Origin: Actinomycetales bacterium
GTDB taxonomy: Bacteria > Actinomycetota > Actinomycetes > Actinomycetales > JBBRBF01
Assembly: GCA_038206105.1 (NCBI GenBank)
Contig: JBBRBF010000006.1
Coordinates: 36,205 to 100,204 of the forward strand
Direction: 5' to 3'
Length of the DNA stretch: 64,000 bases
Numbering within the stretch: position 1 is the stretch's first letter; each line of letters begins with the position of its first letter. Both the position numbers and the translations under genes were made by a program. A model generated the notes under the pieces. The model made no database searches. It was not told the origin of the DNA and saw nothing but the letters and a program-made list of their open reading frames with translations. Positions 1 to 64,000 of this stretch are shown here, piece after piece.

Positions 1-124
1 CGTAGGCGACCGGGTCCGGTAGCACCCGCACCACGGCCCAGCCGCCGCGGTAGCCGGCCACGGCCGCCCGGTGGCGGGCCGCCGTGACGAGCCGGCCCGG
101 CGCGTGGGTCGGCCGGGTCGCCAC
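1..124 (-). CDS. phosphatidylinositol mannoside acyltransferase (PatA/HtrB-like), N-terminal fragment leaving the window
   Basis: GTG at 124..122 lies directly after the pgsA stop. The translation VATRPTHAPGRLVTAARHRAAVAGYRGGWAVVRVLPDPVAY resembles the N-terminus of PIM acyltransferases. Its position downstream of PIP synthase matches the mycobacterial thrS-HIT-pgsA1-patA locus. Confidence 0.45.
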   Translation of the reverse strand, partial: MATRPTHAPGRLVTAARHRAAVAGYRGGWAVVRVLPDPVAY

Positions 125-125
125 G

Positions 126-743
126 TCAGCCACGGTCGACGCCGGCGGTGGCCTGCCGTCGCACGGTCGCGACGCGCTGCCCGACGGTCACTGCGCTGGC
201 CGCGGCCAGCAGACCCAGCACGAGGGTCAGCACCCACGCGGGCGCACCCAGGCCCACCAGACCCGTCGCGAGCAGGACCGCCACGAGCCGGTCGGTGCGC
301 TCGGCGATGCCGACGTCCGCGCGCATCCCCAGGCCCTCGGCGCGAGCGCGCGCGTAGGGCACGAGGCCACCGAGCACGAGGCACGCCAGGGCGAGCACGG
401 CGGCGAGGCGGTCGTCCCCGCCGCCGGTGAACCACAGCACGAGGCCGGCGAAGACGGCGGCGTCGGCGATCCGGTCGAGGGTGGAGTCCAGGAACGCGCC
501 CCATGCCGACGACCGCCCGGAGCGGCGCGCCATCGTGCCGTCGAGGGCGTCGGACAGCGCGAAGACCGAGATCACCAGGGTCCCCGCCAGCAGCCCCCCC
601 GAGGGGTACAGGGCCGCCCCGGCGCAGACCCCGGCGGTGCCGACGACGGTGACGACGTCGGGCGGGACGCCGGCCCGCAGCAGCAGGTCGGCGACCGGGG
701 TCAGGACCCGACCGGTGAGGGCGCGCAGGGTGCGGGAGAGCAT
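126..743 (-). CDS. pgsA1: CDP-alcohol phosphatidyltransferase, phosphatidylinositol phosphate synthase type
   Basis: 205-aa multi-TM ORF carrying the CDP-alcohol transferase motif (DALDGTMARRSG...GAFLDSTLDRIAD). Synteny with HIT and thrS supports the call. Confidence 0.85.
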   Translation of the reverse strand: MLSRTLRALTGRVLTPVADLLLRAGVPPDVVTVVGTAGVCAGAALYPSGGLLAGTLVISVFALSDALDGTMARRSGRSSAWGAFLDSTLDRIADAAVFAGLVLWFTGGGDDRLAAVLALACLVLGGLVPYARARAEGLGMRADVGIAERTDRLVAVLLATGLVGLGAPAWVLTLVLGLLAAASAVTVGQRVATVRRQATAGVDRG

Positions 744-872
744 GGCGGGCGGAGCCTACCGGCGGGCCCTTGCTGCCCGGGCCGCCGCGTAGTTGGCTCG
801 CGGCAGGTGGCTCGCCGCAGCGGCGGTGGGCGGGAGCGGTGGTCGGTGCGGGCCGACCCGGGAGGCGGAGAC

Positions 873-3020
873 ATGACGGCACAGGAGCAGCCCGGTGGCG
901 CGGTCGGGGTGCGCAACGTGGTGCTGGTCGGGCACACCGGCGCCGGCAAGACGACGCTGGTCGAGGCGGTGCTCGCCGCCACCGGCGCCGTTCCCCGGGC
1001 CGGGCGGGTCGAGGACGGGACCACGGTGACCGACCACGAGGAGGTCGAGCACCGGCTGGGGCGCTCCACGTCGCTGTCCGCCGCGACCTGCACCCATGCC
1101 GGGGTGCGCCTCACGCTGCTCGACACCCCGGGACACCCCGACTTCGTCGGCGAGCTGCGGGCGGGGCTGCGCGCCGCCGACGCCGCCCTGTTCGTGGTCT
1201 CCGCCGTCGACGGGGTGGACGGGGGCACGAGGCTGCTGTGGGACGAGTGCGCTGCCGTCGGGATGCCGCGGGCCGTCGTCGTCACCCACGTCGACGCCCC
1301 CCGCGCCGACCTCGACGCTGTCGTGCTGATCTGCCAGCGTCTGTTCGGCGACGGCGTGCAGCCGCTGTACGTGCCGCTGCACGACGACGACGGCTCGGTC
1401 GCCGGGCTGCTCGGCCTGCTCTCGCGCACCGTGCTCCAGCCCGGGTCGCAGCCGCGGGAGGCCGACCCCGAGCACCTGGACGCCGTCGCCGCCTCCCGTG
1501 ACTCGCTGGTCGAGGGCATCATCGCCGAGTCCGAGGACGAGACGCTGCTCGACCGCTACCTGGCCGGCGAGGACGTCGGCTACGACACCCTCGTCGCCGA
1601 CCTGGAGACCGCGATGGCGCGCGGCGGCTTCCACCCGCTGCTGCCCGTCGTGCCGACCACGGGGCTGGGGGTCCCCGAGCTGCTCGAGGTGCTGCTGCGT
1701 GGCTTCCCGGGCCCCGCGGAGCGCGGCCTGCCCCCGGTGATGGGCCCCGCCGGCGAGCCGCGCGAGGCGCTGCGCCCTGACCCCGACGGCCCGCTCGTGG
1801 CGGAGGTGGTCCGCACCACGAGCGACCCGTACGTCGGCCGGGTGTCGATGGTCCGGGTGTTCTCGGGCTCGCTCGTGCCGGACGCGCCGGTGCACGTCTC
1901 GGGGCACTTCGCGCGCTTCGCCCACACCGGCGGCCTGGACCCGGCCCGGCTGGAGTCCGACGAGGCGTGGCACCCCGGCCACGACGTCGACGAACGCGTC
2001 GGCGCCGTGTCCGTGCCCCTCGGCGCCACCCTGACGCCGGTGCCGAAGGCGGTCGCCGGGGAGGTCGTGTGCGTGGCCCGCCTCGCCCGCGCGGAGACCG
2101 GGGACACGCTGTCGGACCCGGCGAAGCCGTCGCTGATGGAGCCGTGGACGCTGCCGGACCCCCTGCTGCCCGTGGCGATCACCGCCCGCTCGACGGCCGA
2201 GGAGGACCGGCTCGGTCAGGGGCTCGCCCGGCTGCAGGCCGAGGACCCGACGGTACGGGTGGTGGTGGACCCCCACACCCACCAGATGGTGCTGTGGTGC
2301 ATGGGCGAGGCGCACCTGGACGTGCTGCTGAGCCGGCTGCGGAGCCGCTCGAACGTCGAGGTGGACACCCAGCCGGTGCGGGTCGCCGTCCGGGAGACCT
2401 TCGCCGGGCGCGGCACGGGGCACGGCCGGCACGTGAAGCAGTCCGGCGGGCACGGGCAGTTCGCGGTCTGCGACATCGAGGTCGAGCCGCTGCCGACCGG
2501 CGGCGGGTTCGAGTTCGTGGACAAGGTCGTCGGGGGTGCGGTCCCGCGGCAGTACGTCGGCAGCGTCGAGAAGGGGCTGCGGGCGCAGATGGAGCGGGGG
2601 GTGGCCGCCGGCTACCCCGTGGTCGACGTGCGGGTCACCCTAGTGGGGGGCAAGGCCCACTCCGTGGACTCCTCGGACGCCGCGTTCCAGACCGCCGGCG
2701 CGCTGGCGCTCAAGGACGCCGCGGGCTCGGCCGGCGTGCGGATGCTGGAGCCGGTGGACGTCGTCGACGTGGTGGTGGACGACGAGTACGTCGGCTCGGT
2801 GATGTCGGACCTCGCGACGCGGCGGGGTCGGGTCACCGGCACCGAGCCGGTGGGCACGGGGCGGTCCCGCGTCACCGCCGAGGTGCCGGCGTTCGAGCTG
2901 ACCCGCTATGCCGTTGACCTGCGCTCGGTGGCGCACGGCACCGGGACGTTCACCCGCGCCTACTGCCAGCACTCCCCCGCGCCCCAGCCGGTGGTGGACC
3001 GGCTCACCGCCGCCGGCTGA
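873..3020 (+). CDS. elongation factor G-like GTPase (EF-G2 type)
   Basis: The in-frame ATG at 873 gives MTAQEQ...NVVLVGHTGAGKTTLVEAVL (G1 motif) followed by DTPGHPDF (G3). EF-G domains II-V follow, for about 715 aa. The annotated ORF start at 84 is an arginine-rich false extension. Confidence 0.9.
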   Translation: MTAQEQPGGAVGVRNVVLVGHTGAGKTTLVEAVLAATGAVPRAGRVEDGTTVTDHEEVEHRLGRSTSLSAATCTHAGVRLTLLDTPGHPDFVGELRAGLRAADAALFVVSAVDGVDGGTRLLWDECAAVGMPRAVVVTHVDAPRADLDAVVLICQRLFGDGVQPLYVPLHDDDGSVAGLLGLLSRTVLQPGSQPREADPEHLDAVAASRDSLVEGIIAESEDETLLDRYLAGEDVGYDTLVADLETAMARGGFHPLLPVVPTTGLGVPELLEVLLRGFPGPAERGLPPVMGPAGEPREALRPDPDGPLVAEVVRTTSDPYVGRVSMVRVFSGSLVPDAPVHVSGHFARFAHTGGLDPARLESDEAWHPGHDVDERVGAVSVPLGATLTPVPKAVAGEVVCVARLARAETGDTLSDPAKPSLMEPWTLPDPLLPVAITARSTAEEDRLGQGLARLQAEDPTVRVVVDPHTHQMVLWCMGEAHLDVLLSRLRSRSNVEVDTQPVRVAVRETFAGRGTGHGRHVKQSGGHGQFAVCDIEVEPLPTGGGFEFVDKVVGGAVPRQYVGSVEKGLRAQMERGVAAGYPVVDVRVTLVGGKAHSVDSSDAAFQTAGALALKDAAGSAGVRMLEPVDVVDVVVDDEYVGSVMSDLATRRGRVTGTEPVGTGRSRVTAEVPAFELTRYAVDLRSVAHGTGTFTRAYCQHSPAPQPVVDRLTAAG

Positions 3021-3038
3021 GCCGGTCGGCCGCCGGCG

Positions 3039-3602
3039 TCAGCGGGGCCAGGCGGCGGCCAGCTTCTCCCGGGTGTCGGAGAGCAGCTCCGGCAGCGCCT
3101 TCGTCCGCGCCACCACCGGCAGGAAGTTCGCGTCCCCGCCCCATCGCGGCACGACGTGCTGGTGCAGGTGCGCAGCGATCCCCGCCCCCGCCACCGGGCC
3201 CTGGTTCATGCCGAGGTTGAACCCGTGCGGCGCCGAGACGGCGGTGAGCACCCGGATCGCGGTCTGGGTCATGGCGGCGACCTCGGCGGTCTCGGCGGCG
3301 TCGAGGTCGACGTAGCCGGCGACGTGCCGGTACGGGCAGACCATCAGGTGGCCCGGGTTGTACGGGTACAGGTTGAGCACCGCGAAGGCCGTCTCGCCGC
3401 GGGCCACGACGAGCCCCTGCTCGTCGTCGGAGCCCTGCACCCGGCAGAACGGGCAGCCGTCGCCCGCGGCGTCGCCCGTCGGCTTGTCCTCGCCCGCGAT
3501 GTAGACCATCCGGTGCGGGGTCCAGAGCCGCTCGAACGCGTCGGGCTCGCCGGGGTGGGCGCTCTCGTCCACGACTGGCTCGTCCACGACTGCCTCGTCC
3601 AT
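3039..3602 (-). CDS. HIT-family nucleotide phosphorylase/transferase (GalT-like HIT, Ap4A phosphorylase type)
   Basis: Histidine-triad motif AHLHQHVVPRW. There is also a CPFC motif. The gene sits between thrS and pgsA1 as in mycobacteria. Confidence 0.85.
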   Translation of the reverse strand: MDEAVVDEPVVDESAHPGEPDAFERLWTPHRMVYIAGEDKPTGDAAGDGCPFCRVQGSDDEQGLVVARGETAFAVLNLYPYNPGHLMVCPYRHVAGYVDLDAAETAEVAAMTQTAIRVLTAVSAPHGFNLGMNQGPVAGAGIAAHLHQHVVPRWGGDANFLPVVARTKALPELLSDTREKLAAAWPR

Positions 3603-3609
3603 GGGGCCA

Positions 3610-4248
3610 TCATCCGGGTCTGCGGTGCAGTGTCGCGAACTCCCCCGGCGTCATGCCCGTGACCCGCGAGAAGTCCCGCACGAAGTGCGGCTGGTCGGCG
3701 TACCCGAGCTCCGCCGCCGCCTCGCCGAGCGTCGTCAGCCCGCCCGGAGCAGTGCCGCGGCCTCGTGCAGCCTGCGGCGTTGCAGCAGCCACTTCGGCGT
3801 CAGCCCGATCCGGCGGTGCACGAGCCGCTTCAGCGCACGCTCGGACAGGTCGAACTCGTCGCAGACCTGGCCCACGCGCGTGACGTCGGGCCGGCCCTCG
3901 ACGAAGGCCACGACGCGGTTGACCAGCTCGCCGTCCCGGTCGAGTGGCAGGTAGCGGTGCAGCACGTCGGCGTAGGCCCCGACCACGGCGGCGTGCGCCG
4001 AGGTCGACGAAGCGGTCGGTGTACGCCGCGACGCCCTTCCCGGTGAGCAGCGCCCCGGCGGCCGGCGCGCACATCAACCCCGGTAGCCCAGCCGTCGTCC
4101 GTCAACGTCGTGCTCGACAGCCCGGAGGTGACGCCGTAGAAGCGGGCGTAGTCGCGAGCGACGACGAGCAGGCATCCTTCAGGTGGGCGCGCTCGATCCG
4201 GTGCTGCGCGGCCGGCGCGACCGGCTGTGGGCGGCTGTCGGGTTTCAT
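3610..4248 (-). pseudogene. AraC-family transcriptional regulator disrupted by several frameshifts
   Basis: The HTH region is split between frames: ...RIGLTPKWLLQRRRLHEAAALLRAG* in one, and GLTTLGEAAAELGYADQPHFVRDFSRVTGMTPGEFATLHRRPG in another. Upstream pieces (MKPDSRPQPVAPAAQHRIERAHLKDA / CLLVVARDYARFYGVTSG / MCAPAAGALLTGKGVAAYTDRFVDLGA / VVGAYADVLHRYLPLD) lie in alternating frames. Confidence 0.6.
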
Positions 4249-4285
4249 CAATCCCCAGCCTGCCCCAGCCGCCCAGTGTTCGGGC

Positions 4286-4876
4286 ATGGACTTCGCAGCA
4301 GAGCAGGACACCACCGAAGCGCAGCACACCGACACAGCGGCCCAGTACGCGCACGCCGACCGCCGCCTGACCGCCGTCCTGGACGTCGTCCCGGCGCAGG
4401 ACTGGAGCGCGGCGTCCCCCTGCGAGGGGTGGTCGGCCCGCGACGTCCTCACCCACCTCGTGGACACCCAGCGCGACTTCTTCACCGGGCACGGTGTCGA
4501 CCTCGGTGGGCCGCCTGAGGTCGACACCGACCCGGCGCGCGCCTGGCGCGCCCACGCCGACCGCGTGATGGCGGCCCTGTCGGACGACGCCGTCGCCGCG
4601 AAGGGGTTGGAGGGCTACTTCGGACCGACGACCGTGGGTGCCACCTTCGGGCAGTTCTACGTCTGGGACATGCTCGTGCACCGCTGGGACATCGCTCGGG
4701 CGGCCGGCGGGACGGCCTCGTTCTCCGACGCCGAGCTCGACCGGATCGCCGACGGCGCGGACAGCTTCGGCGACGCGCTCCACATGGACGGCATCTGCCG
4801 GGGCGGGGTCGACGCGCCTGCCGGCGCCGAGCGGGAGGCGCGGCTGCTGGCGCGCCTGGGCAGGGTCGCCGCGTAG
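4286..4876 (+). CDS. DinB/mycothiol-maleylpyruvate-isomerase N-terminal-like protein (TIGR03086-like)
   Basis: The ATG at 4286 gives MDFAAEQ...SPCEGWSARDVLTHLVDTQRDFF...WDMLVHRWDIARA, typical of actinobacterial DinB-like proteins. Confidence 0.7.
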   Translation: MDFAAEQDTTEAQHTDTAAQYAHADRRLTAVLDVVPAQDWSAASPCEGWSARDVLTHLVDTQRDFFTGHGVDLGGPPEVDTDPARAWRAHADRVMAALSDDAVAAKGLEGYFGPTTVGATFGQFYVWDMLVHRWDIARAAGGTASFSDAELDRIADGADSFGDALHMDGICRGGVDAPAGAEREARLLARLGRVAA

Positions 4877-4893
4877 GCGTCCACCCGGTCGGA

Positions 4894-6897
4894 TCAGACC
4901 TGCGCGCGCGTACGCACTGCCTCCACGATCCGGGTCACCGCGTCGTCCACCGGGACGCCGTTGTCCTGGCTGCCGTCGCGGAACCGGAAGCTGACGGCGC
5001 CGGCGGCGACGTCGTCCGCGCCCGCGATGAGCAGGAACGGCACCTTGGCCTTGGTGTGGGTGCGGATCTTCTTCTGCATCCGGTCGTCGGAGTCGTCGAC
5101 CTCGGCGCGCACCCCGGCCGCACGCAGGCGCGCCACGACGTCGTGCAGGTGGTCGGCGAAGTCCCCGGCGACGGGGATGCCGACGACCTGCACCGGGGCC
5201 AGCCACGGCGGGAAGGCACCGGCGTAGTGCTCGGTGAGCACGCCGAAGAAGCGCTCGATCGACCCGAAGAGCGCCCGGTGGATCATCACCGGCCGGGGCC
5301 GTGAGCCGTCCGCGGCGGTGTACTCCAGCCCGAAGCGCTCGGGGGTGTTGAAGTCGAGCTGGATCGTCGACATCTGCCACGTCCGCCCGATCGCGTCCCG
5401 CGCCTGCACCGAGATCTTCGGGCCGTAGAACGCGGCACCGCCGGGATCGGGGACGAGCTCGAGCCCGGACGCCTCGCCGACCTCGGCCAGGGTGCGGGTC
5501 GCCTCGTCCCACAGGTCGTCGGAGCCGACCGACTTGTCGGGGTCGCGGGTCGACAGCTCGAGGTAGAAGTCCTCCAGGCCGTAGTCCGCGAGTAGCTCGA
5601 GCACGAACCGCAGCAGCGACGTCAGCTCGTCGCGCATCTGCTCGCGGGAGCAGAAGATGTGCGCGTCGTCCATCGTCAGCCCGCGCACGCGGGTCAGGCC
5701 GTGGACCACACCCGACTTCTCGTACCGGTACACCGAGCCGAACTCGAACAGCCGCATCGGCAGCTCGCGGTAGGAGCGTCCCCGGGCCCTGAAGATCAGG
5801 CTGTGGAACGGGCAGTTCATCGGCTTGAGGTAGTAGTCCTGGCCCGGTTTGACGACCTCGCCGTCCTCGCCGGTGGTGGCGTCGAGGTGCATCGGCGGGA
5901 ACATGCCGTCGGCGTACCACTGCAGGTGACCGGACGTCTCGAACAGGGCCGACTTGGTGATGTGCGGGGAGTAGACGAACTCGTAGCCGCCCTCCTCGTG
6001 CCGGCGGCGGGAGTAGTCCTCCATCTCGCGGCGGATCACGCCCCCCTTGGGGTGGAAGACCGCCAGGCCGGAGCCGATCTCGTCGGGGAAGGAGAACAGG
6101 TCGAGCTCGGCGCCGATCCGCCGGTGGTCGCGGCGCTCGGCCTCGGCGAGCCGCTCGGTGTAGGCGACGAGCTCGTCCTTGCTGGGCCAGGCGGTGCCGT
6201 AGACGCGCTGCAGCTGGGGGTTGGCCTCGCTGCCCCGCCAGTAGGCGGCCGCGGTCCGCAGCAGCGTGAAGCCGTTGCCGATCAGCCTCGTGGTCGGCAG
6301 GTGCGGGCCGCGGCAGAGGTCCTTCCAGGCGACGCTGCCGTCGCGGCGCAGGTTGTCGTAGATCGTGAGCTCGCCGGCGCCGACCTCGGCGTCGGCGCCC
6401 TCGGCAGCGTCGCCCGCGGAGCCCTTGAGGCCGACCAGCTCGAGCTTGTAGGGCTCGGAGGCCAGCTCGTCGCGTGCCTCGTCCTCGGTGACGACGCGGC
6501 GGCGGAAGGTCTGGCCCTCCTTGACGATGCGCTGCATCACCTTCGCGAGCCGCTTCGTGTCCTCGGGGGTGAAGGGCTCGGCGACGTCGAAGTCGTAGTA
6601 GAAGCCGTCGCGCACCGGGGGTCCGATCCCCAGCCGCGCAGCGGGGTCCGTCTCCTGCACGGCCTGCGCGAGCACGTGCGCGGCGGAGTGGCGCAGCACG
6701 ACCAGCCCGTCGTCGCTGGAGATGCTGACCGGCTCGACGTCGGCCCCGTCGGTCAGCACGTGGTCGAGGTCGCGCAGCTCGCCGTCGACCCGGGCGACGA
6801 CGACGTCGCGGTCGCCCTGGAACAGCTGCCCGGCGGTCGTGCCGGGGTCCACCTCGCGCTGGTCGCCGGCGACGGACACGGTGAGCAGGGCGGGCAC
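4894..6897 (-). CDS. thrS: threonine--tRNA ligase
   Basis: Class II aaRS motifs are present, with a TGS and editing N-terminal region ([11 protein letters not shown]; [13 protein letters not shown]; GAFYGPKI). GTG at 6897 is preceded by a GGAGG RBS. The longer ORF reaching 7155 is a false extension. Confidence 0.95.
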
Positions 6898-6959
6898 GGT
6901 CGGCCTCCGGGGGTTCGAGGGGACGGGCCGAGGCCCGGTCCGGGCGATGCTAGCGACGG

Positions 6960-6977
6960 ACGACGGCGGGCCGTCGT
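6960..6977 (-). terminator. GC-rich hairpin between the MOSC gene and thrS
   Basis: A 7-bp perfect stem (ACGACGG/CCGTCGT) with a 4-nt loop lies 12 nt after the MOSC stop. There is no U-tract. Confidence 0.3.
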
Positions 6978-6988
6978 GCCGCCTCCGC

Positions 6989-7633
6989 TCACCCGTCGAG
7001 CAGCGTGACGACGTCGCCCGCGGCGACCGTGCCGGGCCGGTCCACCTCCGCGTACACCCCGAGGCACCGCTTCGGGGTACGGGTGACCCGCAGCACGACC
7101 GCGGTCTCGCCGTCGCCGATGCGGAGCCGCCGGCCGGCCCACGTGCGCTCGCCACCGGGCGGTCCGCTCAGGTCGAGCAGGAGGTTGGCCCGTGGCTCCG
7201 GGTCGCAGCCCGCCGGGGCGCCGGGGTCGGCCTCGGCGCCGATGCTGACCAGGTGCACGGCGGCCGCGTCGGCCCGGGGCGAGCCGCCGGTGTCGTCGAG
7301 CCGGACATGTCGGCCCGCGAGCACCGACAGCTCGGCGTCGGGGCCGGTGTCGGTGGCGGCGCCGGCGTCGGTAGCGCCGTCGGCCTGGGCGTCGGACCCG
7401 GGGCCCACGGGGCCGTGGGGCGCCAGCGTCAGGGTCCCGGCCGCCACCGTGACCGCCACGTGCCGCAGCCCGGGGAGCTCGCGCGCCGTGACCGGCGAGC
7501 CCGCCTCGTCCACGAGCTGCCAGCGGCGGTCCTCCGCCAGCCCTGCGCCGGTGACCTCGACCCTGTCGAGCGCCTCACCGGCCGCGGACTTCAGCGGGTA
7601 GCGGTGCACGGCGGCGACCCGGCCCACGTCCAT
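6989..7633 (-). CDS. MOSC domain-containing protein
   Basis: N-terminus [17 protein letters not shown]...GLAEDRRW and a C-terminal beta-barrel region typical of MOSC proteins. Confidence 0.8.
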
Positions 7634-7675
7634 GACGAGGACGGTACGCCGCGACCCGGGGCGGTCCGGGGACGG

Positions 7676-7747
7676 TGGGCGATACTGGGTTCGAACCAGT
7701 GACCTCCTCGGTGTGAACGAGGCGCTCTACCACTGAGCCAATCGCCC
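7676..7747 (-). tRNA. tRNA-Val (anticodon CAC)
   Basis: The reverse complement GGGCGATTGGCTCAGTGGTAGAGCGCCTCGTTCACACCGAGGAGGTCACTGGTTCGAACCCAGTATCGCCCA folds as a cloverleaf. The anticodon loop is TTCACAC and the T-loop is GGTTCGAAC. Confidence 0.9.
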
Positions 7748-7805
7748 TGGCTGCGGCAGCACAGTACCCGACCGCCCGGGCGTCGCTCACCCTCCCCCGG
7801 GCAGG

Positions 7806-8264
7806 TCAGCCGAGGCCCGGCACGCCGGTGAGCATCGCCGTCGCCCCGTCCGGCAGCCAGCCGGGGATGCCGAGCACGCGCAGGCTCAGCCAGACCCCGA
7901 AGAGCACGCCCATCGCGGTCAGCGCGCCGCCGGCACGGCGCTGCCACGCGGGACGATGCCGCGCCCGCTCCGCGGCGTCGCGGGCCCATTCGCGGGCCCG
8001 GTCCAGCGTCCGGCGCGCCCAGTGGTACTCGCTGGCCAGCACAGCCAGGCCCAGCAGCGCCAGCGGGATGCCGCCCGGACCCGGGAGCCAGCCCGTCGCG
8101 GCCGACAGCAGCAGCAGCAGGACGCCCACGACGCCGACGACGCTCCGGTAGATCCGGTACGCCCGGGCGTCGGAGCGGATCCGCCGTCGCCACGCCCAGT
8201 CGGGCTTGTGGAAGCGGTGGTCGACCCGGGCCCCGCCCGCCCGCGGGCGGGGCGGGCGGTCCAC
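7806..8264 (-). CDS. PGPGW-motif small membrane protein (TIGR02611-like)
   Basis: Two TM helices with the GWLPGPGGIPLALLGLAVLASEYHWARR signature. The GTG start at 8264 is uncertain. Confidence 0.6.
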   Translation of the reverse strand: MDRPPRPRAGGARVDHRFHKPDWAWRRRIRSDARAYRIYRSVVGVVGVLLLLLSAATGWLPGPGGIPLALLGLAVLASEYHWARRTLDRAREWARDAAERARHRPAWQRRAGGALTAMGVLFGVWLSLRVLGIPGWLPDGATAMLTGVPGLG

Positions 8265-8549
8265 CCGCGGGGCGCGACCGGACGCGGTCTGACGGTTCGG
8301 TCGCACGGCAGCAGGATACGTGGCGGCGCGGCCGCGCACGTCGCTCTGCCCAGGCGGCGCCCGGTGCGGCCGAACGGGTGACCGACGCGTCCGATTGGTT
8401 TCACTCTGATGGGTTATTCGAGTCAAGAAGTCGTCAAGTTGCACGCGACAGAGTTTCGCGGCGGGCCGTGGGGGGCACCTCCATCCCAGACTCCCCGACA
8501 GCGCCGAGAGCCCCAGCGCCAGCCGGTTCCCGACCCAGGAGGTCCCGCC

Positions 8550-8969
8550 GTGACCGCGATCCCATCCGCCACCGTCGACTCGTCCGTCGAGCTGCGGCTG
8601 GTGCTCCCGGGGGCCGACGCCGTCGCCCTGCCGGTCACGCTGCGCTACTCGGCCGGGGACCCCTACGCGGTGCAGGCCCTGTTCGCCGGCGACGACGTCG
8701 CGGTCGAGTGGGTGTTCGGCCGGGACCTGCTCGTGGACTCCCTGGACCGGCCCAGCGGCGAGGGGGACGTGCAGGTCTGGCCCGCCGTCCGGGGCGGCAC
8801 CCGGCTCGTGATGATCTCGCTGAGCTCCCCCGACGGCCAGGCCGTGCTCGAGGGCGACGCCGCCGACATCGAGGCGTTCCTGGCCCGCACCCTCGCGATG
8901 GTGCCCGCGGGCAGCGAGTCGCTGCTGCTCGACCTCGACACCGAGATCGCGGCCCTGCTCGCCGCCTGA
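8550..8969 (+). CDS. ssgB: SsgA-family sporulation/cell-division regulator, SsgB-like
   Basis: LRYSAGDPYAVQALF...VEWVFGRDLL...GEGDVQVWP...ISLSSPDGQAVLE...FLARTLAMVPAGSE...DLDTEIAALL aligns along its full length with remembered SsgB sequences. GTG at 8550 lies 7 nt after an AGGAGG RBS. Confidence 0.8.
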   Translation: MTAIPSATVDSSVELRLVLPGADAVALPVTLRYSAGDPYAVQALFAGDDVAVEWVFGRDLLVDSLDRPSGEGDVQVWPAVRGGTRLVMISLSSPDGQAVLEGDAADIEAFLARTLAMVPAGSESLLLDLDTEIAALLAA

Positions 8970-9016
8970 GCCTGCCCCGCCTGAGCCCGTCGCCTGACAC
9001 AGGTGGGCGGGCCGGG

Positions 9017-9868
9017 TCACGCCGGGTCGGGGTCCGCCAGCGCCCGCCGCGCGAACCGCTCCGCGAGGGCCGCGGCCACCGGCCCCCGGGGCAGCGGCCG
9101 ACCGTCGACCACCGCCTGCGGCTGCACGTCCCGCGTCGACGACGTCAGCAGCACGTCGTCGCAGTCGCGCAGGGCCGCGAACGGCACCGGCCGCTCCTGC
9201 ACCGGTACCCCCTCGTCCCGTGCCCACTCCAGCAGCAGGGCACGCGTGATCCCCGGCAGGCACCCCGACGTCAGCGGCGGCGTGACCGCCTCGCCGTCGA
9301 CCACGACGACGACGTTGGACCCCGTCCCCTCGCACAGCTCGCCCCGGGTGTTCGCCAGCAGCGCCTCCCCCGCGCCACTGCGCCGCGCGCGGGCCAGGGC
9401 GACGACGTTCTCGGCGTACGAGGTCGTCTTCAGCCCGACGACGGCGGACGCCTCGTTGCGCGTCCAGGCGACGCTCACGACGGCGGGGTCCTGCGGCCAG
9501 GGCGCGGCGGGCACCGCGGCGACCAGGAGCGTGCCCGCCCCCGTCCTACGCTCGCTGCCCAGCGGTCCGGGGCCGGCGGTCCAGGTGACCCGCAGCCGGG
9601 CGAGGGCGTTGCCGTCGGCGGGCAGCGCGGCCAGGACTGCCTCGACACCGTCGCGGGCGCGCGCGACGGGGGGCGCGTCGAGGCCCAGGCCAGCCGCGGA
9701 GCGCTCGAGCCGGCGCAGGTGACGGGTGAGCGCGAACGGCACGCCGTCGACGACCTTGCACGTCTCGAAGACCCCGTCCCCGACCGTCAGGCCGTGGTCC
9801 GTGGCCCGCAGCACCGGCTCGTCCTCGGTCACCATGCGTCCGTCGGCCCACAGCACCACGCCCGTCAT
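9017..9868 (-). CDS. class IV aminotransferase / aminodeoxychorismate lyase-like
   Basis: DHGLTVGDGVFET..., the pyridoxal-phosphate-binding lysine region (GLKTTSY), and EGTGSNVVVV...LPGITR are typical of PabC/IlvE fold-type IV enzymes. Confidence 0.8.
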   Translation of the reverse strand: MTGVVLWADGRMVTEDEPVLRATDHGLTVGDGVFETCKVVDGVPFALTRHLRRLERSAAGLGLDAPPVARARDGVEAVLAALPADGNALARLRVTWTAGPGPLGSERRTGAGTLLVAAVPAAPWPQDPAVVSVAWTRNEASAVVGLKTTSYAENVVALARARRSGAGEALLANTRGELCEGTGSNVVVVVDGEAVTPPLTSGCLPGITRALLLEWARDEGVPVQERPVPFAALRDCDDVLLTSSTRDVQPQAVVDGRPLPRGPVAAALAERFARRALADPDPA

Positions 9869-9941
9869 CGCCGGCCTCCCGCAGCCCCGTCGTCGCCGCT
9901 CGCGAGCCGCTCGCGGACGACCCAGTGTGGCCTCCCCCTGG

Positions 9942-9972
9942 TTGGACTGCCGATCCGGCTCTCGGTTAGAGT
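9942..9972 (+). promoter_or_regulatory. candidate housekeeping-sigma promoter for the tRNA cluster
   Basis: TTGGAC (9942-9947), an 18-19 nt spacer, then TAGAGT (9967-9972). This lies about 37 nt upstream of the tRNA-Gly 5' end. Confidence 0.4.
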
Positions 9973-10008
9973 CGGCGACGCATACCGACCCCCGCGGGCC
10001 GGGAGCGT

Positions 10009-10081
10009 GCGGACGTAGCGCAGCTGGTAGCGCATCACCTTGCCAAGGTGAGGGTCGCGGGTTCGAATCCCGTCGTCCGCT
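10009..10081 (+). tRNA. tRNA-Gly (anticodon GCC)
   Basis: GCGGACGTAGCGCAGCTGGTAGCGCATCACCTTGCCAAGGTGAGGGTCGCGGGTTCGAATCCCGTCGTCCGCT forms a cloverleaf with anticodon loop TTGCCAA. Confidence 0.9.
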
Positions 10082-10115
10082 CGGAGGCACTGCCTGTCGC
10101 GGGCACACGCCTCGC

Positions 10116-10186
10116 GGTGGAGTGGCCGAGAGGCGAGGCAACGGCCTGCAAAGCCGTCCACACGGGTTCGAATCCCGTCTCCACCT
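10116..10186 (+). tRNA. tRNA-Cys (anticodon GCA)
   Basis: GGTGGAGTGGCCGAGAGGCGAGGCAACGGCCTGCAAAGCCGTCCACACGGGTTCGAATCCCGTCTCCACCT. The acceptor stem GGTGGAG/CTCCACC pairs, and the anticodon loop is CTGCAAA. Confidence 0.88.
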
Positions 10187-10217
10187 CGGCACGCGCAGCG
10201 TGGTGGCAACACCCCTG

Positions 10218-10289
10218 GGGCGATTGGCGCAGCGGTAGCGCGCTTCCCTGACACGGAAGAGGTCACTGGTTCGATCCCAGTATCGCCCA
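10218..10289 (+). tRNA. tRNA-Val (anticodon GAC)
   Basis: GGGCGATTGGCGCAGCGGTAGCGCGCTTCCCTGACACGGAAGAGGTCACTGGTTCGATCCCAGTATCGCCCA, with anticodon loop CTGACAC. Confidence 0.9.
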
Positions 10290-10321
10290 CCGGCACCACC
10301 GCAGGTCAGCGACCCGGACTC

Positions 10322-10822
10322 TCATCGGACGGTGACTGCGAGCACGGCGCGTCGGACGAGCTCCAGCGGCTCCCCGTCCGCGACCGACGACAGGGCCGCT
10401 CGCCACGCCGACGCGAGGATCCGCCCGATCGGCGCGGGTACCGGATGGGCGAGGCGGGTGAGGAGCTCGACGAGCGGGTCCTCCTCCTGACCTGGTGGGT
10501 GCTCGCTCAGCAGCCGGACGAAGCTCTGCCGCACCGCGAAGTCGAGACCCACGACCAGTGCCGCGCCGAGCGGGTCGGCTGCCGCCCCCGCTACGGCTCC
10601 CTCCATGCGGTCCAGCAGTCGTCTCTCCACGTCCCGGCGCACGACGACGTAGAGGCCGAGCTTGCTGTGGAAGTGGTGGTAAAGAGCCCCCGTCGTCACC
10701 TCCGCGGCGGCAACCAGCTCGCCGACGGTGACGTCGTCGAAGGGGCGCGAGCCGAACTCACGCACCGCTGCCAGGGCGAGTCGGCCTTTCGGTGACGTCG
10801 ACACCGGGACCCACTCGCGCAT
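10322..10822 (-). CDS. TetR-family transcriptional regulator
   Basis: N-terminal HTH: FDDVTVGELVAAAEVTTGALYHHFHSKLGLY. Confidence 0.85.
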   Translation of the reverse strand: MREWVPVSTSPKGRLALAAVREFGSRPFDDVTVGELVAAAEVTTGALYHHFHSKLGLYVVVRRDVERRLLDRMEGAVAGAAADPLGAALVVGLDFAVRQSFVRLLSEHPPGQEEDPLVELLTRLAHPVPAPIGRILASAWRAALSSVADGEPLELVRRAVLAVTVR

Positions 10823-10826
10823 GGAG

Positions 10827-10843
10827 GCATAATGCCGTTATGC
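10827..10843. promoter_or_regulatory. candidate TetR operator (6-5-6 inverted repeat)
   Basis: GCATAA-tgccg-TTATGC lies in the 58-bp divergent gap between the tetR start (10822) and the VOC gene start (10881). It is AT-rich relative to its surroundings. Confidence 0.45.
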
Positions 10844-10880
10844 TCTCGGGGAAGCCAGTTACGACACGGAGGGACGACCC

Positions 10881-11231
10881 ATGAAGCTGGAGTTCCTGTA
10901 CACGCCGACCACGGACCTGCAGGCGTCCCTCGCCCTGTACCGCGATGCGCTCGGGTGCGAGGAGGTCTGGCGCGAAGGTGACACGACGGTGGCGCTGACC
11001 CTGCCGGGGACCGACGTCCAGCTCATGCTCGACGCGAACGACCCGAGCGCACCCGTGGGACCGCTCTTCGTCGTCGACAGCGTGCGGGAGTTCCACGCCG
11101 CCCGTGCCGCCGCGCTGCGCGTCGTCGACGAGCCCTCGGAGATCCCCGGCGGGTTCACGGCCACGTACCAGGACCCGGCCGGAGCGACCATCTACGTGAT
11201 GGACCAGTCCACCGACGCGTCGACCACCTGA
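10881..11231 (+). CDS. VOC (glyoxalase/bleomycin-resistance fold) family protein
   Basis: 116-aa ORF MKLEFLYTPTTDLQASLALYRDALG...PGGFTATYQDPAGATIYVMD, which has a single VOC-module layout. Confidence 0.75.
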   Translation: MKLEFLYTPTTDLQASLALYRDALGCEEVWREGDTTVALTLPGTDVQLMLDANDPSAPVGPLFVVDSVREFHAARAAALRVVDEPSEIPGGFTATYQDPAGATIYVMDQSTDASTT

Positions 11232-11258
11232 CCTGACGGCCTCCGCTGGGCCGAGGCT

Positions 11259-11846
11259 TCACACCTTGGCTCCAGGCGCGTCGGGATGTCCGGCCCCCAG
11301 GAGCGCACGCATCTGCTGCAGCACCCTGTCCGTGAACAGGCCGGCCGCCACGGCCGCGGTCATCAGGACGGTCAGACCTGCGGTGGATGTGGTCTCGTCG
11401 CCGATGCTGACGAGGCCGGCGCTGACTGCCACGATGGTCGCCGCCCCCAGCAGCGCCGACCAGACCGGTCGCAGCAGGTACCACCACAGGTAGCCGCGTT
11501 CGAGGGTCTCGGCGCCGGCACGGTTGGCGAACACGATGCTCTGCTGCACCATGCTGCCCATGAACCCCGCGGCGGCGCCGACCAGCATCAGACTGGTGTT
11601 CAACGACACGGTGAGGGACACCCCCCACCAGGACAGGGACTCGGTGGCGAGCGTCCCGGGCGCGGCGGCATCCTGCGCGACGACCAGCTTCTCCGCGAGA
11701 CCGTAGGCCCAGACGACGGCGAGCAGGGCAGCGGCCCCTGCGCCGACGTTGACGAGGCCGACCAGCCGGCGGCGCGAGCTCGCCATGAGCGGGGCGAAGC
11801 CGGCCACCCCTGCCGGCTGACCTGTCAGCTGGGCGACGGTGCTCAT
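11259..11846 (-). CDS. hypothetical integral membrane protein
   Basis: ATG at 11846 with a GGAGG RBS and about 5 predicted TM segments. Its start overlaps the upstream ORF stop as TGATG. I recognise no family. Confidence 0.55.
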   Translation of the reverse strand: MSTVAQLTGQPAGVAGFAPLMASSRRRLVGLVNVGAGAAALLAVVWAYGLAEKLVVAQDAAAPGTLATESLSWWGVSLTVSLNTSLMLVGAAAGFMGSMVQQSIVFANRAGAETLERGYLWWYLLRPVWSALLGAATIVAVSAGLVSIGDETTSTAGLTVLMTAAVAAGLFTDRVLQQMRALLGAGHPDAPGAKV

Positions 11847-12412
11847 CACGACCTCCGTGCGGTGGTGTGCGATCCCTGACTCGGGAACGGACACCTGCGA
11901 CGGAGCCCTGATACATGGACGAAGCGCGTCCGAACGGGGGTGGGTGCCTCCAGGGGCCCGAGTCCGCTGCCCAGCTCCGCATCGGCGAGGGCGAGCACGC
12001 CCGGTGCCCACGCGGACATCAGGTCTCCGACTCGCAGGATCCCGTCCGGCGGTTGACATCTCACGAGGCCGCCGAAGGTGGCCGGCCGCCGCTGGAGCAC
12101 CCCGAGCGTGTCGTCGGCGCCGGAATCGGCGACACGCATCCCGGTCCGCCCTCCGGCGATCGAGATGCTGGCCTCGCTCAAGGAGCCGACCAGTGCGCCG
12201 ACCGCGTCGACGGCGTCGACGGCGTCGACGGCGCACCGTGCGCGCTCCACGGGTTCGTCGTCCCACATCAGAGCGCACTCCTCGGGCACGCCTCCCGAGG
12301 ACACCGTGAACTCGACGGGGACGTCGTCACCGACTGCTGGGCCCGATGGGATGACGTCCGCGGTACTGCTGCGCGACGAGGCCAGCTGGAGCGCGGCGGC
12401 CGGCAGGGACAC
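11846..12412 (-). CDS. hypothetical protein (possibly the C-terminal part of a frameshifted gene with 12327..12767)
   Basis: Open frame with plausible composition. It contains an AVDAVDAVDAV repeat, and the frame stays open upstream to 12508. Confidence 0.4.
   Translation of the reverse strand: MSLPAAALQLASSRSSTADVIPSGPAVGDDVPVEFTVSSGGVPEECALMWDDEPVERARCAVDAVDAVDAVGALVGSLSEASISIAGGRTGMRVADSGADDTLGVLQRRPATFGGLVRCQPPDGILRVGDLMSAWAPGVLALADAELGSGLGPLEAPTPVRTRFVHVSGLRRRCPFPSQGSHTTARRS
12204..12230. repeat. tandem 9-bp repeat (GCGTCGACG)x3
   Basis: Three exact head-to-tail copies, each containing GTCGAC. On the minus strand they encode the (AVD)n repeat. Confidence 0.9.
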
Positions 12413-12767
12413 GGCGCTCAGTGGGCCGGAGGCGCTCCCGGCGGCCCTCGATGACGCCGCCCTCCTGCGGCGGACCGTCGCTCGCCACGGGGTGGGAGAC
12501 AGTGAAGGTCAGCTCGTCGACGGCGGCGCCGGTGTCGTCGCAGCCCGGCACGCACCCGCGGATGGTGTACGTGCCGGCCACGTCCTCGCCGGGGAGCACG
12601 TCTTCCCCTTGTCCCGACACGTCGAGGCCGGGCGCCGGCGGCGCGGGCTGGGCAACCGTCAGCGCCGCGACGAGGGCAGCCAGCCCGTGGTAGCCGACCG
12701 TCGTCTCGGTGAGCCTGCCCCGCGACGGGAGCCCGTTCGTGGACGGCGCGGCGGCTCCCATCGCCAT
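12327..12767 (-). CDS. hypothetical secreted protein (the 3' tail looks out of frame)
   Basis: Signal-like LAALVAALTVAQPAPPAPG, then GTYTIRGCVPGCDDTGAAVDELTFTVS. The last ~40 codons are arginine-rich and overlap the next ORF by 86 nt. Confidence 0.4.
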   Translation of the reverse strand: MAMGAAAPSTNGLPSRGRLTETTVGYHGLAALVAALTVAQPAPPAPGLDVSGQGEDVLPGEDVAGTYTIRGCVPGCDDTGAAVDELTFTVSHPVASDGPPQEGGVIEGRRERLRPTERRVPAGRRAPAGLVAQQYRGRHPIGPSSR

Positions 12768-12911
12768 GCGACATGCCTTCCGGGTGGTCGGGAACGCCTT
12801 CCACCCGTCGGAGACCTCGTGCTGCCCCCGGTGACACCTGCAAGCCTCTTCTCGACCGTGCCCCGGCTCTCGTCGAGCAGCCCGTCGCCGTCGCGGGTAC
12901 GGTCACGTCGC

Positions 12912-13802
12912 ATGTGGGCCGACCGCGTGATCCGGGTGATCGAGGACGCTGCCGTGCTGGACCGCCCCGCCGGGCTCGCCGCCACGGCCGTCGGGTCGCG
13001 GCTTCGGGCCGGGCCGGTCAAGGACGCGCTGTCCGGGACGCCGTTCGGTCACCCCGCGCACCCGGTGCTGGTGACCGTGCCGATCGGCGCGTGGGTGAGC
13101 GCCAGCTGGCTCGACCTCGTCGGCGGCCCCGGTGAGCGCGTCGCCGCACGCAAGGCGGTGGGGCTCGGGACGCTGGCGGCGCTGCCGGCGGTCCTGACCG
13201 GGGCGTCGGACTGGGCCGACGTCTCGGGCGCGGAGCGCCGGGTCGGCTTCGTCCACGCCCTGGTGAACGTGGCCGCGGTCGGGCTGTACGCGGGGTCGTG
13301 GTTCGCCCGCCGCGCGGGACGCCAGCGCGCTGGGGTGCGGCTGGCGCTGCTCGGCGCCGGCGTGGCCGGCGCGAGCGGCTGGCTGGGCGGCCACCTGTCC
13401 TACGCGGCCGGGGTCGGTGTGGACACCACCGCCTTCCTGTCCGGGCCAGAGGACTGGACCGACGTCGCCTCCGAGGCCGACCTCGCCGAGGGGGTGCCGA
13501 TGGGTGTCACCGTCGGCGTCGTGCCCCTGCTGCTGGTCCGCGCCCAGGGACGGGTGCACGCCCTGAACGACCGCTGCACGCACCGGGGCGCTCCCCTGCA
13601 CGAGGGCCACCTGGTCGACGGCTGCATCGAGTGCCCCTGGCACGACAGCCGTTTCGCGCTCACCGACGGGGACGTGGTCCGCGGTCCCGCGACGCGGCCG
13701 CAGCCGGTTTTCGAGGTCAGGACCGTGGCCGGTCGCGTCCAGGTGCGGCGTCCGGGCGAGCAGCGAGCGCTGCGCACGAACCCGGTGGCGTCCGGCGGCT
13801 GA
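12912..13802 (+). CDS. membrane-anchored Rieske [2Fe-2S] protein (DUF2231-like TM domain plus Rieske domain)
   Basis: The N-terminal half has HPAHPVLVTVPIGAW and 4 TM segments. The C-terminal half has CTHRGAPLHEG...CIECPWHDSRF (CxH...CxxH). Confidence 0.8.
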   Translation: MWADRVIRVIEDAAVLDRPAGLAATAVGSRLRAGPVKDALSGTPFGHPAHPVLVTVPIGAWVSASWLDLVGGPGERVAARKAVGLGTLAALPAVLTGASDWADVSGAERRVGFVHALVNVAAVGLYAGSWFARRAGRQRAGVRLALLGAGVAGASGWLGGHLSYAAGVGVDTTAFLSGPEDWTDVASEADLAEGVPMGVTVGVVPLLLVRAQGRVHALNDRCTHRGAPLHEGHLVDGCIECPWHDSRFALTDGDVVRGPATRPQPVFEVRTVAGRVQVRRPGEQRALRTNPVASGG

Positions 13803-13812
13803 CGCCGTCGGA

Positions 13813-14262
13813 TCAGGCCAGGGCCCGGAGCGGGGCGACCTGCCGCGGGTGCCACTGCCGCAACCACGGCAGGAACTCGTCCACCGGCATCGGCCGGGCC
13901 ATCCAGTAGCCCTGCGCCGCGTCGCACCCCAGCCGCTGCAGGTCGAGTCACGTGGCCTCGTCCTCCACGCCTTCGCACACCACGGTCCGGCCGAGCCGGT
14001 GCCCGAGGTCGACGATCGCCGCGACGATCGCCATCGAGTCCGCGGTCCGGTTGCCGGGCGCCACGAACGACCTGTCGATCTTGTCCTCGGAGACGGGCAG
14101 CCGCTGCAGGTAGGCAAGCGAGGAGTAGCCGGTCCCCAGGTCGTCGACGGACAGGTGCAGGCCCAGGGCCCTCAGCCGTGCCAGCGCCCCGAGGGCGCTC
14201 TCCGGGTCGGCCATCACGCTCGACTCGGTGAGCTCCAGCGTCACCGCGTCCTCCTCGGCGCG
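13813..14262 (-). pseudogene. EAL-domain (c-di-GMP phosphodiesterase) remnant, 5'-truncated and carrying an in-frame TGA
   Basis: VTLELTESSV...LSVDDLGTGYSSLAYLQRLPVSEDKIDRSFV...VCEGVEDEAT-TGA-LDLQRLGCDAAQGYWMARPMP. A stop at 14263-14265 precedes the ELTE motif. The roughly 110 aa that normally lie N-terminal to this motif are absent. Confidence 0.65.
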
Positions 14263-14429
14263 TCACGACGGACGGCCACGGGTGCTGTGACACCCGAGCA
14301 TGCTGAAGAGTCACGCCCTGCTATCGACCAATCGCGGCGAGTTACGTCGGTCGGCAGACCGGAATCAACCGGACGGCGTACACCCACGCCGGGCGGCGGC
14401 GCGCGACGGGGGTCCGTGAAGCGGTGCCG

Positions 14430-14933
14430 TCAGCCCCGGTCGAGGCCCCGCAGCACGCCGGTCGCCACCGCCGCGAAGGCGAGGTGAGGCGCGAGGTCGG
14501 TGGCCCAGGCGTCGGCGTCCCAGGTCCGCGGGTCCGTGATCCCCAGCAGAGTCATCGGCCCGTTGCCGGCCACGAGCACCAGCGCCGACGCGACGAGGAA
14601 CGTGCCGACCCCTCCGCCGCGCCAGCCGGATGCCCGCGCAGCGCCCAGGACGAGGCCGGTCCCCACGCCCGCCGAGAGACCGGTCAACGGGCCCAGGGCG
14701 TCGATGCGCGCCGAGCGCGAGTCCTCGTCACCCGGCACGTCGAGGCCGGTCCGCCGGGAGAGCTCCGCCACGGTGTCCTGCGGCGTGGTGCTGGCGGGAC
14801 GGGCCCGCACCGCCATGTCGAGGTAGGTCACCGCGTTCAGCGCCGTCGTGCCGGCGGCACCCGCGGCCGCTCCGGCCGCCAGCCGGTGGACCCACGCTCC
14901 CGACTTCCGCTTCCCCGACCCTCGCTGCCGCAC
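14430..14933 (-). CDS. hypothetical membrane protein
   Basis: GTG at 14933 lies 5 nt after GAGGAGG. The sequence GTTALNAVTYLDMAVRARPAS is followed by 3 TM helices. Confidence 0.5.
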   Translation of the reverse strand: MRQRGSGKRKSGAWVHRLAAGAAAGAAGTTALNAVTYLDMAVRARPASTTPQDTVAELSRRTGLDVPGDEDSRSARIDALGPLTGLSAGVGTGLVLGAARASGWRGGGVGTFLVASALVLVAGNGPMTLLGITDPRTWDADAWATDLAPHLAFAAVATGVLRGLDRG

Positions 14934-14949
14934 CGCGCCTCCTCGACGT

Positions 14950-15668
14950 CCCGGGACCTGCCGGTCGGCGCCCCATGGCGTCGCCGGGGTCCGACGGCAG
15001 CACCGTAGCCTCGCCGCCCGCCTGGCACACCTCGGCGAACACCGCGGCGACGTGGGTGCCCGACTCGCCGGGCAGACCGATGCTGCGCAGGCCGGGGGTG
15101 TCGACGACCGCACCACCCCCGGCGGCGTGCAGCTCACGGGTGGCCGTGGTGTGCCGCCCGACCGCAGGGACCGGGTCGGCATCACCTCGTCATCGACGAG
15201 AGCGTTCACCAGCGTCGACTTGCCGCTGCCGGAGGCGCCGACGAGCGCCAGCGTCGCCCCGCCGGCGAGCCGGGAGCGCAGCGGCGCGAGCCCGCCGCCG
15301 GCGGCGTGCTCGGCGTCCGGGACGAGGTCGGCCTTGGTCAGCACCACCTCCACGGTCGTGCGCCCGTCCGGCCACAGCGCCAGCAGCACCCAGTCACCGG
15401 TGGCGGGCGGCGCCTCGGGGTCGCGGGTGGAGGCCGCCAGCACGTCGGCCGCCCACGTGGCGCGGGTGACCTCGCCGGGCGGAGCGGTCGTCGCCACCAG
15501 GCAGGCGCCCCGCTGCGCGCACGTGACCCTGCCGGGCAGGGCTCCCACACCGGGCACTCGCGCCAGCACGGGCAGGTCGGTGGCGACGGCCGCCGCCTCG
15601 CCCCACCCCGGGTCCCAGCCCGCCGGGTGTGCGGTGGGCGCCGCACCGGGCGGCGGGCCGATGGTCAC
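14950..15668 (-). pseudogene. rsgA-like circularly permuted GTPase, decayed by internal deletion, frameshift and loss of the zinc finger
   Basis: The N-terminal AGWDPGW...GRV...GDWV region runs straight into VVLTKADL (G4), skipping about 60 aa. G1 is GASGSGKSTLVNAL. GRHTTATRELHAAGGGAVVDTPGLRS (G2/G3) lies in another frame. The C-terminal CxxxC.H..EPGCAV motif is replaced by CQAGGEATVLPSDPGDAM. Confidence 0.6.
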
Positions 15669-15746
15669 CGTGACACGCCTCCCGCCCGCGCACCGCCACC
15701 CCGGCGGCCGGACGCCGTCGACGCTAGGCGGGGCGCGGTGGCGACG

Positions 15747-16910
15747 TCACCCGGTTTTCGGGCCGCGCGTGTGCGAGCCGGGCCGCACGCCGGCCGGCGC
15801 GACCAGACCGGCACCGGTGTCCGTGCCGACTGCGGGCTCGCCTGCGTCGCGGACGGGGGTCAGCGGGGCGCCGTCCGCCGCCAGACCCCGGCGGCGGCGG
15901 GCCTCGGCGCGGCGCGCGTCGGGCCACCGCCGGTCGACGGCCGCGTTCAGGGCGGCGCCGATGAGCACGGCGATGGCGAGCAGGTACAGCCAGATCAGCA
16001 CGACGATCGGCGTCGCGAGCGGTCCGTAGATCGACGCGCCGCCGACGGACGCGCTGATCACCACCCGGAGCACGAAGCTCGCGAGGACCCAGATCACCAG
16101 GGCCAGGACGGCCCCGGGCAGGTCCCGGTGCCACGCCGTCCGCACCGGCGTGCTGATGTGGTACAGCGTGGCGAGCATGGCGATGCCCAGCAGGGTGACC
16201 ACCGGCCAGTAGGCCAGCAGCATCGAACCGAACGCGCCGGGCAGCACGTCACCGAGCAGGCTGGGCCCGATCAGGACCAGCGGCAGCGTCATCGCGCCGA
16301 GCACCAGGAGCAGCAGGTACAGGAAGAAGGACAGCGCCCGGGTCCGGACGATCCCGCGGTGCCCACCGAGCCCGTACATGATGGAGATCGTGTCGACGTA
16401 GACGTTCAGCGCGCGTGATCCCGACCACAGCGACAGCAGGAACCCGAGCGAGATCAGGTCGACGCGGGTGTCGGCCAGCGCATCGTCCAGGGTGGGCACG
16501 ATGACGCCGGTGACCACCTGCTCGGTGAGGAACGGCTGGGTCGCGTCGAGGATCGCGGTGCGCAGCTCGACGGCCTCGGCGACCCCGATCTCCCTGCCGA
16601 TCCAGGCGGCGGTCGCGGCGAGACCCAGCACCAGCGGCGGCAGCGACAGCAGCGCGAAGAAGCCTGCCTCCGCTGCGAGGCCGGTCACGCGGTAGCGCAG
16701 GCACACCTGCACGGTGCCGCGCACGAGCGCGGCCACCGCCGCCAGCACGGCGTTGCGGCGCACGACCCCGCAGGCTGCCCGCAGGCCGCGGGCTGCCCTG
16801 CTCACGCCGTCCGCCCGGCCGCTGCGACCGGGACGGCCCGGCACTGTCCCTGCGGCCACACCGGCCACGGTAGCCCCGGCACCGGCGTCCCGCTGGACGG
16901 CACGCGGCAC
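15747..16910 (-). CDS. YihY/BrkB (ribonuclease BN-like) family membrane protein
   Basis: YRVTGLAAEAGFFALLSLPPLVL...YGPLATPIVVLIWLYLLAIAVLIGAALNA. The start codon is uncertain. Confidence 0.8.
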   Translation of the reverse strand: MPRAVQRDAGAGATVAGVAAGTVPGRPGRSGRADGVSRAARGLRAACGVVRRNAVLAAVAALVRGTVQVCLRYRVTGLAAEAGFFALLSLPPLVLGLAATAAWIGREIGVAEAVELRTAILDATQPFLTEQVVTGVIVPTLDDALADTRVDLISLGFLLSLWSGSRALNVYVDTISIMYGLGGHRGIVRTRALSFFLYLLLLVLGAMTLPLVLIGPSLLGDVLPGAFGSMLLAYWPVVTLLGIAMLATLYHISTPVRTAWHRDLPGAVLALVIWVLASFVLRVVISASVGGASIYGPLATPIVVLIWLYLLAIAVLIGAALNAAVDRRWPDARRAEARRRRGLAADGAPLTPVRDAGEPAVGTDTGAGLVAPAGVRPGSHTRGPKTG

Positions 16911-17035
16911 GCCGCGGCCACGGTCTCGCGCGGCGGCCGGCGGCCGCAGGCGGCAGGATGGTCCCCGGACGACCGGCCCGGCACAGAAGCCGGGGCCCGG
17001 CCGCCCTGTCGCTTGCCGCCGACCGAGAGACCCTC

Positions 17036-19153
<2,118 letters not shown>

Positions 19154-19206
19154 GGGGCGACGCGGACGCGCACCGCGAGGGGCACCGTCCCGCCCTGGAC
19201 CGGCCG

Positions 19207-21672
19207 GTGCCGGTGTCGACCTACCGGCTGCAGCTGCGGGCGGAGTTCGGCTTCGACGACGCGGCCGCCGTGGTCGACCACCTCGACGCCCTCGGGGCGG
19301 GGCACGCCTACCTCTCCCCCATCCTCGCGCCGACGCCCGGCTCGGCTCACGGCTACGACGTGGTGGACCACTCCCGGCTACACCCGGACGCCGGCGGCCG
19401 GCCCGCCTTCGACCGCCTCGTCGACGCGTTGCACGCGACCGGGATGGGGGCGGTGGCCGACCTCGTCCCCAACCACATGGCCGTCCCGACGCCTGCGCAT
19501 CTGAACGAGGCGCTGTGGTCGATGCTGCGCGACGGTCCGGACTCGCCGTTCGCACCGTGGTTCGACGTCGACTGGGACGTGGCCGACCACGCCCTGCTGA
19601 TGCCGGTGCTCGGGCGCCGGATCGGCCAGGTCCTCGGCGACGGGGAGCTCACCCTCGACCTCGGCGAGGAGCACACCGAGCCCCTGCTGCGGTACTACGA
19701 CCACGTCTTCCCGGTGCGGCCGGGCACCGAGAGCCTGCCGGTGGCCGAGCTCGTCGACCGGCAGTGGTACCGCCTCGCCCACTGGCGGGTGGCGGACGAG
19801 GAGCTGAACTACCGCCGGTTCTTCGACGTCGACACCCTCGCCGCCGTCCGTGTCGAGGACCCCGACGTCTTCGACGCCACCCATGCGCTGCTGCTCGAGC
19901 TCATCGAGACCGGACGCCTCGACGGGCTCCGGATCGACCACCCCGACGGCCTGGCGGACCCGCGCGGGTACGTGCGGCGCCTGTCCGAGCGCACCCGCGG
20001 GTCCTGGGTCGTCGTGGAGAAGATCCTCGAGGGCGACGAGGAGCTCCCCGATGACTGGCCGTGCGCCGGGACCACCGGCTACGAGGCGCTGCTGCGGGTG
20101 GGTGGGCTCTTCGTCGACCCGGCCGGCGAGGCGCCGCTGTCGGCCCTGTGGCGCGAGCTGACGACCGAGGACGGCGCCCCGGACCCGGGTTTTCCGGCCG
20201 TCGTCGAGACCGCCAAGCGCGAGATGGTGACCCGGGGTCTGTACGCCGAGGTCCACCGGCTGACCGACCTGCTCGTGGAGATCTGCCACTCCGACGTCCG
20301 GCTCCGCGACCACACCCGGCGCGCGCTCGGCGAGTGCGTGGTCGAGCTGCTCGTCGCCTTCGACCGGTACCGGGCGTACGTCGTGCCGGGAGAGCCGGCG
20401 CCGCCGGCTGAGGCTGCCGTCCTCGACCACGCCGCCGGCCTGGCCCGCACGCACCTGCCCGAGGACCGCTGGGAGACCCTCGACGTCGTCCGCGAGCTGC
20501 TGCTGGGGCGCGAGGCCGGCAGCGCCGGTCGCACCTCCGAGGCGACGCGGGCCGAGCTCGTGGTCCGCTTCCAGCAGACCTGCGGCCCCGTGATGGCCAA
20601 GGGCGTCGAGGACACCTCCTTCTACCGGTGGCACCGGCTGGTCGCGCTCAACGAGGTGGGCGGCGACCCGACGCGGTTCGGCATCCCCACCGACGAGTTC
20701 CACAGCTGGTGCGCGCGGCAGGTGCAGCAGCGGCCCACCGCGATGACGACGCTGTCGACGCACGACACCAAGCGCAGCGAGGACGTGCGGGCCCGGCTGT
20801 CCGTGCTGGCCGAGGTGCCCCAGGATTGGACCGAGGCGCTGGCGACGTGGCGTGACCTGGCCGCGGGCCACCGCTCCCCGCTGCTCGACGCGGCGACGGA
20901 GTACCTCGTCTGGCAGACCCTCGTGGGCACGTGGTCGACGGGAGGCGCCGCGATGGCAGGCCCGATCGCCTCCGACCGGCTGCTGGCCTACCTGGAGAAG
21001 GCGGTCAAGGAGGCGAAGACCCACACCACGTGGACCGAGCCCGACAGCGCCTACGAGCAGGCCCTGCAGGACTTCGCGACCGGGGTCCTCGGCGACGACG
21101 CCGTGCTCGCGGCGGTGGGGGCCTTCTGCGAGCGGGTCGCCCCGGCCGCCCGCGTCGCGGTGCTCGGCCAGAAGCTCGTCCAGCTCACGATGCCCGGCGT
21201 GCCCGACGTCTACCAGGGCACCGAGATGGTCGACCTGTCGCTGGTCGACCCGGACAACCGGCGACCGGTGGACTACGGGCTGCGCCGAGCGCGGCTCGCA
21301 CGCCTCGACGCGGGCGCCCGCCCCGACGACCTGGACGACGAGAAGCTGCTCGTGACGTCGCGCGCCCTGCGGCTGCGCCGGGAGCACCCGCAGTGGTTCG
21401 TCGGGGAGGACACGACATACACCCCGCTGCCGACCTCCACGGCGCACGCGGTGGCGTTCTCCCGGGGCGACGGCTCCGGGCCCGAGGTGGTGACCTTGGC
21501 GACACGGCTCGCGAGCACCCTGGCGCGGTACGGCGGCTGGGGTGCGAGCACCGTGGCCCTGCCGGACGGCGCATGGCACGACGTGCTCTCCGGGCAGGCG
21601 GCCGCAGGCGGCACCGTGGCGCTGTCCGTCCTGCTCGACGACCTGCCGGTGGCGCTGCTCGTCCGCGACTGA
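19207..21672 (+). CDS. treY: malto-oligosyltrehalose synthase
   Basis: VPVSTYRLQLRAEFGFDDAAAVVDHLDALGAGHAYLSPIL..., DLVPNHM and RIDHPDGL. It follows glgX. Confidence 0.9.
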   Translation: MPVSTYRLQLRAEFGFDDAAAVVDHLDALGAGHAYLSPILAPTPGSAHGYDVVDHSRLHPDAGGRPAFDRLVDALHATGMGAVADLVPNHMAVPTPAHLNEALWSMLRDGPDSPFAPWFDVDWDVADHALLMPVLGRRIGQVLGDGELTLDLGEEHTEPLLRYYDHVFPVRPGTESLPVAELVDRQWYRLAHWRVADEELNYRRFFDVDTLAAVRVEDPDVFDATHALLLELIETGRLDGLRIDHPDGLADPRGYVRRLSERTRGSWVVVEKILEGDEELPDDWPCAGTTGYEALLRVGGLFVDPAGEAPLSALWRELTTEDGAPDPGFPAVVETAKREMVTRGLYAEVHRLTDLLVEICHSDVRLRDHTRRALGECVVELLVAFDRYRAYVVPGEPAPPAEAAVLDHAAGLARTHLPEDRWETLDVVRELLLGREAGSAGRTSEATRAELVVRFQQTCGPVMAKGVEDTSFYRWHRLVALNEVGGDPTRFGIPTDEFHSWCARQVQQRPTAMTTLSTHDTKRSEDVRARLSVLAEVPQDWTEALATWRDLAAGHRSPLLDAATEYLVWQTLVGTWSTGGAAMAGPIASDRLLAYLEKAVKEAKTHTTWTEPDSAYEQALQDFATGVLGDDAVLAAVGAFCERVAPAARVAVLGQKLVQLTMPGVPDVYQGTEMVDLSLVDPDNRRPVDYGLRRARLARLDAGARPDDLDDEKLLVTSRALRLRREHPQWFVGEDTTYTPLPTSTAHAVAFSRGDGSGPEVVTLATRLASTLARYGGWGASTVALPDGAWHDVLSGQAAAGGTVALSVLLDDLPVALLVRD

Positions 21673-21702
21673 CGCCCCCGCCCAGGTGCCGCCCGCGCGT
21701 CC

Positions 21703-22662
21703 TCAGGTGGTCGCGAGCAGGCGCTCCCGCTCGACGTCCACGTCGAAGTCGGCGGTCGGCCAGCGCAGGTCCATGTCGCGCAGCTCGTCGAGGAGCAGCT
21801 GCTGCACGGCCCACCGCGCGTACCACTTGCGGTCGGCCGGCACCACGTGCCACGGCGCCTCGTCCGTCGAGCACCGCTCGAGCACGTCCGCGTAGGCCGC
21901 CTGGTAGTCGTCCCAGCGCAGCCGCGCGTCGACGTCCCCCGGGTCGTACTTCCAGTGCTTGTCGGGACGGTCGAGCCGCTCGGCGAGACGCTCCGCCTGC
22001 TCCGCGGGGGAGATGTGCAGCATCACCTTCAGCACCCGGGTGCCGCGCCCGACGAGCGTGCGCTCGAGGCGGTTGATGGCGTCGTACCGTCGCCTCCAGG
22101 TCGCCGGGCGCACGAGCTCCTCGACCCGCGCGACGAGCACGTCCTCGTAGTGGGAGCGGTCGAAGACGCCCAGGTGGCCCGGCTCCGGCAGCGCCCGGCG
22201 GATCCGCCAGAGGAAGTCGTGGGAGCGCTCCTCGGCCGTCGGCGCACCGAACGAGGTGTGCGCCACGCCCTGTGGGTCGACGGCACCCACGACGTGCCTC
22301 ACGATGCCGCCCTTGCCGGAGGTGTCCATGCCCTGCACCACGAGGAGCAGGGAGCGCGACCCGCCGCTGCGGCCCTCCGCGAAGAGCTTCTCCTGGAGCG
22401 TGGACAGCTCGTCGGCGCCGGCTGCGAGAGCCGCTCTGCCCGCCGCCTTGCCGCCCTCGAAGCCCGGGGTTTCCCGCGTGCCCGTAGCGGCCAGGGTGAA
22501 CGTGTCGCCGACCGCGAGCATGTCCGCGAGCCGAGCCGCCGGCCCGCCGGAGTCGTCGACGGCGTCGGCGCCGTCCGCGACGTCCGCCTGCACCGCCGTG
22601 AGCTCCTCGGCCAGCTTCTTCGCCTTCTTCGCAGCCTTCTTGCCCTTCGCGCCCTTGCCCAT
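21703..22662 (-). CDS. ppk2: PPK2-family polyphosphate:nucleotide phosphotransferase
   Basis: ATG at 22662 with a GGAGGG RBS. Sequence features include LLLVVQGMDTSGKGGIVRHV..., FDRSHYEDVLV and KHWKYDPGD. Confidence 0.9.
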   Translation of the reverse strand: MGKGAKGKKAAKKAKKLAEELTAVQADVADGADAVDDSGGPAARLADMLAVGDTFTLAATGTRETPGFEGGKAAGRAALAAGADELSTLQEKLFAEGRSGGSRSLLLVVQGMDTSGKGGIVRHVVGAVDPQGVAHTSFGAPTAEERSHDFLWRIRRALPEPGHLGVFDRSHYEDVLVARVEELVRPATWRRRYDAINRLERTLVGRGTRVLKVMLHISPAEQAERLAERLDRPDKHWKYDPGDVDARLRWDDYQAAYADVLERCSTDEAPWHVVPADRKWYARWAVQQLLLDELRDMDLRWPTADFDVDVERERLLATT

Positions 22663-22773
22663 GCCGAGCCCTCCAGTCGTCCGTCGTGGGGTCGATCCTG
22701 GCAGCGGGCGCACACCACGGCCACGCGGAGCCGGCGATGTGACAGCGGCCGGGGCTCCCGGCAGGCTTGCGCC

Positions 22774-24522
22774 GTGCACACCTTCAGCGTCTGGTCCCCC
22801 GCCGCCGAACGCGTCGACGTCCGGCTCAGCGGCGCCGGAACCACCGAGCGAAGCGAGCCGATGCGCCGCTGCGAGGACGGCTGGTGGTCCGTCGACGTCG
22901 CCGACGCGGGACACGGCACCCGCTACGCGTACTGCGTCGACGGTGGCACGCCGCTGCCGGACCCCCGCTCGCCCTGGCAGCCGGACGACGTCCACTCGGC
23001 GTCGGCGGTCTTCGACACCGGTCGCCACGCGTGGCTGGACGCCGGGTGGGACGGCCTCGACGTGCGCGGCCGCGTCCTCTACGAGCTGCACGTCGGCACC
23101 TTCACGCCCGAGGGCACGCTCGACGCCGCGGCCGAGCGGCTGGACCACCTCGTGGGCCTCGGCGTGGAGATGGTGCAGCTGATGCCGGTGGCGGCGTTCC
23201 CCGGGCGGCACGGCTGGGGGTACGACGGCGTCGCCCTGTTCGCGGTCCACGAGCCGTACGGCGGACCTGCTGCCCTGCAACGGTTCGTGGACGCCTGCCA
23301 CGCGAAGGGCCTGGCCGTCTCGCTCGACGTCGTCTACAACCACCTCGGCCCCAGCGGCAACTACCTCGCGGCGTTCGGGCCGTACTTCACCGACCGTCAC
23401 GAGACCCCGTGGGGCCAGGCGGTCAACCTGGACGACACCGGCAGCGAGCAGGTGCGGCGGTGGGTGGTGGACAACGCGCTGCGGTGGCTGCGGGACTTCC
23501 ACGTCGACGCGCTGCGCCTCGACGCCGTCCACGCCCTCGTGGACGACTCCGAGCGCCACCTGCTCTCGCAGCTCAGCGACGAGGTCGCCGAGCTGTCGCG
23601 CGAGGTCGACAGGCCCCTCTCGCTCGTCGCGGAGTCCGACGTCAACGACCCCGTCATGGTCGAGCCGGTCGCCGACGGGGGCCTCGGGATGACCGCGCAG
23701 TGGAGCGACGACTACCACCATGCGCTGCACGCGTTCCTGACCGGCGAGCGGCAGGGGTACTACGCGGACTTCGGCGGTGCCGAGGTCCTCGCCCGCACGC
23801 TCACCCGCGTCTTCCGTCACGACGGCGGCTGGTCCTCCTTCCGCGGCAGCGACTGGGGCGCACCGGTCGACCGGCAGCGGCACGACGGTCGCGCGTTCCT
23901 CGCCTACGGCTCCAACCACGACCAGGTGGGCAACCGCGCGGTCGGGGACCGCCCGTCGGCGAGCCTGCCGCCGGGCACGCTGGCCGGTGCGGCGGCGCTG
24001 ACGCTCTGCTCGCCGTTCACCCCGATGCTCTTCATGGGCGAGGAGTGGGGCGCCTCCACGCCGTGGCAGTTCTTCACCGACCACGGCGAACCCGAGCTGG
24101 CGGAGGCGATCCGCGAGGGGCGTCGCCGCGAGTTCGCCGAGCACGGCTGGGATGCCGACCAGGTGCCCGACCCGCAGGACCCCGCGACCCGCGACGCCTC
24201 GGTGCTGCGGTGGGAGGAGACCCACGACGACCCGCACCGCCGGCTGCTGGCCTGGTACACCCGTCTCGTCGCGCTGCGACACCGCGAGCCCGACCTGCAC
24301 TCCGGCGACCTGACGGCCGTCTCGGCCCGGCACGCCGACGACGGGTCCTGGTTCTGCCTGTCCCGTGGCGCGCTGCGCGTGGCGCTGAACCTGTCCGCGT
24401 CGCCGCTGCCGGTACCCGTCGACGGGACGCCCGGCGAGGTCATGGCCGCGTGGGACCGTGCCGAGACGGGTCCCGGCACCGTCATCCTGCCGCCCCGCTC
24501 GGTCGCGCTCGTGCGCGTCTGA
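22774..24522 (+). CDS. treZ: malto-oligosyltrehalose trehalohydrolase
   Basis: VHTFSVWSPAAERVDV..., YELHVGTFTPEGT, GYDGV, DVVYNHLGP, LRLDAVH and SNHDQVGNR. Confidence 0.9.
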   Translation: MHTFSVWSPAAERVDVRLSGAGTTERSEPMRRCEDGWWSVDVADAGHGTRYAYCVDGGTPLPDPRSPWQPDDVHSASAVFDTGRHAWLDAGWDGLDVRGRVLYELHVGTFTPEGTLDAAAERLDHLVGLGVEMVQLMPVAAFPGRHGWGYDGVALFAVHEPYGGPAALQRFVDACHAKGLAVSLDVVYNHLGPSGNYLAAFGPYFTDRHETPWGQAVNLDDTGSEQVRRWVVDNALRWLRDFHVDALRLDAVHALVDDSERHLLSQLSDEVAELSREVDRPLSLVAESDVNDPVMVEPVADGGLGMTAQWSDDYHHALHAFLTGERQGYYADFGGAEVLARTLTRVFRHDGGWSSFRGSDWGAPVDRQRHDGRAFLAYGSNHDQVGNRAVGDRPSASLPPGTLAGAAALTLCSPFTPMLFMGEEWGASTPWQFFTDHGEPELAEAIREGRRREFAEHGWDADQVPDPQDPATRDASVLRWEETHDDPHRRLLAWYTRLVALRHREPDLHSGDLTAVSARHADDGSWFCLSRGALRVALNLSASPLPVPVDGTPGEVMAAWDRAETGPGTVILPPRSVALVRV

Positions 24523-24549
24523 CGCCGCCGCTCCGGCGGGGACACCGGG

Positions 24550-25188
24550 TCAGCGCACTGGGCTGCGCGAGGTTCCCGCGTCACCGGCCGCCGCGTACAG
24601 CCGCTCGACCGTGACCGGGGCGAGGCACTCGGGCCGTGTGCTCAGGAACGAGCGCAGCCGGTCGCGGTGGACGACCGTCACCCGGGCAGAGGCCGGTTCG
24701 TGGACGGAGGCCGGGTCGCGCGCGTCGCCGAGGGCGCCGCCGCTGCCGATCACGACGACGACGCGCGCCTCGAGTGCGACGCCGGCCGTCTCGGACAGCT
24801 GGTCGCCGAGGCGCTCCGCGGGCGTCGCGCCGGAGTCGCAGACCAGGGCGAACACCCCGGCGGGTCCGACGACGAGGTGGTCGACGACGGTCCCGTCGCC
24901 GAGGGTCACGGCCGGACGGCACCGCCAGCGCGGGTCGTGGCGGACGAGGCGGTCCAGCTCCCGCCCGACCCGGTGCGCGAGCACGGCGCGAGCACGGCGT
25001 GCGAGCCACCCCCGGCCGGGCCGCGGTGCCGGCCGCGACGGCCGGGTGTGCCGGGCCGGCTCGGTCCACTGGGGAGGCAGGGTCGCGGACGTCGGCTGCG
25101 TGGCCTGGGCTGTCGTGTCGGGCACTGTCCCGACGTCGGCGCCAGGCGGCTCCTGCCTGAGGGCGGCTCCCCCGATCGGCCGACCCAC
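24550..25188 (-). CDS. NERD (nuclease-related) domain protein
   Basis: VDHLVVGPAGVFALVCDSG core, preceded by RVGRELDRL. The N-terminal ~60 aa look disordered. Confidence 0.6.
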   Translation of the reverse strand: MGRPIGGAALRQEPPGADVGTVPDTTAQATQPTSATLPPQWTEPARHTRPSRPAPRPGRGWLARRARAVLAHRVGRELDRLVRHDPRWRCRPAVTLGDGTVVDHLVVGPAGVFALVCDSGATPAERLGDQLSETAGVALEARVVVVIGSGGALGDARDPASVHEPASARVTVVHRDRLRSFLSTRPECLAPVTVERLYAAAGDAGTSRSPVR

Positions 25189-25255
25189 CCCACGGAGCGG
25201 CCCACCCCCGCGCGGTGATCATGCACGACGGGTCCGCTGGGCGTACCCGACGCGC

Positions 25256-26578
25256 ATGATCACCGCGGGGGGCGGGGCTACGGTGACGGCCGTGGGTGCT
25301 GGGGGCGGGGCCGGGGGCGGGGCCGGGGGCGGGGGCGGGGCCGGGGGAGGGGCCGGGGGAGGGGCCGGGGCCGGGGCCACCGTGGCGGTCGTGCTCTCGG
25401 GTGCGGCGGCGCGCGGGGCGTTCCAGGCCGGTGCGCTCGCCGAGCTCGTGCCTGCGCTGCAGCGCGACGGTCTACGCCCGACGATCTGGGTCGGCACCAG
25501 CGCGGGCAGCATCAACGCGGTGCTGTGGGCCGCCGCGGCGCACCGCGAGGCCGGCGCCGCAGCGGACGGTGTCCTGGACGTGTGGCGGTCCTTCGACGGC
25601 GACGACGTCTACGCACCGCTGCTGCCGTTCTCGCTGGCGAGGGTTGCCGCCCGGTACGCCGCGGGGGCCGTGCTGGGCGTCGGGCCCGGCACGACCAGTC
25701 TGCTGGACACCACGCCGCTGCGGCGGACGGCGAACCGGCTGTTCCCGACGGACCGGCTCGCCGCGAACGTCGCGGGCGGCGCGGTCTCGGCGCTCGGGGT
25801 GGTGGCGACCAGGATGCCGCACTCCGACGGGGCCGGCGGAGGACGCAGCGTGCTGTTCCTGCACGAGCACTCCCGTTCGGGCTGGACCGGCGACCCCGCG
25901 CGCGCTCTCGACGTCGTCCGCGGCCCGGTGCGCCCGGACCACGTGCTGGCCTCCGCCGCGGTGCCGGTCGCGTTCGCACCGGTCCGCGTGACCCGTGACG
26001 GCGGCGAGGACGGCTGGTACCTCGACGGCGGGGTCCGGCTCAACACCCCGCTGTTGCCGGCGCTGCGCCTCGGGGCCACGCACGTCGTGATCGTCTCCGC
26101 CGGGGCACCGCCCGCCGCCGCCACGCCTGTCGCCGACGCGGGACCGACGCCGGACGTCGCCGACGCCGCGGCCCAGGTGCTGCACGCGGCGCTGTCGGAT
26201 CGCACCGGCGAGGACCTGCTGACGCTGCGGCGCACCAACCGGCTCGTCGCCCAGGCCGTCGCCGCCGGGCAGCCCGACCTGCTGCGCAGCGCGGGCGGCC
26301 GCCCGTACCGGCACGTCGACGCGCTGGCCGTCACTCCGCCCGCCGGGGCCCTCGGCCGGATCGCGTCCGCCGTCCTCGCCCGGCGTACCCGCGGCCTGCG
26401 ACGCCTCACCGACCTGGACGCCTGGCTGATCGGGCAGGGGGTGCGGGGGGCCGGCGACGGTGCCGGCAGGCGCGACCTGCTGAGCTACCTGCTCTTCGAC
26501 CCGGAGTACTTCGACGCCGCTATCGACCTGGGCCGGGAGGCCGCGCGGGCCGCGCTGCAGCGCGGCTGGGCGGACTGA
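25256..26578 (+). CDS. patatin-like phospholipase
   Basis: VVLSGAAARGAFQAG (oxyanion region), GTSAGS (GxSxG nucleophile) and YLDGGV (catalytic Asp). The N-terminal Gly/Ala tract is encoded by the 12-bp repeat. Confidence 0.8.
   Translation: MITAGGGATVTAVGAGGGAGGGAGGGGGAGGGAGGGAGAGATVAVVLSGAAARGAFQAGALAELVPALQRDGLRPTIWVGTSAGSINAVLWAAAAHREAGAAADGVLDVWRSFDGDDVYAPLLPFSLARVAARYAAGAVLGVGPGTTSLLDTTPLRRTANRLFPTDRLAANVAGGAVSALGVVATRMPHSDGAGGGRSVLFLHEHSRSGWTGDPARALDVVRGPVRPDHVLASAAVPVAFAPVRVTRDGGEDGWYLDGGVRLNTPLLPALRLGATHVVIVSAGAPPAAATPVADAGPTPDVADAAAQVLHAALSDRTGEDLLTLRRTNRLVAQAVAAGQPDLLRSAGGRPYRHVDALAVTPPAGALGRIASAVLARRTRGLRRLTDLDAWLIGQGVRGAGDGAGRRDLLSYLLFDPEYFDAAIDLGREAARAALQRGWAD
25297..25378 (+). 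repeat. imperfect 12-bp tandem repeat (GGGGCCGGGGGC-like, about 6.5 copies) made of closely spaced G4-G5 runs
   Basis: gctgggggcggggccgggggcggggccgggggcgggggcggggccgggggaggggccgggggaggggccggggccggggcc. It is in frame and encodes AGGGAGGGAGGGGGAGGGAGGGAGAGA. Confidence 0.9.
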
Positions 26579-26653
26579 GCCGGTGGCACCGACGTGGCGC
26601 CGGGACGCCGCCGCGTGGCAGAGTCGCTCTCCCCGAGCGAAGGAGGACCCGTC

Positions 26654-27109
26654 GTGGGCGAGGTCGCGTACGTCTCCGAGGTCACGGTCGAGCGGCTGGG
26701 TGGGCCGTTGCGCGCCGCGCACCTGCCCGGAGAGCAGGAGCCGACCCTGTACGGGATGCACGGTGCGGTCGCCGAGCACTACGGCGCACGGCCCGGCGAC
26801 TTCCCCGAGCACGCCAGCACGATCGACCACCTCGTCGGCGCCGCCCTCGGTTGACTCACCGGCACGTTCGCCGGCGCCCTCGCGGCGCGGCGGATCGACC
26901 CCACCGGTCTGGTGGGGCACGCGCGCGGTGAGGTCGAGCTCGAGGGGAAGGTCCTCGTGGTGAAGCGGATCGCGGTGACCTACACCGGCCTGACGGTCGG
27001 ACCGGACCAGCGGGAGCGGGTCGACCGCGTGCTCGCCGTGCACGCCGACGGCTGCCCCGTCGCCCGCAGCATCCGGGGGGCCATCGACATCACGACCGCC
27101 CTGGGCTGA
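26654..27109 (+). pseudogene. OsmC/Ohr-family peroxiredoxin-like gene with in-frame TGA (26852..26854) at the first catalytic Cys position; either a nonsense pseudogene or a Sec-decoded CDS
   Basis: GTG at 26654 lies 7 nt after AGGAGG. The ORFs 26594..26854 and 26912..27109 share one frame: ...TIDHLVGAALG-TGA-LTGTFAGALAARRIDP...VHADGCPVARSIRGAIDITTALG. The second conserved Cys (CPV) is intact. Confidence 0.55.
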
Positions 27110-27150
27110 CCCGCCTGGCCGCGCTGACGCGGTGGGCTGCGGCGGGGCCG

Positions 27151-27352
27151 TCAGGTCCGGTCGGCCCCACCCGGGTGCTCCACCGAGGCGTCCGTCCCGG
27201 GGTAGACCAGGCCCTCGTGCCCGTCGTCGTGGCGGACCAGGTACGGCGGCTCGCCGTCGTCGCCGCGGACCTCGATGATCTCGGCGGTCTCGTCGGGCGA
27301 ACCCACGTTCCTCCCGTGGACGTGCAGACGGTCGCCCTTGGTGGCGCGCATG
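27151..27352 (-). CDS. DUF1918 domain protein
   Basis: MRATKGDRLHVHGRNVGSPDETAEIIEVRGDDGEPPYLVRHDDGHEGLVYPG. The family is recalled from memory. Confidence 0.7.
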
Positions 27353-27514
27353 GCAGGTCCTCTCGTCGTCCCGCTCAGCAGCCTGCACCCTGAGGGCCTC
27401 TCGCGGAAGGGGTCGGACGCCCCGCACGGGGCTGGGCGGTCGGCGCAGCGTCGCCTAGCATGCGGCGCGCGCCACCGGCCGCGGCGGCGCGGTCCGCCGA
27501 GCCGAGAGGCGTCC

Positions 27515-27847
27515 ATGATCTTCATCACCGCCAAGTTCCGCGTCCTGCCCGAGCACGCCGAGCGCTGGCCGGAGATGGCCGGCGAGTTCACGCGCGCCGT
27601 GCGCGCCGAGCCCGGCTGCCTCTGGTTCGACTGGTCCCGCAGCCTCGACGACCCCACCGAGTACGTGCTCGTCGAGGCCTTCCGCGACCAGGACGCCGCC
27701 GTCGCCCACGTGCAGGCGGACCACTTCGCCAAGGCCCAGCAGGACCTGCCGCCGCACCTCGCAGAGACCCCCCGGGTGGTCAACGCGATCGTGGACCAGG
27801 ACGACTGGTCCGAGCTCGGCGAGATGGCCGTCACCCGCTGCGACTGA
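27515..27847 (+). CDS. antibiotic-biosynthesis-monooxygenase (ABM) family protein
   Basis: MIFITAKFRVLPEHAERW...EPGCLWFDWSRS...EYVLVEAFRDQDAAVAHVQADHF. Confidence 0.8.
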   Translation: MIFITAKFRVLPEHAERWPEMAGEFTRAVRAEPGCLWFDWSRSLDDPTEYVLVEAFRDQDAAVAHVQADHFAKAQQDLPPHLAETPRVVNAIVDQDDWSELGEMAVTRCD

Positions 27848-27856
27848 CCGGTCGCC

Positions 27857-28957
27857 TCAGCCGCCCACGTCGCGCCGCTGCGGCGGCGGGACGCGGGCGA
27901 GCGCGTCGGCCTGCGACAGCCCCGTCACCTGGAGCAGGTCGACCACCGCCGAGCGCACCTGCGCGAGGACGACGTCCGCCGACAGATCTCCCCTGGGCAC
28001 CCGCGCCGACAGCTCCGCGACGTCCCGCAGCCGGCGAGCCGCCGGGGCGAGGTCCTCCCCCGCGACGACCTCACCGGCCAGCAGCGACACAGCATCGGCG
28101 AGCTCGGCCACGAGGGTGGTGACCGGCGCGGACACCGTTTCTCCGACGCGGGTCGCGGCCACGACCCGGCGCGCGAGCACGCGCACGTTGCGCGCCGCCC
28201 GGTCCAGCGGCTGCACGGTCGCCGACAGCGACCTCAGGCCCTCGCCGTGCCGCCGCCGGAACGGCGACACCCGCACGACGTCGAGCCCCTCGGTCGCGGC
28301 CTGCCGCAGCGCGGCGATCGACGCGTCGGTCCCGCGAGCCCGGTCCAGCGCCAGCTCCGCGGCGGCCTGGTCCCCGCCGCGGGCCGCGTCGGCGCAGCAT
28401 CCCAGCAGGTCGGCGAGATCGCGCAGCACCCCGCCGGCGATCTCACGGGGTCGCCGCAACGGCTGTCGGGGCGCGACCGTGGCCACGGCGACCGCCACCG
28501 CTCCCCCGACGACGGCGTCGAGCCAGCGGCTGAGGCCCGCGTCGGCCTGCGGCAGCAGCGTCGTCACGATCACCGCCTGCACCCCGGACTGGGTGATGAG
28601 CACCGTCCCCGCGTCGAGCAGCACCGCCAGGCTCATCGCGATCCCGACCACGAGCGCGATCTGCCACCACCCGGTGCCGAGCAGCGTCACGAGCAGGTCG
28701 CCGACGGCCACCCCGATCGCCACGCCGACGACCACCTCGACGGCGCGCCGCGTCCGCTGGCCGTAGGCCACGCCGAGTGCGACGACCGCAGCGACGGGGG
28801 CGAAGAAGGGGCGGGTGTGCCCGAGCAGCTCGGTCGCGACGAGCCACGCCAGCGCCGCCGCGACGGCGCACTGCGCCACCTGGAACCGGGCGCGACGCCA
28901 CCGCGCCAGCCGTAGCCCCAGTCGACGCCGGGCCCGTGTGCGGTCCCAGCGCCTCAT
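27857..28957 (-). CDS. FUSC/aromatic-acid-exporter family membrane protein
   Basis: ARFQVAQCAVAAALAWLVATELLGHTRPFFAPVAAVVAL, 5 TM segments and a cytoplasmic helical C-terminus. The start overlaps the zapE stop by 4 nt. Confidence 0.7.
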   Translation of the reverse strand: MRRWDRTRARRRLGLRLARWRRARFQVAQCAVAAALAWLVATELLGHTRPFFAPVAAVVALGVAYGQRTRRAVEVVVGVAIGVAVGDLLVTLLGTGWWQIALVVGIAMSLAVLLDAGTVLITQSGVQAVIVTTLLPQADAGLSRWLDAVVGGAVAVAVATVAPRQPLRRPREIAGGVLRDLADLLGCCADAARGGDQAAAELALDRARGTDASIAALRQAATEGLDVVRVSPFRRRHGEGLRSLSATVQPLDRAARNVRVLARRVVAATRVGETVSAPVTTLVAELADAVSLLAGEVVAGEDLAPAARRLRDVAELSARVPRGDLSADVVLAQVRSAVVDLLQVTGLSQADALARVPPPQRRDVGG

Positions 28958-30042
28958 CCCGGCCCGCTGACCGCGGAGGTGCCTTCGCGTGCCAGCGCCG
29001 TCAGCCGCGAGACGGCACGCCGGTACTTCTTGCGGTAGCCGCCGGCGAGCATCTCGTCGGTGAACACACGGTCGAGCTGCTCGCCCGATGTCCGCAGCGG
29101 CAGCTCGCGGTCGTACACGCGGTCGGCGAGCACGACGAGCCGCAACGCGACGTTCTGGTCCGGCACGGGCCGGACCCCGGTCCAGTGCACCGACGTCACC
29201 CCGTCGAGCATCGCGCCGTACCGGCTGGGGTGCACGGTCGCCAGGTGCTCGAGCAGGTCGGAGAAGTCGTCGAGGACGGCGCCGTCCCCCCACTGCCGGG
29301 CCGCGGCGACCACGTCGGTGTCGTCCCAGGGCACGGGCGGCTCGGGCAGGCCCCGGTGCCGGTAGTCGTCACCGTCGATGCGGACGACGTCGAAGTGGCC
29401 GGCGACCGCCTGGATCTCCCGCAGGAAGTCGTCCGCGCCGAACCGCCCCTCCCCCAACGCGTCCGGCAGCGTGTTCGACGTCGCCGCGAGGCGCACGCCG
29501 GCGTCCGCGAGCTCGCGCAGCAGTCGAGCCATCAGCACGGTGTCGCCGGGGTCGTCGAGCTCGAACTCGTCGACGCACACGAGACGCATCGCGGTCAGGG
29601 CCTGCACCGCCTCGCGGAAGCCCAGCGCACCGGCGAGGTTCGTGTACTCCACGAACGTGCCGAACGCGCGCGGCGCGGGCACGGCGTGCCACAGCGAGGC
29701 GAGCAGGTGGGTCTTGCCGACTCCGAAACCACCGTCGAGGTAGAGCCCGGTCGGGCCGCCGGGCTGCGGTGCCCCCGCCACGAGCCGGCGCAGGCCGGCG
29801 CGCAGGCCCCCGGCGGCGCCGGGCGGCGGCGCGGACCGCTCGGCGAGCGCCTGCAGGGCGGTCACCGCCTCCGCCTGGCTGGGACGGTCCGGGTCGGGGC
29901 GGTAGGTGTCGAACGACTCCGCCGCGAACCGCGGCGGCGGCACGAGGTCCTCGACGAGCCGCTGCGGGTCGGTCCGGGGGGTGCGGCCGACGAGCGAGGC
30001 CGGCGCACCGCCGGGTCGCTGCTCCTCGCCCGGCCGGTCCAC
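28954..30042 (-). CDS. zapE: cell-division protein ZapE (AFG1-like ATPase)
   Basis: Walker A in YLDGGFGVGKTHLL and Walker B in LVCVDEFELDD, followed by ATSN. Start is GTG at 30042. Confidence 0.85.
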   Translation of the reverse strand: MDRPGEEQRPGGAPASLVGRTPRTDPQRLVEDLVPPPRFAAESFDTYRPDPDRPSQAEAVTALQALAERSAPPPGAAGGLRAGLRRLVAGAPQPGGPTGLYLDGGFGVGKTHLLASLWHAVPAPRAFGTFVEYTNLAGALGFREAVQALTAMRLVCVDEFELDDPGDTVLMARLLRELADAGVRLAATSNTLPDALGEGRFGADDFLREIQAVAGHFDVVRIDGDDYRHRGLPEPPVPWDDTDVVAAARQWGDGAVLDDFSDLLEHLATVHPSRYGAMLDGVTSVHWTGVRPVPDQNVALRLVVLADRVYDRELPLRTSGEQLDRVFTDEMLAGGYRKKYRRAVSRLTALAREGTSAVSGPG

Positions 30043-30114
30043 GCGGCGAAGGGTAGACGGGGCCGCGGCTCGTGGCCGGGGCAGGATGGGCTCACCCCCG
30101 GGCGCAGGACGACG

Positions 30115-31077
30115 ATGCTGCGGTTCCGGGAGACGCGGGAGGGCGGACGGCGGGTGGTCGGCAGCGGAGGCGGTGACGGCAGCGGAGCGGAGCCCCTGAG
30201 CCGGTACCTGCTGGCACAGGCGCGGGCCCTGGAGGACGCCAGCGACGCGGCGCGACACGGCGACCCCGAGGGGGTCCACGACGTCCGTGTGGCGGCCCGG
30301 CGCGCCCGCAGCGCCCTGGCGGCGCACCGCCGGCTGCTGCCCCGCGGTCGCCGCGACGAGGCGCGTGCGCTCGAGCGGGACCTGCGCGAGCACGCCGCGG
30401 GGCTGTCGGCGCGCCGGGACGCCGAGGCCGCCGGGGAGCTCGTCGTCGGGTGGGCGGACGCCCGGGCCTGGCCCGCCGACCGAACCCGCCGCGTGCTGGC
30501 GACCCTCACCGAACGGTCGACGGCCGCCGAGCAGGCCGACGGGGCGGTCGCAGACCCCGACCGCCTCCTGAGCGCGCGGTCCGCCGCCGCGCTCGCCGGG
30601 CGGGTCTTCGCCGCGGGGGACGCCGTCGACGGCTGCGCAGAGGCCGGTCTGCGACGCGGGGTGCGGCGGTCCTGGCGCCGGGTCCAGGCACGGTGGGACG
30701 TCGCCCGCGCCCGGCTCGTGGGACGCCCTGACGGAGACGACCGGGCGACCGGCGACGACGAGCGGGCCGTCGCGCTGCACGAGGTCCGCAAGGCGGCCAA
30801 GCGGCTGCGGTACGCCGCCGAGGTGGCCGCCGAGGGCGACCGCGGCGCCGACGCGGTCGCGGCCGCGGCCCGCGGGGTGCAACGGCTGCTGGGTGACCGG
30901 CAGGACGCCGTCGTCGTCGCCGGCCTGCTCGCCGCACCCGCTGCGGACGAGACCACGGACGCGGCCGTGGACCACGCCCGCCGGCTGGCCGACGCCGTCG
31001 TGGACCATGCCGACGTTGGGGTGCTCGCGGCCGTCGACGACCTCCGCGGCGCCGTGCGACGGTGGACCCCGGGCTGA
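30115..31077 (+). CDS. CHAD domain protein
   Basis: Repeated CHAD helices: HDVRVAARRARSAL and HEVRKAAKRLRYAAE. Confidence 0.75.
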   Translation: MLRFRETREGGRRVVGSGGGDGSGAEPLSRYLLAQARALEDASDAARHGDPEGVHDVRVAARRARSALAAHRRLLPRGRRDEARALERDLREHAAGLSARRDAEAAGELVVGWADARAWPADRTRRVLATLTERSTAAEQADGAVADPDRLLSARSAAALAGRVFAAGDAVDGCAEAGLRRGVRRSWRRVQARWDVARARLVGRPDGDDRATGDDERAVALHEVRKAAKRLRYAAEVAAEGDRGADAVAAAARGVQRLLGDRQDAVVVAGLLAAPAADETTDAAVDHARRLADAVVDHADVGVLAAVDDLRGAVRRWTPG

Positions 31078-31139
31078 GCGTCGGACCCTCGGAGGTGGGA
31101 TGATCGTAGGCGCCGTCGACAACCCCCAGGAGGACCTTC

Positions 31140-32039
31140 GTGGCCGTCGCACCCGACACCGACCCGACGTTCGCCGAGTACGCCGACCCGGAGCGGCTCG
31201 TCAGCACGCAGTGGGTCGCGGACCACCTCGGCGAGGACGGACTCGTCGTCGTCGAGTCCGACGAGGACGTGCTGCTGTACGAGACCGGTCACGTCCCCGG
31301 CGCCGTCAAGGTCGACTGGCACACCGAGCTCAACGACCCCGTGACCCGCGACTACGTGGACGGGGAGGCGTTCGCGGCCCTGATGCGCGCCAAGGGCATC
31401 TCCCGCGACGACACGGTGGTCATCTACGGCGACAAGAACAACTGGTGGGCCGCCTACGCGATGTGGGTGTTCGCCCTGTTCGACCACCCCGACGTCCGCC
31501 TGATGGATGGCGGCCGCGCGAAGTGGCACGCCGAGGGCCGCGACCTCGCCACGGCGGCCCCGGAGCGCGCAGCGAGCGAGTACCCGGTCGTCGAGCGCCG
31601 CGACGACGAGATCCGGGCGTTCAAGGACGACGCGCTCGCCCACCTCGGCAAGCCGATGATCGACGTCCGGTCGCCGCAGGAGTACACCGGTGAGCGGACC
31701 CACATGCCGGACTACCCCGAGGAGGGCGCCCTGCGCGGCGGGCACATCCCCGGGGCCCAGTCGGTGCCGTGGGCGCGAGCCGCCGCCGAGGACGGCACCT
31801 TCAAGCGGCGCGCCGACCTGGAGGCCATCTACGAGCAGGAGAAGGGCCTGTCGAGCGACGACGACGTGATCGCCTACTGCCGCATCGGCGAGCGGTCGAG
31901 CCACACCTGGTTCGTGCTGCACCACCTGCTCGGCTACCCCCGGGTCCGCAACTACGACGGGTCGTGGACCGAGTGGGGCAACGCGGTGCGCGTCCCGATC
32001 GTCAAGGGCGAGCAGCCCGGCGAGGTGCCGCAACGATGA
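31140..32039 (+). CDS. thiosulfate/3-mercaptopyruvate sulfurtransferase (tandem rhodanese)
   Basis: Two rhodanese domains with the active-site loop [16 protein letters not shown] at 31140 follows a CAGGAGGA RBS. Confidence 0.9.
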
Positions 32040-32503
32040 GCGGGACCGCGACGGAGGCCGCCGCGGGGCTGCCGGAGGCGCTCGCGGAGATCGTCACGGA
32101 CTTCCACGACCTCGGTACCGCGGACCGGCTCCAGCTGCTGCTCGACTTCAGCCGCGAGCTGCCAGGGCTGCCCGAGCGGTACGCCGAGCACCCCGAGCTG
32201 ATGGAGCCCGTGCCGGAGTGCCAGTCCCCGATCTTCCTCGTCACCGAGGTCGAGGGGGCCGGGGAGCAGGCTGCGGTGCGGCTGCACTTCTCCGCACCGC
32301 CGGAGGCCCCCACCACCCGCGGCTTCGCCGGCATCCTCCACGAGGGGCTCGACGGGCTGAGCGCGCGCGCGGTGCTCGACGTGCCCAACGACGTCTCCCA
32401 CCGCCTCGGCCTCGACGAGGCCGTCAGCCCGCTGCGGCTGCGCGGGATGGCGGGGATGCTGGCGCGGATCAAGCGCCAGGTCCGCGAGAAGGCCGGGGTG
32501 TGA
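32036..32503 (+). CDS. sufE: SufE-family sulfur acceptor
   Basis: [14 protein letters not shown]...[11 protein letters not shown] (acceptor Cys)...[10 protein letters not shown]. The start shares an ATGA overlap with the rhodanese gene. Confidence 0.85.
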
Positions 32504-33294
32504 GCGACCCGCCGCCGCTGGAGGTGCTGCTGCCGGCCGAGCGCGCCGGCACCGTGCTCGCCCCCGAGCCGGCCGAGACCGAGCTCGCCGCCGTGCTCGC
32601 CCACCCGAGCGGCGACAGGGGTCAGCCGTTCGTACGCGCGAACATGGTGGCCGGGGTCGACGGCGGCACGTGGGACGGCGCCGGCCGCACCGGCGGGCTG
32701 GGTACGCCCGCGGACCTGCGCGTGCTGGTGCTGCTGCGGTCCCTGGCGGACGCCGTCCTGGTCGGGGCCGGCACGATCCGCGCCGAGGGGTACGGCCCAC
32801 TGCGCACCCGCCCGGCGTTCGCGGCGCGGCGGCGGGCAGCCGACCAGGACTCCGCCCCCCGGCTGGCGGTCGTCACCCGGACCTGCGACGTGCCGGCGGA
32901 CAGAGGGCTCCTGGACGCCGGCGCCGCCACCCTGGTCGTGACGTGCGAGGCGGCGGGCTCCGACGCGGTGACGCGGGTGCGCTCCCGCCTCGGCGCGGAC
33001 GCCGTCCTCGTCGCCGGGGACGACGACGTCGACCTGGGCGCCGCACTCGATGCCCTCGCCGCGCTGGGCCTGGGCCGGGTGCTCACCGAAGGCGGGCCGA
33101 GGCTGCTCGCGGCGCTCGTCGCCGCGGGGCGGCTCGACGAGCTCTGCCTGACCACGGCGCCCGCGCTGCTCGGCGGGGACGCCGCCCGCGTGCTCGACGG
33201 CCCCGCCGTCGGCGGCACCTCCGGTGTGCCGGTGCGCCTGCTGAGCCTGCTGCACCACGAGGGCACCCTGCTCGCCCGGTGGTCGACCCGGTGA
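32500..33294 (+). CDS. RibD C-terminal-domain / dihydrofolate-reductase-like family protein
   Basis: VRANMVAGVDGG...DLRVLVLLRSLADAVLVGAGTIRAEGY...LTEGGPRLLAALVAAGRLDELCLT. The start shares a GTGA overlap with the upstream gene. Confidence 0.7.
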   Translation: MSDPPPLEVLLPAERAGTVLAPEPAETELAAVLAHPSGDRGQPFVRANMVAGVDGGTWDGAGRTGGLGTPADLRVLVLLRSLADAVLVGAGTIRAEGYGPLRTRPAFAARRRAADQDSAPRLAVVTRTCDVPADRGLLDAGAATLVVTCEAAGSDAVTRVRSRLGADAVLVAGDDDVDLGAALDALAALGLGRVLTEGGPRLLAALVAAGRLDELCLTTAPALLGGDAARVLDGPAVGGTSGVPVRLLSLLHHEGTLLARWSTR

Positions 33295-34364
33295 GCACCG
33301 AGCCCGGCGACGAGGCGGTCGGTCACGACGAGCTCCGGCTGGCGTCGCGGAACCACGCGATGCCGCTGGAGGCCCTCGCACTCGACGTCACCCCGGTGGG
33401 CCTGCACTTCGTGATGTGCCACTACGACATCCCGCTGCTGGACACCCGGCCGTGGCGCCTCGACGTCGTCGGGCTCGTCGAGATGCCGCGCTCGCTGTCC
33501 GTCGACGACCTGCGTGCCCTGCCGTCGGTGACCGCGACGGTGACGATGGAGTGCGCGGGCAACGGCCGGTCGCTGCTGCGGCCGCGGCCGGTAGGCCAGC
33601 CGTGGGTGGACGGCGGGGTCGGCACCGCGCAGTGGACCGGCACCCCGCTCGCGGACGTCCTGGCAGCCGCCGGCGTGCAGGAGGGTGCCGTGGACGTCGT
33701 CTTCTCCGGTGCCGACCACGGCACCGAGCACGGCAGCGAGCAGGACTACGCGCGCTCCCTGTCGGTGGCGGACGCGACGTCGGACGACGTGCTGCTGGCG
33801 TGGGCGATGAACGGGGCGCCCCTGGCGCCGCAGCACGGCGCGCCGCTGCGGCTCGTGGTCCCCGGCTGGTACGGCATGGCGTCGGTGAAGTGGCTGCGGC
33901 GCATCGAGATCCGGGACACCACCTTCACCGGCTTCCACCAGACCCGCGCCTACCGGGTGCGGGAGTCCGGCCGCGACGTCGGCGTCCCGGTGCGCCGGAT
34001 CCGGCCGCGGGCGCTGCTGCGCCCGCCGGGCTTCCCCGACTACCTGTCGCGCATCCGCGTCGTCGAGGTCGGCGACCACGAGCTCACCGGCCGGGCCTGG
34101 TGCGGCAGCGCCCCGGTCACACGGGTCGAGGTCAGCACCGACGACGGCGACACCTGGGCCGACGCGGAGGTGTCCGCCGCGCCCGGGTCGGCGGCCTGGC
34201 AGGCGTGGAGATGGCGCTGGGCGGCACGCCGCCCCGGACGGGCGATGCTGCGCGCCCGCGCGCACGCCGCCGACGGGTCCGTGCAGCCCGACGACCCCCG
34301 CTGGAACGTGCACGGCGTCGTCAACAACGCCACACAGCGGGTCGAGGTGCTCGTGCGCGCCTGA
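33291..34364 (+). CDS. sulfite-oxidase-like molybdopterin oxidoreductase
   Basis: VTMECAGNGR (Moco Cys), HGAPLRLVVPGWYGMASVKWLRRIE, and a C-terminal dimerisation/Ig-like domain. The start shares a GTGA overlap with the upstream gene. Confidence 0.85.
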   Translation: MSTEPGDEAVGHDELRLASRNHAMPLEALALDVTPVGLHFVMCHYDIPLLDTRPWRLDVVGLVEMPRSLSVDDLRALPSVTATVTMECAGNGRSLLRPRPVGQPWVDGGVGTAQWTGTPLADVLAAAGVQEGAVDVVFSGADHGTEHGSEQDYARSLSVADATSDDVLLAWAMNGAPLAPQHGAPLRLVVPGWYGMASVKWLRRIEIRDTTFTGFHQTRAYRVRESGRDVGVPVRRIRPRALLRPPGFPDYLSRIRVVEVGDHELTGRAWCGSAPVTRVEVSTDDGDTWADAEVSAAPGSAAWQAWRWRWAARRPGRAMLRARAHAADGSVQPDDPRWNVHGVVNNATQRVEVLVRA

Positions 34365-34376
34365 CCAGCGAGAACC

Positions 34377-35099
34377 CTACGCGGAGGACATCCGCTCGAT
34401 CCGGTCGAGCAGGTTCTCCAGCGACTCCTCGAACTCCGACCGCGAGTGGTCCTGCCGCAGCAGGTGCTCGAGCTGGCCGATGCACGGGTAGTCCGCGAGG
34501 TCGACGTCGTCCGCCGAGCTCGCGACCTCGTGCACCTCGCCGTCCACGGGGACGGGCGCCTCGGTGCGGCTCGACACCTCGAGCAGCAGGTGCCCCAGCA
34601 GGAAGCTCGTGAACGCGCGGTAGGCGGCGACGGCCGACGCATCCGAGAAGCCCCTGGTGGTCAGGCCGCGCAGGAACGTCTCGATCCACTCCAGGCTGCG
34701 TAGTGGCGGCCGGATCCACGGCGCGGCCGGGTGCCTCGTCGCCAGCAGCGGGAACAGCTGCGGGTGGGCGAGGGCCACTCGCCGCACCGAGTGCGCCAGC
34801 TGCTGCAGGAACCCCTGCCACCGGTCGCCGGGCGCCTCGCCGTCGTCGGGCTCGGCCTCGAGCTCGGCCACGACCGCCTCGATCACCGCGTCCAACAGGT
34901 CCTCGCGGCCGGCCACGTAGCGGTACAGCGACATCGCCTCCACCCCGAGGGTGGCGCCGAGGCGACGCATCGACAGGTCCCGCAGGCCCTGCCGGTCGAT
35001 CAGGTCGAGGGCCGCGCGCACCACCACGTCGCGGGTGAGCCTGTCGCCGGGTGCCGACGCCGCGTCGTCGGACCCGTCCTGCCGCGCGCTCGTCGTCAT
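34377..35099 (-). CDS. TetR-family transcriptional regulator
   Basis: RDVVVRAALDLIDRQGLRDLSMRRLGATLGVEAMSLYRYVAGREDLL. ATG at 35099 has a GGAGG RBS. Confidence 0.85.
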   Translation of the reverse strand: MTTSARQDGSDDAASAPGDRLTRDVVVRAALDLIDRQGLRDLSMRRLGATLGVEAMSLYRYVAGREDLLDAVIEAVVAELEAEPDDGEAPGDRWQGFLQQLAHSVRRVALAHPQLFPLLATRHPAAPWIRPPLRSLEWIETFLRGLTTRGFSDASAVAAYRAFTSFLLGHLLLEVSSRTEAPVPVDGEVHEVASSADDVDLADYPCIGQLEHLLRQDHSRSEFEESLENLLDRIERMSSA

Positions 35100-35173
35100 G
35101 GCCACCTCCGTCGAACGGATGGTACGTGTCGGAGACGACCTACCGGGAGCGGTCCACGGCCCGGAGCGGGGAA

Positions 35174-35218
35174 GGCCCGGTGCCGGAGCCCGTGGTCGAC
35201 GGGCGCCGGCACCGGGCC
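35174..35218 (-). terminator. long GC hairpin downstream of the ysnF-like gene
   Basis: GGCCCGGTGCCGG...CCGGCACCGGGCC is a 13-bp perfect outer stem, and the inner 6-bp stem is GCCCGT/ACGGGC. It lies 16 nt after the stop at 35234. There is no clear U-tract. Confidence 0.45.
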
Positions 35219-35233
35219 GATGAGCCACTGTCG

Positions 35234-36085
35234 TCAGGCGCGGTCGCCCGTGCCCTCAGTATCGATCTGCTCCTTGCGGACCTGCTCGGACACCTCGCGC
35301 TGCTCGGTCACCGACTCGGTGCCCATCCGCACCCGCTCGACGGGCACGGTCTCCTTGTCGACGACGACCTGCTCCTCGTGGAGCACGACCTCGTGCTCCT
35401 CCTCGCTGATCGCGGGCCCGTCACCGGCCGCCTCGGCGTTTGCGTCGGTGATCGGCTCACGCTCGAGCACGACCTCCTCGCGGGTCACCGGGACGGTCTT
35501 CGTGACCTCCTCGGTGACGACGTACTTGCGCAGCCGGGCGCGGCCGGCCTCGCGCTTCTCGGTCCCGATGTTCACGCGCTCCTCCGAGCGCGTCATGGAG
35601 TCGTCCGTGCTCGGCCCGGAGGTGTCGTGGCCGACCGTGCCCTGGCCCTCGGTCCCTGCGGTCCCGGTCGCGCGGTCGTTACCGGTGGCGTCGAGGTCGA
35701 CGTCCGCCCGGCCCTCGTCGTCACCGCGGTGACGGTCACCGGCCAGCCCGGAGTCCGAGGCGGACTCGGAGTACTCGACGCCGTAGTAGCGGTACAGCTC
35801 GACCTCGGCCTCCTGCGAGAGGTGGCCCTCCTCGACGTCAACGCGCGGGGCGTCCTTGACCTTCGACTTGTCGTAGGGCACGGCGAGCTCGTCGCCGCGG
35901 ACGTCGGCGTCGGCCAGCGGCACGAAGCTCTGCTTGTTCCCGAACAGCCCCGTCTCGACGGTGACCCACTCCGGCCGGCCGGTGGCGTCATCGAGGAAGA
36001 TCTGTCCGGCCTTGCCGATCGACTCGCCGTCGGACCCGACGACCTGGCGGCCGATGACGGTCTGGATGTCGCTCTCGTTGATCAT
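35234..36085 (-). CDS. PRC-barrel plus YsnF/AvaK (DUF2382) stress-response protein
   Basis: The N-terminus GRQVVGSDGESIGKAGQIFLDD...FVPL is PRC-barrel-like. The C-terminus has repeated EERVNIGTEKREAGRARLRKYVVTEEV...PVTREEV motifs. Confidence 0.8.
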   Translation of the reverse strand: MINESDIQTVIGRQVVGSDGESIGKAGQIFLDDATGRPEWVTVETGLFGNKQSFVPLADADVRGDELAVPYDKSKVKDAPRVDVEEGHLSQEAEVELYRYYGVEYSESASDSGLAGDRHRGDDEGRADVDLDATGNDRATGTAGTEGQGTVGHDTSGPSTDDSMTRSEERVNIGTEKREAGRARLRKYVVTEEVTKTVPVTREEVVLEREPITDANAEAAGDGPAISEEEHEVVLHEEQVVVDKETVPVERVRMGTESVTEQREVSEQVRKEQIDTEGTGDRA

Positions 36086-36195
36086 GTTTCGCTCCTTCGT
36101 GAGGGGGACTCGCTCACGGCCCCGGGGCCCGGGGTCGCGGGTGGTGCGGTGCCCCGGTAGGGGCCGACGAGGCGTGGGCCTCGAGGGTGTGGGGC

Positions 36196-37116
36196 TCAGC
36201 GGCGGAACAGGTCGTCCCGGCCGGACTGGTGCTCGTCACCGGTCTCGGTCCGGATCTCGCTGGTCTGCTCCGTCTGGGCGGCCGAGTGCGCGGTGTGCGC
36301 GCCGGCCGAACCCTGCGCACCGGCCGACCCCTGCGCGCCGGAACGCTCCTGCGATCCGGCCCGGTCCTGCGAGCCGGACGCGTGGTCGTCGGCCTGGTCG
36401 TACTGCACCTTGGCGGCCTTCGCCTGCTCCTTGGCGTCCGGGCTGTTGCGCACCTGCTCGGCGACGCGGTCGGACTCGGACTCGGCCTTGTCGAGCCAGC
36501 CGTCCCAGCGGTGCTGCATCGGCCGGACCAGGCCGCCGCCGACACCGACGACGAGGATGCCGGCGATGGTGGCCAGCACGGCGATCAGGATCGGTGTGGT
36601 GACCGTGGTGGCGATGTCGACCTGGTTCAGCGCGGCGATGACGCCGATGCCGATGATGAAGGCCGAGGCGATGTTGGCCAGCAGGTTGCCGTAGGACAGG
36701 CCGCCCAGGCTGTTCGCGATGAGCTCGCGCACCGCCGCGGCGATCGCCGCGGCGAGCACGAGGATGATGACCGCGACGAACACCTTCGGCAGGAAGGCGA
36801 TCACGGACTGGATGAGGTCGCTGATCGGGTTCGGGCCGAAGACGCCGAACGCCAGCTGCAGCGTGAACAGCAGGATGGCGTAGTAGACGAGCTTGGCGAG
36901 GATGTCGCTGGGGTCGTACGTGCTCTTGGCGAGCGCCTTGCCGACGCCGCCGCGCTCGATGGCGCGGTCGAAGCCGACACGCTCGAGCACCTTGTCGACG
37001 AGCTTGGCGATCGCCTTGGCGAGGATCCAGCCGATGACGAGGATGACGAGGAACAGCACGAGCTTGGGGACGAACGTGGCCACCGAGCCGAGGCCGTTCG
37101 AGAGTGCGTCTGACAT
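36196..37116 (-). CDS. conserved-TM-helix repeat membrane protein (MscS-related N-terminal type)
   Basis: FVPKLVLFLVILVIGWILAKAIAKLVDKVLERVGFD and related repeats. The hydrophilic tail contains a GAQGSAGAQGSAGA repeat. Confidence 0.65.
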   Translation of the reverse strand: MSDALSNGLGSVATFVPKLVLFLVILVIGWILAKAIAKLVDKVLERVGFDRAIERGGVGKALAKSTYDPSDILAKLVYYAILLFTLQLAFGVFGPNPISDLIQSVIAFLPKVFVAVIILVLAAAIAAAVRELIANSLGGLSYGNLLANIASAFIIGIGVIAALNQVDIATTVTTPILIAVLATIAGILVVGVGGGLVRPMQHRWDGWLDKAESESDRVAEQVRNSPDAKEQAKAAKVQYDQADDHASGSQDRAGSQERSGAQGSAGAQGSAGAHTAHSAAQTEQTSEIRTETGDEHQSGRDDLFRR

Positions 37117-37162
37117 GTCGCTCCAGGTGGTTCGGGGTAGGCCGCGCAGACGCAGCCGCGGG

Positions 37163-37561
37163 TCAGGGGCTGGGGACCTCGGTGGGCACCGACTCGCTGA
37201 CGGAGTCGATCCGCTGGTTCAGCTGGTCGATGAACGCCTCGTTGTCCTTCAGCGCGAACACGCCGACGGTGGCGGCAATCACGAGGAGCAGCGTGAACAC
37301 GCTCATCACCAGCCCGGTGACGGCGAGAGCCTTGCCGGTGACGTGCGGCAGCTTGGCCTTGCGCATCCCCACGAACCCGAGCACGAGCCCGATCAGGGCG
37401 AACGGCAGCGCGAGGGGGGCGAGCACGAGGCTCAGGACGCAGAAGAGCGCCGACAGGCCGAAGATCAGCGCGAACGTGGCGGCGGCGCTGGTCTTGAGCT
37501 TCGGAACGTCCTTGCTGCTGTAGACGGTGTGGTGCCGGTCGGTCCGGCCGACTTCGGTCAT
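37163..37561 (-). CDS. small integral membrane protein (DUF4190-like)
   Basis: 132 aa with two long hydrophobic hairpins and a GLVLGFVGMRKAK motif. Confidence 0.55.
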   Translation of the reverse strand: MTEVGRTDRHHTVYSSKDVPKLKTSAAATFALIFGLSALFCVLSLVLAPLALPFALIGLVLGFVGMRKAKLPHVTGKALAVTGLVMSVFTLLLVIAATVGVFALKDNEAFIDQLNQRIDSVSESVPTEVPSP

Positions 37562-37615
37562 GGGAGTTCCTCCGGGGTCGATCGGGGTCGACGGGTCAGG
37601 CGGGTCGGACGGAGC

Positions 37616-37810
37616 TCAGAAGCCGAGCTTCTTGCCGAGGCCGCCGGCGCCGCCGAGCAGGTCCTGGGGGTTGATGCCCAGCTTCTCGAGCAGGCCTGCG
37701 TGCTGGTCGGTGTCGACCTGCTGCGGCAGCTCGGAGTCGGCCTGCTGGGCCTTGTCGGTGTCGTCCTGGCTCTTGAGCTTGTCGAGGATCTGCTGCTTGT
37801 CGATCTGCAT
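37616..37810 (-). CDS. small hydrophilic, probably disordered protein
   Basis: 64 aa: MQIDKQQILDKLKSQDDTDKAQQADSELPQQVD...LGKKLGF. The composition is not typical of out-of-frame translation, and the gene sits at the head of the stress cluster. Confidence 0.5.
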   Translation of the reverse strand: MQIDKQQILDKLKSQDDTDKAQQADSELPQQVDTDQHAGLLEKLGINPQDLLGGAGGLGKKLGF

Positions 37811-37972
37811 CAGCGCGGTCCTTCGTCCGGTTCGGGCCGCGCGGATCGGCGGCCGTCGGGAAACTTACGCTGTAATCCGGCGGCAGCAACTCGAGAACCG
37901 TGACCCCCCGTGACGGCACCCCATCTCCCGCGCCCCGCCATGACCCTCGGTGAGGATGCCGCCCGCGGGCTC

Positions 37973-39154
37973 TCAGAGGTGACGCAGCAGGAACCGCGCG
38001 ACCTCGCGCTCCCACCTGTCGGGGTCGACGTTCCACTCCTTGCAGTGCCGTGCGCCCTCGAACGGCACGTACGTGACCAGGTCCGGCCTCGCCTCGGCGA
38101 GGGCGCGCGAAGAGCGGGCCGGTACGAACTCGTCGTCGACCGAGTGCAGCAGCAGGACCGGCAGCCGCAGCTCGGAGGCCCGGGTGACCCAGTCCATCCG
38201 GCGCAGGTCGACCGGGCCGTCCACCCCCACCCACCGGCGGGCGGCGCTGCCGCCGAGCATCGCCAGGCCGAGCCTCCCCACGGGCCGGGGCAGCCGGTTC
38301 ACACGGGCGTGGTGGTCCAGCACGTCGCGCCAGTCCACGACCGGGGCGTCGAGCACCATCGCCCGCACCCGGTCCGCGGTCCATGAGCGCGAGACGTGCT
38401 GCAGCACGACGGCCCCGCCCATGGACCAGCCGAACAGCAGCACCTCGCGCGCCCCGTGGTCCAGGGCGTGCAGAACCGTCGCCTCGACGTCCAGCCACTC
38501 GACGTCGCCGAGGTGGTAGCGGCCACCGGTCGTCGCGGGGGCGTCGGCGTCGTTGCGGTAGGAGGGCACGAGCACCGGCACGCCGAGCCGGTGCAGCAGC
38601 GGGACGGCGCGCAGGCACTCCTCCCGGGTGGCTCCGCGGCCGTGCACGAGCACCGCCCAGACGTCGCGCCGTTCCACCTCCTGCGACGGCGGCACGAACC
38701 ACGTCGGCAGGGCGCCGACGTCCGAGAGCACCTCGACGTCGTCGTGCGCCAGCCCGAGCGACACGGACGGCGGGCCGGCGTGGTACCAGCTGTTCCAGCG
38801 CGCCGGCCCCGCGACGAGGCGGCCACCGTCGCTGCCGAGCACCTGCCGCGTCACGGTGCGCGCCTCGTCGTCGCGCTCCAGCACCGCGCCGAGCCGGCAG
38901 TGCCCCGACCCCCCGGCGAGCCAGAGCCCGTAGCGCCCGGGCGCGACCGTCTCCGGGGTCGCCCGCAGGGTCACCGTGCCCGCACCGACCGACAGCACCT
39001 CGACGTCGTCGGGCTTGTGCCGCTCGGGGGTCACGACCCGCCGGGCGAAGTACGCGGCCGCGCCGGAGGTGAGAGCACCCGTCGCCAGGGCCAGGGCGCC
39101 GCCCGCGGCGGCACCCCGCAGCGCCGCGACGGCGACCGCCCGACGGCGGGTCAC
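37973..39154 (-). CDS. alpha/beta hydrolase with N-terminal TM anchor
   Basis: VLVHGRGATREE, nucleophile elbow GWSMGG, and LLLHSVDDEFVP...GARH. GTG at 39154 shares a GTGA overlap with the doxX-like stop. Confidence 0.8.
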   Translation of the reverse strand: MTRRRAVAVAALRGAAAGGALALATGALTSGAAAYFARRVVTPERHKPDDVEVLSVGAGTVTLRATPETVAPGRYGLWLAGGSGHCRLGAVLERDDEARTVTRQVLGSDGGRLVAGPARWNSWYHAGPPSVSLGLAHDDVEVLSDVGALPTWFVPPSQEVERRDVWAVLVHGRGATREECLRAVPLLHRLGVPVLVPSYRNDADAPATTGGRYHLGDVEWLDVEATVLHALDHGAREVLLFGWSMGGAVVLQHVSRSWTADRVRAMVLDAPVVDWRDVLDHHARVNRLPRPVGRLGLAMLGGSAARRWVGVDGPVDLRRMDWVTRASELRLPVLLLHSVDDEFVPARSSRALAEARPDLVTYVPFEGARHCKEWNVDPDRWEREVARFLLRHL

Positions 39155-39603
39155 GACGGCACCCTGCTGTCGGGTGAGGCGGCGCCGCGGCGCCGACCGA
39201 GCCGCCCCGCCACATCGAGGGCCCAGAGCACCAGTGGCACCTGCACCGGCAGGCGCAGCAGGCTGACCGCCTGGTAGGCCGCGCCGGCGCGCGGGGAGCG
39301 CACCGCGTCGACCGCCATCTGCACGTTCGCGGGGAAGACCGCGACGAACAGCACGGCGGTCACCAGGGCTGCGCCGCGCCGCGTCCGGGGCGCCGCGAGC
39401 CCTGCCGCGCAAGCGATCTCGGCCACTCCCGAGGCGTACACCCAGGGCAGGGGGTCGCCGAGCACGCCCGGCACGATCGACGCGAACGGCTCCGGTCGCA
39501 CCATGTGGGCACCACCCGCGGTCGCGAGCAGCACCGCGAGAGCGCGCCAGCCGGGTCGGGGCAGCCTCATCCGGTGGATCCTGTCAGCCGCGGTGTCCGG
39601 CAC
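39151..39603 (-). CDS. DoxX-family membrane protein
   Basis: Four TM helices and the motif VFPANVQMA. The start could instead be 39570. Confidence 0.65.
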   Translation of the reverse strand: MPDTAADRIHRMRLPRPGWRALAVLLATAGGAHMVRPEPFASIVPGVLGDPLPWVYASGVAEIACAAGLAAPRTRRGAALVTAVLFVAVFPANVQMAVDAVRSPRAGAAYQAVSLLRLPVQVPLVLWALDVAGRLGRRRGAASPDSRVPS

Positions 39604-40020
39604 TCAGCCGCCCTCGCCGCGGACCGCCGCCACGGACCGCTCCAGCAGGGCACGGAGCACGTCGGGATCGGCGTCGTCGAGGCGGCGCAGGTACAGGCAC
39701 GCCACGCCGGTGCGGTGACGCCCGAGCCGGTCCAGCAGGTCGGCGTGCTGCTCGACGCCGTCCATCACGTAGAGGGTCAGAGCCTGCTTGCGCGGCGAGA
39801 AGCCGACCCAGAACCAGTCCAGCTCGCGACCCGAGGCGTACCTCAGGTGCCGGTTGCCGAATCCGACGATGCTCGCGGCCCACATCCGCGCCGGCCGCCT
39901 CGTCGCCTCCGTCAGCAGGTCGCAGACCCGGTGGGCCTCCTCGCGGCGCCGCTCGTCGGGCACGGCGTCCAGGAAGGCCCCCACGTCACCGTCGGTCTCG
40001 GCGGTCTTCAGCGTCGCCAC
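39604..40020 (-). CDS. DUF1801 (YdhG-like) domain protein
   Basis: TDGDVGAFLDAVPDERRREEAHRVCDLL...MWAASIVGFG...FSPRKQALTLY. Confidence 0.7.
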   Translation of the reverse strand: MATLKTAETDGDVGAFLDAVPDERRREEAHRVCDLLTEATRRPARMWAASIVGFGNRHLRYASGRELDWFWVGFSPRKQALTLYVMDGVEQHADLLDRLGRHRTGVACLYLRRLDDADPDVLRALLERSVAAVRGEGG

Positions 40021-40066
40021 GCCGTCAGGCTACGCGCGCGCCGGGACGTCGCGGGAGAATGACCAG

Positions 40067-41113
40067 GTGGACCTGCCGCTGCTGCCCCCCGTCGCGCCGA
40101 TGCTCGCCAAGGCGGTGCCCGACGTCCCCACCGGCACGGGGTTCGTGGTCGAGCCGAAGTGGGACGGCTTCCGCGGCATCGTGTTCCGCGACGGCGACGA
40201 CGTCGAGATCGGCTCGCGGGGGTCGAAGCCGCTGACGCGGTACTTCCCCGAGCTCGTGGCCGCGCTGCGCGAGAACCTGCCGCCGCGCTGCGTCGTCGAC
40301 GGCGAGGTCGTCGTGCGCACCGGCCGCCAGGGCGCCGAGCGGCTCGACTGGGACACCCTGGCCCAGCGGATCCACCCGGCCGACTCGCGGGTGCGGATGC
40401 TGGCGGAGACGACCCCGGCGTCCTTCGTCGCGTTCGACCTGCTGGCCCTGGGTGACGACGCGCTGCTCGACGTCCCGTTCGGCCGGCGCCGCGAGCTGCT
40501 CACCGAGGCGCTCGCGGGGGTGGCGCCGCCGGTCCACCTGACGCGGACCACGACCGACCCCGACGAGGCGAGGGACTGGTTCTCGCGGTTCGAGGGGGCC
40601 GGCCTCGACGGGGTGGTCGCCAAGCCCGAGACCGCCCCGTACACCCCCGGCAAGCGCGTCATGCTCAAGGTGAAGCACGCGCGGACCGCGGACGTCGTCC
40701 TGCTCGGCTACCGGGTGCACAAGAGCGGCACCGGCGTCGGCTCGCTGCTGCTGGGGCTGCACGGCGAGGACGGCGGGCTGCGCCAGGTCGGCGGCTCGTC
40801 GGCCTTCACCGACGTGCGGCGTCGCGAGCTGGTCACCGAGCTCGACCCCTGCGTGGAGCGGGACGCCTCGGGCGAGGTGGTGCGCGGCGAGGGCGAGCCG
40901 AACCGGTTCACCGCGCGCAGGGACTCCTCGTTCGTGCGGCTGCGGCCCGAGCTCGTCGTCGAGGTCGCCTACGACCAGCTGGAGAACGGCCGGCTGCGGC
41001 ACACGGCCCGCTTCCTGCGGTGGCGCCCGGACCGCGACCCCGCCTCCTGCGGCTACGACCAGCTGGAGCAGCCCGTCGCCTACGACCTGCAGCAGGTGCT
41101 CACCGGGGGATGA
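40067..41113 (+). CDS. ligC: ATP-dependent DNA ligase (LigC-type, adenylation plus OB domains only)
   Basis: Motif I VVEPKWDGFRGIV, then FVAFDLL, LDGVVAK, MLKVKH and the C-terminal LRHTARFLRWRPDRDP. Confidence 0.9.
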   Translation: MDLPLLPPVAPMLAKAVPDVPTGTGFVVEPKWDGFRGIVFRDGDDVEIGSRGSKPLTRYFPELVAALRENLPPRCVVDGEVVVRTGRQGAERLDWDTLAQRIHPADSRVRMLAETTPASFVAFDLLALGDDALLDVPFGRRRELLTEALAGVAPPVHLTRTTTDPDEARDWFSRFEGAGLDGVVAKPETAPYTPGKRVMLKVKHARTADVVLLGYRVHKSGTGVGSLLLGLHGEDGGLRQVGGSSAFTDVRRRELVTELDPCVERDASGEVVRGEGEPNRFTARRDSSFVRLRPELVVEVAYDQLENGRLRHTARFLRWRPDRDPASCGYDQLEQPVAYDLQQVLTGG

Positions 41114-41152
41114 GGTGCTCGCCGGGGGAATGCGTGCTCACCGGGAAGGCGA
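41096..41152. repeat. three tandem 19-bp repeats spanning the ligC stop codon
   Basis: gtgctcaccgggggatgag / gtgctcgccgggggaatgc / gtgctcaccgggaaggcga, starting at 41096, 41115 and 41134. Confidence 0.85.
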
Positions 41153-41178
41153 GGCCGCGTGCGGGGTAGCCTGCGCCC

Positions 41179-41700
41179 GTGCCCGACGCGCCAGCCGACC
41201 CGACCGCCGCCCCGGCCCCCGACACGATCGTCGTGCTCACCGAGGAGGCCCTTGCCGCCGCCGACGCGACCCACATCGCGGGCCTGCACGCCGGTGAGGA
41301 CCTGACGTACCGGGTCCTCGTGCCCGCCGACACCCAGCGCAACCTGCTCGCGGACGTCGTGGACCACCTGAGCCTCGGCGAGTGGCGCGAGGCGCTGCAC
41401 GCGATCCGCCACCCCGACCCGGACGGCCCGGCGGCGCGCACCGAGGCGGGCGATGCGCTCGCTGCGTCGGTGGCCGCCCTCGACGCGGTCGGCGTCGAGG
41501 CGACCGGCGAAGTCACCGAGGACGACCCCCTGCCCGCGCTGGCCGAGGCGGTGCGCCGCTTCTCCGCCCGTGAGGTCGTCGTCGTGACGCGCCCGCACGC
41601 GGTCGAGGACACGTTCCACCGCGACTGGGCGTCCCGCGCGCGGGACTCCGTCGGGGTCCCGGTGCTGCACGTCTACGCCGGGACGACCTTCCTGGGGTGA
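41179..41700 (+). CDS. conserved hypothetical protein
   Basis: 173-aa ORF with ordinary composition (TIVVLTEEAL...YRVLVPAD...REVVVVTRPHAVEDTFHRDW). I recognise no family. Confidence 0.5.
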   Translation: MPDAPADPTAAPAPDTIVVLTEEALAAADATHIAGLHAGEDLTYRVLVPADTQRNLLADVVDHLSLGEWREALHAIRHPDPDGPAARTEAGDALAASVAALDAVGVEATGEVTEDDPLPALAEAVRRFSAREVVVVTRPHAVEDTFHRDWASRARDSVGVPVLHVYAGTTFLG

Positions 41701-41753
41701 TCCCCTCGCCGACCGGTCGCCCGACCCACCTCCCGGTCCGGCAGCAGGGGCCG

Positions 41754-42671
41754 TCAGCCGTCGTCGCCGGTGTCCAGGCGCCCCCGCAGGCCCCCGGTCT
41801 CGGCCTGCAGCGTGTCGAGGCGCGCGGGAAGCTCGTCGCGCTCGCGGGCGTCGTCCGCGTCACCCTGGCCCACGATCCAGCCCGCCATGGTCGCCGTGAC
41901 GACCCCGACCAGCGCGATGCCGATCACCATCAACGCGCCTGCGACGACCCTGCCGATCCCGGTGACCGGGTACACGTCGCCGTAGCCGACGGTGGTGACC
42001 GTCGCGCCGGCCCACCACAGGGCGTCCGCGAACCCGGTGATCGTGGCACCCGGCACGCCGCGCTCGGCGTCGAGCACGGCGAGCGCGCCCATCAGCAGCA
42101 GCAGGCCGACGGCGCAGACCACGGCCTGCGTCGTCTGCAGCAGGCCGGCGCTGCCGGCGCCGCGGAAGAGGTTCTGGCCGACCGTGAAGACCCGCAGCAG
42201 CTTCAGCGGCCGCAGCACCGGTAGCAGCACGGCGGCCACGTCGACCGGGTGCGCGGCCAGGTACCGCACCGGCCGGCCGGACAGCACGACCCGGACCACC
42301 AGGTCGAGGCCGAAGACGACCCACACGGATACGTTGACGACGGCGAGCCCGCGGTCCGCCCACGCGGGCAGGCCGACGGCGAGCACCTGCACGGTGTACA
42401 CGACGAGGAAGCCGACGCCGGCGGCGACCATCGGCAGCGCCGACCGCTGCTCGTACTCGCGCAGCCGGGTCGGCTCGGCCCCGCGGCGCGGGCTCACGGT
42501 GACCACCGCGACGGCCCCGTCCCGACGGCGTCGCGGTGCGCTCGGAACCGGGGCGTCCGGTGCGTGCGATGCATGCGGTGCACCGTGATCGCCGGGTGCG
42601 TCACGGTCCGGCCGCCGCCGGACGACCCGCTGCGGCCCGCGCGCAGGCACGCGTCGTGTGAGTCGCGACAC
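41754..42671 (-). CDS. potassium channel family protein (6-TM-like, TVGYGD filter)
   Basis: Selectivity filter ATVTTVGYGDVYPVT, with upstream TM helices and an S4-like segment RPLKLLRVF. The start codon is uncertain. Confidence 0.8.
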   Translation of the reverse strand: MSRLTRRVPARGPQRVVRRRPDRDAPGDHGAPHASHAPDAPVPSAPRRRRDGAVAVVTVSPRRGAEPTRLREYEQRSALPMVAAGVGFLVVYTVQVLAVGLPAWADRGLAVVNVSVWVVFGLDLVVRVVLSGRPVRYLAAHPVDVAAVLLPVLRPLKLLRVFTVGQNLFRGAGSAGLLQTTQAVVCAVGLLLLMGALAVLDAERGVPGATITGFADALWWAGATVTTVGYGDVYPVTGIGRVVAGALMVIGIALVGVVTATMAGWIVGQGDADDARERDELPARLDTLQAETGGLRGRLDTGDDG

Positions 42672-42805
42672 AGCGCGCCCCGCGCTGACGCACGACGTCG
42701 GGGTCGGGCGGGAGAATGGTCGCAGTCCGGGCTCCAGCCGAGCCCGGTCCGTGCCGATCCCCCACGCGTCACCCCGTCACCAGCTGTAGAAGAGGTTGCT
42801 CCGCC

Positions 42806-43006
42806 ATGTCCCGTCGGCTCGTCGCCGTCGTCCTGCTCGCCTCGGTCGCCGTCACCGGCTGCACCCGGATCGTCGACAAGGACACCGCCGCCTGCGCGGA
42901 CTACCGCCACGTGAAGCAGGCCAGCGACACCGCGCAGGTGTCGGGGCTGGAACCCCCCGCCGCGGATCGGCTCTCCCGCGCCGCCGAGGCCTGCACGGAG
43001 TCCTGA
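42806..43006 (+). CDS. small lipoprotein
   Basis: MSRRLVAVVLLASVAVTGC is a signal peptide with a lipobox. The ORF is 66 aa. Confidence 0.45.
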   Translation: MSRRLVAVVLLASVAVTGCTRIVDKDTAACADYRHVKQASDTAQVSGLEPPAADRLSRAAEACTES

Positions 43007-43017
43007 CCCCTCCCCTG

Positions 43018-43647
43018 CTAGCGGGGGTCGGTGACGTCGGCGACGACGACGTTGACGGCCTGGGTCGTCAGGCCCGTGTGCTCGGCGACGCGCCGGGCGA
43101 TCTGGGTCCGGACGCGGTCCGCGACCGACTCGAGCCGGCTCCCGAGTGCGACGGCGACCTGGACGTCGACCACGACGTGGGTGCCGGCGACGCCGACCTC
43201 CGTGGCGGGGCGACCGGGACGGCCGGCCACCTGCTCGGCGGTCATCCCCGCGCCGGTGCGGCCGCGGCCCAGTGCCAGCATCACGGCGGGAACCTCCTCC
43301 GCGGCGAGACGTGCCACCGCGGCCACCACCCGTGCCGCGATCCGCGTCTCGCCGCGTTCACCGGGCACTACGGCGTACCAGGACTGCCGCGGCAGCTCGC
43401 GTACCCGCGCCATCACCGAGGTGAGCACGTCGGCCGGTGCCCGGACCGGCTCCCGCGCCAGGTCGTGGACCGGGGCCCACAGCGTCTGGAGCTCGGCGAG
43501 GGCCGCCGCGCAGTGCACGCACCCCGCCAGGTGCGGGTGGGCGGCCGGTGACTCCGGTGCGCGGCGGTCCGCCACCTGCGCGACGAGGTCGTCGTAGGCG
43601 GCACCGCAGACCAGGCGGTCGCCGTCCCCCTCGGGCACGCCGTTCAC
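43018..43647 (-). CDS. zinc-binding anti-sigma (ZAS, HxxxCxxC) domain fused to an Asp23/Gls24 domain
   Basis: GTG at 43647 shares a GTGA overlap with the sigma gene stop. The N-terminus is LVC-x24-HLAGCVHC. The C-terminal ~120 aa (RIAARVVAAVARLAAEEVPAV...VVVDVQVAV...SVADRVRTQIARRVAEHTGL...VNVVVADV) follow the Asp23 pattern. Confidence 0.7.
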   Translation of the reverse strand: MNGVPEGDGDRLVCGAAYDDLVAQVADRRAPESPAAHPHLAGCVHCAAALAELQTLWAPVHDLAREPVRAPADVLTSVMARVRELPRQSWYAVVPGERGETRIAARVVAAVARLAAEEVPAVMLALGRGRTGAGMTAEQVAGRPGRPATEVGVAGTHVVVDVQVAVALGSRLESVADRVRTQIARRVAEHTGLTTQAVNVVVADVTDPR

Positions 43648-44219
43648 CCCCACTCCCGCAGCCGCTCGGTCAGGGCGCGGCGGGCCCGGTGCACCCGGAC
43701 CTTCGCCGCGCCCTCGCTGGTCCCCAGGATGCGCGCTGTCTCCGCGTGCGTACACCCGTCGAACGTATGGAGCACGAGCGCCGCCCGCTGGTCGAAGGGC
43801 AACGTGGCGATCGCGCGGGCGACGGCGTCACGGTGCTGCTGCCCGACGACGACGGCCTCCGCGCCGGGCGCGGCCGGCAGGGTTGCGTCCTCCGGCAGCG
43901 GCTGGGTCGCGCGCCACGAGCGTCGCTGGTTGTGGCAGCGGTTGATCACGATCCGCACCAGCCAGGTGCCGAACCCGGCCTCGCCACGGAACCCGGGCAA
44001 CGCCGTCCAGGCCTGCACCAAGGACTCCTGGAGTACGTCCTGTGCGTCCTGCGGACCGTCGGTCAGGCGCAGCGCGACCCCGTAGGCGCGCTCCTGGTGC
44101 GCCCGCACGAGCACCTCGAACGCGCCCTCGTCGCCTGCGCGCGCAGCCGCCAGGAGCACCGCCTGCCAACCCGACTCGTGACCGTTCGACGACTCTGCGT
44201 GACTGGGGGTCGGGCTCAC
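43644..44219 (-). CDS. ECF (group IV) RNA polymerase sigma factor
   Basis: Region 2 is FEVLVRAHQERAYGVALRL...AQDVLQESLVQAW. Region 4 is LPFDQRAALVLHTFDGCTHAETARILGTSEGAAKVRVHRARRAL. Confidence 0.85.
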   Translation of the reverse strand: MSPTPSHAESSNGHESGWQAVLLAAARAGDEGAFEVLVRAHQERAYGVALRLTDGPQDAQDVLQESLVQAWTALPGFRGEAGFGTWLVRIVINRCHNQRRSWRATQPLPEDATLPAAPGAEAVVVGQQHRDAVARAIATLPFDQRAALVLHTFDGCTHAETARILGTSEGAAKVRVHRARRALTERLREWG

Positions 44220-44369
44220 CGCGCCGTCCCACGACGCTCTGCCATCACTCGGTAACCTTTCGGGAAGCGATGTGTCCAAGGGGGTGGGAGGCTCACAGAG
44301 CCGGGAGTCGCACAGATCGACGACGCCCCTCCCCGAAGATCCCCCACAGTAGAAGGAGTCGACGCACCG

Positions 44370-44855
44370 ATGAGCAACCCCAGCAGCCAGACCTCCGAGC
44401 AGTCCTCGAGCAGCTCGCGCTCCTCCGGCCAGGTCGCCAAGGCCTCCCCCTCCGCGCTGCAGACCCCGCAGGGTCGCACCTCCATCGCGGACGGCGTCGT
44501 GCAGAAGATCGCCGGCATCGCCGCGCGCGAGGTCTCCGGCATCTACGCCCTCGGCGGCGGAGCGGCCCGCACCATGAGTGCGCTGCGCGAGCGGATCCCC
44601 GGCTCCTCGCAGTCCACGAGCGCGGGCGTCTCCGTCGAGGTCGGCGAGACCCAGGCCGCGGTCGACCTCGACCTCGTCACCGAGTACGGCGTCTCCATCG
44701 CCGAGGTGGCCAAGGCCGTGCGCCGCAACGTGATCTCCACCGTGGAGGGCATGACCGGCCTCGAGGTCACCGAGGTGAACGTCGCCGTGAACGACATCCA
44801 CCTGCCGCAGGACGACAGCGAGCAGAAGGAGCCGGAGCCGGCTCGGGTCCAGTGA
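44370..44855 (+). CDS. asp23: Asp23/Gls24-family envelope stress protein
   Basis: GRTSIADGVVQKIAGIAAREVSGIY...GVSVEVGETQAAVDLDLVTEYGVSIAEVAKAVRRNVISTVEGMTGLEVTEVNVAVNDI. Confidence 0.85.
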   Translation: MSNPSSQTSEQSSSSSRSSGQVAKASPSALQTPQGRTSIADGVVQKIAGIAAREVSGIYALGGGAARTMSALRERIPGSSQSTSAGVSVEVGETQAAVDLDLVTEYGVSIAEVAKAVRRNVISTVEGMTGLEVTEVNVAVNDIHLPQDDSEQKEPEPARVQ

Positions 44856-45268
44856 GCGAGCACACCACAGCGGTCTCCCGGGCCGCGGCGACGGCGGACG
44901 CCGTCGCCGCGGCCGCACGGGCCTGCCCCGGCGTCGTCGACCTCAGCGTCGGCGGCTTCCGGTCGGTCACGACCCTCCTGCCCGGACGCCGGGTGGACGG
45001 CGTGCGCGTCGACGACGACCGGCTCGAGGTCGGTGTCGTGGTCGCTGCCGGGAGGCCGGTCCGTGAGGTCGCGGAGCGGGTCCGCGCGGCCGTCGCGTCC
45101 GTCGCCGGCGGTCTGCCGGTCGACGTCCACGTCGCCGACGTCGCGGTGCCCGGTGAGGACGACGAGTCGGGCGAGGACGAGGAGCCGGACGCGAGCGGCC
45201 GGCCGGGCGGAACCGTCGAGGATGCCGACCCGCAGACCCAGGCCGAAGCCGGTCTGGGCCACGCCTGA
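44852..45268 (+). CDS. Asp23-like protein (divergent)
   Basis: GTGA overlap with the upstream gene. Sequence: AVAAAARACPGVVDL...RVDDDRLEVGVVVAAGRPVREVAERVRAAV...VDVHVADV. Confidence 0.6.
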   Translation: MSEHTTAVSRAAATADAVAAAARACPGVVDLSVGGFRSVTTLLPGRRVDGVRVDDDRLEVGVVVAAGRPVREVAERVRAAVASVAGGLPVDVHVADVAVPGEDDESGEDEEPDASGRPGGTVEDADPQTQAEAGLGHA

Positions 45269-45272
45269 GCCC

Positions 45273-45509
45273 GTGCCCGCCTCGCGCGAGACGATCGAAC
45301 GGCGCCGGTCGCGCCGGGCGGTCCTTCGCGCCCACCACCCCGACCTCGGCGGCGACGCCGCCGAGCTGGCGCGGCGGCTGCGCCTGCTCGACGCCCCCGG
45401 GACCGGTGACGAGGACGTCGTCTTCGTCCGCCGGCCCCGCGGGCTGCGGCGTCTCACCGCCTGGTGGCGCGCCCGCCGCGACCGCCGCCGCCACGCGCGC
45501 GTGCAGTAG
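45273..45509 (+). CDS. small basic ORF with a J-domain-like HPD segment
   Basis: This is the only open frame in a 270-nt gap inside a tightly packed operon. It contains RRAVLRAHHPDLGGDAAELARRL. The arginine-rich composition lowers confidence. Confidence 0.35.
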   Translation: MPASRETIERRRSRRAVLRAHHPDLGGDAAELARRLRLLDAPGTGDEDVVFVRRPRGLRRLTAWWRARRDRRRHARVQ

Positions 45510-45542
45510 CCGCGCTCACCCCTTTACTCCTGGAGGTTTTCC

Positions 45543-45731
45543 ATGTCCCCCACCGTCGCCGGCCTCTTCGCCGGTCTCGTGCTCGGCTTCGCCTGGGCAC
45601 TGACCGGTTTCGACGGCTTCGTCCTGACCGCGTTCCTCGGCGTCATCGGCTTCGTCGTCGGCAAGGTCGTCAGCGGCCAGCTCGACCTGACGCAGTACCT
45701 CGGCGGCGGCTCCAGCCGCTCGAACCGGTGA
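45543..45731 (+). CDS. DUF2273-like small membrane protein
   Basis: 62 aa with two TM helices: MSPTVAGLFAGLVLGFAWALTGFDGFVLTAFLGVIGFVVGKVV. The RBS is GGAGG. Confidence 0.7.
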   Translation: MSPTVAGLFAGLVLGFAWALTGFDGFVLTAFLGVIGFVVGKVVSGQLDLTQYLGGGSSRSNR

Positions 45732-46144
45732 GCCAGGCCACCACCGCGGTCGCGGAGACGGCCCCTCGCCACGCGGCGGGCGACGACCCCGGGGACCGGG
45801 GCCAGCTCGACATCGCGGACCGGGTCGTCGAGCGCGTCGCCGGCTACGCGGTGACGCTGGTCGACGGCGCCAGTGCCGCGCCGCGGCGCGTGCTCGGCGT
45901 CTCGGTGGGGTCCTCCCGGCCCGAGGCCGACGCCGACGTCGACGCCCGCGTACAGGGACTCGACGCGACCGTCCAGGCGACCATCGCGATCCGCTGGCCG
46001 GCGAACGTGCGGACGACGGCGCAGGCCGTGCGCGACAGCGTCCGCCGAGAGGTCGACCAGATGACGGGCCTGACGGTCGAGCACATCGACGTCACCGTCG
46101 TCAGCATGACCGTGCCGCGCGTCGCCGGCTCGAGGGTGAGGTGA
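45728..46144 (+). CDS. Asp23/Gls24-family protein
   Basis: GTGA overlap with the upstream gene. Sequence: LDIADRVVERVAGYAV...VQATIAIRWPANVRTTAQAVRDSVRREVDQMTGLTVEHIDVTVVSM. Confidence 0.75.
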   Translation: MSQATTAVAETAPRHAAGDDPGDRGQLDIADRVVERVAGYAVTLVDGASAAPRRVLGVSVGSSRPEADADVDARVQGLDATVQATIAIRWPANVRTTAQAVRDSVRREVDQMTGLTVEHIDVTVVSMTVPRVAGSRVR

Positions 46145-46677
46145 ACGCGGTGAACCTGCTGATCCGGATCCTGTCCGCGCTGCTGGCGCTCGTCCTCTTC
46201 GTCGGCGGCCTGCTCGCCGCCGCCGAGATCGTCACGGCACTGTTCGGCGGCGGCCCGCTGCTCGTCCCCCACGAGACGTGGAGCTCGTGGCTGAAGGACC
46301 ACACCTGGGAGGACCCGGTGGTGCTCGCCGGCCTCGCGGTCCTGGTCCTGGTCGGGCTCGTGCTGCTGTTCGTGGCCCTCAAGCGAGGACGCTCCCGCGA
46401 GATCGCCCTGCCCGGCACGACCGGCGGGGTCAGCGTCACCGCGGATCGGCGGGGCGTCGAGAAGGCCGTCGCCGCGGCCGCTCGGCGGACCGACGGGATC
46501 ACCGAGGCCAGCGCCTCGGCGGGCAAGCGCACCGTCCACGTCGCCGCGCGGACGCAGCGCCGCTCGGAGGGCGACCTGGACCAGCGGGTCCGCGCCGCGG
46601 TCACCGGAAGGCTCGAGGACCTGGGGCTCGGCCGGCTCCGACCCCGCGTGAAGGTCACCCGGAAGGATGGGCGATGA
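46141..46677 (+). CDS. DUF6286-like membrane protein
   Basis: N-terminal TM, a WEDP motif, a second TM, then VSVTADRRGVEKAV. Its position between Asp23 and AmaP matches known alkaline-shock clusters. Confidence 0.6.
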   Translation: MNAVNLLIRILSALLALVLFVGGLLAAAEIVTALFGGGPLLVPHETWSSWLKDHTWEDPVVLAGLAVLVLVGLVLLFVALKRGRSREIALPGTTGGVSVTADRRGVEKAVAAAARRTDGITEASASAGKRTVHVAARTQRRSEGDLDQRVRAAVTGRLEDLGLGRLRPRVKVTRKDGR

Positions 46678-47252
46678 AGAACCGCATCGACGCCGTCAAC
46701 CGCACGGTGCTCGCCCTGCTGGCCCTGCTGCTCGTCGCGGCGGGCGCGCTGGGGCTCGCCGTCGGCTACGGACTGTTCGGCAGCCAGCGCCCGTCGCTGC
46801 CGCTGCTGCCCGACCCGCTGCGCGAGTTCGCGGTGGACCAGCCGTGGCTGTGGTGGGCGATCGCCGCGGCCTGCGTGCTGCTCGCCCTGCTGGGCCTGCG
46901 ATGGCTCGCCGCCCAGATCGTCAGCAGCCACGTCGGCAGGCTGGACCTCACCAGCGACGAGTCGCAGGGGGTCACGACGTTGAACGCCGGCGCCTTCACC
47001 GACGCCGTCGCCGACGACGCCGAGACCTTGCGCGGTGTCTCCGGCGCCTCCGCGACGCTGAAGGGCGAGCGCACCCAGCGGTTGCGCCTCACCGTCGACC
47101 TCGACGACCACGCCGACATCGTGGCCGTGCGGCGGCAGCTGGAGGAGCAGACCGTGGCCCGCGCCCGGGAGGCCCTCGACGCGCCCTCGTTCCCCGTGGA
47201 GATCCGGCTGCGTCCCGACGCCAAGCAGGTCTCCCGCCCCGCCCCCTCCTGA
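46674..47252 (+). CDS. amaP: alkaline-shock membrane anchor protein AmaP-like
   Basis: MKNRIDAVNRTVLALLALLLVAAGALGL..., a second TM, then an Asp23-like soluble domain. The start shares an ATGA overlap with the upstream gene. Confidence 0.65.
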   Translation: MKNRIDAVNRTVLALLALLLVAAGALGLAVGYGLFGSQRPSLPLLPDPLREFAVDQPWLWWAIAAACVLLALLGLRWLAAQIVSSHVGRLDLTSDESQGVTTLNAGAFTDAVADDAETLRGVSGASATLKGERTQRLRLTVDLDDHADIVAVRRQLEEQTVARAREALDAPSFPVEIRLRPDAKQVSRPAPS

Positions 47253-47397
47253 CGACGCGCCGCCGCCGCCGCCGCGGTGATCGACGGGCCCGAGCCCGAG
47301 GCTTCGCGTCTGACGAATACGCTTTCGGCCGCAACGATTCTGCGCTCTACTGGAGGCACATCCCCGACACGGGGTGACGGCTGGCGAGGAGCGGGCC

Positions 47398-47826
47398 ATG
47401 GACGCACGTTCGGCACGAAAGACCTGCTTGTCCTTCGTCCTCCCCGTGGCCCTGGTGTCCGGGGCCGCCCTCGCGGCTCCCGCCTCGGCCGCGGAGAGCT
47501 CCGGGGTCCGCGCCCGGACCCCCGCGCACCTCGTGGACGGCGGCGGCGTCGACGTGCGCGTGCGAGCACGGTGCGCGGCGGGCCTGACGGCATTCGAGCT
47601 CGGCGCCACGGTTCGGCAGGGTGCGGCGACGGCCAGCACCACCGAGGTGGCGCGCGACGTGGTGGCGTGCGACGGGCGCCACCACACCCGCGTGCTGCGC
47701 GTCGTCGCGCCCGATGCCACGTTCTCGCCGGGAGCGGCGAGGGTCGACGTCTACCTCGCGACCTTTGACCCGCAGGAGGGTGACGTCGTCGTCACGCGTA
47801 CCTCCCGGATCCGGCTCACGCCGTAG
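47398..47826 (+). CDS. hypothetical secreted protein
   Basis: Signal peptide MDARSARKTCLSFVLPVALVSGAALAAPASA. I recognise no family. Confidence 0.45.
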   Translation: MDARSARKTCLSFVLPVALVSGAALAAPASAAESSGVRARTPAHLVDGGGVDVRVRARCAAGLTAFELGATVRQGAATASTTEVARDVVACDGRHHTRVLRVVAPDATFSPGAARVDVYLATFDPQEGDVVVTRTSRIRLTP

Positions 47827-47855
47827 CGAAGCCGGGGGCGACCTCGTGGTCGCTC

Positions 47856-47883
47856 GCACCGCACCGCACCGCACCGCACCGCA
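47856..47883. repeat. pentanucleotide microsatellite (GCACC)x5 plus GCA
   Basis: Exact copies, in the intergenic gap between the secreted-protein gene and the sulfatase pseudogene. Confidence 0.9.
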
Positions 47884-47969
47884 GTAGCCATCGGCCGCCG
47901 CGCCGCGAGGGACGCGTGTCCCACCGCCGGGGCCGGGTGTAGGGCCTCGACGAGAAGAGGACGAGTGGG

Positions 47970-49449
47970 ATGTCCCGGCGGCGCGCACGGGCAGGCCTCG
48001 CAGCGAGCCTGACCCTCCTCGTGGTGGCGGCGCTGCCTCTCACCCCGGCGACCGGTGCGGGGGCTGCGGAACGGACCGGCACACCCGGTGCCCTGGCCGC
48101 CGCCTCGCCGCCGAACATCTCCTTCTACAACCTGGACGACCTGCGCGACGCGTTCCCCGGCGGGATCGACCCGCTGCGGTTCATGCCGCAGGTACGCCGG
48201 TGGTTGGGGACCGCCGTCGACGGCGCCGCCGGAGGAGCACGACGGTAGCGACAGACGTTCGTGGCGGACCCGTCCTGCTGCCCGTCCCGGGCCTCGCTGA
48301 TGACCGGGCGCTACCCGCACAACAACGGGGTGCGGACCCAGCAGGACGGGCCCGCGTTCGACGCGCGCCACTCGATGGCCTGCTACCTGCGCGACGCGGG
48401 ATACGACACGTACCTGGCCGGCAAGTTCCTCACCAGCTGGGCGCGTACGGCGAGACCACCGTGCTTTCGCGGCTCCACCGTGATGTGGGGTGGGTACCGG
48501 GACGTCTCCGTCCGTGTCGACGGCGTCGCGGGCACCGCCAGCGGCTACTCCACCACCTACCTCGGCGTCCGTGGCCGGGAGTACGTCGACCGGGCCGTCA
48601 CCACCGGGACGCCGTTCCTGCTCTACGAGACGCCCCAGGCGCCCCACTGGGTGCCCGTCACCGCGCCCGGCGGCACCACGACGAGGCTCGCCGTCCCGTC
48701 GACCCGCTACCGCAACGCCGCGGTCGGGCCGTGCGCCGGTGTCCGCGAGGCCGACCGCTCCGACAAGCCCGCCTACGTCCGGCGGATGGCCTACACGCCC
48801 GCTCAGGCGCAGGCGATGTGCGAGAGCCAGATGCGCGCGATCATGACAGCCGACGACGAGTTCGGTGCCACGATGCGGCTGCTGGCCAACCGGGGGGTGC
48901 TCGACGACACGCTCGTCGTGTTCTCCTCCGACAACGGCTTCATGTGGGGCGAGCACGGCCGCTGGGAGAAGTTCGTGCCGTACGAGCCGTCGTTGCGCGT
49001 ACCGCTGCTGGTGCGCTGGCCGGGCCACGTCGTCCCCGGGACCGACACGGGTCGCCTGGCCTCCTACGTCGACCTGCTGCCCACGATGCTGGACGCCGCC
49101 GGCGTCGCGCTGCCGGCCGGTGCTCCGCCGCTGGACGGCGAGTCGCTGCTGCGACCGTCCAGGCCGCGCACGACCGTGTACGCCGAGTACTACGCCGACA
49201 CCGCGAATCCCGGAATCCCGTCGTGGCGCATGGATCCGCACCGCGACCGCGAAGTACGTCCACACCGTCGACGCCGGAGGCGCGGTGATCGCTCGCGAGT
49301 ACTACGACCTCGTCGCGGACCTCGCCGAGAACCGCAACCTGCTCGGGGACGCCACCACGGCGAACGACCCCCCGGTCGCAACGCTCACGACCCTGCGGAA
49401 CCGGCTCGCCGCGCTGGCCGGATGCGCCGGACCGGCCTGCGTCCGCTGA
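47970..49449 (+). pseudogene. type I sulfatase disrupted by an in-frame TAG (48246..48248) and a frameshift near 49225-49235
   Basis: Signal peptide, then PPNISFYNLDDLRD...MPQVRRWL...RR-TAG-RQTFVADPSCCPSRASLMTGRYPHNNG (CxPxR motif)...VVFSSDNGFMWGEHG. The C-terminus WIRTATAKYVHTV...REYYDLVADLAENRNL lies in a different frame. Confidence 0.7.
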
Positions 49450-49474
49450 GCGGCGCTGTCACGAGGAGCGCCGC
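49450..49474. terminator. hairpin between the convergent sulfatase pseudogene and the polymerase-domain gene
   Basis: GCGGCGCT-gtcacgagg-AGCGCCGC, an 8-bp stem beginning at the last base of the sulfatase stop codon (49447..49449). Confidence 0.35.
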
Positions 49475-49557
49475 CCGTTGCTGGGGTCCGCGCCGTCGCC
49501 GCCAGGCCTCACCGACCCTTCGTGCGCCGGCTGCGTGCCCGACGTGCATGATCACCG

Positions 49558-50601
49558 TCAGGTCGCGGAGGGTGGGACGGGGTGACGGGCGCGGCTCGGC
49601 TGCACCCGCATCGGCTCGCCGGGCATCTTCGGGTAGTCCGGCGGGAAGGGCATCTCGCCCAGCCCGTCGGCGAGGTCGCGCTCCCACCACGCCAGCAGCG
49701 GGGCGACGTCCCCGGCGGCGTCGTCCATGCCCTCCCACGGGTCGCCTGCGGCGGCGAGCCGGTCCGGGACCGTGCGCACCGTCAGCTCCGTCGGGTCGGT
49801 GGCGGCGAGCTCGTCCCAGCCGAGCGGGCACGACACCGGGGCGTGCGGCAGCGGGCGTGGGCTCCAGGCCGACGCCATGGTCCGGTCGCGCGCCATCTGG
49901 TTGAAGTCGACGAAGACGCGCTCGCCCCGCTCCTCCTTCCACCACGCGGTGGTGACGAGGTCCGGGCGACGCCGCTCGGCCTCCCGGGCCAGGGCGATCA
50001 CGCCGTGCCGCACGGTCAGCACCTCGTGCTCCGGGCGGATCCGCGCGAACACGTGCACGCCGCGGTTGCCGGACGACTTCGCCCAGGCCACGAGGCCGGT
50101 CTCGGCGAGCACGTCCCGCAGCAGCAGCGCCGCCTGCACCGCGTCGTCCCAACCCCGGCCGGGTTGCGGGTCGAGGTCGACGCGCAGCTCGTCCGGGTTG
50201 TCGTTGTCCCCGGTGCGCATCGGCCACGGATGGAAGGTCAGGGTGTTCATCTGCACCGCCCAGACGGCGGTGGCGACCTCGTCGACGACGAGCTGCGGGT
50301 GCTGCCGGCCGCTGGGGTAGGTGCACACCGTCGTGCGCACCCACTCCGGGACGCCGCGGGGCGGGTTCTTGGAGTAGAAGGCCTCCCCGTCCACGCCCTC
50401 CGGAAAGCGTTGCAGCGTCACCGGGCGGTCGGCCAGCGCGCGCAGCAGGGCTGGCCCGACGGCCACGACGTACCGCGCGACGTCGAGCTTGGTGACACCG
50501 GCCTCCGGGTACACCAGGCGACCGGGGCTGGAGATGCGCACCCGCCGCTCGCCGTCCGGGCCCGGCACGTCCAGGACCGTCGCGTCCGCCACGCGCGTCA
50601 T
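49558..50601 (-). CDS. LigD-like polymerase/primase domain protein (stand-alone PolDom/Prim-Pol)
   Basis: RISSPGRLVYPEAGVTKLDVARYV..., LQRFPEGVDGEAFYSKN, PDELRVDLDP, KSSGNRGVHVF and VFVDFNQ. Confidence 0.85.
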   Translation of the reverse strand: MTRVADATVLDVPGPDGERRVRISSPGRLVYPEAGVTKLDVARYVVAVGPALLRALADRPVTLQRFPEGVDGEAFYSKNPPRGVPEWVRTTVCTYPSGRQHPQLVVDEVATAVWAVQMNTLTFHPWPMRTGDNDNPDELRVDLDPQPGRGWDDAVQAALLLRDVLAETGLVAWAKSSGNRGVHVFARIRPEHEVLTVRHGVIALAREAERRRPDLVTTAWWKEERGERVFVDFNQMARDRTMASAWSPRPLPHAPVSCPLGWDELAATDPTELTVRTVPDRLAAAGDPWEGMDDAAGDVAPLLAWWERDLADGLGEMPFPPDYPKMPGEPMRVQPSRARHPVPPSAT

Positions 50602-50719
50602 CCTGTCAGCACCCCGCGTCCCGGCAGCACCCGCCGCGAGGGAGCACGGGAACGAGACGGAGCCCGCGCGGGTTGGCAGGGGCATGGGCATCCTCGACCG
50701 CCTCACCAGGAGGAACCGC

Positions 50720-51142
50720 ATGCAGGACACCGACCGCACCTACCCCGCCGCCCGCTCCGAGGAGGAGTACCGCGCGCAGCTCAGCCCGGAGGAGTACTCC
50801 GTGCTGCGCCAGGCGGGCACCGAGCGCCCGTTCACCGGCGAGTACACCGACGCGAAGACCGAGGGCGTCTACTCGTGCCGCGCGTGCGACGCCGAGCTCT
50901 TCCGAAGCGACACCAAGTTCGAGTCGCACTGCGGGTGGCCGTCGTTCTTCTCCCCGCTGGCCGGCGACGCCGTCGAGCTGCTCGAGGACCGCAGCCTGGG
51001 CGCGACCCGCACCGAGGTGCGCTGCGCCTCGTGCGGGTCCCACCTCGGGCACGTGTTCTCCGGCGAGGGGTACGACACCCCGACCGACCAGCGGTACTGC
51101 ATCAACTCTGTGTCGCTGCGCCACGAGCCCGCGCAGGGGTGA
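50720..51142 (+). CDS. msrB: peptide-methionine (R)-S-oxide reductase
   Basis: YSCRACDAELFRSDTKFESHCGWPSF...CASCGSHLGHVF...RYCINS. ATG at 50720 lies 6 nt after AGGAGG. Confidence 0.9.
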   Translation: MQDTDRTYPAARSEEEYRAQLSPEEYSVLRQAGTERPFTGEYTDAKTEGVYSCRACDAELFRSDTKFESHCGWPSFFSPLAGDAVELLEDRSLGATRTEVRCASCGSHLGHVFSGEGYDTPTDQRYCINSVSLRHEPAQG

Positions 51143-52011
51143 GCAGCGAGCCGGGGGCGGACGGCGTCCGCCGGTCGGCGTGGGCGGGGCTCGACCCCGC
51201 GACGCTGCACGACGTCGTCCGCCTCCGGGTCGACGTCTTCGTCGTCGAGCAGCGCTGCCCGTACCCCGAGCTCGACGGCCGGGACACCGACGCCGGGACC
51301 GAGCACGTCTGGACGGCCGGCGCCGGGGTCCCGGTGGCCGCCTACCTGCGCGTGCTCACCGGGGATGACGGCACCCGGCGCATCGGCCGGGTCGTCACCG
51401 ACGCCAGGTGCAGGGGCCGCGGCCTGGCCGCAGCCCTCGTCGCCGACGTCGTCGCCCGCCACGGCGAGGAGGACCTCGTGCTCGACGCGCAGAGCCACCT
51501 CGCCGGGTGGTACGAGTGGTTCGGGTTCGCGGCCGACGGCGACCCGTTCGTCGAGGACGGCATCCCGCACGTGCCGATGCGTCGGCGGTCGGCGGCGCCG
51601 GCCGGAGCCCCCGTCGGGTCGCGGCCGGGGCCGGTGAACCCCCGGCGTGCGGCGCCGGACCCGGTGGGCGAGGCTGGTGCGATGACCGCGACGACACCCG
51701 AGAACGAGCCCTTCCCCGACCCCGCCGAGCCGCTGGACGACCCGACCGACGACCCCGACGTGCTCGCAGCGTCGTCGCAGCTGGGCGAGCGTGACGACCC
51801 GGGGGCCCTGGCCACCGACGGGCTCGAGGCCGACCCGGACGACGACGGCTGGGAGCCCCCGGAGAGACCCGGCCCGGTGAGCGACCTCGCGGACGCGCCG
51901 ACCGTCGACACGCCGTCGTCCCTGGACGAGCGGCTCGCCGAGGAGGAGCCGGAGCCCGACCCGGCGGGCGCCGGTCGGGCCGACGCCGAGCACGACCTGC
52001 GGGAGACCTGA
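51139..52011 (+). CDS. GNAT (ElaA-like) N-acetyltransferase continuous with an acidic DUF5709-like C-terminal region
   Basis: VDVFVVEQRCPYPELDG...IGRVVTDARCRGRGLAAAL...GWYEWFGF. The same frame then continues without a stop into MTATTPENEPFPDPAEPLDDPTDDPD..., which has an internal ATG at 51682. Confidence 0.65.
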   Translation: MSSEPGADGVRRSAWAGLDPATLHDVVRLRVDVFVVEQRCPYPELDGRDTDAGTEHVWTAGAGVPVAAYLRVLTGDDGTRRIGRVVTDARCRGRGLAAALVADVVARHGEEDLVLDAQSHLAGWYEWFGFAADGDPFVEDGIPHVPMRRRSAAPAGAPVGSRPGPVNPRRAAPDPVGEAGAMTATTPENEPFPDPAEPLDDPTDDPDVLAASSQLGERDDPGALATDGLEADPDDDGWEPPERPGPVSDLADAPTVDTPSSLDERLAEEEPEPDPAGAGRADAEHDLRET

Positions 52012-52033
52012 AGGGCCTGCGTCGCGGAGGGAC

Positions 52034-52774
52034 TCAGGGCAGGCGGGCCACCAGGTCCGTCAGCGGCGCCCGGGGGCCGGTGTAGAACGGCACCTCCTCG
52101 CGCACGTGCCGCCGGGCGTCGGTGGCGCGCAGGTCGCGCATCAGGTCGACGATGCGGTGCAGCTCGTCGGCCTCGAAGGCGAGCAGCCACTCGTAGTCGC
52201 CGAGGGCGAAGGCGCTGACCGTGTTGGCGCGCACGTCGGGGTAGGTGCGGGCGGCGCGGCCGTGCTCGACGAGCATGGCGCGCCGCTCCTCCTCCGGCAG
52301 CAGGTACCAGTCGTAGGAGCGCACGAACGGGTAGACGCACAGGAAGCCCCGGGGCTCCTCCCCGGCCATGAACGCCGGCACGTGCCCCTTGTTGAACTCG
52401 GCGGGCCGGTGCAGCGCGACCTGCGACCACACCGGGTCGAGCCTGCGGCCGAGACGCGTGCGGCGCAGCCGCTCGTAGGCCCGCTGCAGCGTCTGCACGT
52501 CCGGCGCGTGCCACCACACCATCACGTCGGCGTCGGCGCGCAGGCCCGCCACGTCGTACCAGCCGCGCACGACGAGGTCCTCGCCCGCGAGGTCGTCGAC
52601 AACCTGCTGCACCTCCGCGGCGAGCGCCGCCCGGTCGCCGTCGCCGTCGCCGTCCCTGCCTCTGTCGTCTGTGTCGACGCCGCCCGCGCGGACGGCGAAC
52701 ACGGACCACATGGCGTACCGGATCGTCGCGTTGACGTCGCGGGCGGGGATGCGCTCGGAGGCGGGCGTGCTCAT
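52034..52774 (-). CDS. hemQ: hydrogen-peroxide-dependent heme synthase / coproheme decarboxylase
   Basis: Chlorite-dismutase-family pattern: YAMWSVFAV..., [27 protein letters not shown] and [18 protein letters not shown]. Confidence 0.9.
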
Positions 52775-54294
52775 GGCCGCATCGTCGCACCCGCGTCCGC
52801 ACGCCCCGATCCGGGCCGCCGGTCGTCGAGGTCGGCGAGGACGGCGGCCGCGGCCCGGGACGCCGACGCCAGGCACGCCGGCACGCCCACCCCCTCGTGG
52901 ACGGCGCCGGCGAGCGCGAGCCCGCCCGCACCGGCTGCCGCCTGGCCCGCACGCGCGACGACGGCCGGGTGGCCCACCGCATACTGCGGCAGCGCCCCGC
53001 CCCACCGCCGGAGCAGCAGGCCCTGGGGTCGCAGCGCGCCTCCCAGCACCGCCGCCGCGTCGTCGACGGCGGCTGCGACGAGGTCGTCGTCGTCTCGCAG
53101 CAGGTCGGCCTCGCGGCCGGCGCGCCCGACGGACAGCCGGACCACGTCACGTCCTCCGGCCGCCTCGGCGACCCAGCGCCACTTGCGCGAGGAGAACGTC
53201 ATGGCCTTGACGAGGTGACCCTCGACCGGTGGCACCAGGACCCCCGACAGGCCGGGCGGCGTGAGCGCGTCGAGGGTCCCGGGCGGGAGCGCGGCGGCGA
53301 CGACGGCGACGCTCGCGGTCTGCACGCCCGCCAGCGCGGCGGCCGCGGCGGGCACGTCGGCGGCCAGCAGGCGGGACGCGCGGGCGGCGGGCAGCGCAAG
53401 CACCACCGCGTCGGCGTCCAGGTGCTCGCGCGACGTCGACGCACCGAGGCCGAGTCGCCACCGCGGTCCGTCCCCGGCCGGCAGCCGCCGCAGGGACCGC
53501 ACGACGATGCCGGTGCGCACGTCGGCGCCGCCGGCGACGAGGCGCTCGTGCAGGGTCTCGGCGAGCCGGGCGACGCCGCCGCGCAGGCCGCCGAACACCG
53601 GGGCAGCGGGGGTGGCCGGGGCCGGCACCGGCACCGCGTCGAGCAGGGCGACGCCGTCGCGCGCGGCCGGCCACAGCGCGGGCACGCACGACCGCAGCGA
53701 GAGCCGTCGTGCGTCGCCGGCGTACACGCCGCCCAGCAGCGGCTCGACGAGCCGGTCGACCACGGCGTCACCGAGCCGGTCGGCGACGAACGCGCCCAGG
53801 GCCACGTCGTCGCCCGCCACGGGCGCCGGCGCGACGGGCTCGGCGGCGGCGCGCGCGACCTCGTCCGGCGTGAGCAGAGGCGACAGCGCGGCCAGTGCCG
53901 AACGACCGGGGACCCCCATCACCGTGGCCGGCGGCATCGGGTGCAGGCCGCTGCGGGACGCCACCGCGGCCCGGGTGGCGTCCGGGTGCACGAGGTCGGA
54001 TCCGAGGCCGAGCTCGGCGACGAGGTCGAGGGCCTCGGGCCGACGCGCGAGGAACGCCTCCGCGCCGACGTCGAGCCAGGCCCCGGCGTCGTCCGGACCT
54101 GCTGTCGAGCCCCCGGCCGGGCCGGGCAGGGGCACCCGGTGCAGCAGCCCCCCCGTCCGGGGCGACTGCTCCAGCAGCACCACCCGGCGCCGCCCCGGGG
54201 CCGCGAGCAGCCGCCAAGCAGCGGCGAGCCCGCTCAGACCGGCGCCGACGACCGCCACGACGGGTTCGCCCGCGGGGGCGCCGGCTCGGGTCAC
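52771..54294 (-). CDS. hemY: protoporphyrinogen/coproporphyrinogen III oxidase
   Basis: FAD motif [17 protein letters not shown], the region [10 protein letters not shown], and ALPQYAVGH. Its stop shares an ATGA overlap with the hemQ start. Confidence 0.85.
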
Positions 54295-54448
54295 GTCGCC
54301 AGCGTCGCAGGCGCGGCCGACGTCGCCGTGACCGGATCGTGCCCTACGGGTTCGCGTCCGGCGGGAACCGACCTGGCTGCCGCCCCCTCCCACCCGTGCC
54401 ACGCCGGCGACCCCGCCCGCCGGACGCGCCACCGAGCAGGAGGACCCC

Positions 54449-55552
54449 GTGCCCCTCACCGACCCGCCCCCCTCGCCCGCCCGCCCGGCCGCAGGCGCCC
54501 GACCGCCACGACGGCTGCGGCGGGCGGTCCTGCTCGGGCTGGCCGCACTGCTGCTGACCGCTCCGGCGCTCGCCGGGTGCGGCGCCGGCGCCGGCTCGTC
54601 GTCGGAGACGACCGAGCAGCTGGAGCCGCAGGACGTGGGCGACATCCCCGCGTCCGGCGGGCGCGGGGCGGACGGCAGCGACGCGGCACGCCCGGACGGC
54701 GGCACCGGGCATGACGGCGGCGCGGACGATGCGACCGGGGCGGACCAGGCACCGGGTGCGGGAGCCGACGCGCCGCGCGCGTCGGACCGGCGGGTCCGCC
54801 GTGCCGACGTCACGCTCGAGGTCGCCGACCTCGCCACCGGCGCCGCCCGGGTCCGCCGCCTCGCGACCGACCACGGCGGGTACGTCACCACCGAGGCCCT
54901 CGGCCGGCTCACCGTCGACACCGCGGGCGCGCCGGAGACCTCGGACGTGGGCCCCTGGCCCCCGATCCCCCCGGTAGGGCCCGGGCAGGCCCGGCTGGTG
55001 CTGCGGGTGCCCCAGGACCGGCTCGACGAGGCGGTGGCGGCGCTGGCCGCGGTCGGCACCGAGGTCGGCCGCTGGACCAGCGAGCAGGTCGTCGAGGCCG
55101 ACCTCGTCGACCTCGACGCGCGGGTGGCCACCGCGACCCGCAGCGTCACGCGGGTGCGGGACCTGATGGGCGAGGCCGGGTCGCTGGACGACGTGCTGGC
55201 CCTGGAGGTCGAGCTCGCCCGCCGCGAGGGCGACCTCGAGGCACTGCGCGCCCGCCGCGACACCCTCGCCGGTCAGGCGGCGCAGGCGACGCTGTCGGTC
55301 GTGCTGCTCACCCCGGAGTCCGTGGCGGCGGGGGTGGGTGCGGGGGGCTTCACGGCCGGGCTGGCCGCGGGCTGGTCGGCGCTCGCGGCAGGCGCTGCGG
55401 TCGCGCTCACCGCCATGGGGGCGGCGCTGCCGTTCGCGGCCCTCGCGGCCGTCGTGGTGGTCCCGCTGCTGGTGCGGTCCCGGCGTCGGCGGGCCGCCAG
55501 GCCTCGTGCGGCGGCGGCGGCGCCGTCCTCCGGCGGCGACGCCTCGGCGTGA
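54449..55552 (+). CDS. DUF4349-like lipoprotein
   Basis: Lipobox LLTAPALAGC, a coiled-coil region (DLDARV...LEVELARREGDLEAL) and C-terminal TM helices. Confidence 0.65.
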   Translation: MPLTDPPPSPARPAAGARPPRRLRRAVLLGLAALLLTAPALAGCGAGAGSSSETTEQLEPQDVGDIPASGGRGADGSDAARPDGGTGHDGGADDATGADQAPGAGADAPRASDRRVRRADVTLEVADLATGAARVRRLATDHGGYVTTEALGRLTVDTAGAPETSDVGPWPPIPPVGPGQARLVLRVPQDRLDEAVAALAAVGTEVGRWTSEQVVEADLVDLDARVATATRSVTRVRDLMGEAGSLDDVLALEVELARREGDLEALRARRDTLAGQAAQATLSVVLLTPESVAAGVGAGGFTAGLAAGWSALAAGAAVALTAMGAALPFAALAAVVVVPLLVRSRRRRAARPRAAAAAPSSGGDASA

Positions 55553-55558
55553 GGGCCG

Positions 55559-56638
55559 TCAGCGGGCGGAGTGCTCGTGCACGAGGTCCACGACGCGGTG
55601 GAGCACGTCGGGGTCGGTCTCGGGGATGACGCCGTGCCCGAGGTTGAACACGTGCCCCGCCGCGACACGACCGGCGGCCAGGGTCGCGAGCACCCGCTCC
55701 TGCACGGCGTCGGGGCCGGCGAACAGCACCGCCGGGTCGAGGTTGCCCTGCAGAGGCGTCCCGGGGCGCACCCGCGCCACGGCCTCGTCGAGCGGCACCC
55801 TGAAGTCGACGCCGACGACGTCCGCTCCCGCCTGCGACATGGCCCCGAGCAGCTCGCCGGTGCCGACGCCGAAGTGGACCCGCGGGACGCCGAGGTCCGC
55901 CACGGCCGCGAGCACCGCGGCGGAGTGCGGCTGCACGTAGCGGCGGTAGTCCGCCGCCGGCAGCACACCCGCCCACGAGTCGAACAGCTGCAGGGCGCTC
56001 GCGCCGGCCTCGGCCTGCACCCGCAGGAACGTGGCGGTCGTGGCGGCGAGGCGCTCCATCAGCACGTGCCACACGTCCGGCCGCGAGTACATCAGCGCCT
56101 TCGTGCGCTCGTGGTTGCGGCTGGGTCCGCCCTCGACGAGGTAGCTGGCGAGCGTGAAGGGGGCGCCGGCGAACCCGATCAGGGGGGTGCTGCCGAGCTC
56201 GGCGACGAGCATCCTCACCGCGGTCGCGACCGGCGCCACCTGCTCGGGGTCGAGCACGGGCAGCGCGGCCACCGCGGCCTCGTCGCGCACGGGGGTGCCG
56301 ACCACCGGGCCGGTCCCGGGCACGATGTCGACGTCCACCCCGGCCTCCGCGAGCGGCACGACGATGTCGGAGTAGAGCACGGCGCCGTCGACCCCGTAGC
56401 GGCGCACGGGCTGCAACGTGATCTCCGTGACGAGCTCGGGGGTGCGGCAGGCGTCGAGCATCGCGATGCCCTCGCGGACCCGGCGGTACTCCGGCAGCGA
56501 GCGACCCGCCTGGCGCATGAACCACACCGGGGTGTGCGGCACCGGCTCCCCCCGGTAGGCCCGCAGCAGCGGCGCGTCGCGCAGGTCGGGGCCGGTCGCC
56601 GGAGCGGTGGCAGGGGTCGTCTCGACGTCGGGGTGCAC
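55559..56638 (-). CDS. hemE: uroporphyrinogen decarboxylase
   Basis: [33 protein letters not shown] and FNLGHGV. GTG at 56638 was chosen as the start. Confidence 0.9.
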
Positions 56639-56713
56639 CGGCCGATCCTCGCAGCCGGCGCCCGCCACGGCGGCGGGACCCGGCACGGCCGCGCGCTCGC
56701 CGCCCCCGCACCG

Positions 56714-56765
56714 AGTGTGAGGTCTGTGCACGACACGCCGGCGTGTCGTGCACAGACCTCACACT
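56714..56765. repeat. perfect 52-bp palindrome (26-bp arms, no spacer)
   Basis: AGTGTGAGGTCTGTGCACGACACGCC|GGCGTGTCGTGCACAGACCTCACACT, verified base by base. It lies between the EamA stop (56788) and the hemE start (56638). Confidence 0.95.
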
Positions 56766-56787
56766 TGACGGGGTGTGTCGGGTGGGC

Positions 56788-57636
56788 TCAGCCGGCGGAC
56801 ACCAGCACGACGCCGGCCAGCGCCGCGGCCACTCCCACCTGCTGCACCCGGGCGAGCCGCTCGTGCAGCACCGCCCGCGCCAGCAGCACGGTCACGACCG
56901 GGTACAGCGACGCCAGCACGGCGGTGACGCTGACGAGCCCCGCGGTGGCCGCGAACCCGAAGGTCAGGTTGGCGCCGGCGTCCGCGACGCCGACGACCGC
57001 CAGCGGTCCCAGGTCGCGGACGACGACGCCGCCCGTCCCCCGCACGACCAGGGCCACGACCACGAACACCGAGACCGACGTCGCCCGCATGCCCACCAGC
57101 GTCATCAGCGGGGAGGACTGGGCACCGAGGCCGATGAACCACAGCGTCAAGCCGAAGCCGACGCCGGCGAGCGCGGCGAGCGCGACGGGGCGTGCACCGC
57201 CGCGGCCACCGCCCCCGCGCAGCTCCGGGCCGCTCGCCAGGGCGGCACCGGACAGGGCCACCACGATCCCCGCCACCTGCACCGCCGACGGCTGCTCCCC
57301 CGACGCGACCGCGAGCAGCACGGGCACGACGGCGCCCAGCGCCGCGATCGGCGAGACGACACCCATGGTCCCGGCGGCGAGTGCGGCGTAGAAGCACACC
57401 AGCGCGGTCGTCCCGGCGGCTCCCGCCGCGACCGACCAGACGAGCCACCCGGGCGGGTCGCCCGTCGCACCCACGGCCAGCGCCGCGACCGTGACGGCCA
57501 CCAGGCCGCATGCCTGCGACCAGCCCACGACGGCCGCCACCTGCAGCCGGCGCGAGAGCAGCCCGCCGAGGAAGTCGGCGCCGCCCCACATGCCCGACGA
57601 CACGAGCGCCAGGACGGGACCGAGCAGAGGAGCCAC
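56788..57636 (-). CDS. EamA/DMT-family transporter
   Basis: 10-TM pattern, MWGGADFLGG at the N-terminus, and duplicated EamA halves. Confidence 0.8.
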   Translation of the reverse strand: MAPLLGPVLALVSSGMWGGADFLGGLLSRRLQVAAVVGWSQACGLVAVTVAALAVGATGDPPGWLVWSVAAGAAGTTALVCFYAALAAGTMGVVSPIAALGAVVPVLLAVASGEQPSAVQVAGIVVALSGAALASGPELRGGGGRGGARPVALAALAGVGFGLTLWFIGLGAQSSPLMTLVGMRATSVSVFVVVALVVRGTGGVVVRDLGPLAVVGVADAGANLTFGFAATAGLVSVTAVLASLYPVVTVLLARAVLHERLARVQQVGVAAALAGVVLVSAG

Positions 57637-57674
57637 GGCGGCGCAGCGTACGACCGGTCGGGAGTGACGGGTCA

Positions 57675-57707
57675 GCAGCCGCACCCGACAGGCAGCCGCA
57701 CCCGACA
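57675..57707. repeat. tandem direct repeat (period 17 bp), GCAGCCGCACCCGACA x2
   Basis: The 16-nt copies at 57675-57690 and 57692-57707 are exact. They lie in the divergent EamA/DUF3000 intergenic region. Confidence 0.9.
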
Positions 57708-57759
57708 CGCGGGCCGCGCGTGCACCGGCCACCGGCCGCGGCGGCCGTACGCTGCGGCG

Positions 57760-58335
57760 GTGGCGGTCAGGGACGTCCCAGGCCCGCAACCCGAGGTGTT
57801 CACCCGGGCGGTTGCGGCGCTGCGGTCCGCCCGGCTGCGCGCGGACGTCGTCCTCACCGAGGTGCCGGCGCCGGCGCGGATCTCGCCCTACGCCGCCGCG
57901 ATGACCGCGGACGTCCTCAGCGGCGAGGACGAGCTCGCGACCGGACGCTTCGTGCTGCTGCACGACCCCGACGGCCAGGAGGCGTGGCAGGGCACGTTCC
58001 GCGTCGTCTCGTTCGTGCGCGCCGAGCTCGAGGCCGAGATGGGCCCCGACCCGATGCTGGGCCAGGTGGGCTGGACCTGGCTGACCGACGCGCTGGACGC
58101 CGTCGGCGCCGGGCACCGCGCCGCAGGCGGCACCGTGACGCGGGTGCTGTCGGAGAGCTTCGGAGCCCTGGCCGACCGGCCGCCCGGCATCGACATCGAG
58201 ATCCGGGCGTCCTGGACGCCCACCGGTGACGACCTCGCCGCGCACCTGCGGGGCTGGGCCGAGCTGCTCTGCACCAGTGCGGGACTGCCGCCGCTGCCCG
58301 CGGGCGTGGCCTCGCTGCACCATCGCGCCCGCTGA
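57760..58335 (+). CDS. DUF3000-like protein
   Basis: FTRAVAALRSARLRADVVLTEVPAPARISPYAAAMTADV...GRFVLLHDPDGQEAWQGTFRVVSFVRAELE. The family is recalled from memory. Confidence 0.65.
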   Translation: MAVRDVPGPQPEVFTRAVAALRSARLRADVVLTEVPAPARISPYAAAMTADVLSGEDELATGRFVLLHDPDGQEAWQGTFRVVSFVRAELEAEMGPDPMLGQVGWTWLTDALDAVGAGHRAAGGTVTRVLSESFGALADRPPGIDIEIRASWTPTGDDLAAHLRGWAELLCTSAGLPPLPAGVASLHHRAR

Positions 58336-58457
58336 CCCCCCTCAGAACGTCACAGCACGTCACCCTCGGGTGTCAAGTCGGGCGCTCCCGCCGCCGATGA
58401 CACGGCAACGGCCCGCCAGGACGGCGGGTGCACCACCGAGTTCGCAGGAGGCGCGGG

Positions 58458-59123
58458 GTGGCGGCAGTGGTCGAACAGGTGACGACGCGGTCCGTGCAGC
58501 GCACGGCCGGTCAGGCAGGGGTGCTCGCAGGCGTCCCGAACGGCGCCGAGGCGGCGACCGCCCCTGCGCAGCGCGTCCCGGTGCGCAGCACCGCCCTCGT
58601 GGCGGTGTCGCAGCCCGCGGCGCGGGAGACGGCGGTGCGGATCCTGCGCGCCCTGGGCGCCACCGACGTGCTGGCGGCCACCACCGTGGCCGAGGCCCGG
58701 CGCGCCGGCACCGGCCGGCCCGGCGAGCTCGCCGTGGGCGAGGCGGTCCTTCCCGACGGGTCCGGCGTGTCCCTGCTGCGCGACCTACGGGCGGGCGGCT
58801 GGAACCGCGGGGTGCTCCTCGGCCCCGGCGACGACCCTTACCTGGTCCGGGCCGCCCTCGCCGCCGGCATCCGCTGCTTCATCACCGGCCGTGAGGACCC
58901 CGTCCCGTCGCCGGTGCGCCAGCAGGTGCAGGGCCTGTCGCACCGCGAGGTCGAGGTGCTCCAGCTCGTCGGCGACGGCCGCTCGAACCGCGACGTCGGG
59001 GTTGCCCTCGGCCTGTCCGCGCTCACCGTGAAGAGCCACCTCGCCCGGATCGCCCGCAAGCTGGGCACCGGCGACCGCGCAGAGATGGTGATGCTGGCGC
59101 TGCGCTCCGGCGTCATCACCTGA
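58458..59123 (+). CDS. LuxR-family regulator with an atypical receiver domain
   Basis: C-terminal HTH: LSHREVEVLQLVGDGRSNRDVGVALGLSALTVKSHLARIARKLG. The receiver-like N-terminus lacks the acidic pair and has Glu at the expected phospho-Asp position. GTG at 58458 lies 6 nt after AGGAGG. Confidence 0.7.
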   Translation: MAAVVEQVTTRSVQRTAGQAGVLAGVPNGAEAATAPAQRVPVRSTALVAVSQPAARETAVRILRALGATDVLAATTVAEARRAGTGRPGELAVGEAVLPDGSGVSLLRDLRAGGWNRGVLLGPGDDPYLVRAALAAGIRCFITGREDPVPSPVRQQVQGLSHREVEVLQLVGDGRSNRDVGVALGLSALTVKSHLARIARKLGTGDRAEMVMLALRSGVIT

Positions 59124-59221
59124 GCCCCGCGGCTCCGCCCGCCGACCACGACCCGGCGGGTGCCGCCTCGGGCGCGCCGACGCTCGACCTCGGACGTCCC
59201 CGACCCGCGCGACCGTAGGCT

Positions 59222-60547
59222 GTGCGGGTGGCCGACCCGAGCTCAGCACCGGACCCGCCGGAGGCCGTGACCCCACCGCCGCGGCCGCTGGCCGCGCCGC
59301 GCGACGGCGTCCCCGACCTCGTGGCGACCCCCGCCGGGCTCGCCGACGCGGCGGCCCGGCTCGTCGCCGGCACCGGGCCCGTGGCCGTCGACGCCGAGCG
59401 CGCCTCCGGGTACCGCTACGGCCAGCGCGCGTTCCTCGTGCAGCTGCGCCGCGAGGGGACCGGCTCGCTGCTCGTCGACCCGGTGCCGCTGCCCGACCTG
59501 TCCCCGCTGGCCACCGCCCTCGGCGACGCCACGTGGGTGCTGCACGCCGCCGGTCAGGACCTGCCGTGCCTGGCGGAGGTCGGGCTGCGACCCGGGGGCG
59601 ACCTCTTCGACACCGAGCTCGCGGGCCGGCTCGCCGGGCGGGAGAAGGTCGGTCTCGCCGCGGTCGTCGAGGACCTGCTCGGCTGGACGCTGGCGAAGGA
59701 GCACTCGGCGGTCGACTGGTCGACACGGCCGCTGCCAGAGCCCTGGCTGCGCTACGCCGCCCTCGACGTCGAGGTGCTGCTCGAGCTGCGGGACGTCCTC
59801 GCCGCCGAGCTCGCGGCGCAAGGCAAGACCGCCTGGGCGCAGCAGGAGTTCGCCGCCGTCCGTGACGCGCCGCCGCCCTCCCCCCGCACCGACCCCTGGC
59901 GACGCACCTCCGGGCTGCACCAGGTGCGCGACCGGCGCGGCCTCGCGGTCGTGCGTTCCGTGTGGACCGAGCGCGAGGAGATCGCCCGCCGCCGCGACAT
60001 CGCCCCCGGCCGTGTGCTGCCCGACCGGGCAGTCGTCTCCGCCGCCGTGCGGCAGCCCGCGACCGTGGCCGAGCTGACGACGCTGCCGGTGTTCTCGGGA
60101 CCGGCGAACCGCCGCATCGCCTCGCGCTGGATGGCCGCGATCGACCGGGCCAGGGCGCTGGCCGACCCCGAGCTGCCGGCGCAGACCCTGCCGAGCGACG
60201 GTCCGCCACCGCCGCGGGTCTGGCGCGAGCGCGACCCCCAGGCCGCGGCCCGGCTCGCGGTGGCCCGCGGCATCGTGGACGAGCTCTCCGAGCAGCACGG
60301 GGTCCCGGCGCAGAACCTGCTCACGCCCGACCTGCTCCGTCGGTTGTGCTGGCGCCCACCGGAGCCCGCCGACGCGGCCGGCGTCGCCGCGAGCCTGCGC
60401 GCCGCGGGTGCCCGGCGGTGGCAGGCCGACCTGTTCGCGGGCCGGCTCGCCGACGCGTTCGCCGACGCCGCCGCGACCGACGCGGGTCCGGCAGGCGACG
60501 CAGGTCCACCGGGCGACGCGTCACGGGACGACGCGGCGTCGCGCTGA
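59222..60547 (+). CDS. rnd: ribonuclease D (3'-5' exonuclease plus HRDC)
   Basis: DEDD motifs (VAVDAERASGYRYGQRAFLVQL; HAAGQDLPCL; YAALDVEVLLEL) and an HRDC region. Confidence 0.85.
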   Translation: MRVADPSSAPDPPEAVTPPPRPLAAPRDGVPDLVATPAGLADAAARLVAGTGPVAVDAERASGYRYGQRAFLVQLRREGTGSLLVDPVPLPDLSPLATALGDATWVLHAAGQDLPCLAEVGLRPGGDLFDTELAGRLAGREKVGLAAVVEDLLGWTLAKEHSAVDWSTRPLPEPWLRYAALDVEVLLELRDVLAAELAAQGKTAWAQQEFAAVRDAPPPSPRTDPWRRTSGLHQVRDRRGLAVVRSVWTEREEIARRRDIAPGRVLPDRAVVSAAVRQPATVAELTTLPVFSGPANRRIASRWMAAIDRARALADPELPAQTLPSDGPPPPRVWRERDPQAAARLAVARGIVDELSEQHGVPAQNLLTPDLLRRLCWRPPEPADAAGVAASLRAAGARRWQADLFAGRLADAFADAAATDAGPAGDAGPPGDASRDDAASR

Positions 60548-60622
60548 CGGGTCGGGCGATGCGCTTGTTACTCGTGAGTAGCATGGCGCGCGGCCCCCCA
60601 GCCCGACCCCCGAGGAGCTCCC

Positions 60623-61840
60623 GTGCCCCGCACCCTGCGTGACGTCGTCTTCGTCGACGGCGTCCGGACCCCGTTCGGCAAGGCCGGCGACAAGGGCATG
60701 TACGCCCGGACCCGCGCGGACGACATGGTGGTGCGCTGCATCCGGGAGCTGCTGCGCCGCAACCCCGGCCTGCCGCCCGAGCGGGTGGACGACGTCGCGG
60801 TCGCGGCCACCACCCAGACCGGTGACCAGGGCCTGACGATCGGGCGCACCGCCGCCCTGCTCGCGGGGCTGCCGTCGTCCGTGCCCGGGTTCGCGATCGA
60901 CCGGATGTGCGCCGGTGCGATGACCGCGGTGACCACGACCGCCGGGGGAATCGCCTTCGGGGCCTACGACGTCGCGATCGCGGGCGGCGTCGAGCACATG
61001 GGACACCACCCGATGGGTGAGGGCGTCGACCCGAACCCGCGCTTCGTCTCCGAGCGCCTGGTGGACTCCTCGGCGTTGGTGATGGGAGCCACCGCTGAGA
61101 ACCTGCACGACCGGTACCCGCAGATCACGAAGGAGCGCTGCGACGCGTTCGCCGCCGCGAGCCAGGCGAAGCTCGCCGCCGCGTACGCCGCCGGCCACGT
61201 GCAGCCCGACCTCGTCACCGTCGCCACCCGCGACGCCGAGAACGACTGGGGCATCGCCTCGGTCGACGAGCCACCGCGTCCGGGCACGACCGTCGAGCAG
61301 CTCGCCGACCTGCGCACACCGTTCCGCCCCCACGGCCGGGTCACGGCCGGCAACGCCGCGGGCCTCAACGACGGCGCGACCGCGTGCCTGCTCGCCGGCG
61401 CCGACACCGCTGTCGAGCTCGGCATGGAGCCGCGGATGCGCCTGGTGTCGTACGCCTTCGCCGGCGTCGAGCCGGAGGTGATGGGCATCGGCCCGGTGCC
61501 CGCGACCGAGAAGGCGCTGCGGCTGGCGGGGCTGACGATCGACGACATCGGGCTGTTCGAGCTGAACGAGGCGTTCGCCGTCCAGGTGCTCGCCTTCTGC
61601 GACCACTTCGGGATCCCCGACGACGACCCGCGCGTCAACCCGTGGGGCGGTGCGATCGCGCTCGGGCACCCCCTCGCGTCGTCCGGGGTGCGGCTGATGA
61701 CGCAGCTGGCGCGGCACTTCGAGGCCGATCCCGGTGTGCGGTATGGGCTCACGGCCCTCTGCGTCGGGATCGGCATGGGGGGCGCGGTGGTCTGGGAGAA
61801 CCCCCACCACGCCGACTACGGGACGGAGGCGGCGGCCTGA
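60623..61840 (+). CDS. fadA: acetyl-CoA C-acyltransferase (thiolase)
   Basis: Active-site Cys in IDRMCAGAMTAV, plus NEAFA and the C-terminal GLTALCVGIGMGGAV. GTG at 60623 follows a GAGGAG RBS. Confidence 0.9.
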   Translation: MPRTLRDVVFVDGVRTPFGKAGDKGMYARTRADDMVVRCIRELLRRNPGLPPERVDDVAVAATTQTGDQGLTIGRTAALLAGLPSSVPGFAIDRMCAGAMTAVTTTAGGIAFGAYDVAIAGGVEHMGHHPMGEGVDPNPRFVSERLVDSSALVMGATAENLHDRYPQITKERCDAFAAASQAKLAAAYAAGHVQPDLVTVATRDAENDWGIASVDEPPRPGTTVEQLADLRTPFRPHGRVTAGNAAGLNDGATACLLAGADTAVELGMEPRMRLVSYAFAGVEPEVMGIGPVPATEKALRLAGLTIDDIGLFELNEAFAVQVLAFCDHFGIPDDDPRVNPWGGAIALGHPLASSGVRLMTQLARHFEADPGVRYGLTALCVGIGMGGAVVWENPHHADYGTEAAA

Positions 61841-63972
61841 TGGCACCCACGACGACGGTCTCCCCGCAGGACCTCGCCGCGATGACGCCGGACGAGCGCG
61901 TCACGAGCTTCGGCGTCCGCGACGTCGCGCTGCCCGGCGTCGGCATTCTGGCGCTGATCACCATGGACAACGGCTTCGACCACACCAAGCCGACCACGTT
62001 CGGCCCCCGTGGCCTGCTGAACCTGCGCGACACGCTCGACGCGGTATCGGCCCGGGTGGACGCCGGCGAGGTGGCCGCGGTCGCCGTCACCGGCAAGCCG
62101 TTCGTGTTCGCCGTCGGCGCCGACCTGAGCGAGATCGGCAGCGTCACCGACCGCGAGCAGGCCCTCGCCCTGGCCCGGCTCGGCCACGACACCTTCCGCC
62201 GGCTCGGCGAGCTCGCCGTGCCCACGTTCGCGTTCGTCAACGGCGCCGCCCTGGGAGGCGGCGTCGAGATCGCGCTGCACTGCACGTACCGGACGCTGTC
62301 GTCGGGGGTCACGGCGCTCGCGCTGCCCGAGTGCTTCCTCGGGCTCGTACCGGGCTGGGGCGGTACCTACCTGCTGCCTCGCCTCGTCGGCCCTCGGGCG
62401 GCGCTGGACGTGATGGTCGCGAACGCCGTGGACAACAACCGGATGATGGGCGCGGCCCAGGCGCACGCCGCCGGATTCGCCGACCTGCTGGCCGAGCCCG
62501 CCGACTTCCTCGAGCGGTCGGTGGAGTGGGCCGCCGCCGTCGTCCGCGGCGACGTGACGGTGGAGCGGACCGACCACACGCACGACGCCGAGGCGTGGGA
62601 GGCCGCGTGCCGTCGCGCCCGCGGGGTAGCGGACGCCCGGCTGCACGGGGCCGCGCCGGCCGCCTACCGGGCGGTCGACCTCGTCGCCGCCTCCCGAACC
62701 GTCGACCGTGACGCCGGCTTCGCCGCCGAGGACGACGCCCTGGCCGACCTCGTCATGAGCGAGCAGTTCCGCTCCGGGGTCTACGCGTTCGACCTGACCC
62801 AGCGGCGCGCGAAGCGGCCCGCCGGTGCACCGGAGGCGTCGCTGGCCCGGCCGGTGACGAAGGTCGGGGTCGTCGGCGCGGGGCTGATGGCCAGCCAGCT
62901 CGCGCTGCTGTTCGTGCAGCGGCTGAAGGTCCCCGTCGTGATGACCGACCTCGACGCCGACCGCGTCGAGGCCGGTGTCGCCCGGGTGCACACCATGCTC
63001 GACGAGCGACTCGCCAAGGGACGCCTGTCCCCCGACGCCGCGAACCGCCTGAAGGCGCTCGTCACCGGCTCCACGAGCAAGGACGGTTTCTCCGACGCCG
63101 ACCTCGTGATCGAGGCGGTCTTCGAGGAGATGGCCGTCAAGCAGCAGGTCCTCGCCGAGGTCGAGGCGGTCGTCGGGCCGGAGTGCGTGCTGGCGACGAA
63201 CACCTCCTCGTTGTCGGTGTCGCAGATGGCGTCCGGGCTGGAGCACCCCGAGCGCGTCGTCGGCCTGCACTTCTTCAACCCCGTCGCCGTGCTGCCGCTG
63301 GTGGAGGTCGTCCGAGGCGAGAAGACGGCCGACGCCGCGCTGGCCACGGCCTTCGCCGTCGGCAAGGAGCTGCGCAAGTCGTGCGTGCTGTGCCGCGACG
63401 CACCCGCGTTCGTGGTGAACCGGCTGCTGACCCGCTTCCTCGGCGAGGTGACCGCGTCGCTGGACGAGGGCACCCCGCCGGACGTCGCGGACGCCGCCCT
63501 GGTCCCGCTGGGGATGCCGATGCCGCCGCTGGTGCTGCTCGGCCTGGTCGGCCCGGCCGTGGCGCTCCACGTCGCGGAGACCCTCCACGAGGCGTTCCCG
63601 GACCGCTTCGGCGTCTCGGGGAACCTGCGCCGGATCGTCGAGGCCGGCCGGCCCGGGGTGTGGTCCTTCGACGAGAAGGGCCGTCCCTACCTGGACGACG
63701 AGACCGCCGACCTGCTGGTGCTCGGCGACTCCCCGCAGACCGCCGAGCAGCTGCGCGAGCGGGCGCTGGCCGCGCTCGCCGAGGAGGTCGGGACGATGCT
63801 GGCGGACGACGTCGTCGAGGACGTCCGCGACATCGACCTGTGCATGATCCTCGGCGCGGGCTGGCCGTTCCACCTCGGCGGCATCACCCCCTACCTGGAC
63901 CGCAGCGGCGTCTCCGAGCAGGTCACGGGGTCGCGCTTCCTGCCCCGCGGGGTGGCCTCAACCCCGGCATGA
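61840..63972 (+). CDS. fadB: multifunctional enoyl-CoA hydratase / 3-hydroxyacyl-CoA dehydrogenase
   Basis: The crotonase part has FVFAVGADL and GGGVEIAL. The NAD-binding site is VGVVGAGLMASQLA, followed by HFFNPV. The start shares a TGATG overlap with the fadA stop. Confidence 0.9.
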   Translation: MAPTTTVSPQDLAAMTPDERVTSFGVRDVALPGVGILALITMDNGFDHTKPTTFGPRGLLNLRDTLDAVSARVDAGEVAAVAVTGKPFVFAVGADLSEIGSVTDREQALALARLGHDTFRRLGELAVPTFAFVNGAALGGGVEIALHCTYRTLSSGVTALALPECFLGLVPGWGGTYLLPRLVGPRAALDVMVANAVDNNRMMGAAQAHAAGFADLLAEPADFLERSVEWAAAVVRGDVTVERTDHTHDAEAWEAACRRARGVADARLHGAAPAAYRAVDLVAASRTVDRDAGFAAEDDALADLVMSEQFRSGVYAFDLTQRRAKRPAGAPEASLARPVTKVGVVGAGLMASQLALLFVQRLKVPVVMTDLDADRVEAGVARVHTMLDERLAKGRLSPDAANRLKALVTGSTSKDGFSDADLVIEAVFEEMAVKQQVLAEVEAVVGPECVLATNTSSLSVSQMASGLEHPERVVGLHFFNPVAVLPLVEVVRGEKTADAALATAFAVGKELRKSCVLCRDAPAFVVNRLLTRFLGEVTASLDEGTPPDVADAALVPLGMPMPPLVLLGLVGPAVALHVAETLHEAFPDRFGVSGNLRRIVEAGRPGVWSFDEKGRPYLDDETADLLVLGDSPQTAEQLRERALAALAEEVGTMLADDVVEDVRDIDLCMILGAGWPFHLGGITPYLDRSGVSEQVTGSRFLPRGVASTPA

Positions 63973-64000
63973 GCCCGGCTTCCCCTGCCCGGGCGGTGTG

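Follow-up and report, generated by a model that had tools for sequence, protein, structure and literature searches.

Positions 26654-27109 (+) of the window, by which we mean the whole 64-kb stretch of DNA that was analysed, are one intact 151-codon gene with an OsmC/Ohr fold. On the comparative sequence evidence presented below, the in-frame TGA at codon 67 is a conserved selenocysteine (Sec) codon and not a mutation. We consider it highly probable that Sec replaces the first catalytic Cys of this OsmC/Ohr-fold protein and that UGA-67 is decoded via SelB and the hairpins located downstream; we also infer that Sec is inserted in the source organism itself.

Gene Model and OsmC/Ohr Fold

The elements of the gene are the following:

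26640-26646 (+): ribosome-binding site (RBS) AAGGAGG, read directly off the sequence, with the GTG start 7 nt downstream
26654-27109 (+): CDS of a 151-residue OsmC/Ohr-fold predicted selenoprotein (translation, Pfam, cross-phyla orthologue alignment, dN/dS, AF2 model of a Cys orthologue)
26654 (+): GTG start codon, which begins the 151-codon reading frame
26852-26854 (+): UGA codon 67, predicted Sec (TGA or TAG in this column of the orthologues, TGC in Cys homologues; aligned to the first Cys of 1ukk)
27053-27055 (+): TGC codon of Cys134, the second (resolving) catalytic cysteine (invariant across the family alignments; aligned to the second Cys of 1ukk)
27107-27109 (+): terminal TGA, end of the CDS

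An earlier note on this DNA had joined two ORFs sharing one frame into a complete OsmC/Ohr gene with a good RBS, and the RBS, the GTG, the in-frame TGA and the match to PF02566 agree with this model. The translation around TGA-67 reads ...HLVGAALG*LTGTFAGALAARRI, and the predicted Sec-spanning peptide is ...GAALG-U-LTGTFAGALAAR. In the orthologue alignment the window copy displays no frameshift and no additional stop, and it keeps the invariant residues of the family.

The read-through product matches the Pfam OsmC family PF02566 above threshold (39.6 bits against a cut-off of 27.5, E = 7.5e-10). U67 and C134 align in HMMER with both cysteines of Thermus OsmC 1ukk, which bears out the earlier placement of the TGA at the first catalytic Cys; the second Cys, also said to be intact, is indeed found in an undamaged HADGC motif. 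The AF2 model was obtained for the Cys orthologue P0001, not for the window protein (pLDDT 94.3), and its best Foldseek matches in the PDB are OsmC and Ohr, with probability 1.0 and TM 0.65-0.77. According to the 1ukk alignment and the P0001 model, the two catalytic positions are ~67 residues apart, one on the long helix and the other on a second helix.

In the OsmC/Ohr family the first Cys is the reactive one and the second is resolving (PMC8945050). Judged from its fold and catalytic positions only, the product would most likely act as a hydroperoxide reductase, in which Sec67 would attack the peroxide and Cys134 would resolve the resulting selenenic acid to a selenenylsulfide, possibly reduced afterwards by a thiol or lipoyl donor. 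Both this putative peroxidase chemistry and the presumed reductant are deduced from sequence and from the orthologue model.

Conservation of the Stop Codon

The codon found at the Sec column was determined in full-length genomic orthologues and in metagenomic loci. It is TGA in 29, TAG in 14 and TGC in 3 of the 46 genomic orthologues (a stop in 43/46), while the 80 metagenomic loci have 75 TGA, 1 TAG and 2 TGC, that is, a stop in 76 of the 78 that could be resolved. Overall, 108 distinct loci are of the Sec type (93 TGA and 15 TAG) and belong to at least seven phyla, their hosts including Actinomycetota, Gemmatimonadota, Acidobacteriota, Myxococcota, Geobacterales, Limnocylindrales and Pseudomonadota. 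TGC occupies the column in loci L044-L046, L050, L051, L132 and L134, and Cys is present there in proteins P0001, P0002 and P0027 as well as in 24 of the 28 full-length cluster representatives. The alignment of orthologues that the earlier note had called for has thus revealed that most carry a stop and a conserved hairpin, not TGC throughout.

The protein is conserved across phyla both before and after the TGA, and the frame is kept in all loci. Compared with the closest relatives, dN/dS is ~0.2-0.3 both upstream and downstream of the TGA, indicative of similar purifying selection. In addition, the base at position +4 is C in 103 of the 108 Sec-type loci; a C at +4 constitutes a weak termination context.

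These data bear on the alternative proposed with the original observation, namely that an ordinary Cys-containing OsmC gene was recently inactivated by a change from TGC or TGT to TGA. One substitution would suffice to turn TGC into TGA, and the window holds at least one other apparent pseudogene, a sulfatase-like ORF that has TAG in frame at 48246 and also changes frame. However, the stop is ancestral, being found in 108 distinct loci across phyla that include every close relative, the nearest Cys forms are only ~65% identical to the window protein, and a nonsense mutant has no need of the RNA structure conserved downstream. The comparative data therefore lead us to reject a nonsense mutation, whose probability we regard as minimal.

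The TAG Clade and the Anticodon of tRNA(Sec)

At the Sec column, TAG is found in all named Geodermatophilaceae loci (Blastococcus, Geodermatophilus and Modestobacter). In the tree of orthologues these named loci form one clade, and the window is the nearest TGA lineage. The tRNA(Sec) of Geodermatophilaceae has the anticodon CUA, as stated in a part of PMC5330540 summarising Mukai et al. 2016; the selenoproteins of this family named in that part are FDH, UGSC-motif proteins and AhpC, and no OsmC-type protein appears among them. The presence of TAG in the Geodermatophilaceae orthologues, together with the CUA anticodon of the tRNA(Sec) there, indicates that tRNA-Sec reads this position. A TGA-to-TAG switch that goes together with the tRNA(Sec) anticodon amounts to a proof of decoding supplied by nature, which few predicted selenoproteins can offer.

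A further possibility is that the UGA is recoded to another amino acid, either Cys through a tRNA(Sec)-like tRNA(Cys) and SelB, or Trp or Cys through near-cognate read-through. JGI gene calls sometimes place W at the Sec codon, although this is an artefact of the chosen genetic code. Other bacteria are described in which tRNA(Sec)-like tRNAs insert Cys at UGA in a SelB-dependent manner. Nevertheless, in Geodermatophilaceae the codon goes with the tRNA(Sec) anticodon, the lineages that use Cys take TGC and lose the second of the downstream hairpins (hairpin B, absent from the Cys homologues L050 and L051), and keeping a costly recoding signal just for Cys would not be parsimonious. We thus find recoding to another amino acid very improbable and retain Sec as the preferred reading of UGA-67.

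The Downstream RNA Element

Sec-tRNA(Sec) delivered by SelB would decode UGA-67, SelB being recruited by an mRNA element directly downstream. The structures considered in this region are the following:

26865-26897 (+): SECIS hairpin A (predicted), 33 nt, from the RNAalifold consensus; starts 11 nt after the UGA
26879-26883 (+): apical loop CUCGC of hairpin A, 24 nt after the UGA
26899-26917 (+): SECIS hairpin B (predicted), CCCCACC-GGUCU-GGUGGGG, with an invariant loop, compensatory pairs and a synonymous minimum
26906-26910 (+): loop GGUCU of hairpin B, 51 nt after the UGA; the stem begins 44 nt after it
26859-26874 (+): first hairpin of the earlier note (hairpin 1), CCGGC-ACGUUC-GCCGG, a competing alternative to the pairing at the base of hairpin A

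Hairpin A comprises 13 pairs, 98% paired in 29 sequences and 2 with compensatory change (MFE -19.9 kcal/mol). Hairpin B comprises 7 pairs, 99% paired and likewise 2 with compensatory change, and its GGUCU loop is invariant (29/29). Taken together, the two hairpins have 98.4% of cells paired and 4 compensatory pairs among the 29 sequences, values reached by none of 500 shuffles, while slid controls have no more than 56% of cells paired. In the actinobacterial clade, synonymous diversity falls just past the Sec codon and hairpin B is the deepest minimum of the gene (0.07-0.15 versus 0.3-0.45). Two window-specific bases, C at 26875 and G at 26887, re-pair hairpin A rather than break it.

In the non-actinobacterial clade, the position of hairpin A is held by GGCGCGC-UGGAG-GCGCGCC, which has the lowest synonymous diversity there (0.23). 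Its UGGAG loop, with a conserved G, lies ~26 nt after the UGA and thus within 16-37 nt. This hairpin displays no compensatory change and is conserved by sequence, so that its support is synonymous-site conservation only.

As for the single sequence, the element at 26865-26917 has a folding energy of -34.1 kcal/mol (z = -2.2), and the 85-nt region folds no better than shuffled sequence (z = -0.40). Perfect 7-bp hairpins number 124 on the + strand of the window, so that one hairpin alone means little here; the significance of the RNA element comes from the comparative data. Rfam searches, at gathering thresholds over the whole window and in E-value mode over 26800-27000, gave no match to a SECIS family and returned only tRNAs and chance matches. 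A scan of the window and all loci for other hairpins with a GGUCU loop yielded candidates at 45110 of the window and at 8163 of locus L020; both were rejected as further selenoprotein genes, since neither has an in-frame TGA.

The usual distance between the UGA and the apical loop is ~16-37 nt (bSECISearch). The start of hairpin A, 11 nt after the UGA, would correspond to the canonical bacterial SECIS position; its loop is variable in sequence and has no conserved G in the actinobacterial clade, some of whose members are without G. The invariant GGUCU loop, at 51 nt, is outside the usual range. Hairpin B, through this loop, would be the likeliest contact of SelB and is our candidate for the SelB-binding loop of the actinobacterial clade.

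The earlier note had singled out the GGUCU hairpin, which has proved to be under stronger constraint than any other element in the actinobacterial clade, but had placed it at 26889-26907, 10 nt upstream of its actual position, and ~41 nt after the UGA instead of 44 nt (stem) or 51 nt (loop). Its hairpin 1 does exist, although the TGA and the start of this hairpin are 4 nt apart and not 6. Hairpin 1 is probably not the functional element, because its 3' arm (26870-26874) doubles in the consensus fold as the 5' arm of the longer conserved hairpin at 26865-26897. Moreover, its 5' arm, 5-9 nt after the UGA, would sit inside the mRNA channel of the ribosome during decoding. More generally, the view of this gene as a selenoprotein candidate has gained support from the conserved stop, the TGC homologues, the TAG found in a UAG-decoding family and the covarying RNA downstream.

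Host Genome Context

Neither the 64-kb window nor the fetched flanks of the other loci contain selA, selB, selD or tRNA-Sec, and when the window and all loci were searched by tblastn with E. coli SelA, SelB and SelD, only a weak GTPase-domain match to an EF-G-like gene came up. The ThrRS encoded in the window is ~80% identical to those of Thalassiella, Quadrisphaera and Kineococcus, which places the host near Kineosporiaceae. The 48 orthologous loci include no named Kineosporiales genome, and a literature search on selenocysteine in Kineococcus gave nothing useful. No flanking homology was found between the window gene and any other locus. The tblastx synteny among the Geodermatophilaceae flanks is dominated by high-GC noise.

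Since no other locus shares flanking homology, the gene may have arrived horizontally in a genome that does not decode Sec. It would then be a fossil: a real member of the Sec family, acquired by a Kineosporiales-like genome or left behind by a host that lost its Sec machinery, in which the UGA terminates translation and the gene is non-functional though still undecayed. The lack of sel genes and tRNA-Sec in the window, of synteny and of a named Kineosporiales relative would suit such a history. On the other hand, the copy has neither frameshift nor extra stop and preserves the invariant residues, its SECIS is intact with C26875 and G26887 restoring the pairing of hairpin A, its branch length in the tree is ordinary, and dN/dS after the TGA is as low as before it. 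A truly decayed copy, locus L047, looks different, with its N-terminus missing and its frame shifted. For these reasons we deem the fossil unlikely and favour a functional gene with UGA-67 decoded as Sec.

Annotation and Novelty

Among the 150 nearest cluster representatives, short C-terminal fragments account for about four fifths; many of them begin just past the Sec site, as results when selenoproteins are called with the standard code. At NCBI, 84-residue fragments from Blastococcus and Geodermatophilus are annotated as "OsmC family protein". Such entries, and the ATG that directly follows the TGA in a few orthologues (L019, L020, L036, L042), could suggest a split gene whose 66- and ~84-residue polypeptides are made separately and assemble into the OsmC fold. 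Yet the stop is directly followed by CTC or CTG, without an RBS, in the window as in most loci, the first in-frame start after the TGA of the window is a GTG at 26912, 19 codons on, and a single stop codon with a conserved frame characterizes all loci. The likelihood of a split gene is, in our opinion, close to nil, and a single read-through product remains the preferred reading.

With respect to profile models, the window protein scores below threshold for OsmC proper (TIGR03562, 19.8 bits, cut-off 85.8) and is also under the SACOL1771 cut-off. OsmC-like selenoproteins, mentioned in the earlier note, have been known since 2005 (PMC1088965), but the window gene belongs to another subfamily, given that it reaches only 12.8 bits with NF041052, "OsmC-related (seleno)protein", against a cut-off of 95. 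What is new here is a predicted OsmC selenoprotein subfamily that fails the NCBI model for OsmC selenoproteins and is annotated as fragments.

A broader reading would combine a selenoprotein family unrecognised by databases, an OsmC-type addition to the UAG-decoded selenoproteome of Geodermatophilaceae and an undescribed two-hairpin actinobacterial SECIS, whose SelB-recognition loop GGUCU, at 51 nt, would be brought to ~18 nt only with the 33-nt hairpin A folded out. We propose this combination tentatively, as its parts may well not all hold together. Re-annotation by means of a clean signature, G-U-[LM]-x-G-T followed by a hairpin, rescues a gene otherwise split or truncated by standard annotation in considerably more than a hundred genomes and metagenomes.

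Comparison With Known Systems

OsmC/Ohr hydroperoxide reductases (E. coli OsmC 1nye/1qwi, Thermus OsmC 1ukk, Xylella and Chromobacterium Ohr) share their fold with the Cys orthologue and, like the window gene, have two catalytic positions ~67 residues apart. The first position is Cys in these enzymes, whereas it is a predicted Sec in the window protein; its naturally occurring Cys paralogues would allow a direct comparison with a Sec-peroxidatic OsmC/Ohr.

The OsmC-like selenoproteins of marine metagenomes have a UGA-encoded Sec, Cys in their homologues and a predicted SECIS just downstream (PMC1088965, PMC9312934, PMC13188914). These proteins (COG1765/YhfA type, NF041052) have these features and the OsmC superfamily fold in common with the window gene. 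They differ in having a UxxT motif where the window protein has U-L-T-G-T, and they lack its N-terminal extension, YVSEVRVER...HG.VAEHYG. Their hosts are marine plankton, while the window family occurs in soil Actinomycetota, Myxococcota and Acidobacteriota.

As regards the UAG-Sec system of Geodermatophilaceae, the TAG orthologues of the window gene carry the same SECIS and match the CUA anticodon. The codon there is UAG, whereas the window copy, outside this family, keeps the ancestral TGA.

Finally, E. coli fdhF carries GGTCT in its apical region, as the earlier note had pointed out. A stem-loop starting ~11 nt after the UGA and an apical GGUCU are both shared by the fdhF SECIS and the window element. 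The fdhF SECIS is one hairpin, however, while the window element consists of two adjacent ones with a predicted SelB contact, and GGUCU is ~18-19 nt from the UGA in fdhF but 51 nt in the window, the 33-nt gap being the length of hairpin A. The two-hairpin element offers a case for testing how strictly the rule on UGA-to-SECIS spacing applies outside E. coli.

Gene layout and coding constraint

The TGA at codon 67 is the selenocysteine codon of an intact gene, which very probably encodes a functional selenoprotein. The ribosome-binding site, single frame, interrupting TGA and intact second cysteine described in the earlier note were all confirmed in the sequence:

26640-26646, + strand: ribosome-binding site AAGGAGG
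26654, + strand: GTG start
26852-26854, + strand: in-frame TGA, codon 67, in the context ...HLVGAALG*LTGTFAGALAARRI, the sole interruption of the frame
27053-27055, + strand: codon of Cys134, the second Cys (HADGC), intact
27107-27109, + strand: terminal TGA of the open frame

With Cys in place of the stop, the product passes the Pfam OsmC model PF02566 (39.6 bits, cut-off 27.5), and in the HMMER alignment the two cysteines of Thermus thermophilus OsmC (1ukk) pair with residue 67 and Cys134. The family alignment spans the N-terminus to the C-terminus without frame changes, across phyla, and the invariant residues of the family are all present in the window copy. Compared with its closest relatives, this copy gives dN/dS values of about 0.17-0.30 for the part before the TGA and 0.21-0.32 for the part after it; both halves of the gene thus appear to be translated.

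Real pseudogenisation of the OsmC-type gene is pictured by two Mycobacteriales MAG loci. L047, a decayed copy taken for contrast, lacks the N-terminal half and contains a frameshift; its remnant (3715-3985) keeps a TAG and hairpin B, the second of the two hairpins described below. At L048 a 35-residue remnant is left (5001-5105).

Conservation and mis-annotation of the stop codon

Scanning prokaryotic genomes, one for each species, yielded 48 related loci. Aligned as the earlier note had proposed, 43 of them carry a stop codon at the same column and three, from Thermoleophilia, a Cys codon, the other two being fragments; hairpins are conserved downstream. The hosts of the stop-codon family include the actinomycetotal Blastococcus, Geodermatophilus, Modestobacter, Ornithinicoccus, Rubrobacter and Ilumatobacter and, outside that phylum, Gemmatimonadota, Acidobacteriota, Myxococcota including Anaeromyxobacter, Geobacterales, Limnocylindrales and one Pseudomonadota MAG. 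Another 80 loci came from a scan of metagenomes (75 TGA, 1 TAG, 2 TGC and 2 unresolved at the site), which brings the distinct stop-codon loci to 108 after de-duplication. The alternative of a simple nonsense mutation, TGC or TGT to TGA, is rejected, because the stop occupies one column in all 108 loci, across phyla. Close homologues with Cys at the site also exist (P0001, 65% identical; P0002; P0027), and the 28 full-length cluster representatives have Cys (24), Ser (2), Ala (1) or a garbled residue (1) there.

Gene callers do not cope with this stop codon. Among the 150 nearest cluster representatives (50% identity), short C-terminal fragments make up about four fifths, many of them starting just past the Sec site, and the "OsmC family protein" entries in NCBI are 84-residue C-terminal pieces. 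In several JGI gene calls Trp at the Sec site is the same TGA under another genetic code. The JGI metagenome calls P0003-P0020 are full-length "uncharacterized OsmC-like proteins" with GGWLLGTF, where the Trp is presumably TGA translated by a code in which it means Trp; some databases therefore hide OsmC-type selenoproteins as Trp-containing proteins. The case goes beyond routine in that the family is widely mis-annotated, although the OsmC kind of selenoprotein is already known.

TAG-bearing orthologues and tRNA(Sec)

In 14 of 14 loci from the named genomes of Blastococcus, Geodermatophilus and Modestobacter, or from MAGs related to them, TAG replaces TGA. These 14 form one clade in the neighbour-joining tree, with the window copy as nearest TGA-bearing lineage. 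The SECIS is unchanged in the TAG orthologues (L002-L004, L006, L008-L017 and L056, with Modestobacter at L015 and L016). According to the account in PMC5330540, citing Mukai et al. 2016, the tRNA(Sec) of Geodermatophilaceae has the anticodon CUA, and their selenoprotein genes have the matching codon. The selenoproteins in that account's list are formate dehydrogenases, UGSC-motif proteins and one AhpC, an OsmC type being absent from the list, and the taxa it names for UAG-Sec are only the family Geodermatophilaceae and Blastococcus saxobsidens DD2. Since the change from TGA to TAG follows the tRNA(Sec) anticodon, this tRNA most likely decodes the column; a two-base change that keeps a stop and tracks the anticodon would otherwise be hard to explain. 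The UGA/UAG orthologue pair is an unusually clean in-silico proof of Sec decoding. The selenoprotein reading of the earlier note is thus upheld by the conserved stop, by its agreement with the anticodon and by covarying hairpins downstream.

The RNA element downstream of the codon

Along the gene, synonymous-codon diversity dips clearly at a single place, immediately 3' of the Sec codon. In the non-actinobacterial clade, values of about 0.45-0.5 give way to a low of 0.23 over a hairpin of 7 bp, GGCGCGC-UGGAG-GCGCGCC. Its loop, about 26 nt past the UGA, is at a canonical bacterial SECIS position, and the G of this loop, which falls on a synonymous site, hardly ever varies. In the actinobacterial clade, to which the window belongs, diversity is low over codons 69-92, with a minimum of 0.07-0.15 over the R-R-I-D-P-T-G-L-V codons against 0.3-0.45 elsewhere. 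For this clade RNAalifold, run on 22 and then 29 sequences, predicts two adjacent hairpins:

26865-26897, + strand: hairpin A, 13 pairs with two bulges, starting 11 nt and with its loop 24 nt past the UGA
26899-26917, + strand: hairpin B, 7 pairs with loop GGUCU, separated from hairpin A by one unpaired A

Across the 29 sequences the GGUCU loop is invariant (29/29), standard pairs fill 98.4% of the cells of both hairpins, and four pairs, two per hairpin, have changes on both sides. In 500 column shuffles the observed pairing values were never reached, and pairing falls to 26-56% when partners are slid by 1-3 columns. Hairpin A occurs in the window in a variant of its own, with C at 26875 and G at 26887, in which a bulge is moved and the helix retained; for the 53-nt element of the window the folding energy is -34.1 kcal/mol (z = -2.2). 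Hairpin B is absent from the Cys homologue loci L050 and L051, which encode IDPDGLVA and ISPKGIRT in place of IDPTGLVG; the conserved DPTGLVG therefore appears to reflect RNA-level rather than protein-level constraint.

The two hairpins pointed out in the earlier note are, taken singly in the window sequence, without significance, since the window, at 75% G+C, has 124 perfect 7-bp hairpins on its + strand and the 85-nt stretch, as a single sequence, is no more stably folded than its shuffled versions (z = -0.40). Their positions also needed correction. The first, said to start 6 nt after the TGA, lies at 26859-26874 and begins 4 nt past it; the second, placed at 26889-26907, is hairpin B, with its stem 44 nt and its loop 51 nt past the UGA. 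The first hairpin and hairpin A compete, as the CCGG of the former is the base of the latter. Its 5' arm sits 5-9 nt from the UGA; the mRNA channel of the ribosome covers the nucleotides just 3' of the decoded codon, and this arm would be inside the ribosome during decoding.

The likeness to E. coli fdhF holds: in MG1655, the apical region of the SECIS contains GGUCU, which begins 19 nt past the UGA (codon 140). Of the two hairpins in the window, A occupies the canonical position, and its loop varies in the actinobacterial clade (CUCGC, CUGGC, CUGAG, CUCAA, CUCAC), in some cases without a G. The strongest synonymous constraint and the invariant GGUCU belong to hairpin B, although it is 51 nt from the UGA as compared with 18 nt in fdhF (L052). 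The 33-nt excess is the exact length of hairpin A, which, folded as a side arm, would place hairpin B at about the fdhF spacing. We consider it most likely, with moderate confidence, that hairpin A is such a side arm and hairpin B binds SelB; the two-hairpin element would then be a SECIS layout not yet described.

Around the codon itself, the preceding Gly is GGT in 69 of the 108 loci (window columns 26849-26855), against 14% of Gly codons elsewhere in these genes, and the base 3' of the stop is C in 103. The U immediately 5' and the C immediately 3' of the recoded codon therefore seem to be under selection. RNAalifold also gives a 5-bp hairpin (UCGGU/ACCGG) at 26847-26862, conserved in the actinobacterial clade, with UGA/UAG and CUC in its loop. 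Such a hairpin might account for the GGU preference; alternatively, it may be a by-product of the conserved G-U-L-T-G codons.

A GGUCU-loop hairpin at 45104-45120 (GCCGGC-GGTCT-GCCGGT), in an ORF beside Asp23-like genes, is not a selenoprotein signal, because the TGA that precedes it by 40 nt lies in another frame.

Host and genomic context

The nearest named relatives of the window ThrRS are Thalassiella, Quadrisphaera and Kineococcus (Kineosporiales; about 80% identity), not Geodermatophilales. Comparison of window positions 20000-34000 with all loci gave no homology beyond the gene itself, and by blastn Blastococcus saxobsidens (L004) shares its flanks with none of the other loci, other Blastococcus included. 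Homology between loci ends at the borders of the gene (about 450-550 bp); only some Geodermatophilus loci have a common block, about 2 kb upstream. Genomic contexts thus seem variable, which suggests frequent relocation or transfer. There is a small chance that the window copy sits in a host unable to decode Sec, as tRNA-Sec, selA, selB and selD are absent from the 64-kb window and only the gene, not its flanks, is shared with other loci. Its frame is intact, however, its SECIS is intact and locally compensated, and its branch length is ordinary.

Apart from the Sec codon, a TAG at 48246 is the window's only in-frame stop flanked by coding-like sequence. It concerns a sulfatase-like ORF with the formylglycine motif CCPSRASLMTGR (about 48261-49450, + strand), which has coding-like sequence upstream of the TAG and its C-terminal part in another frame near 49300, and is probably a pseudogene.

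Fold, proposed chemistry and relation to known OsmC selenoproteins

For the Cys orthologue P0001, AlphaFold modelling from an alignment of 20 sequences reached a mean pLDDT of 94.3. The best PDB matches of this model are OsmC/Ohr hydroperoxide reductases (1ukk, 6ebg, 6eb4, 1nye and 1usp among others; Foldseek probability 1.0, TM 0.65-0.77). As in OsmC and Ohr, the Sec/Cys position falls within the long helix, and the helix pair that follows carries the second Cys. The first Cys we take to be the peroxidatic one in OsmC (Cys59) and Ohr (Cys60/61), in agreement with the C60S and C61S mutant entries among the matches. Members of the family are described as thiol peroxidases that use two cysteines, one peroxidatic and one resolving, and that are reduced by lipoyl-dependent systems (PMC8945050). 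Given the fold, the matching positions of the two catalytic residues and this chemistry, our best inference is a seleno-peroxidase: Sec67 would be oxidised to a selenenic acid, Cys134 would resolve it to a selenenylsulfide, and a reductant would then regenerate the enzyme.

The metagenomic OsmC-like selenoproteins mentioned in the earlier note are those described from the Sargasso Sea in 2005, of the COG1765/YhfA type with a UxxT motif (PMC1088965), and later reviews include them too. The window protein is not annotated as a selenoprotein in the sources searched. It scores 12.8 bits against a cut-off of 95 with the NCBI model for OsmC-like selenoproteins (NF041052), falls below the OsmC (TIGR03562) and SACOL1771 subfamily cut-offs, and has the motif U-L-T-G-T where the Sargasso Sea proteins have UxxT. 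It is therefore a distinct lineage of the OsmC superfamily that acquired Sec at the equivalent catalytic position.
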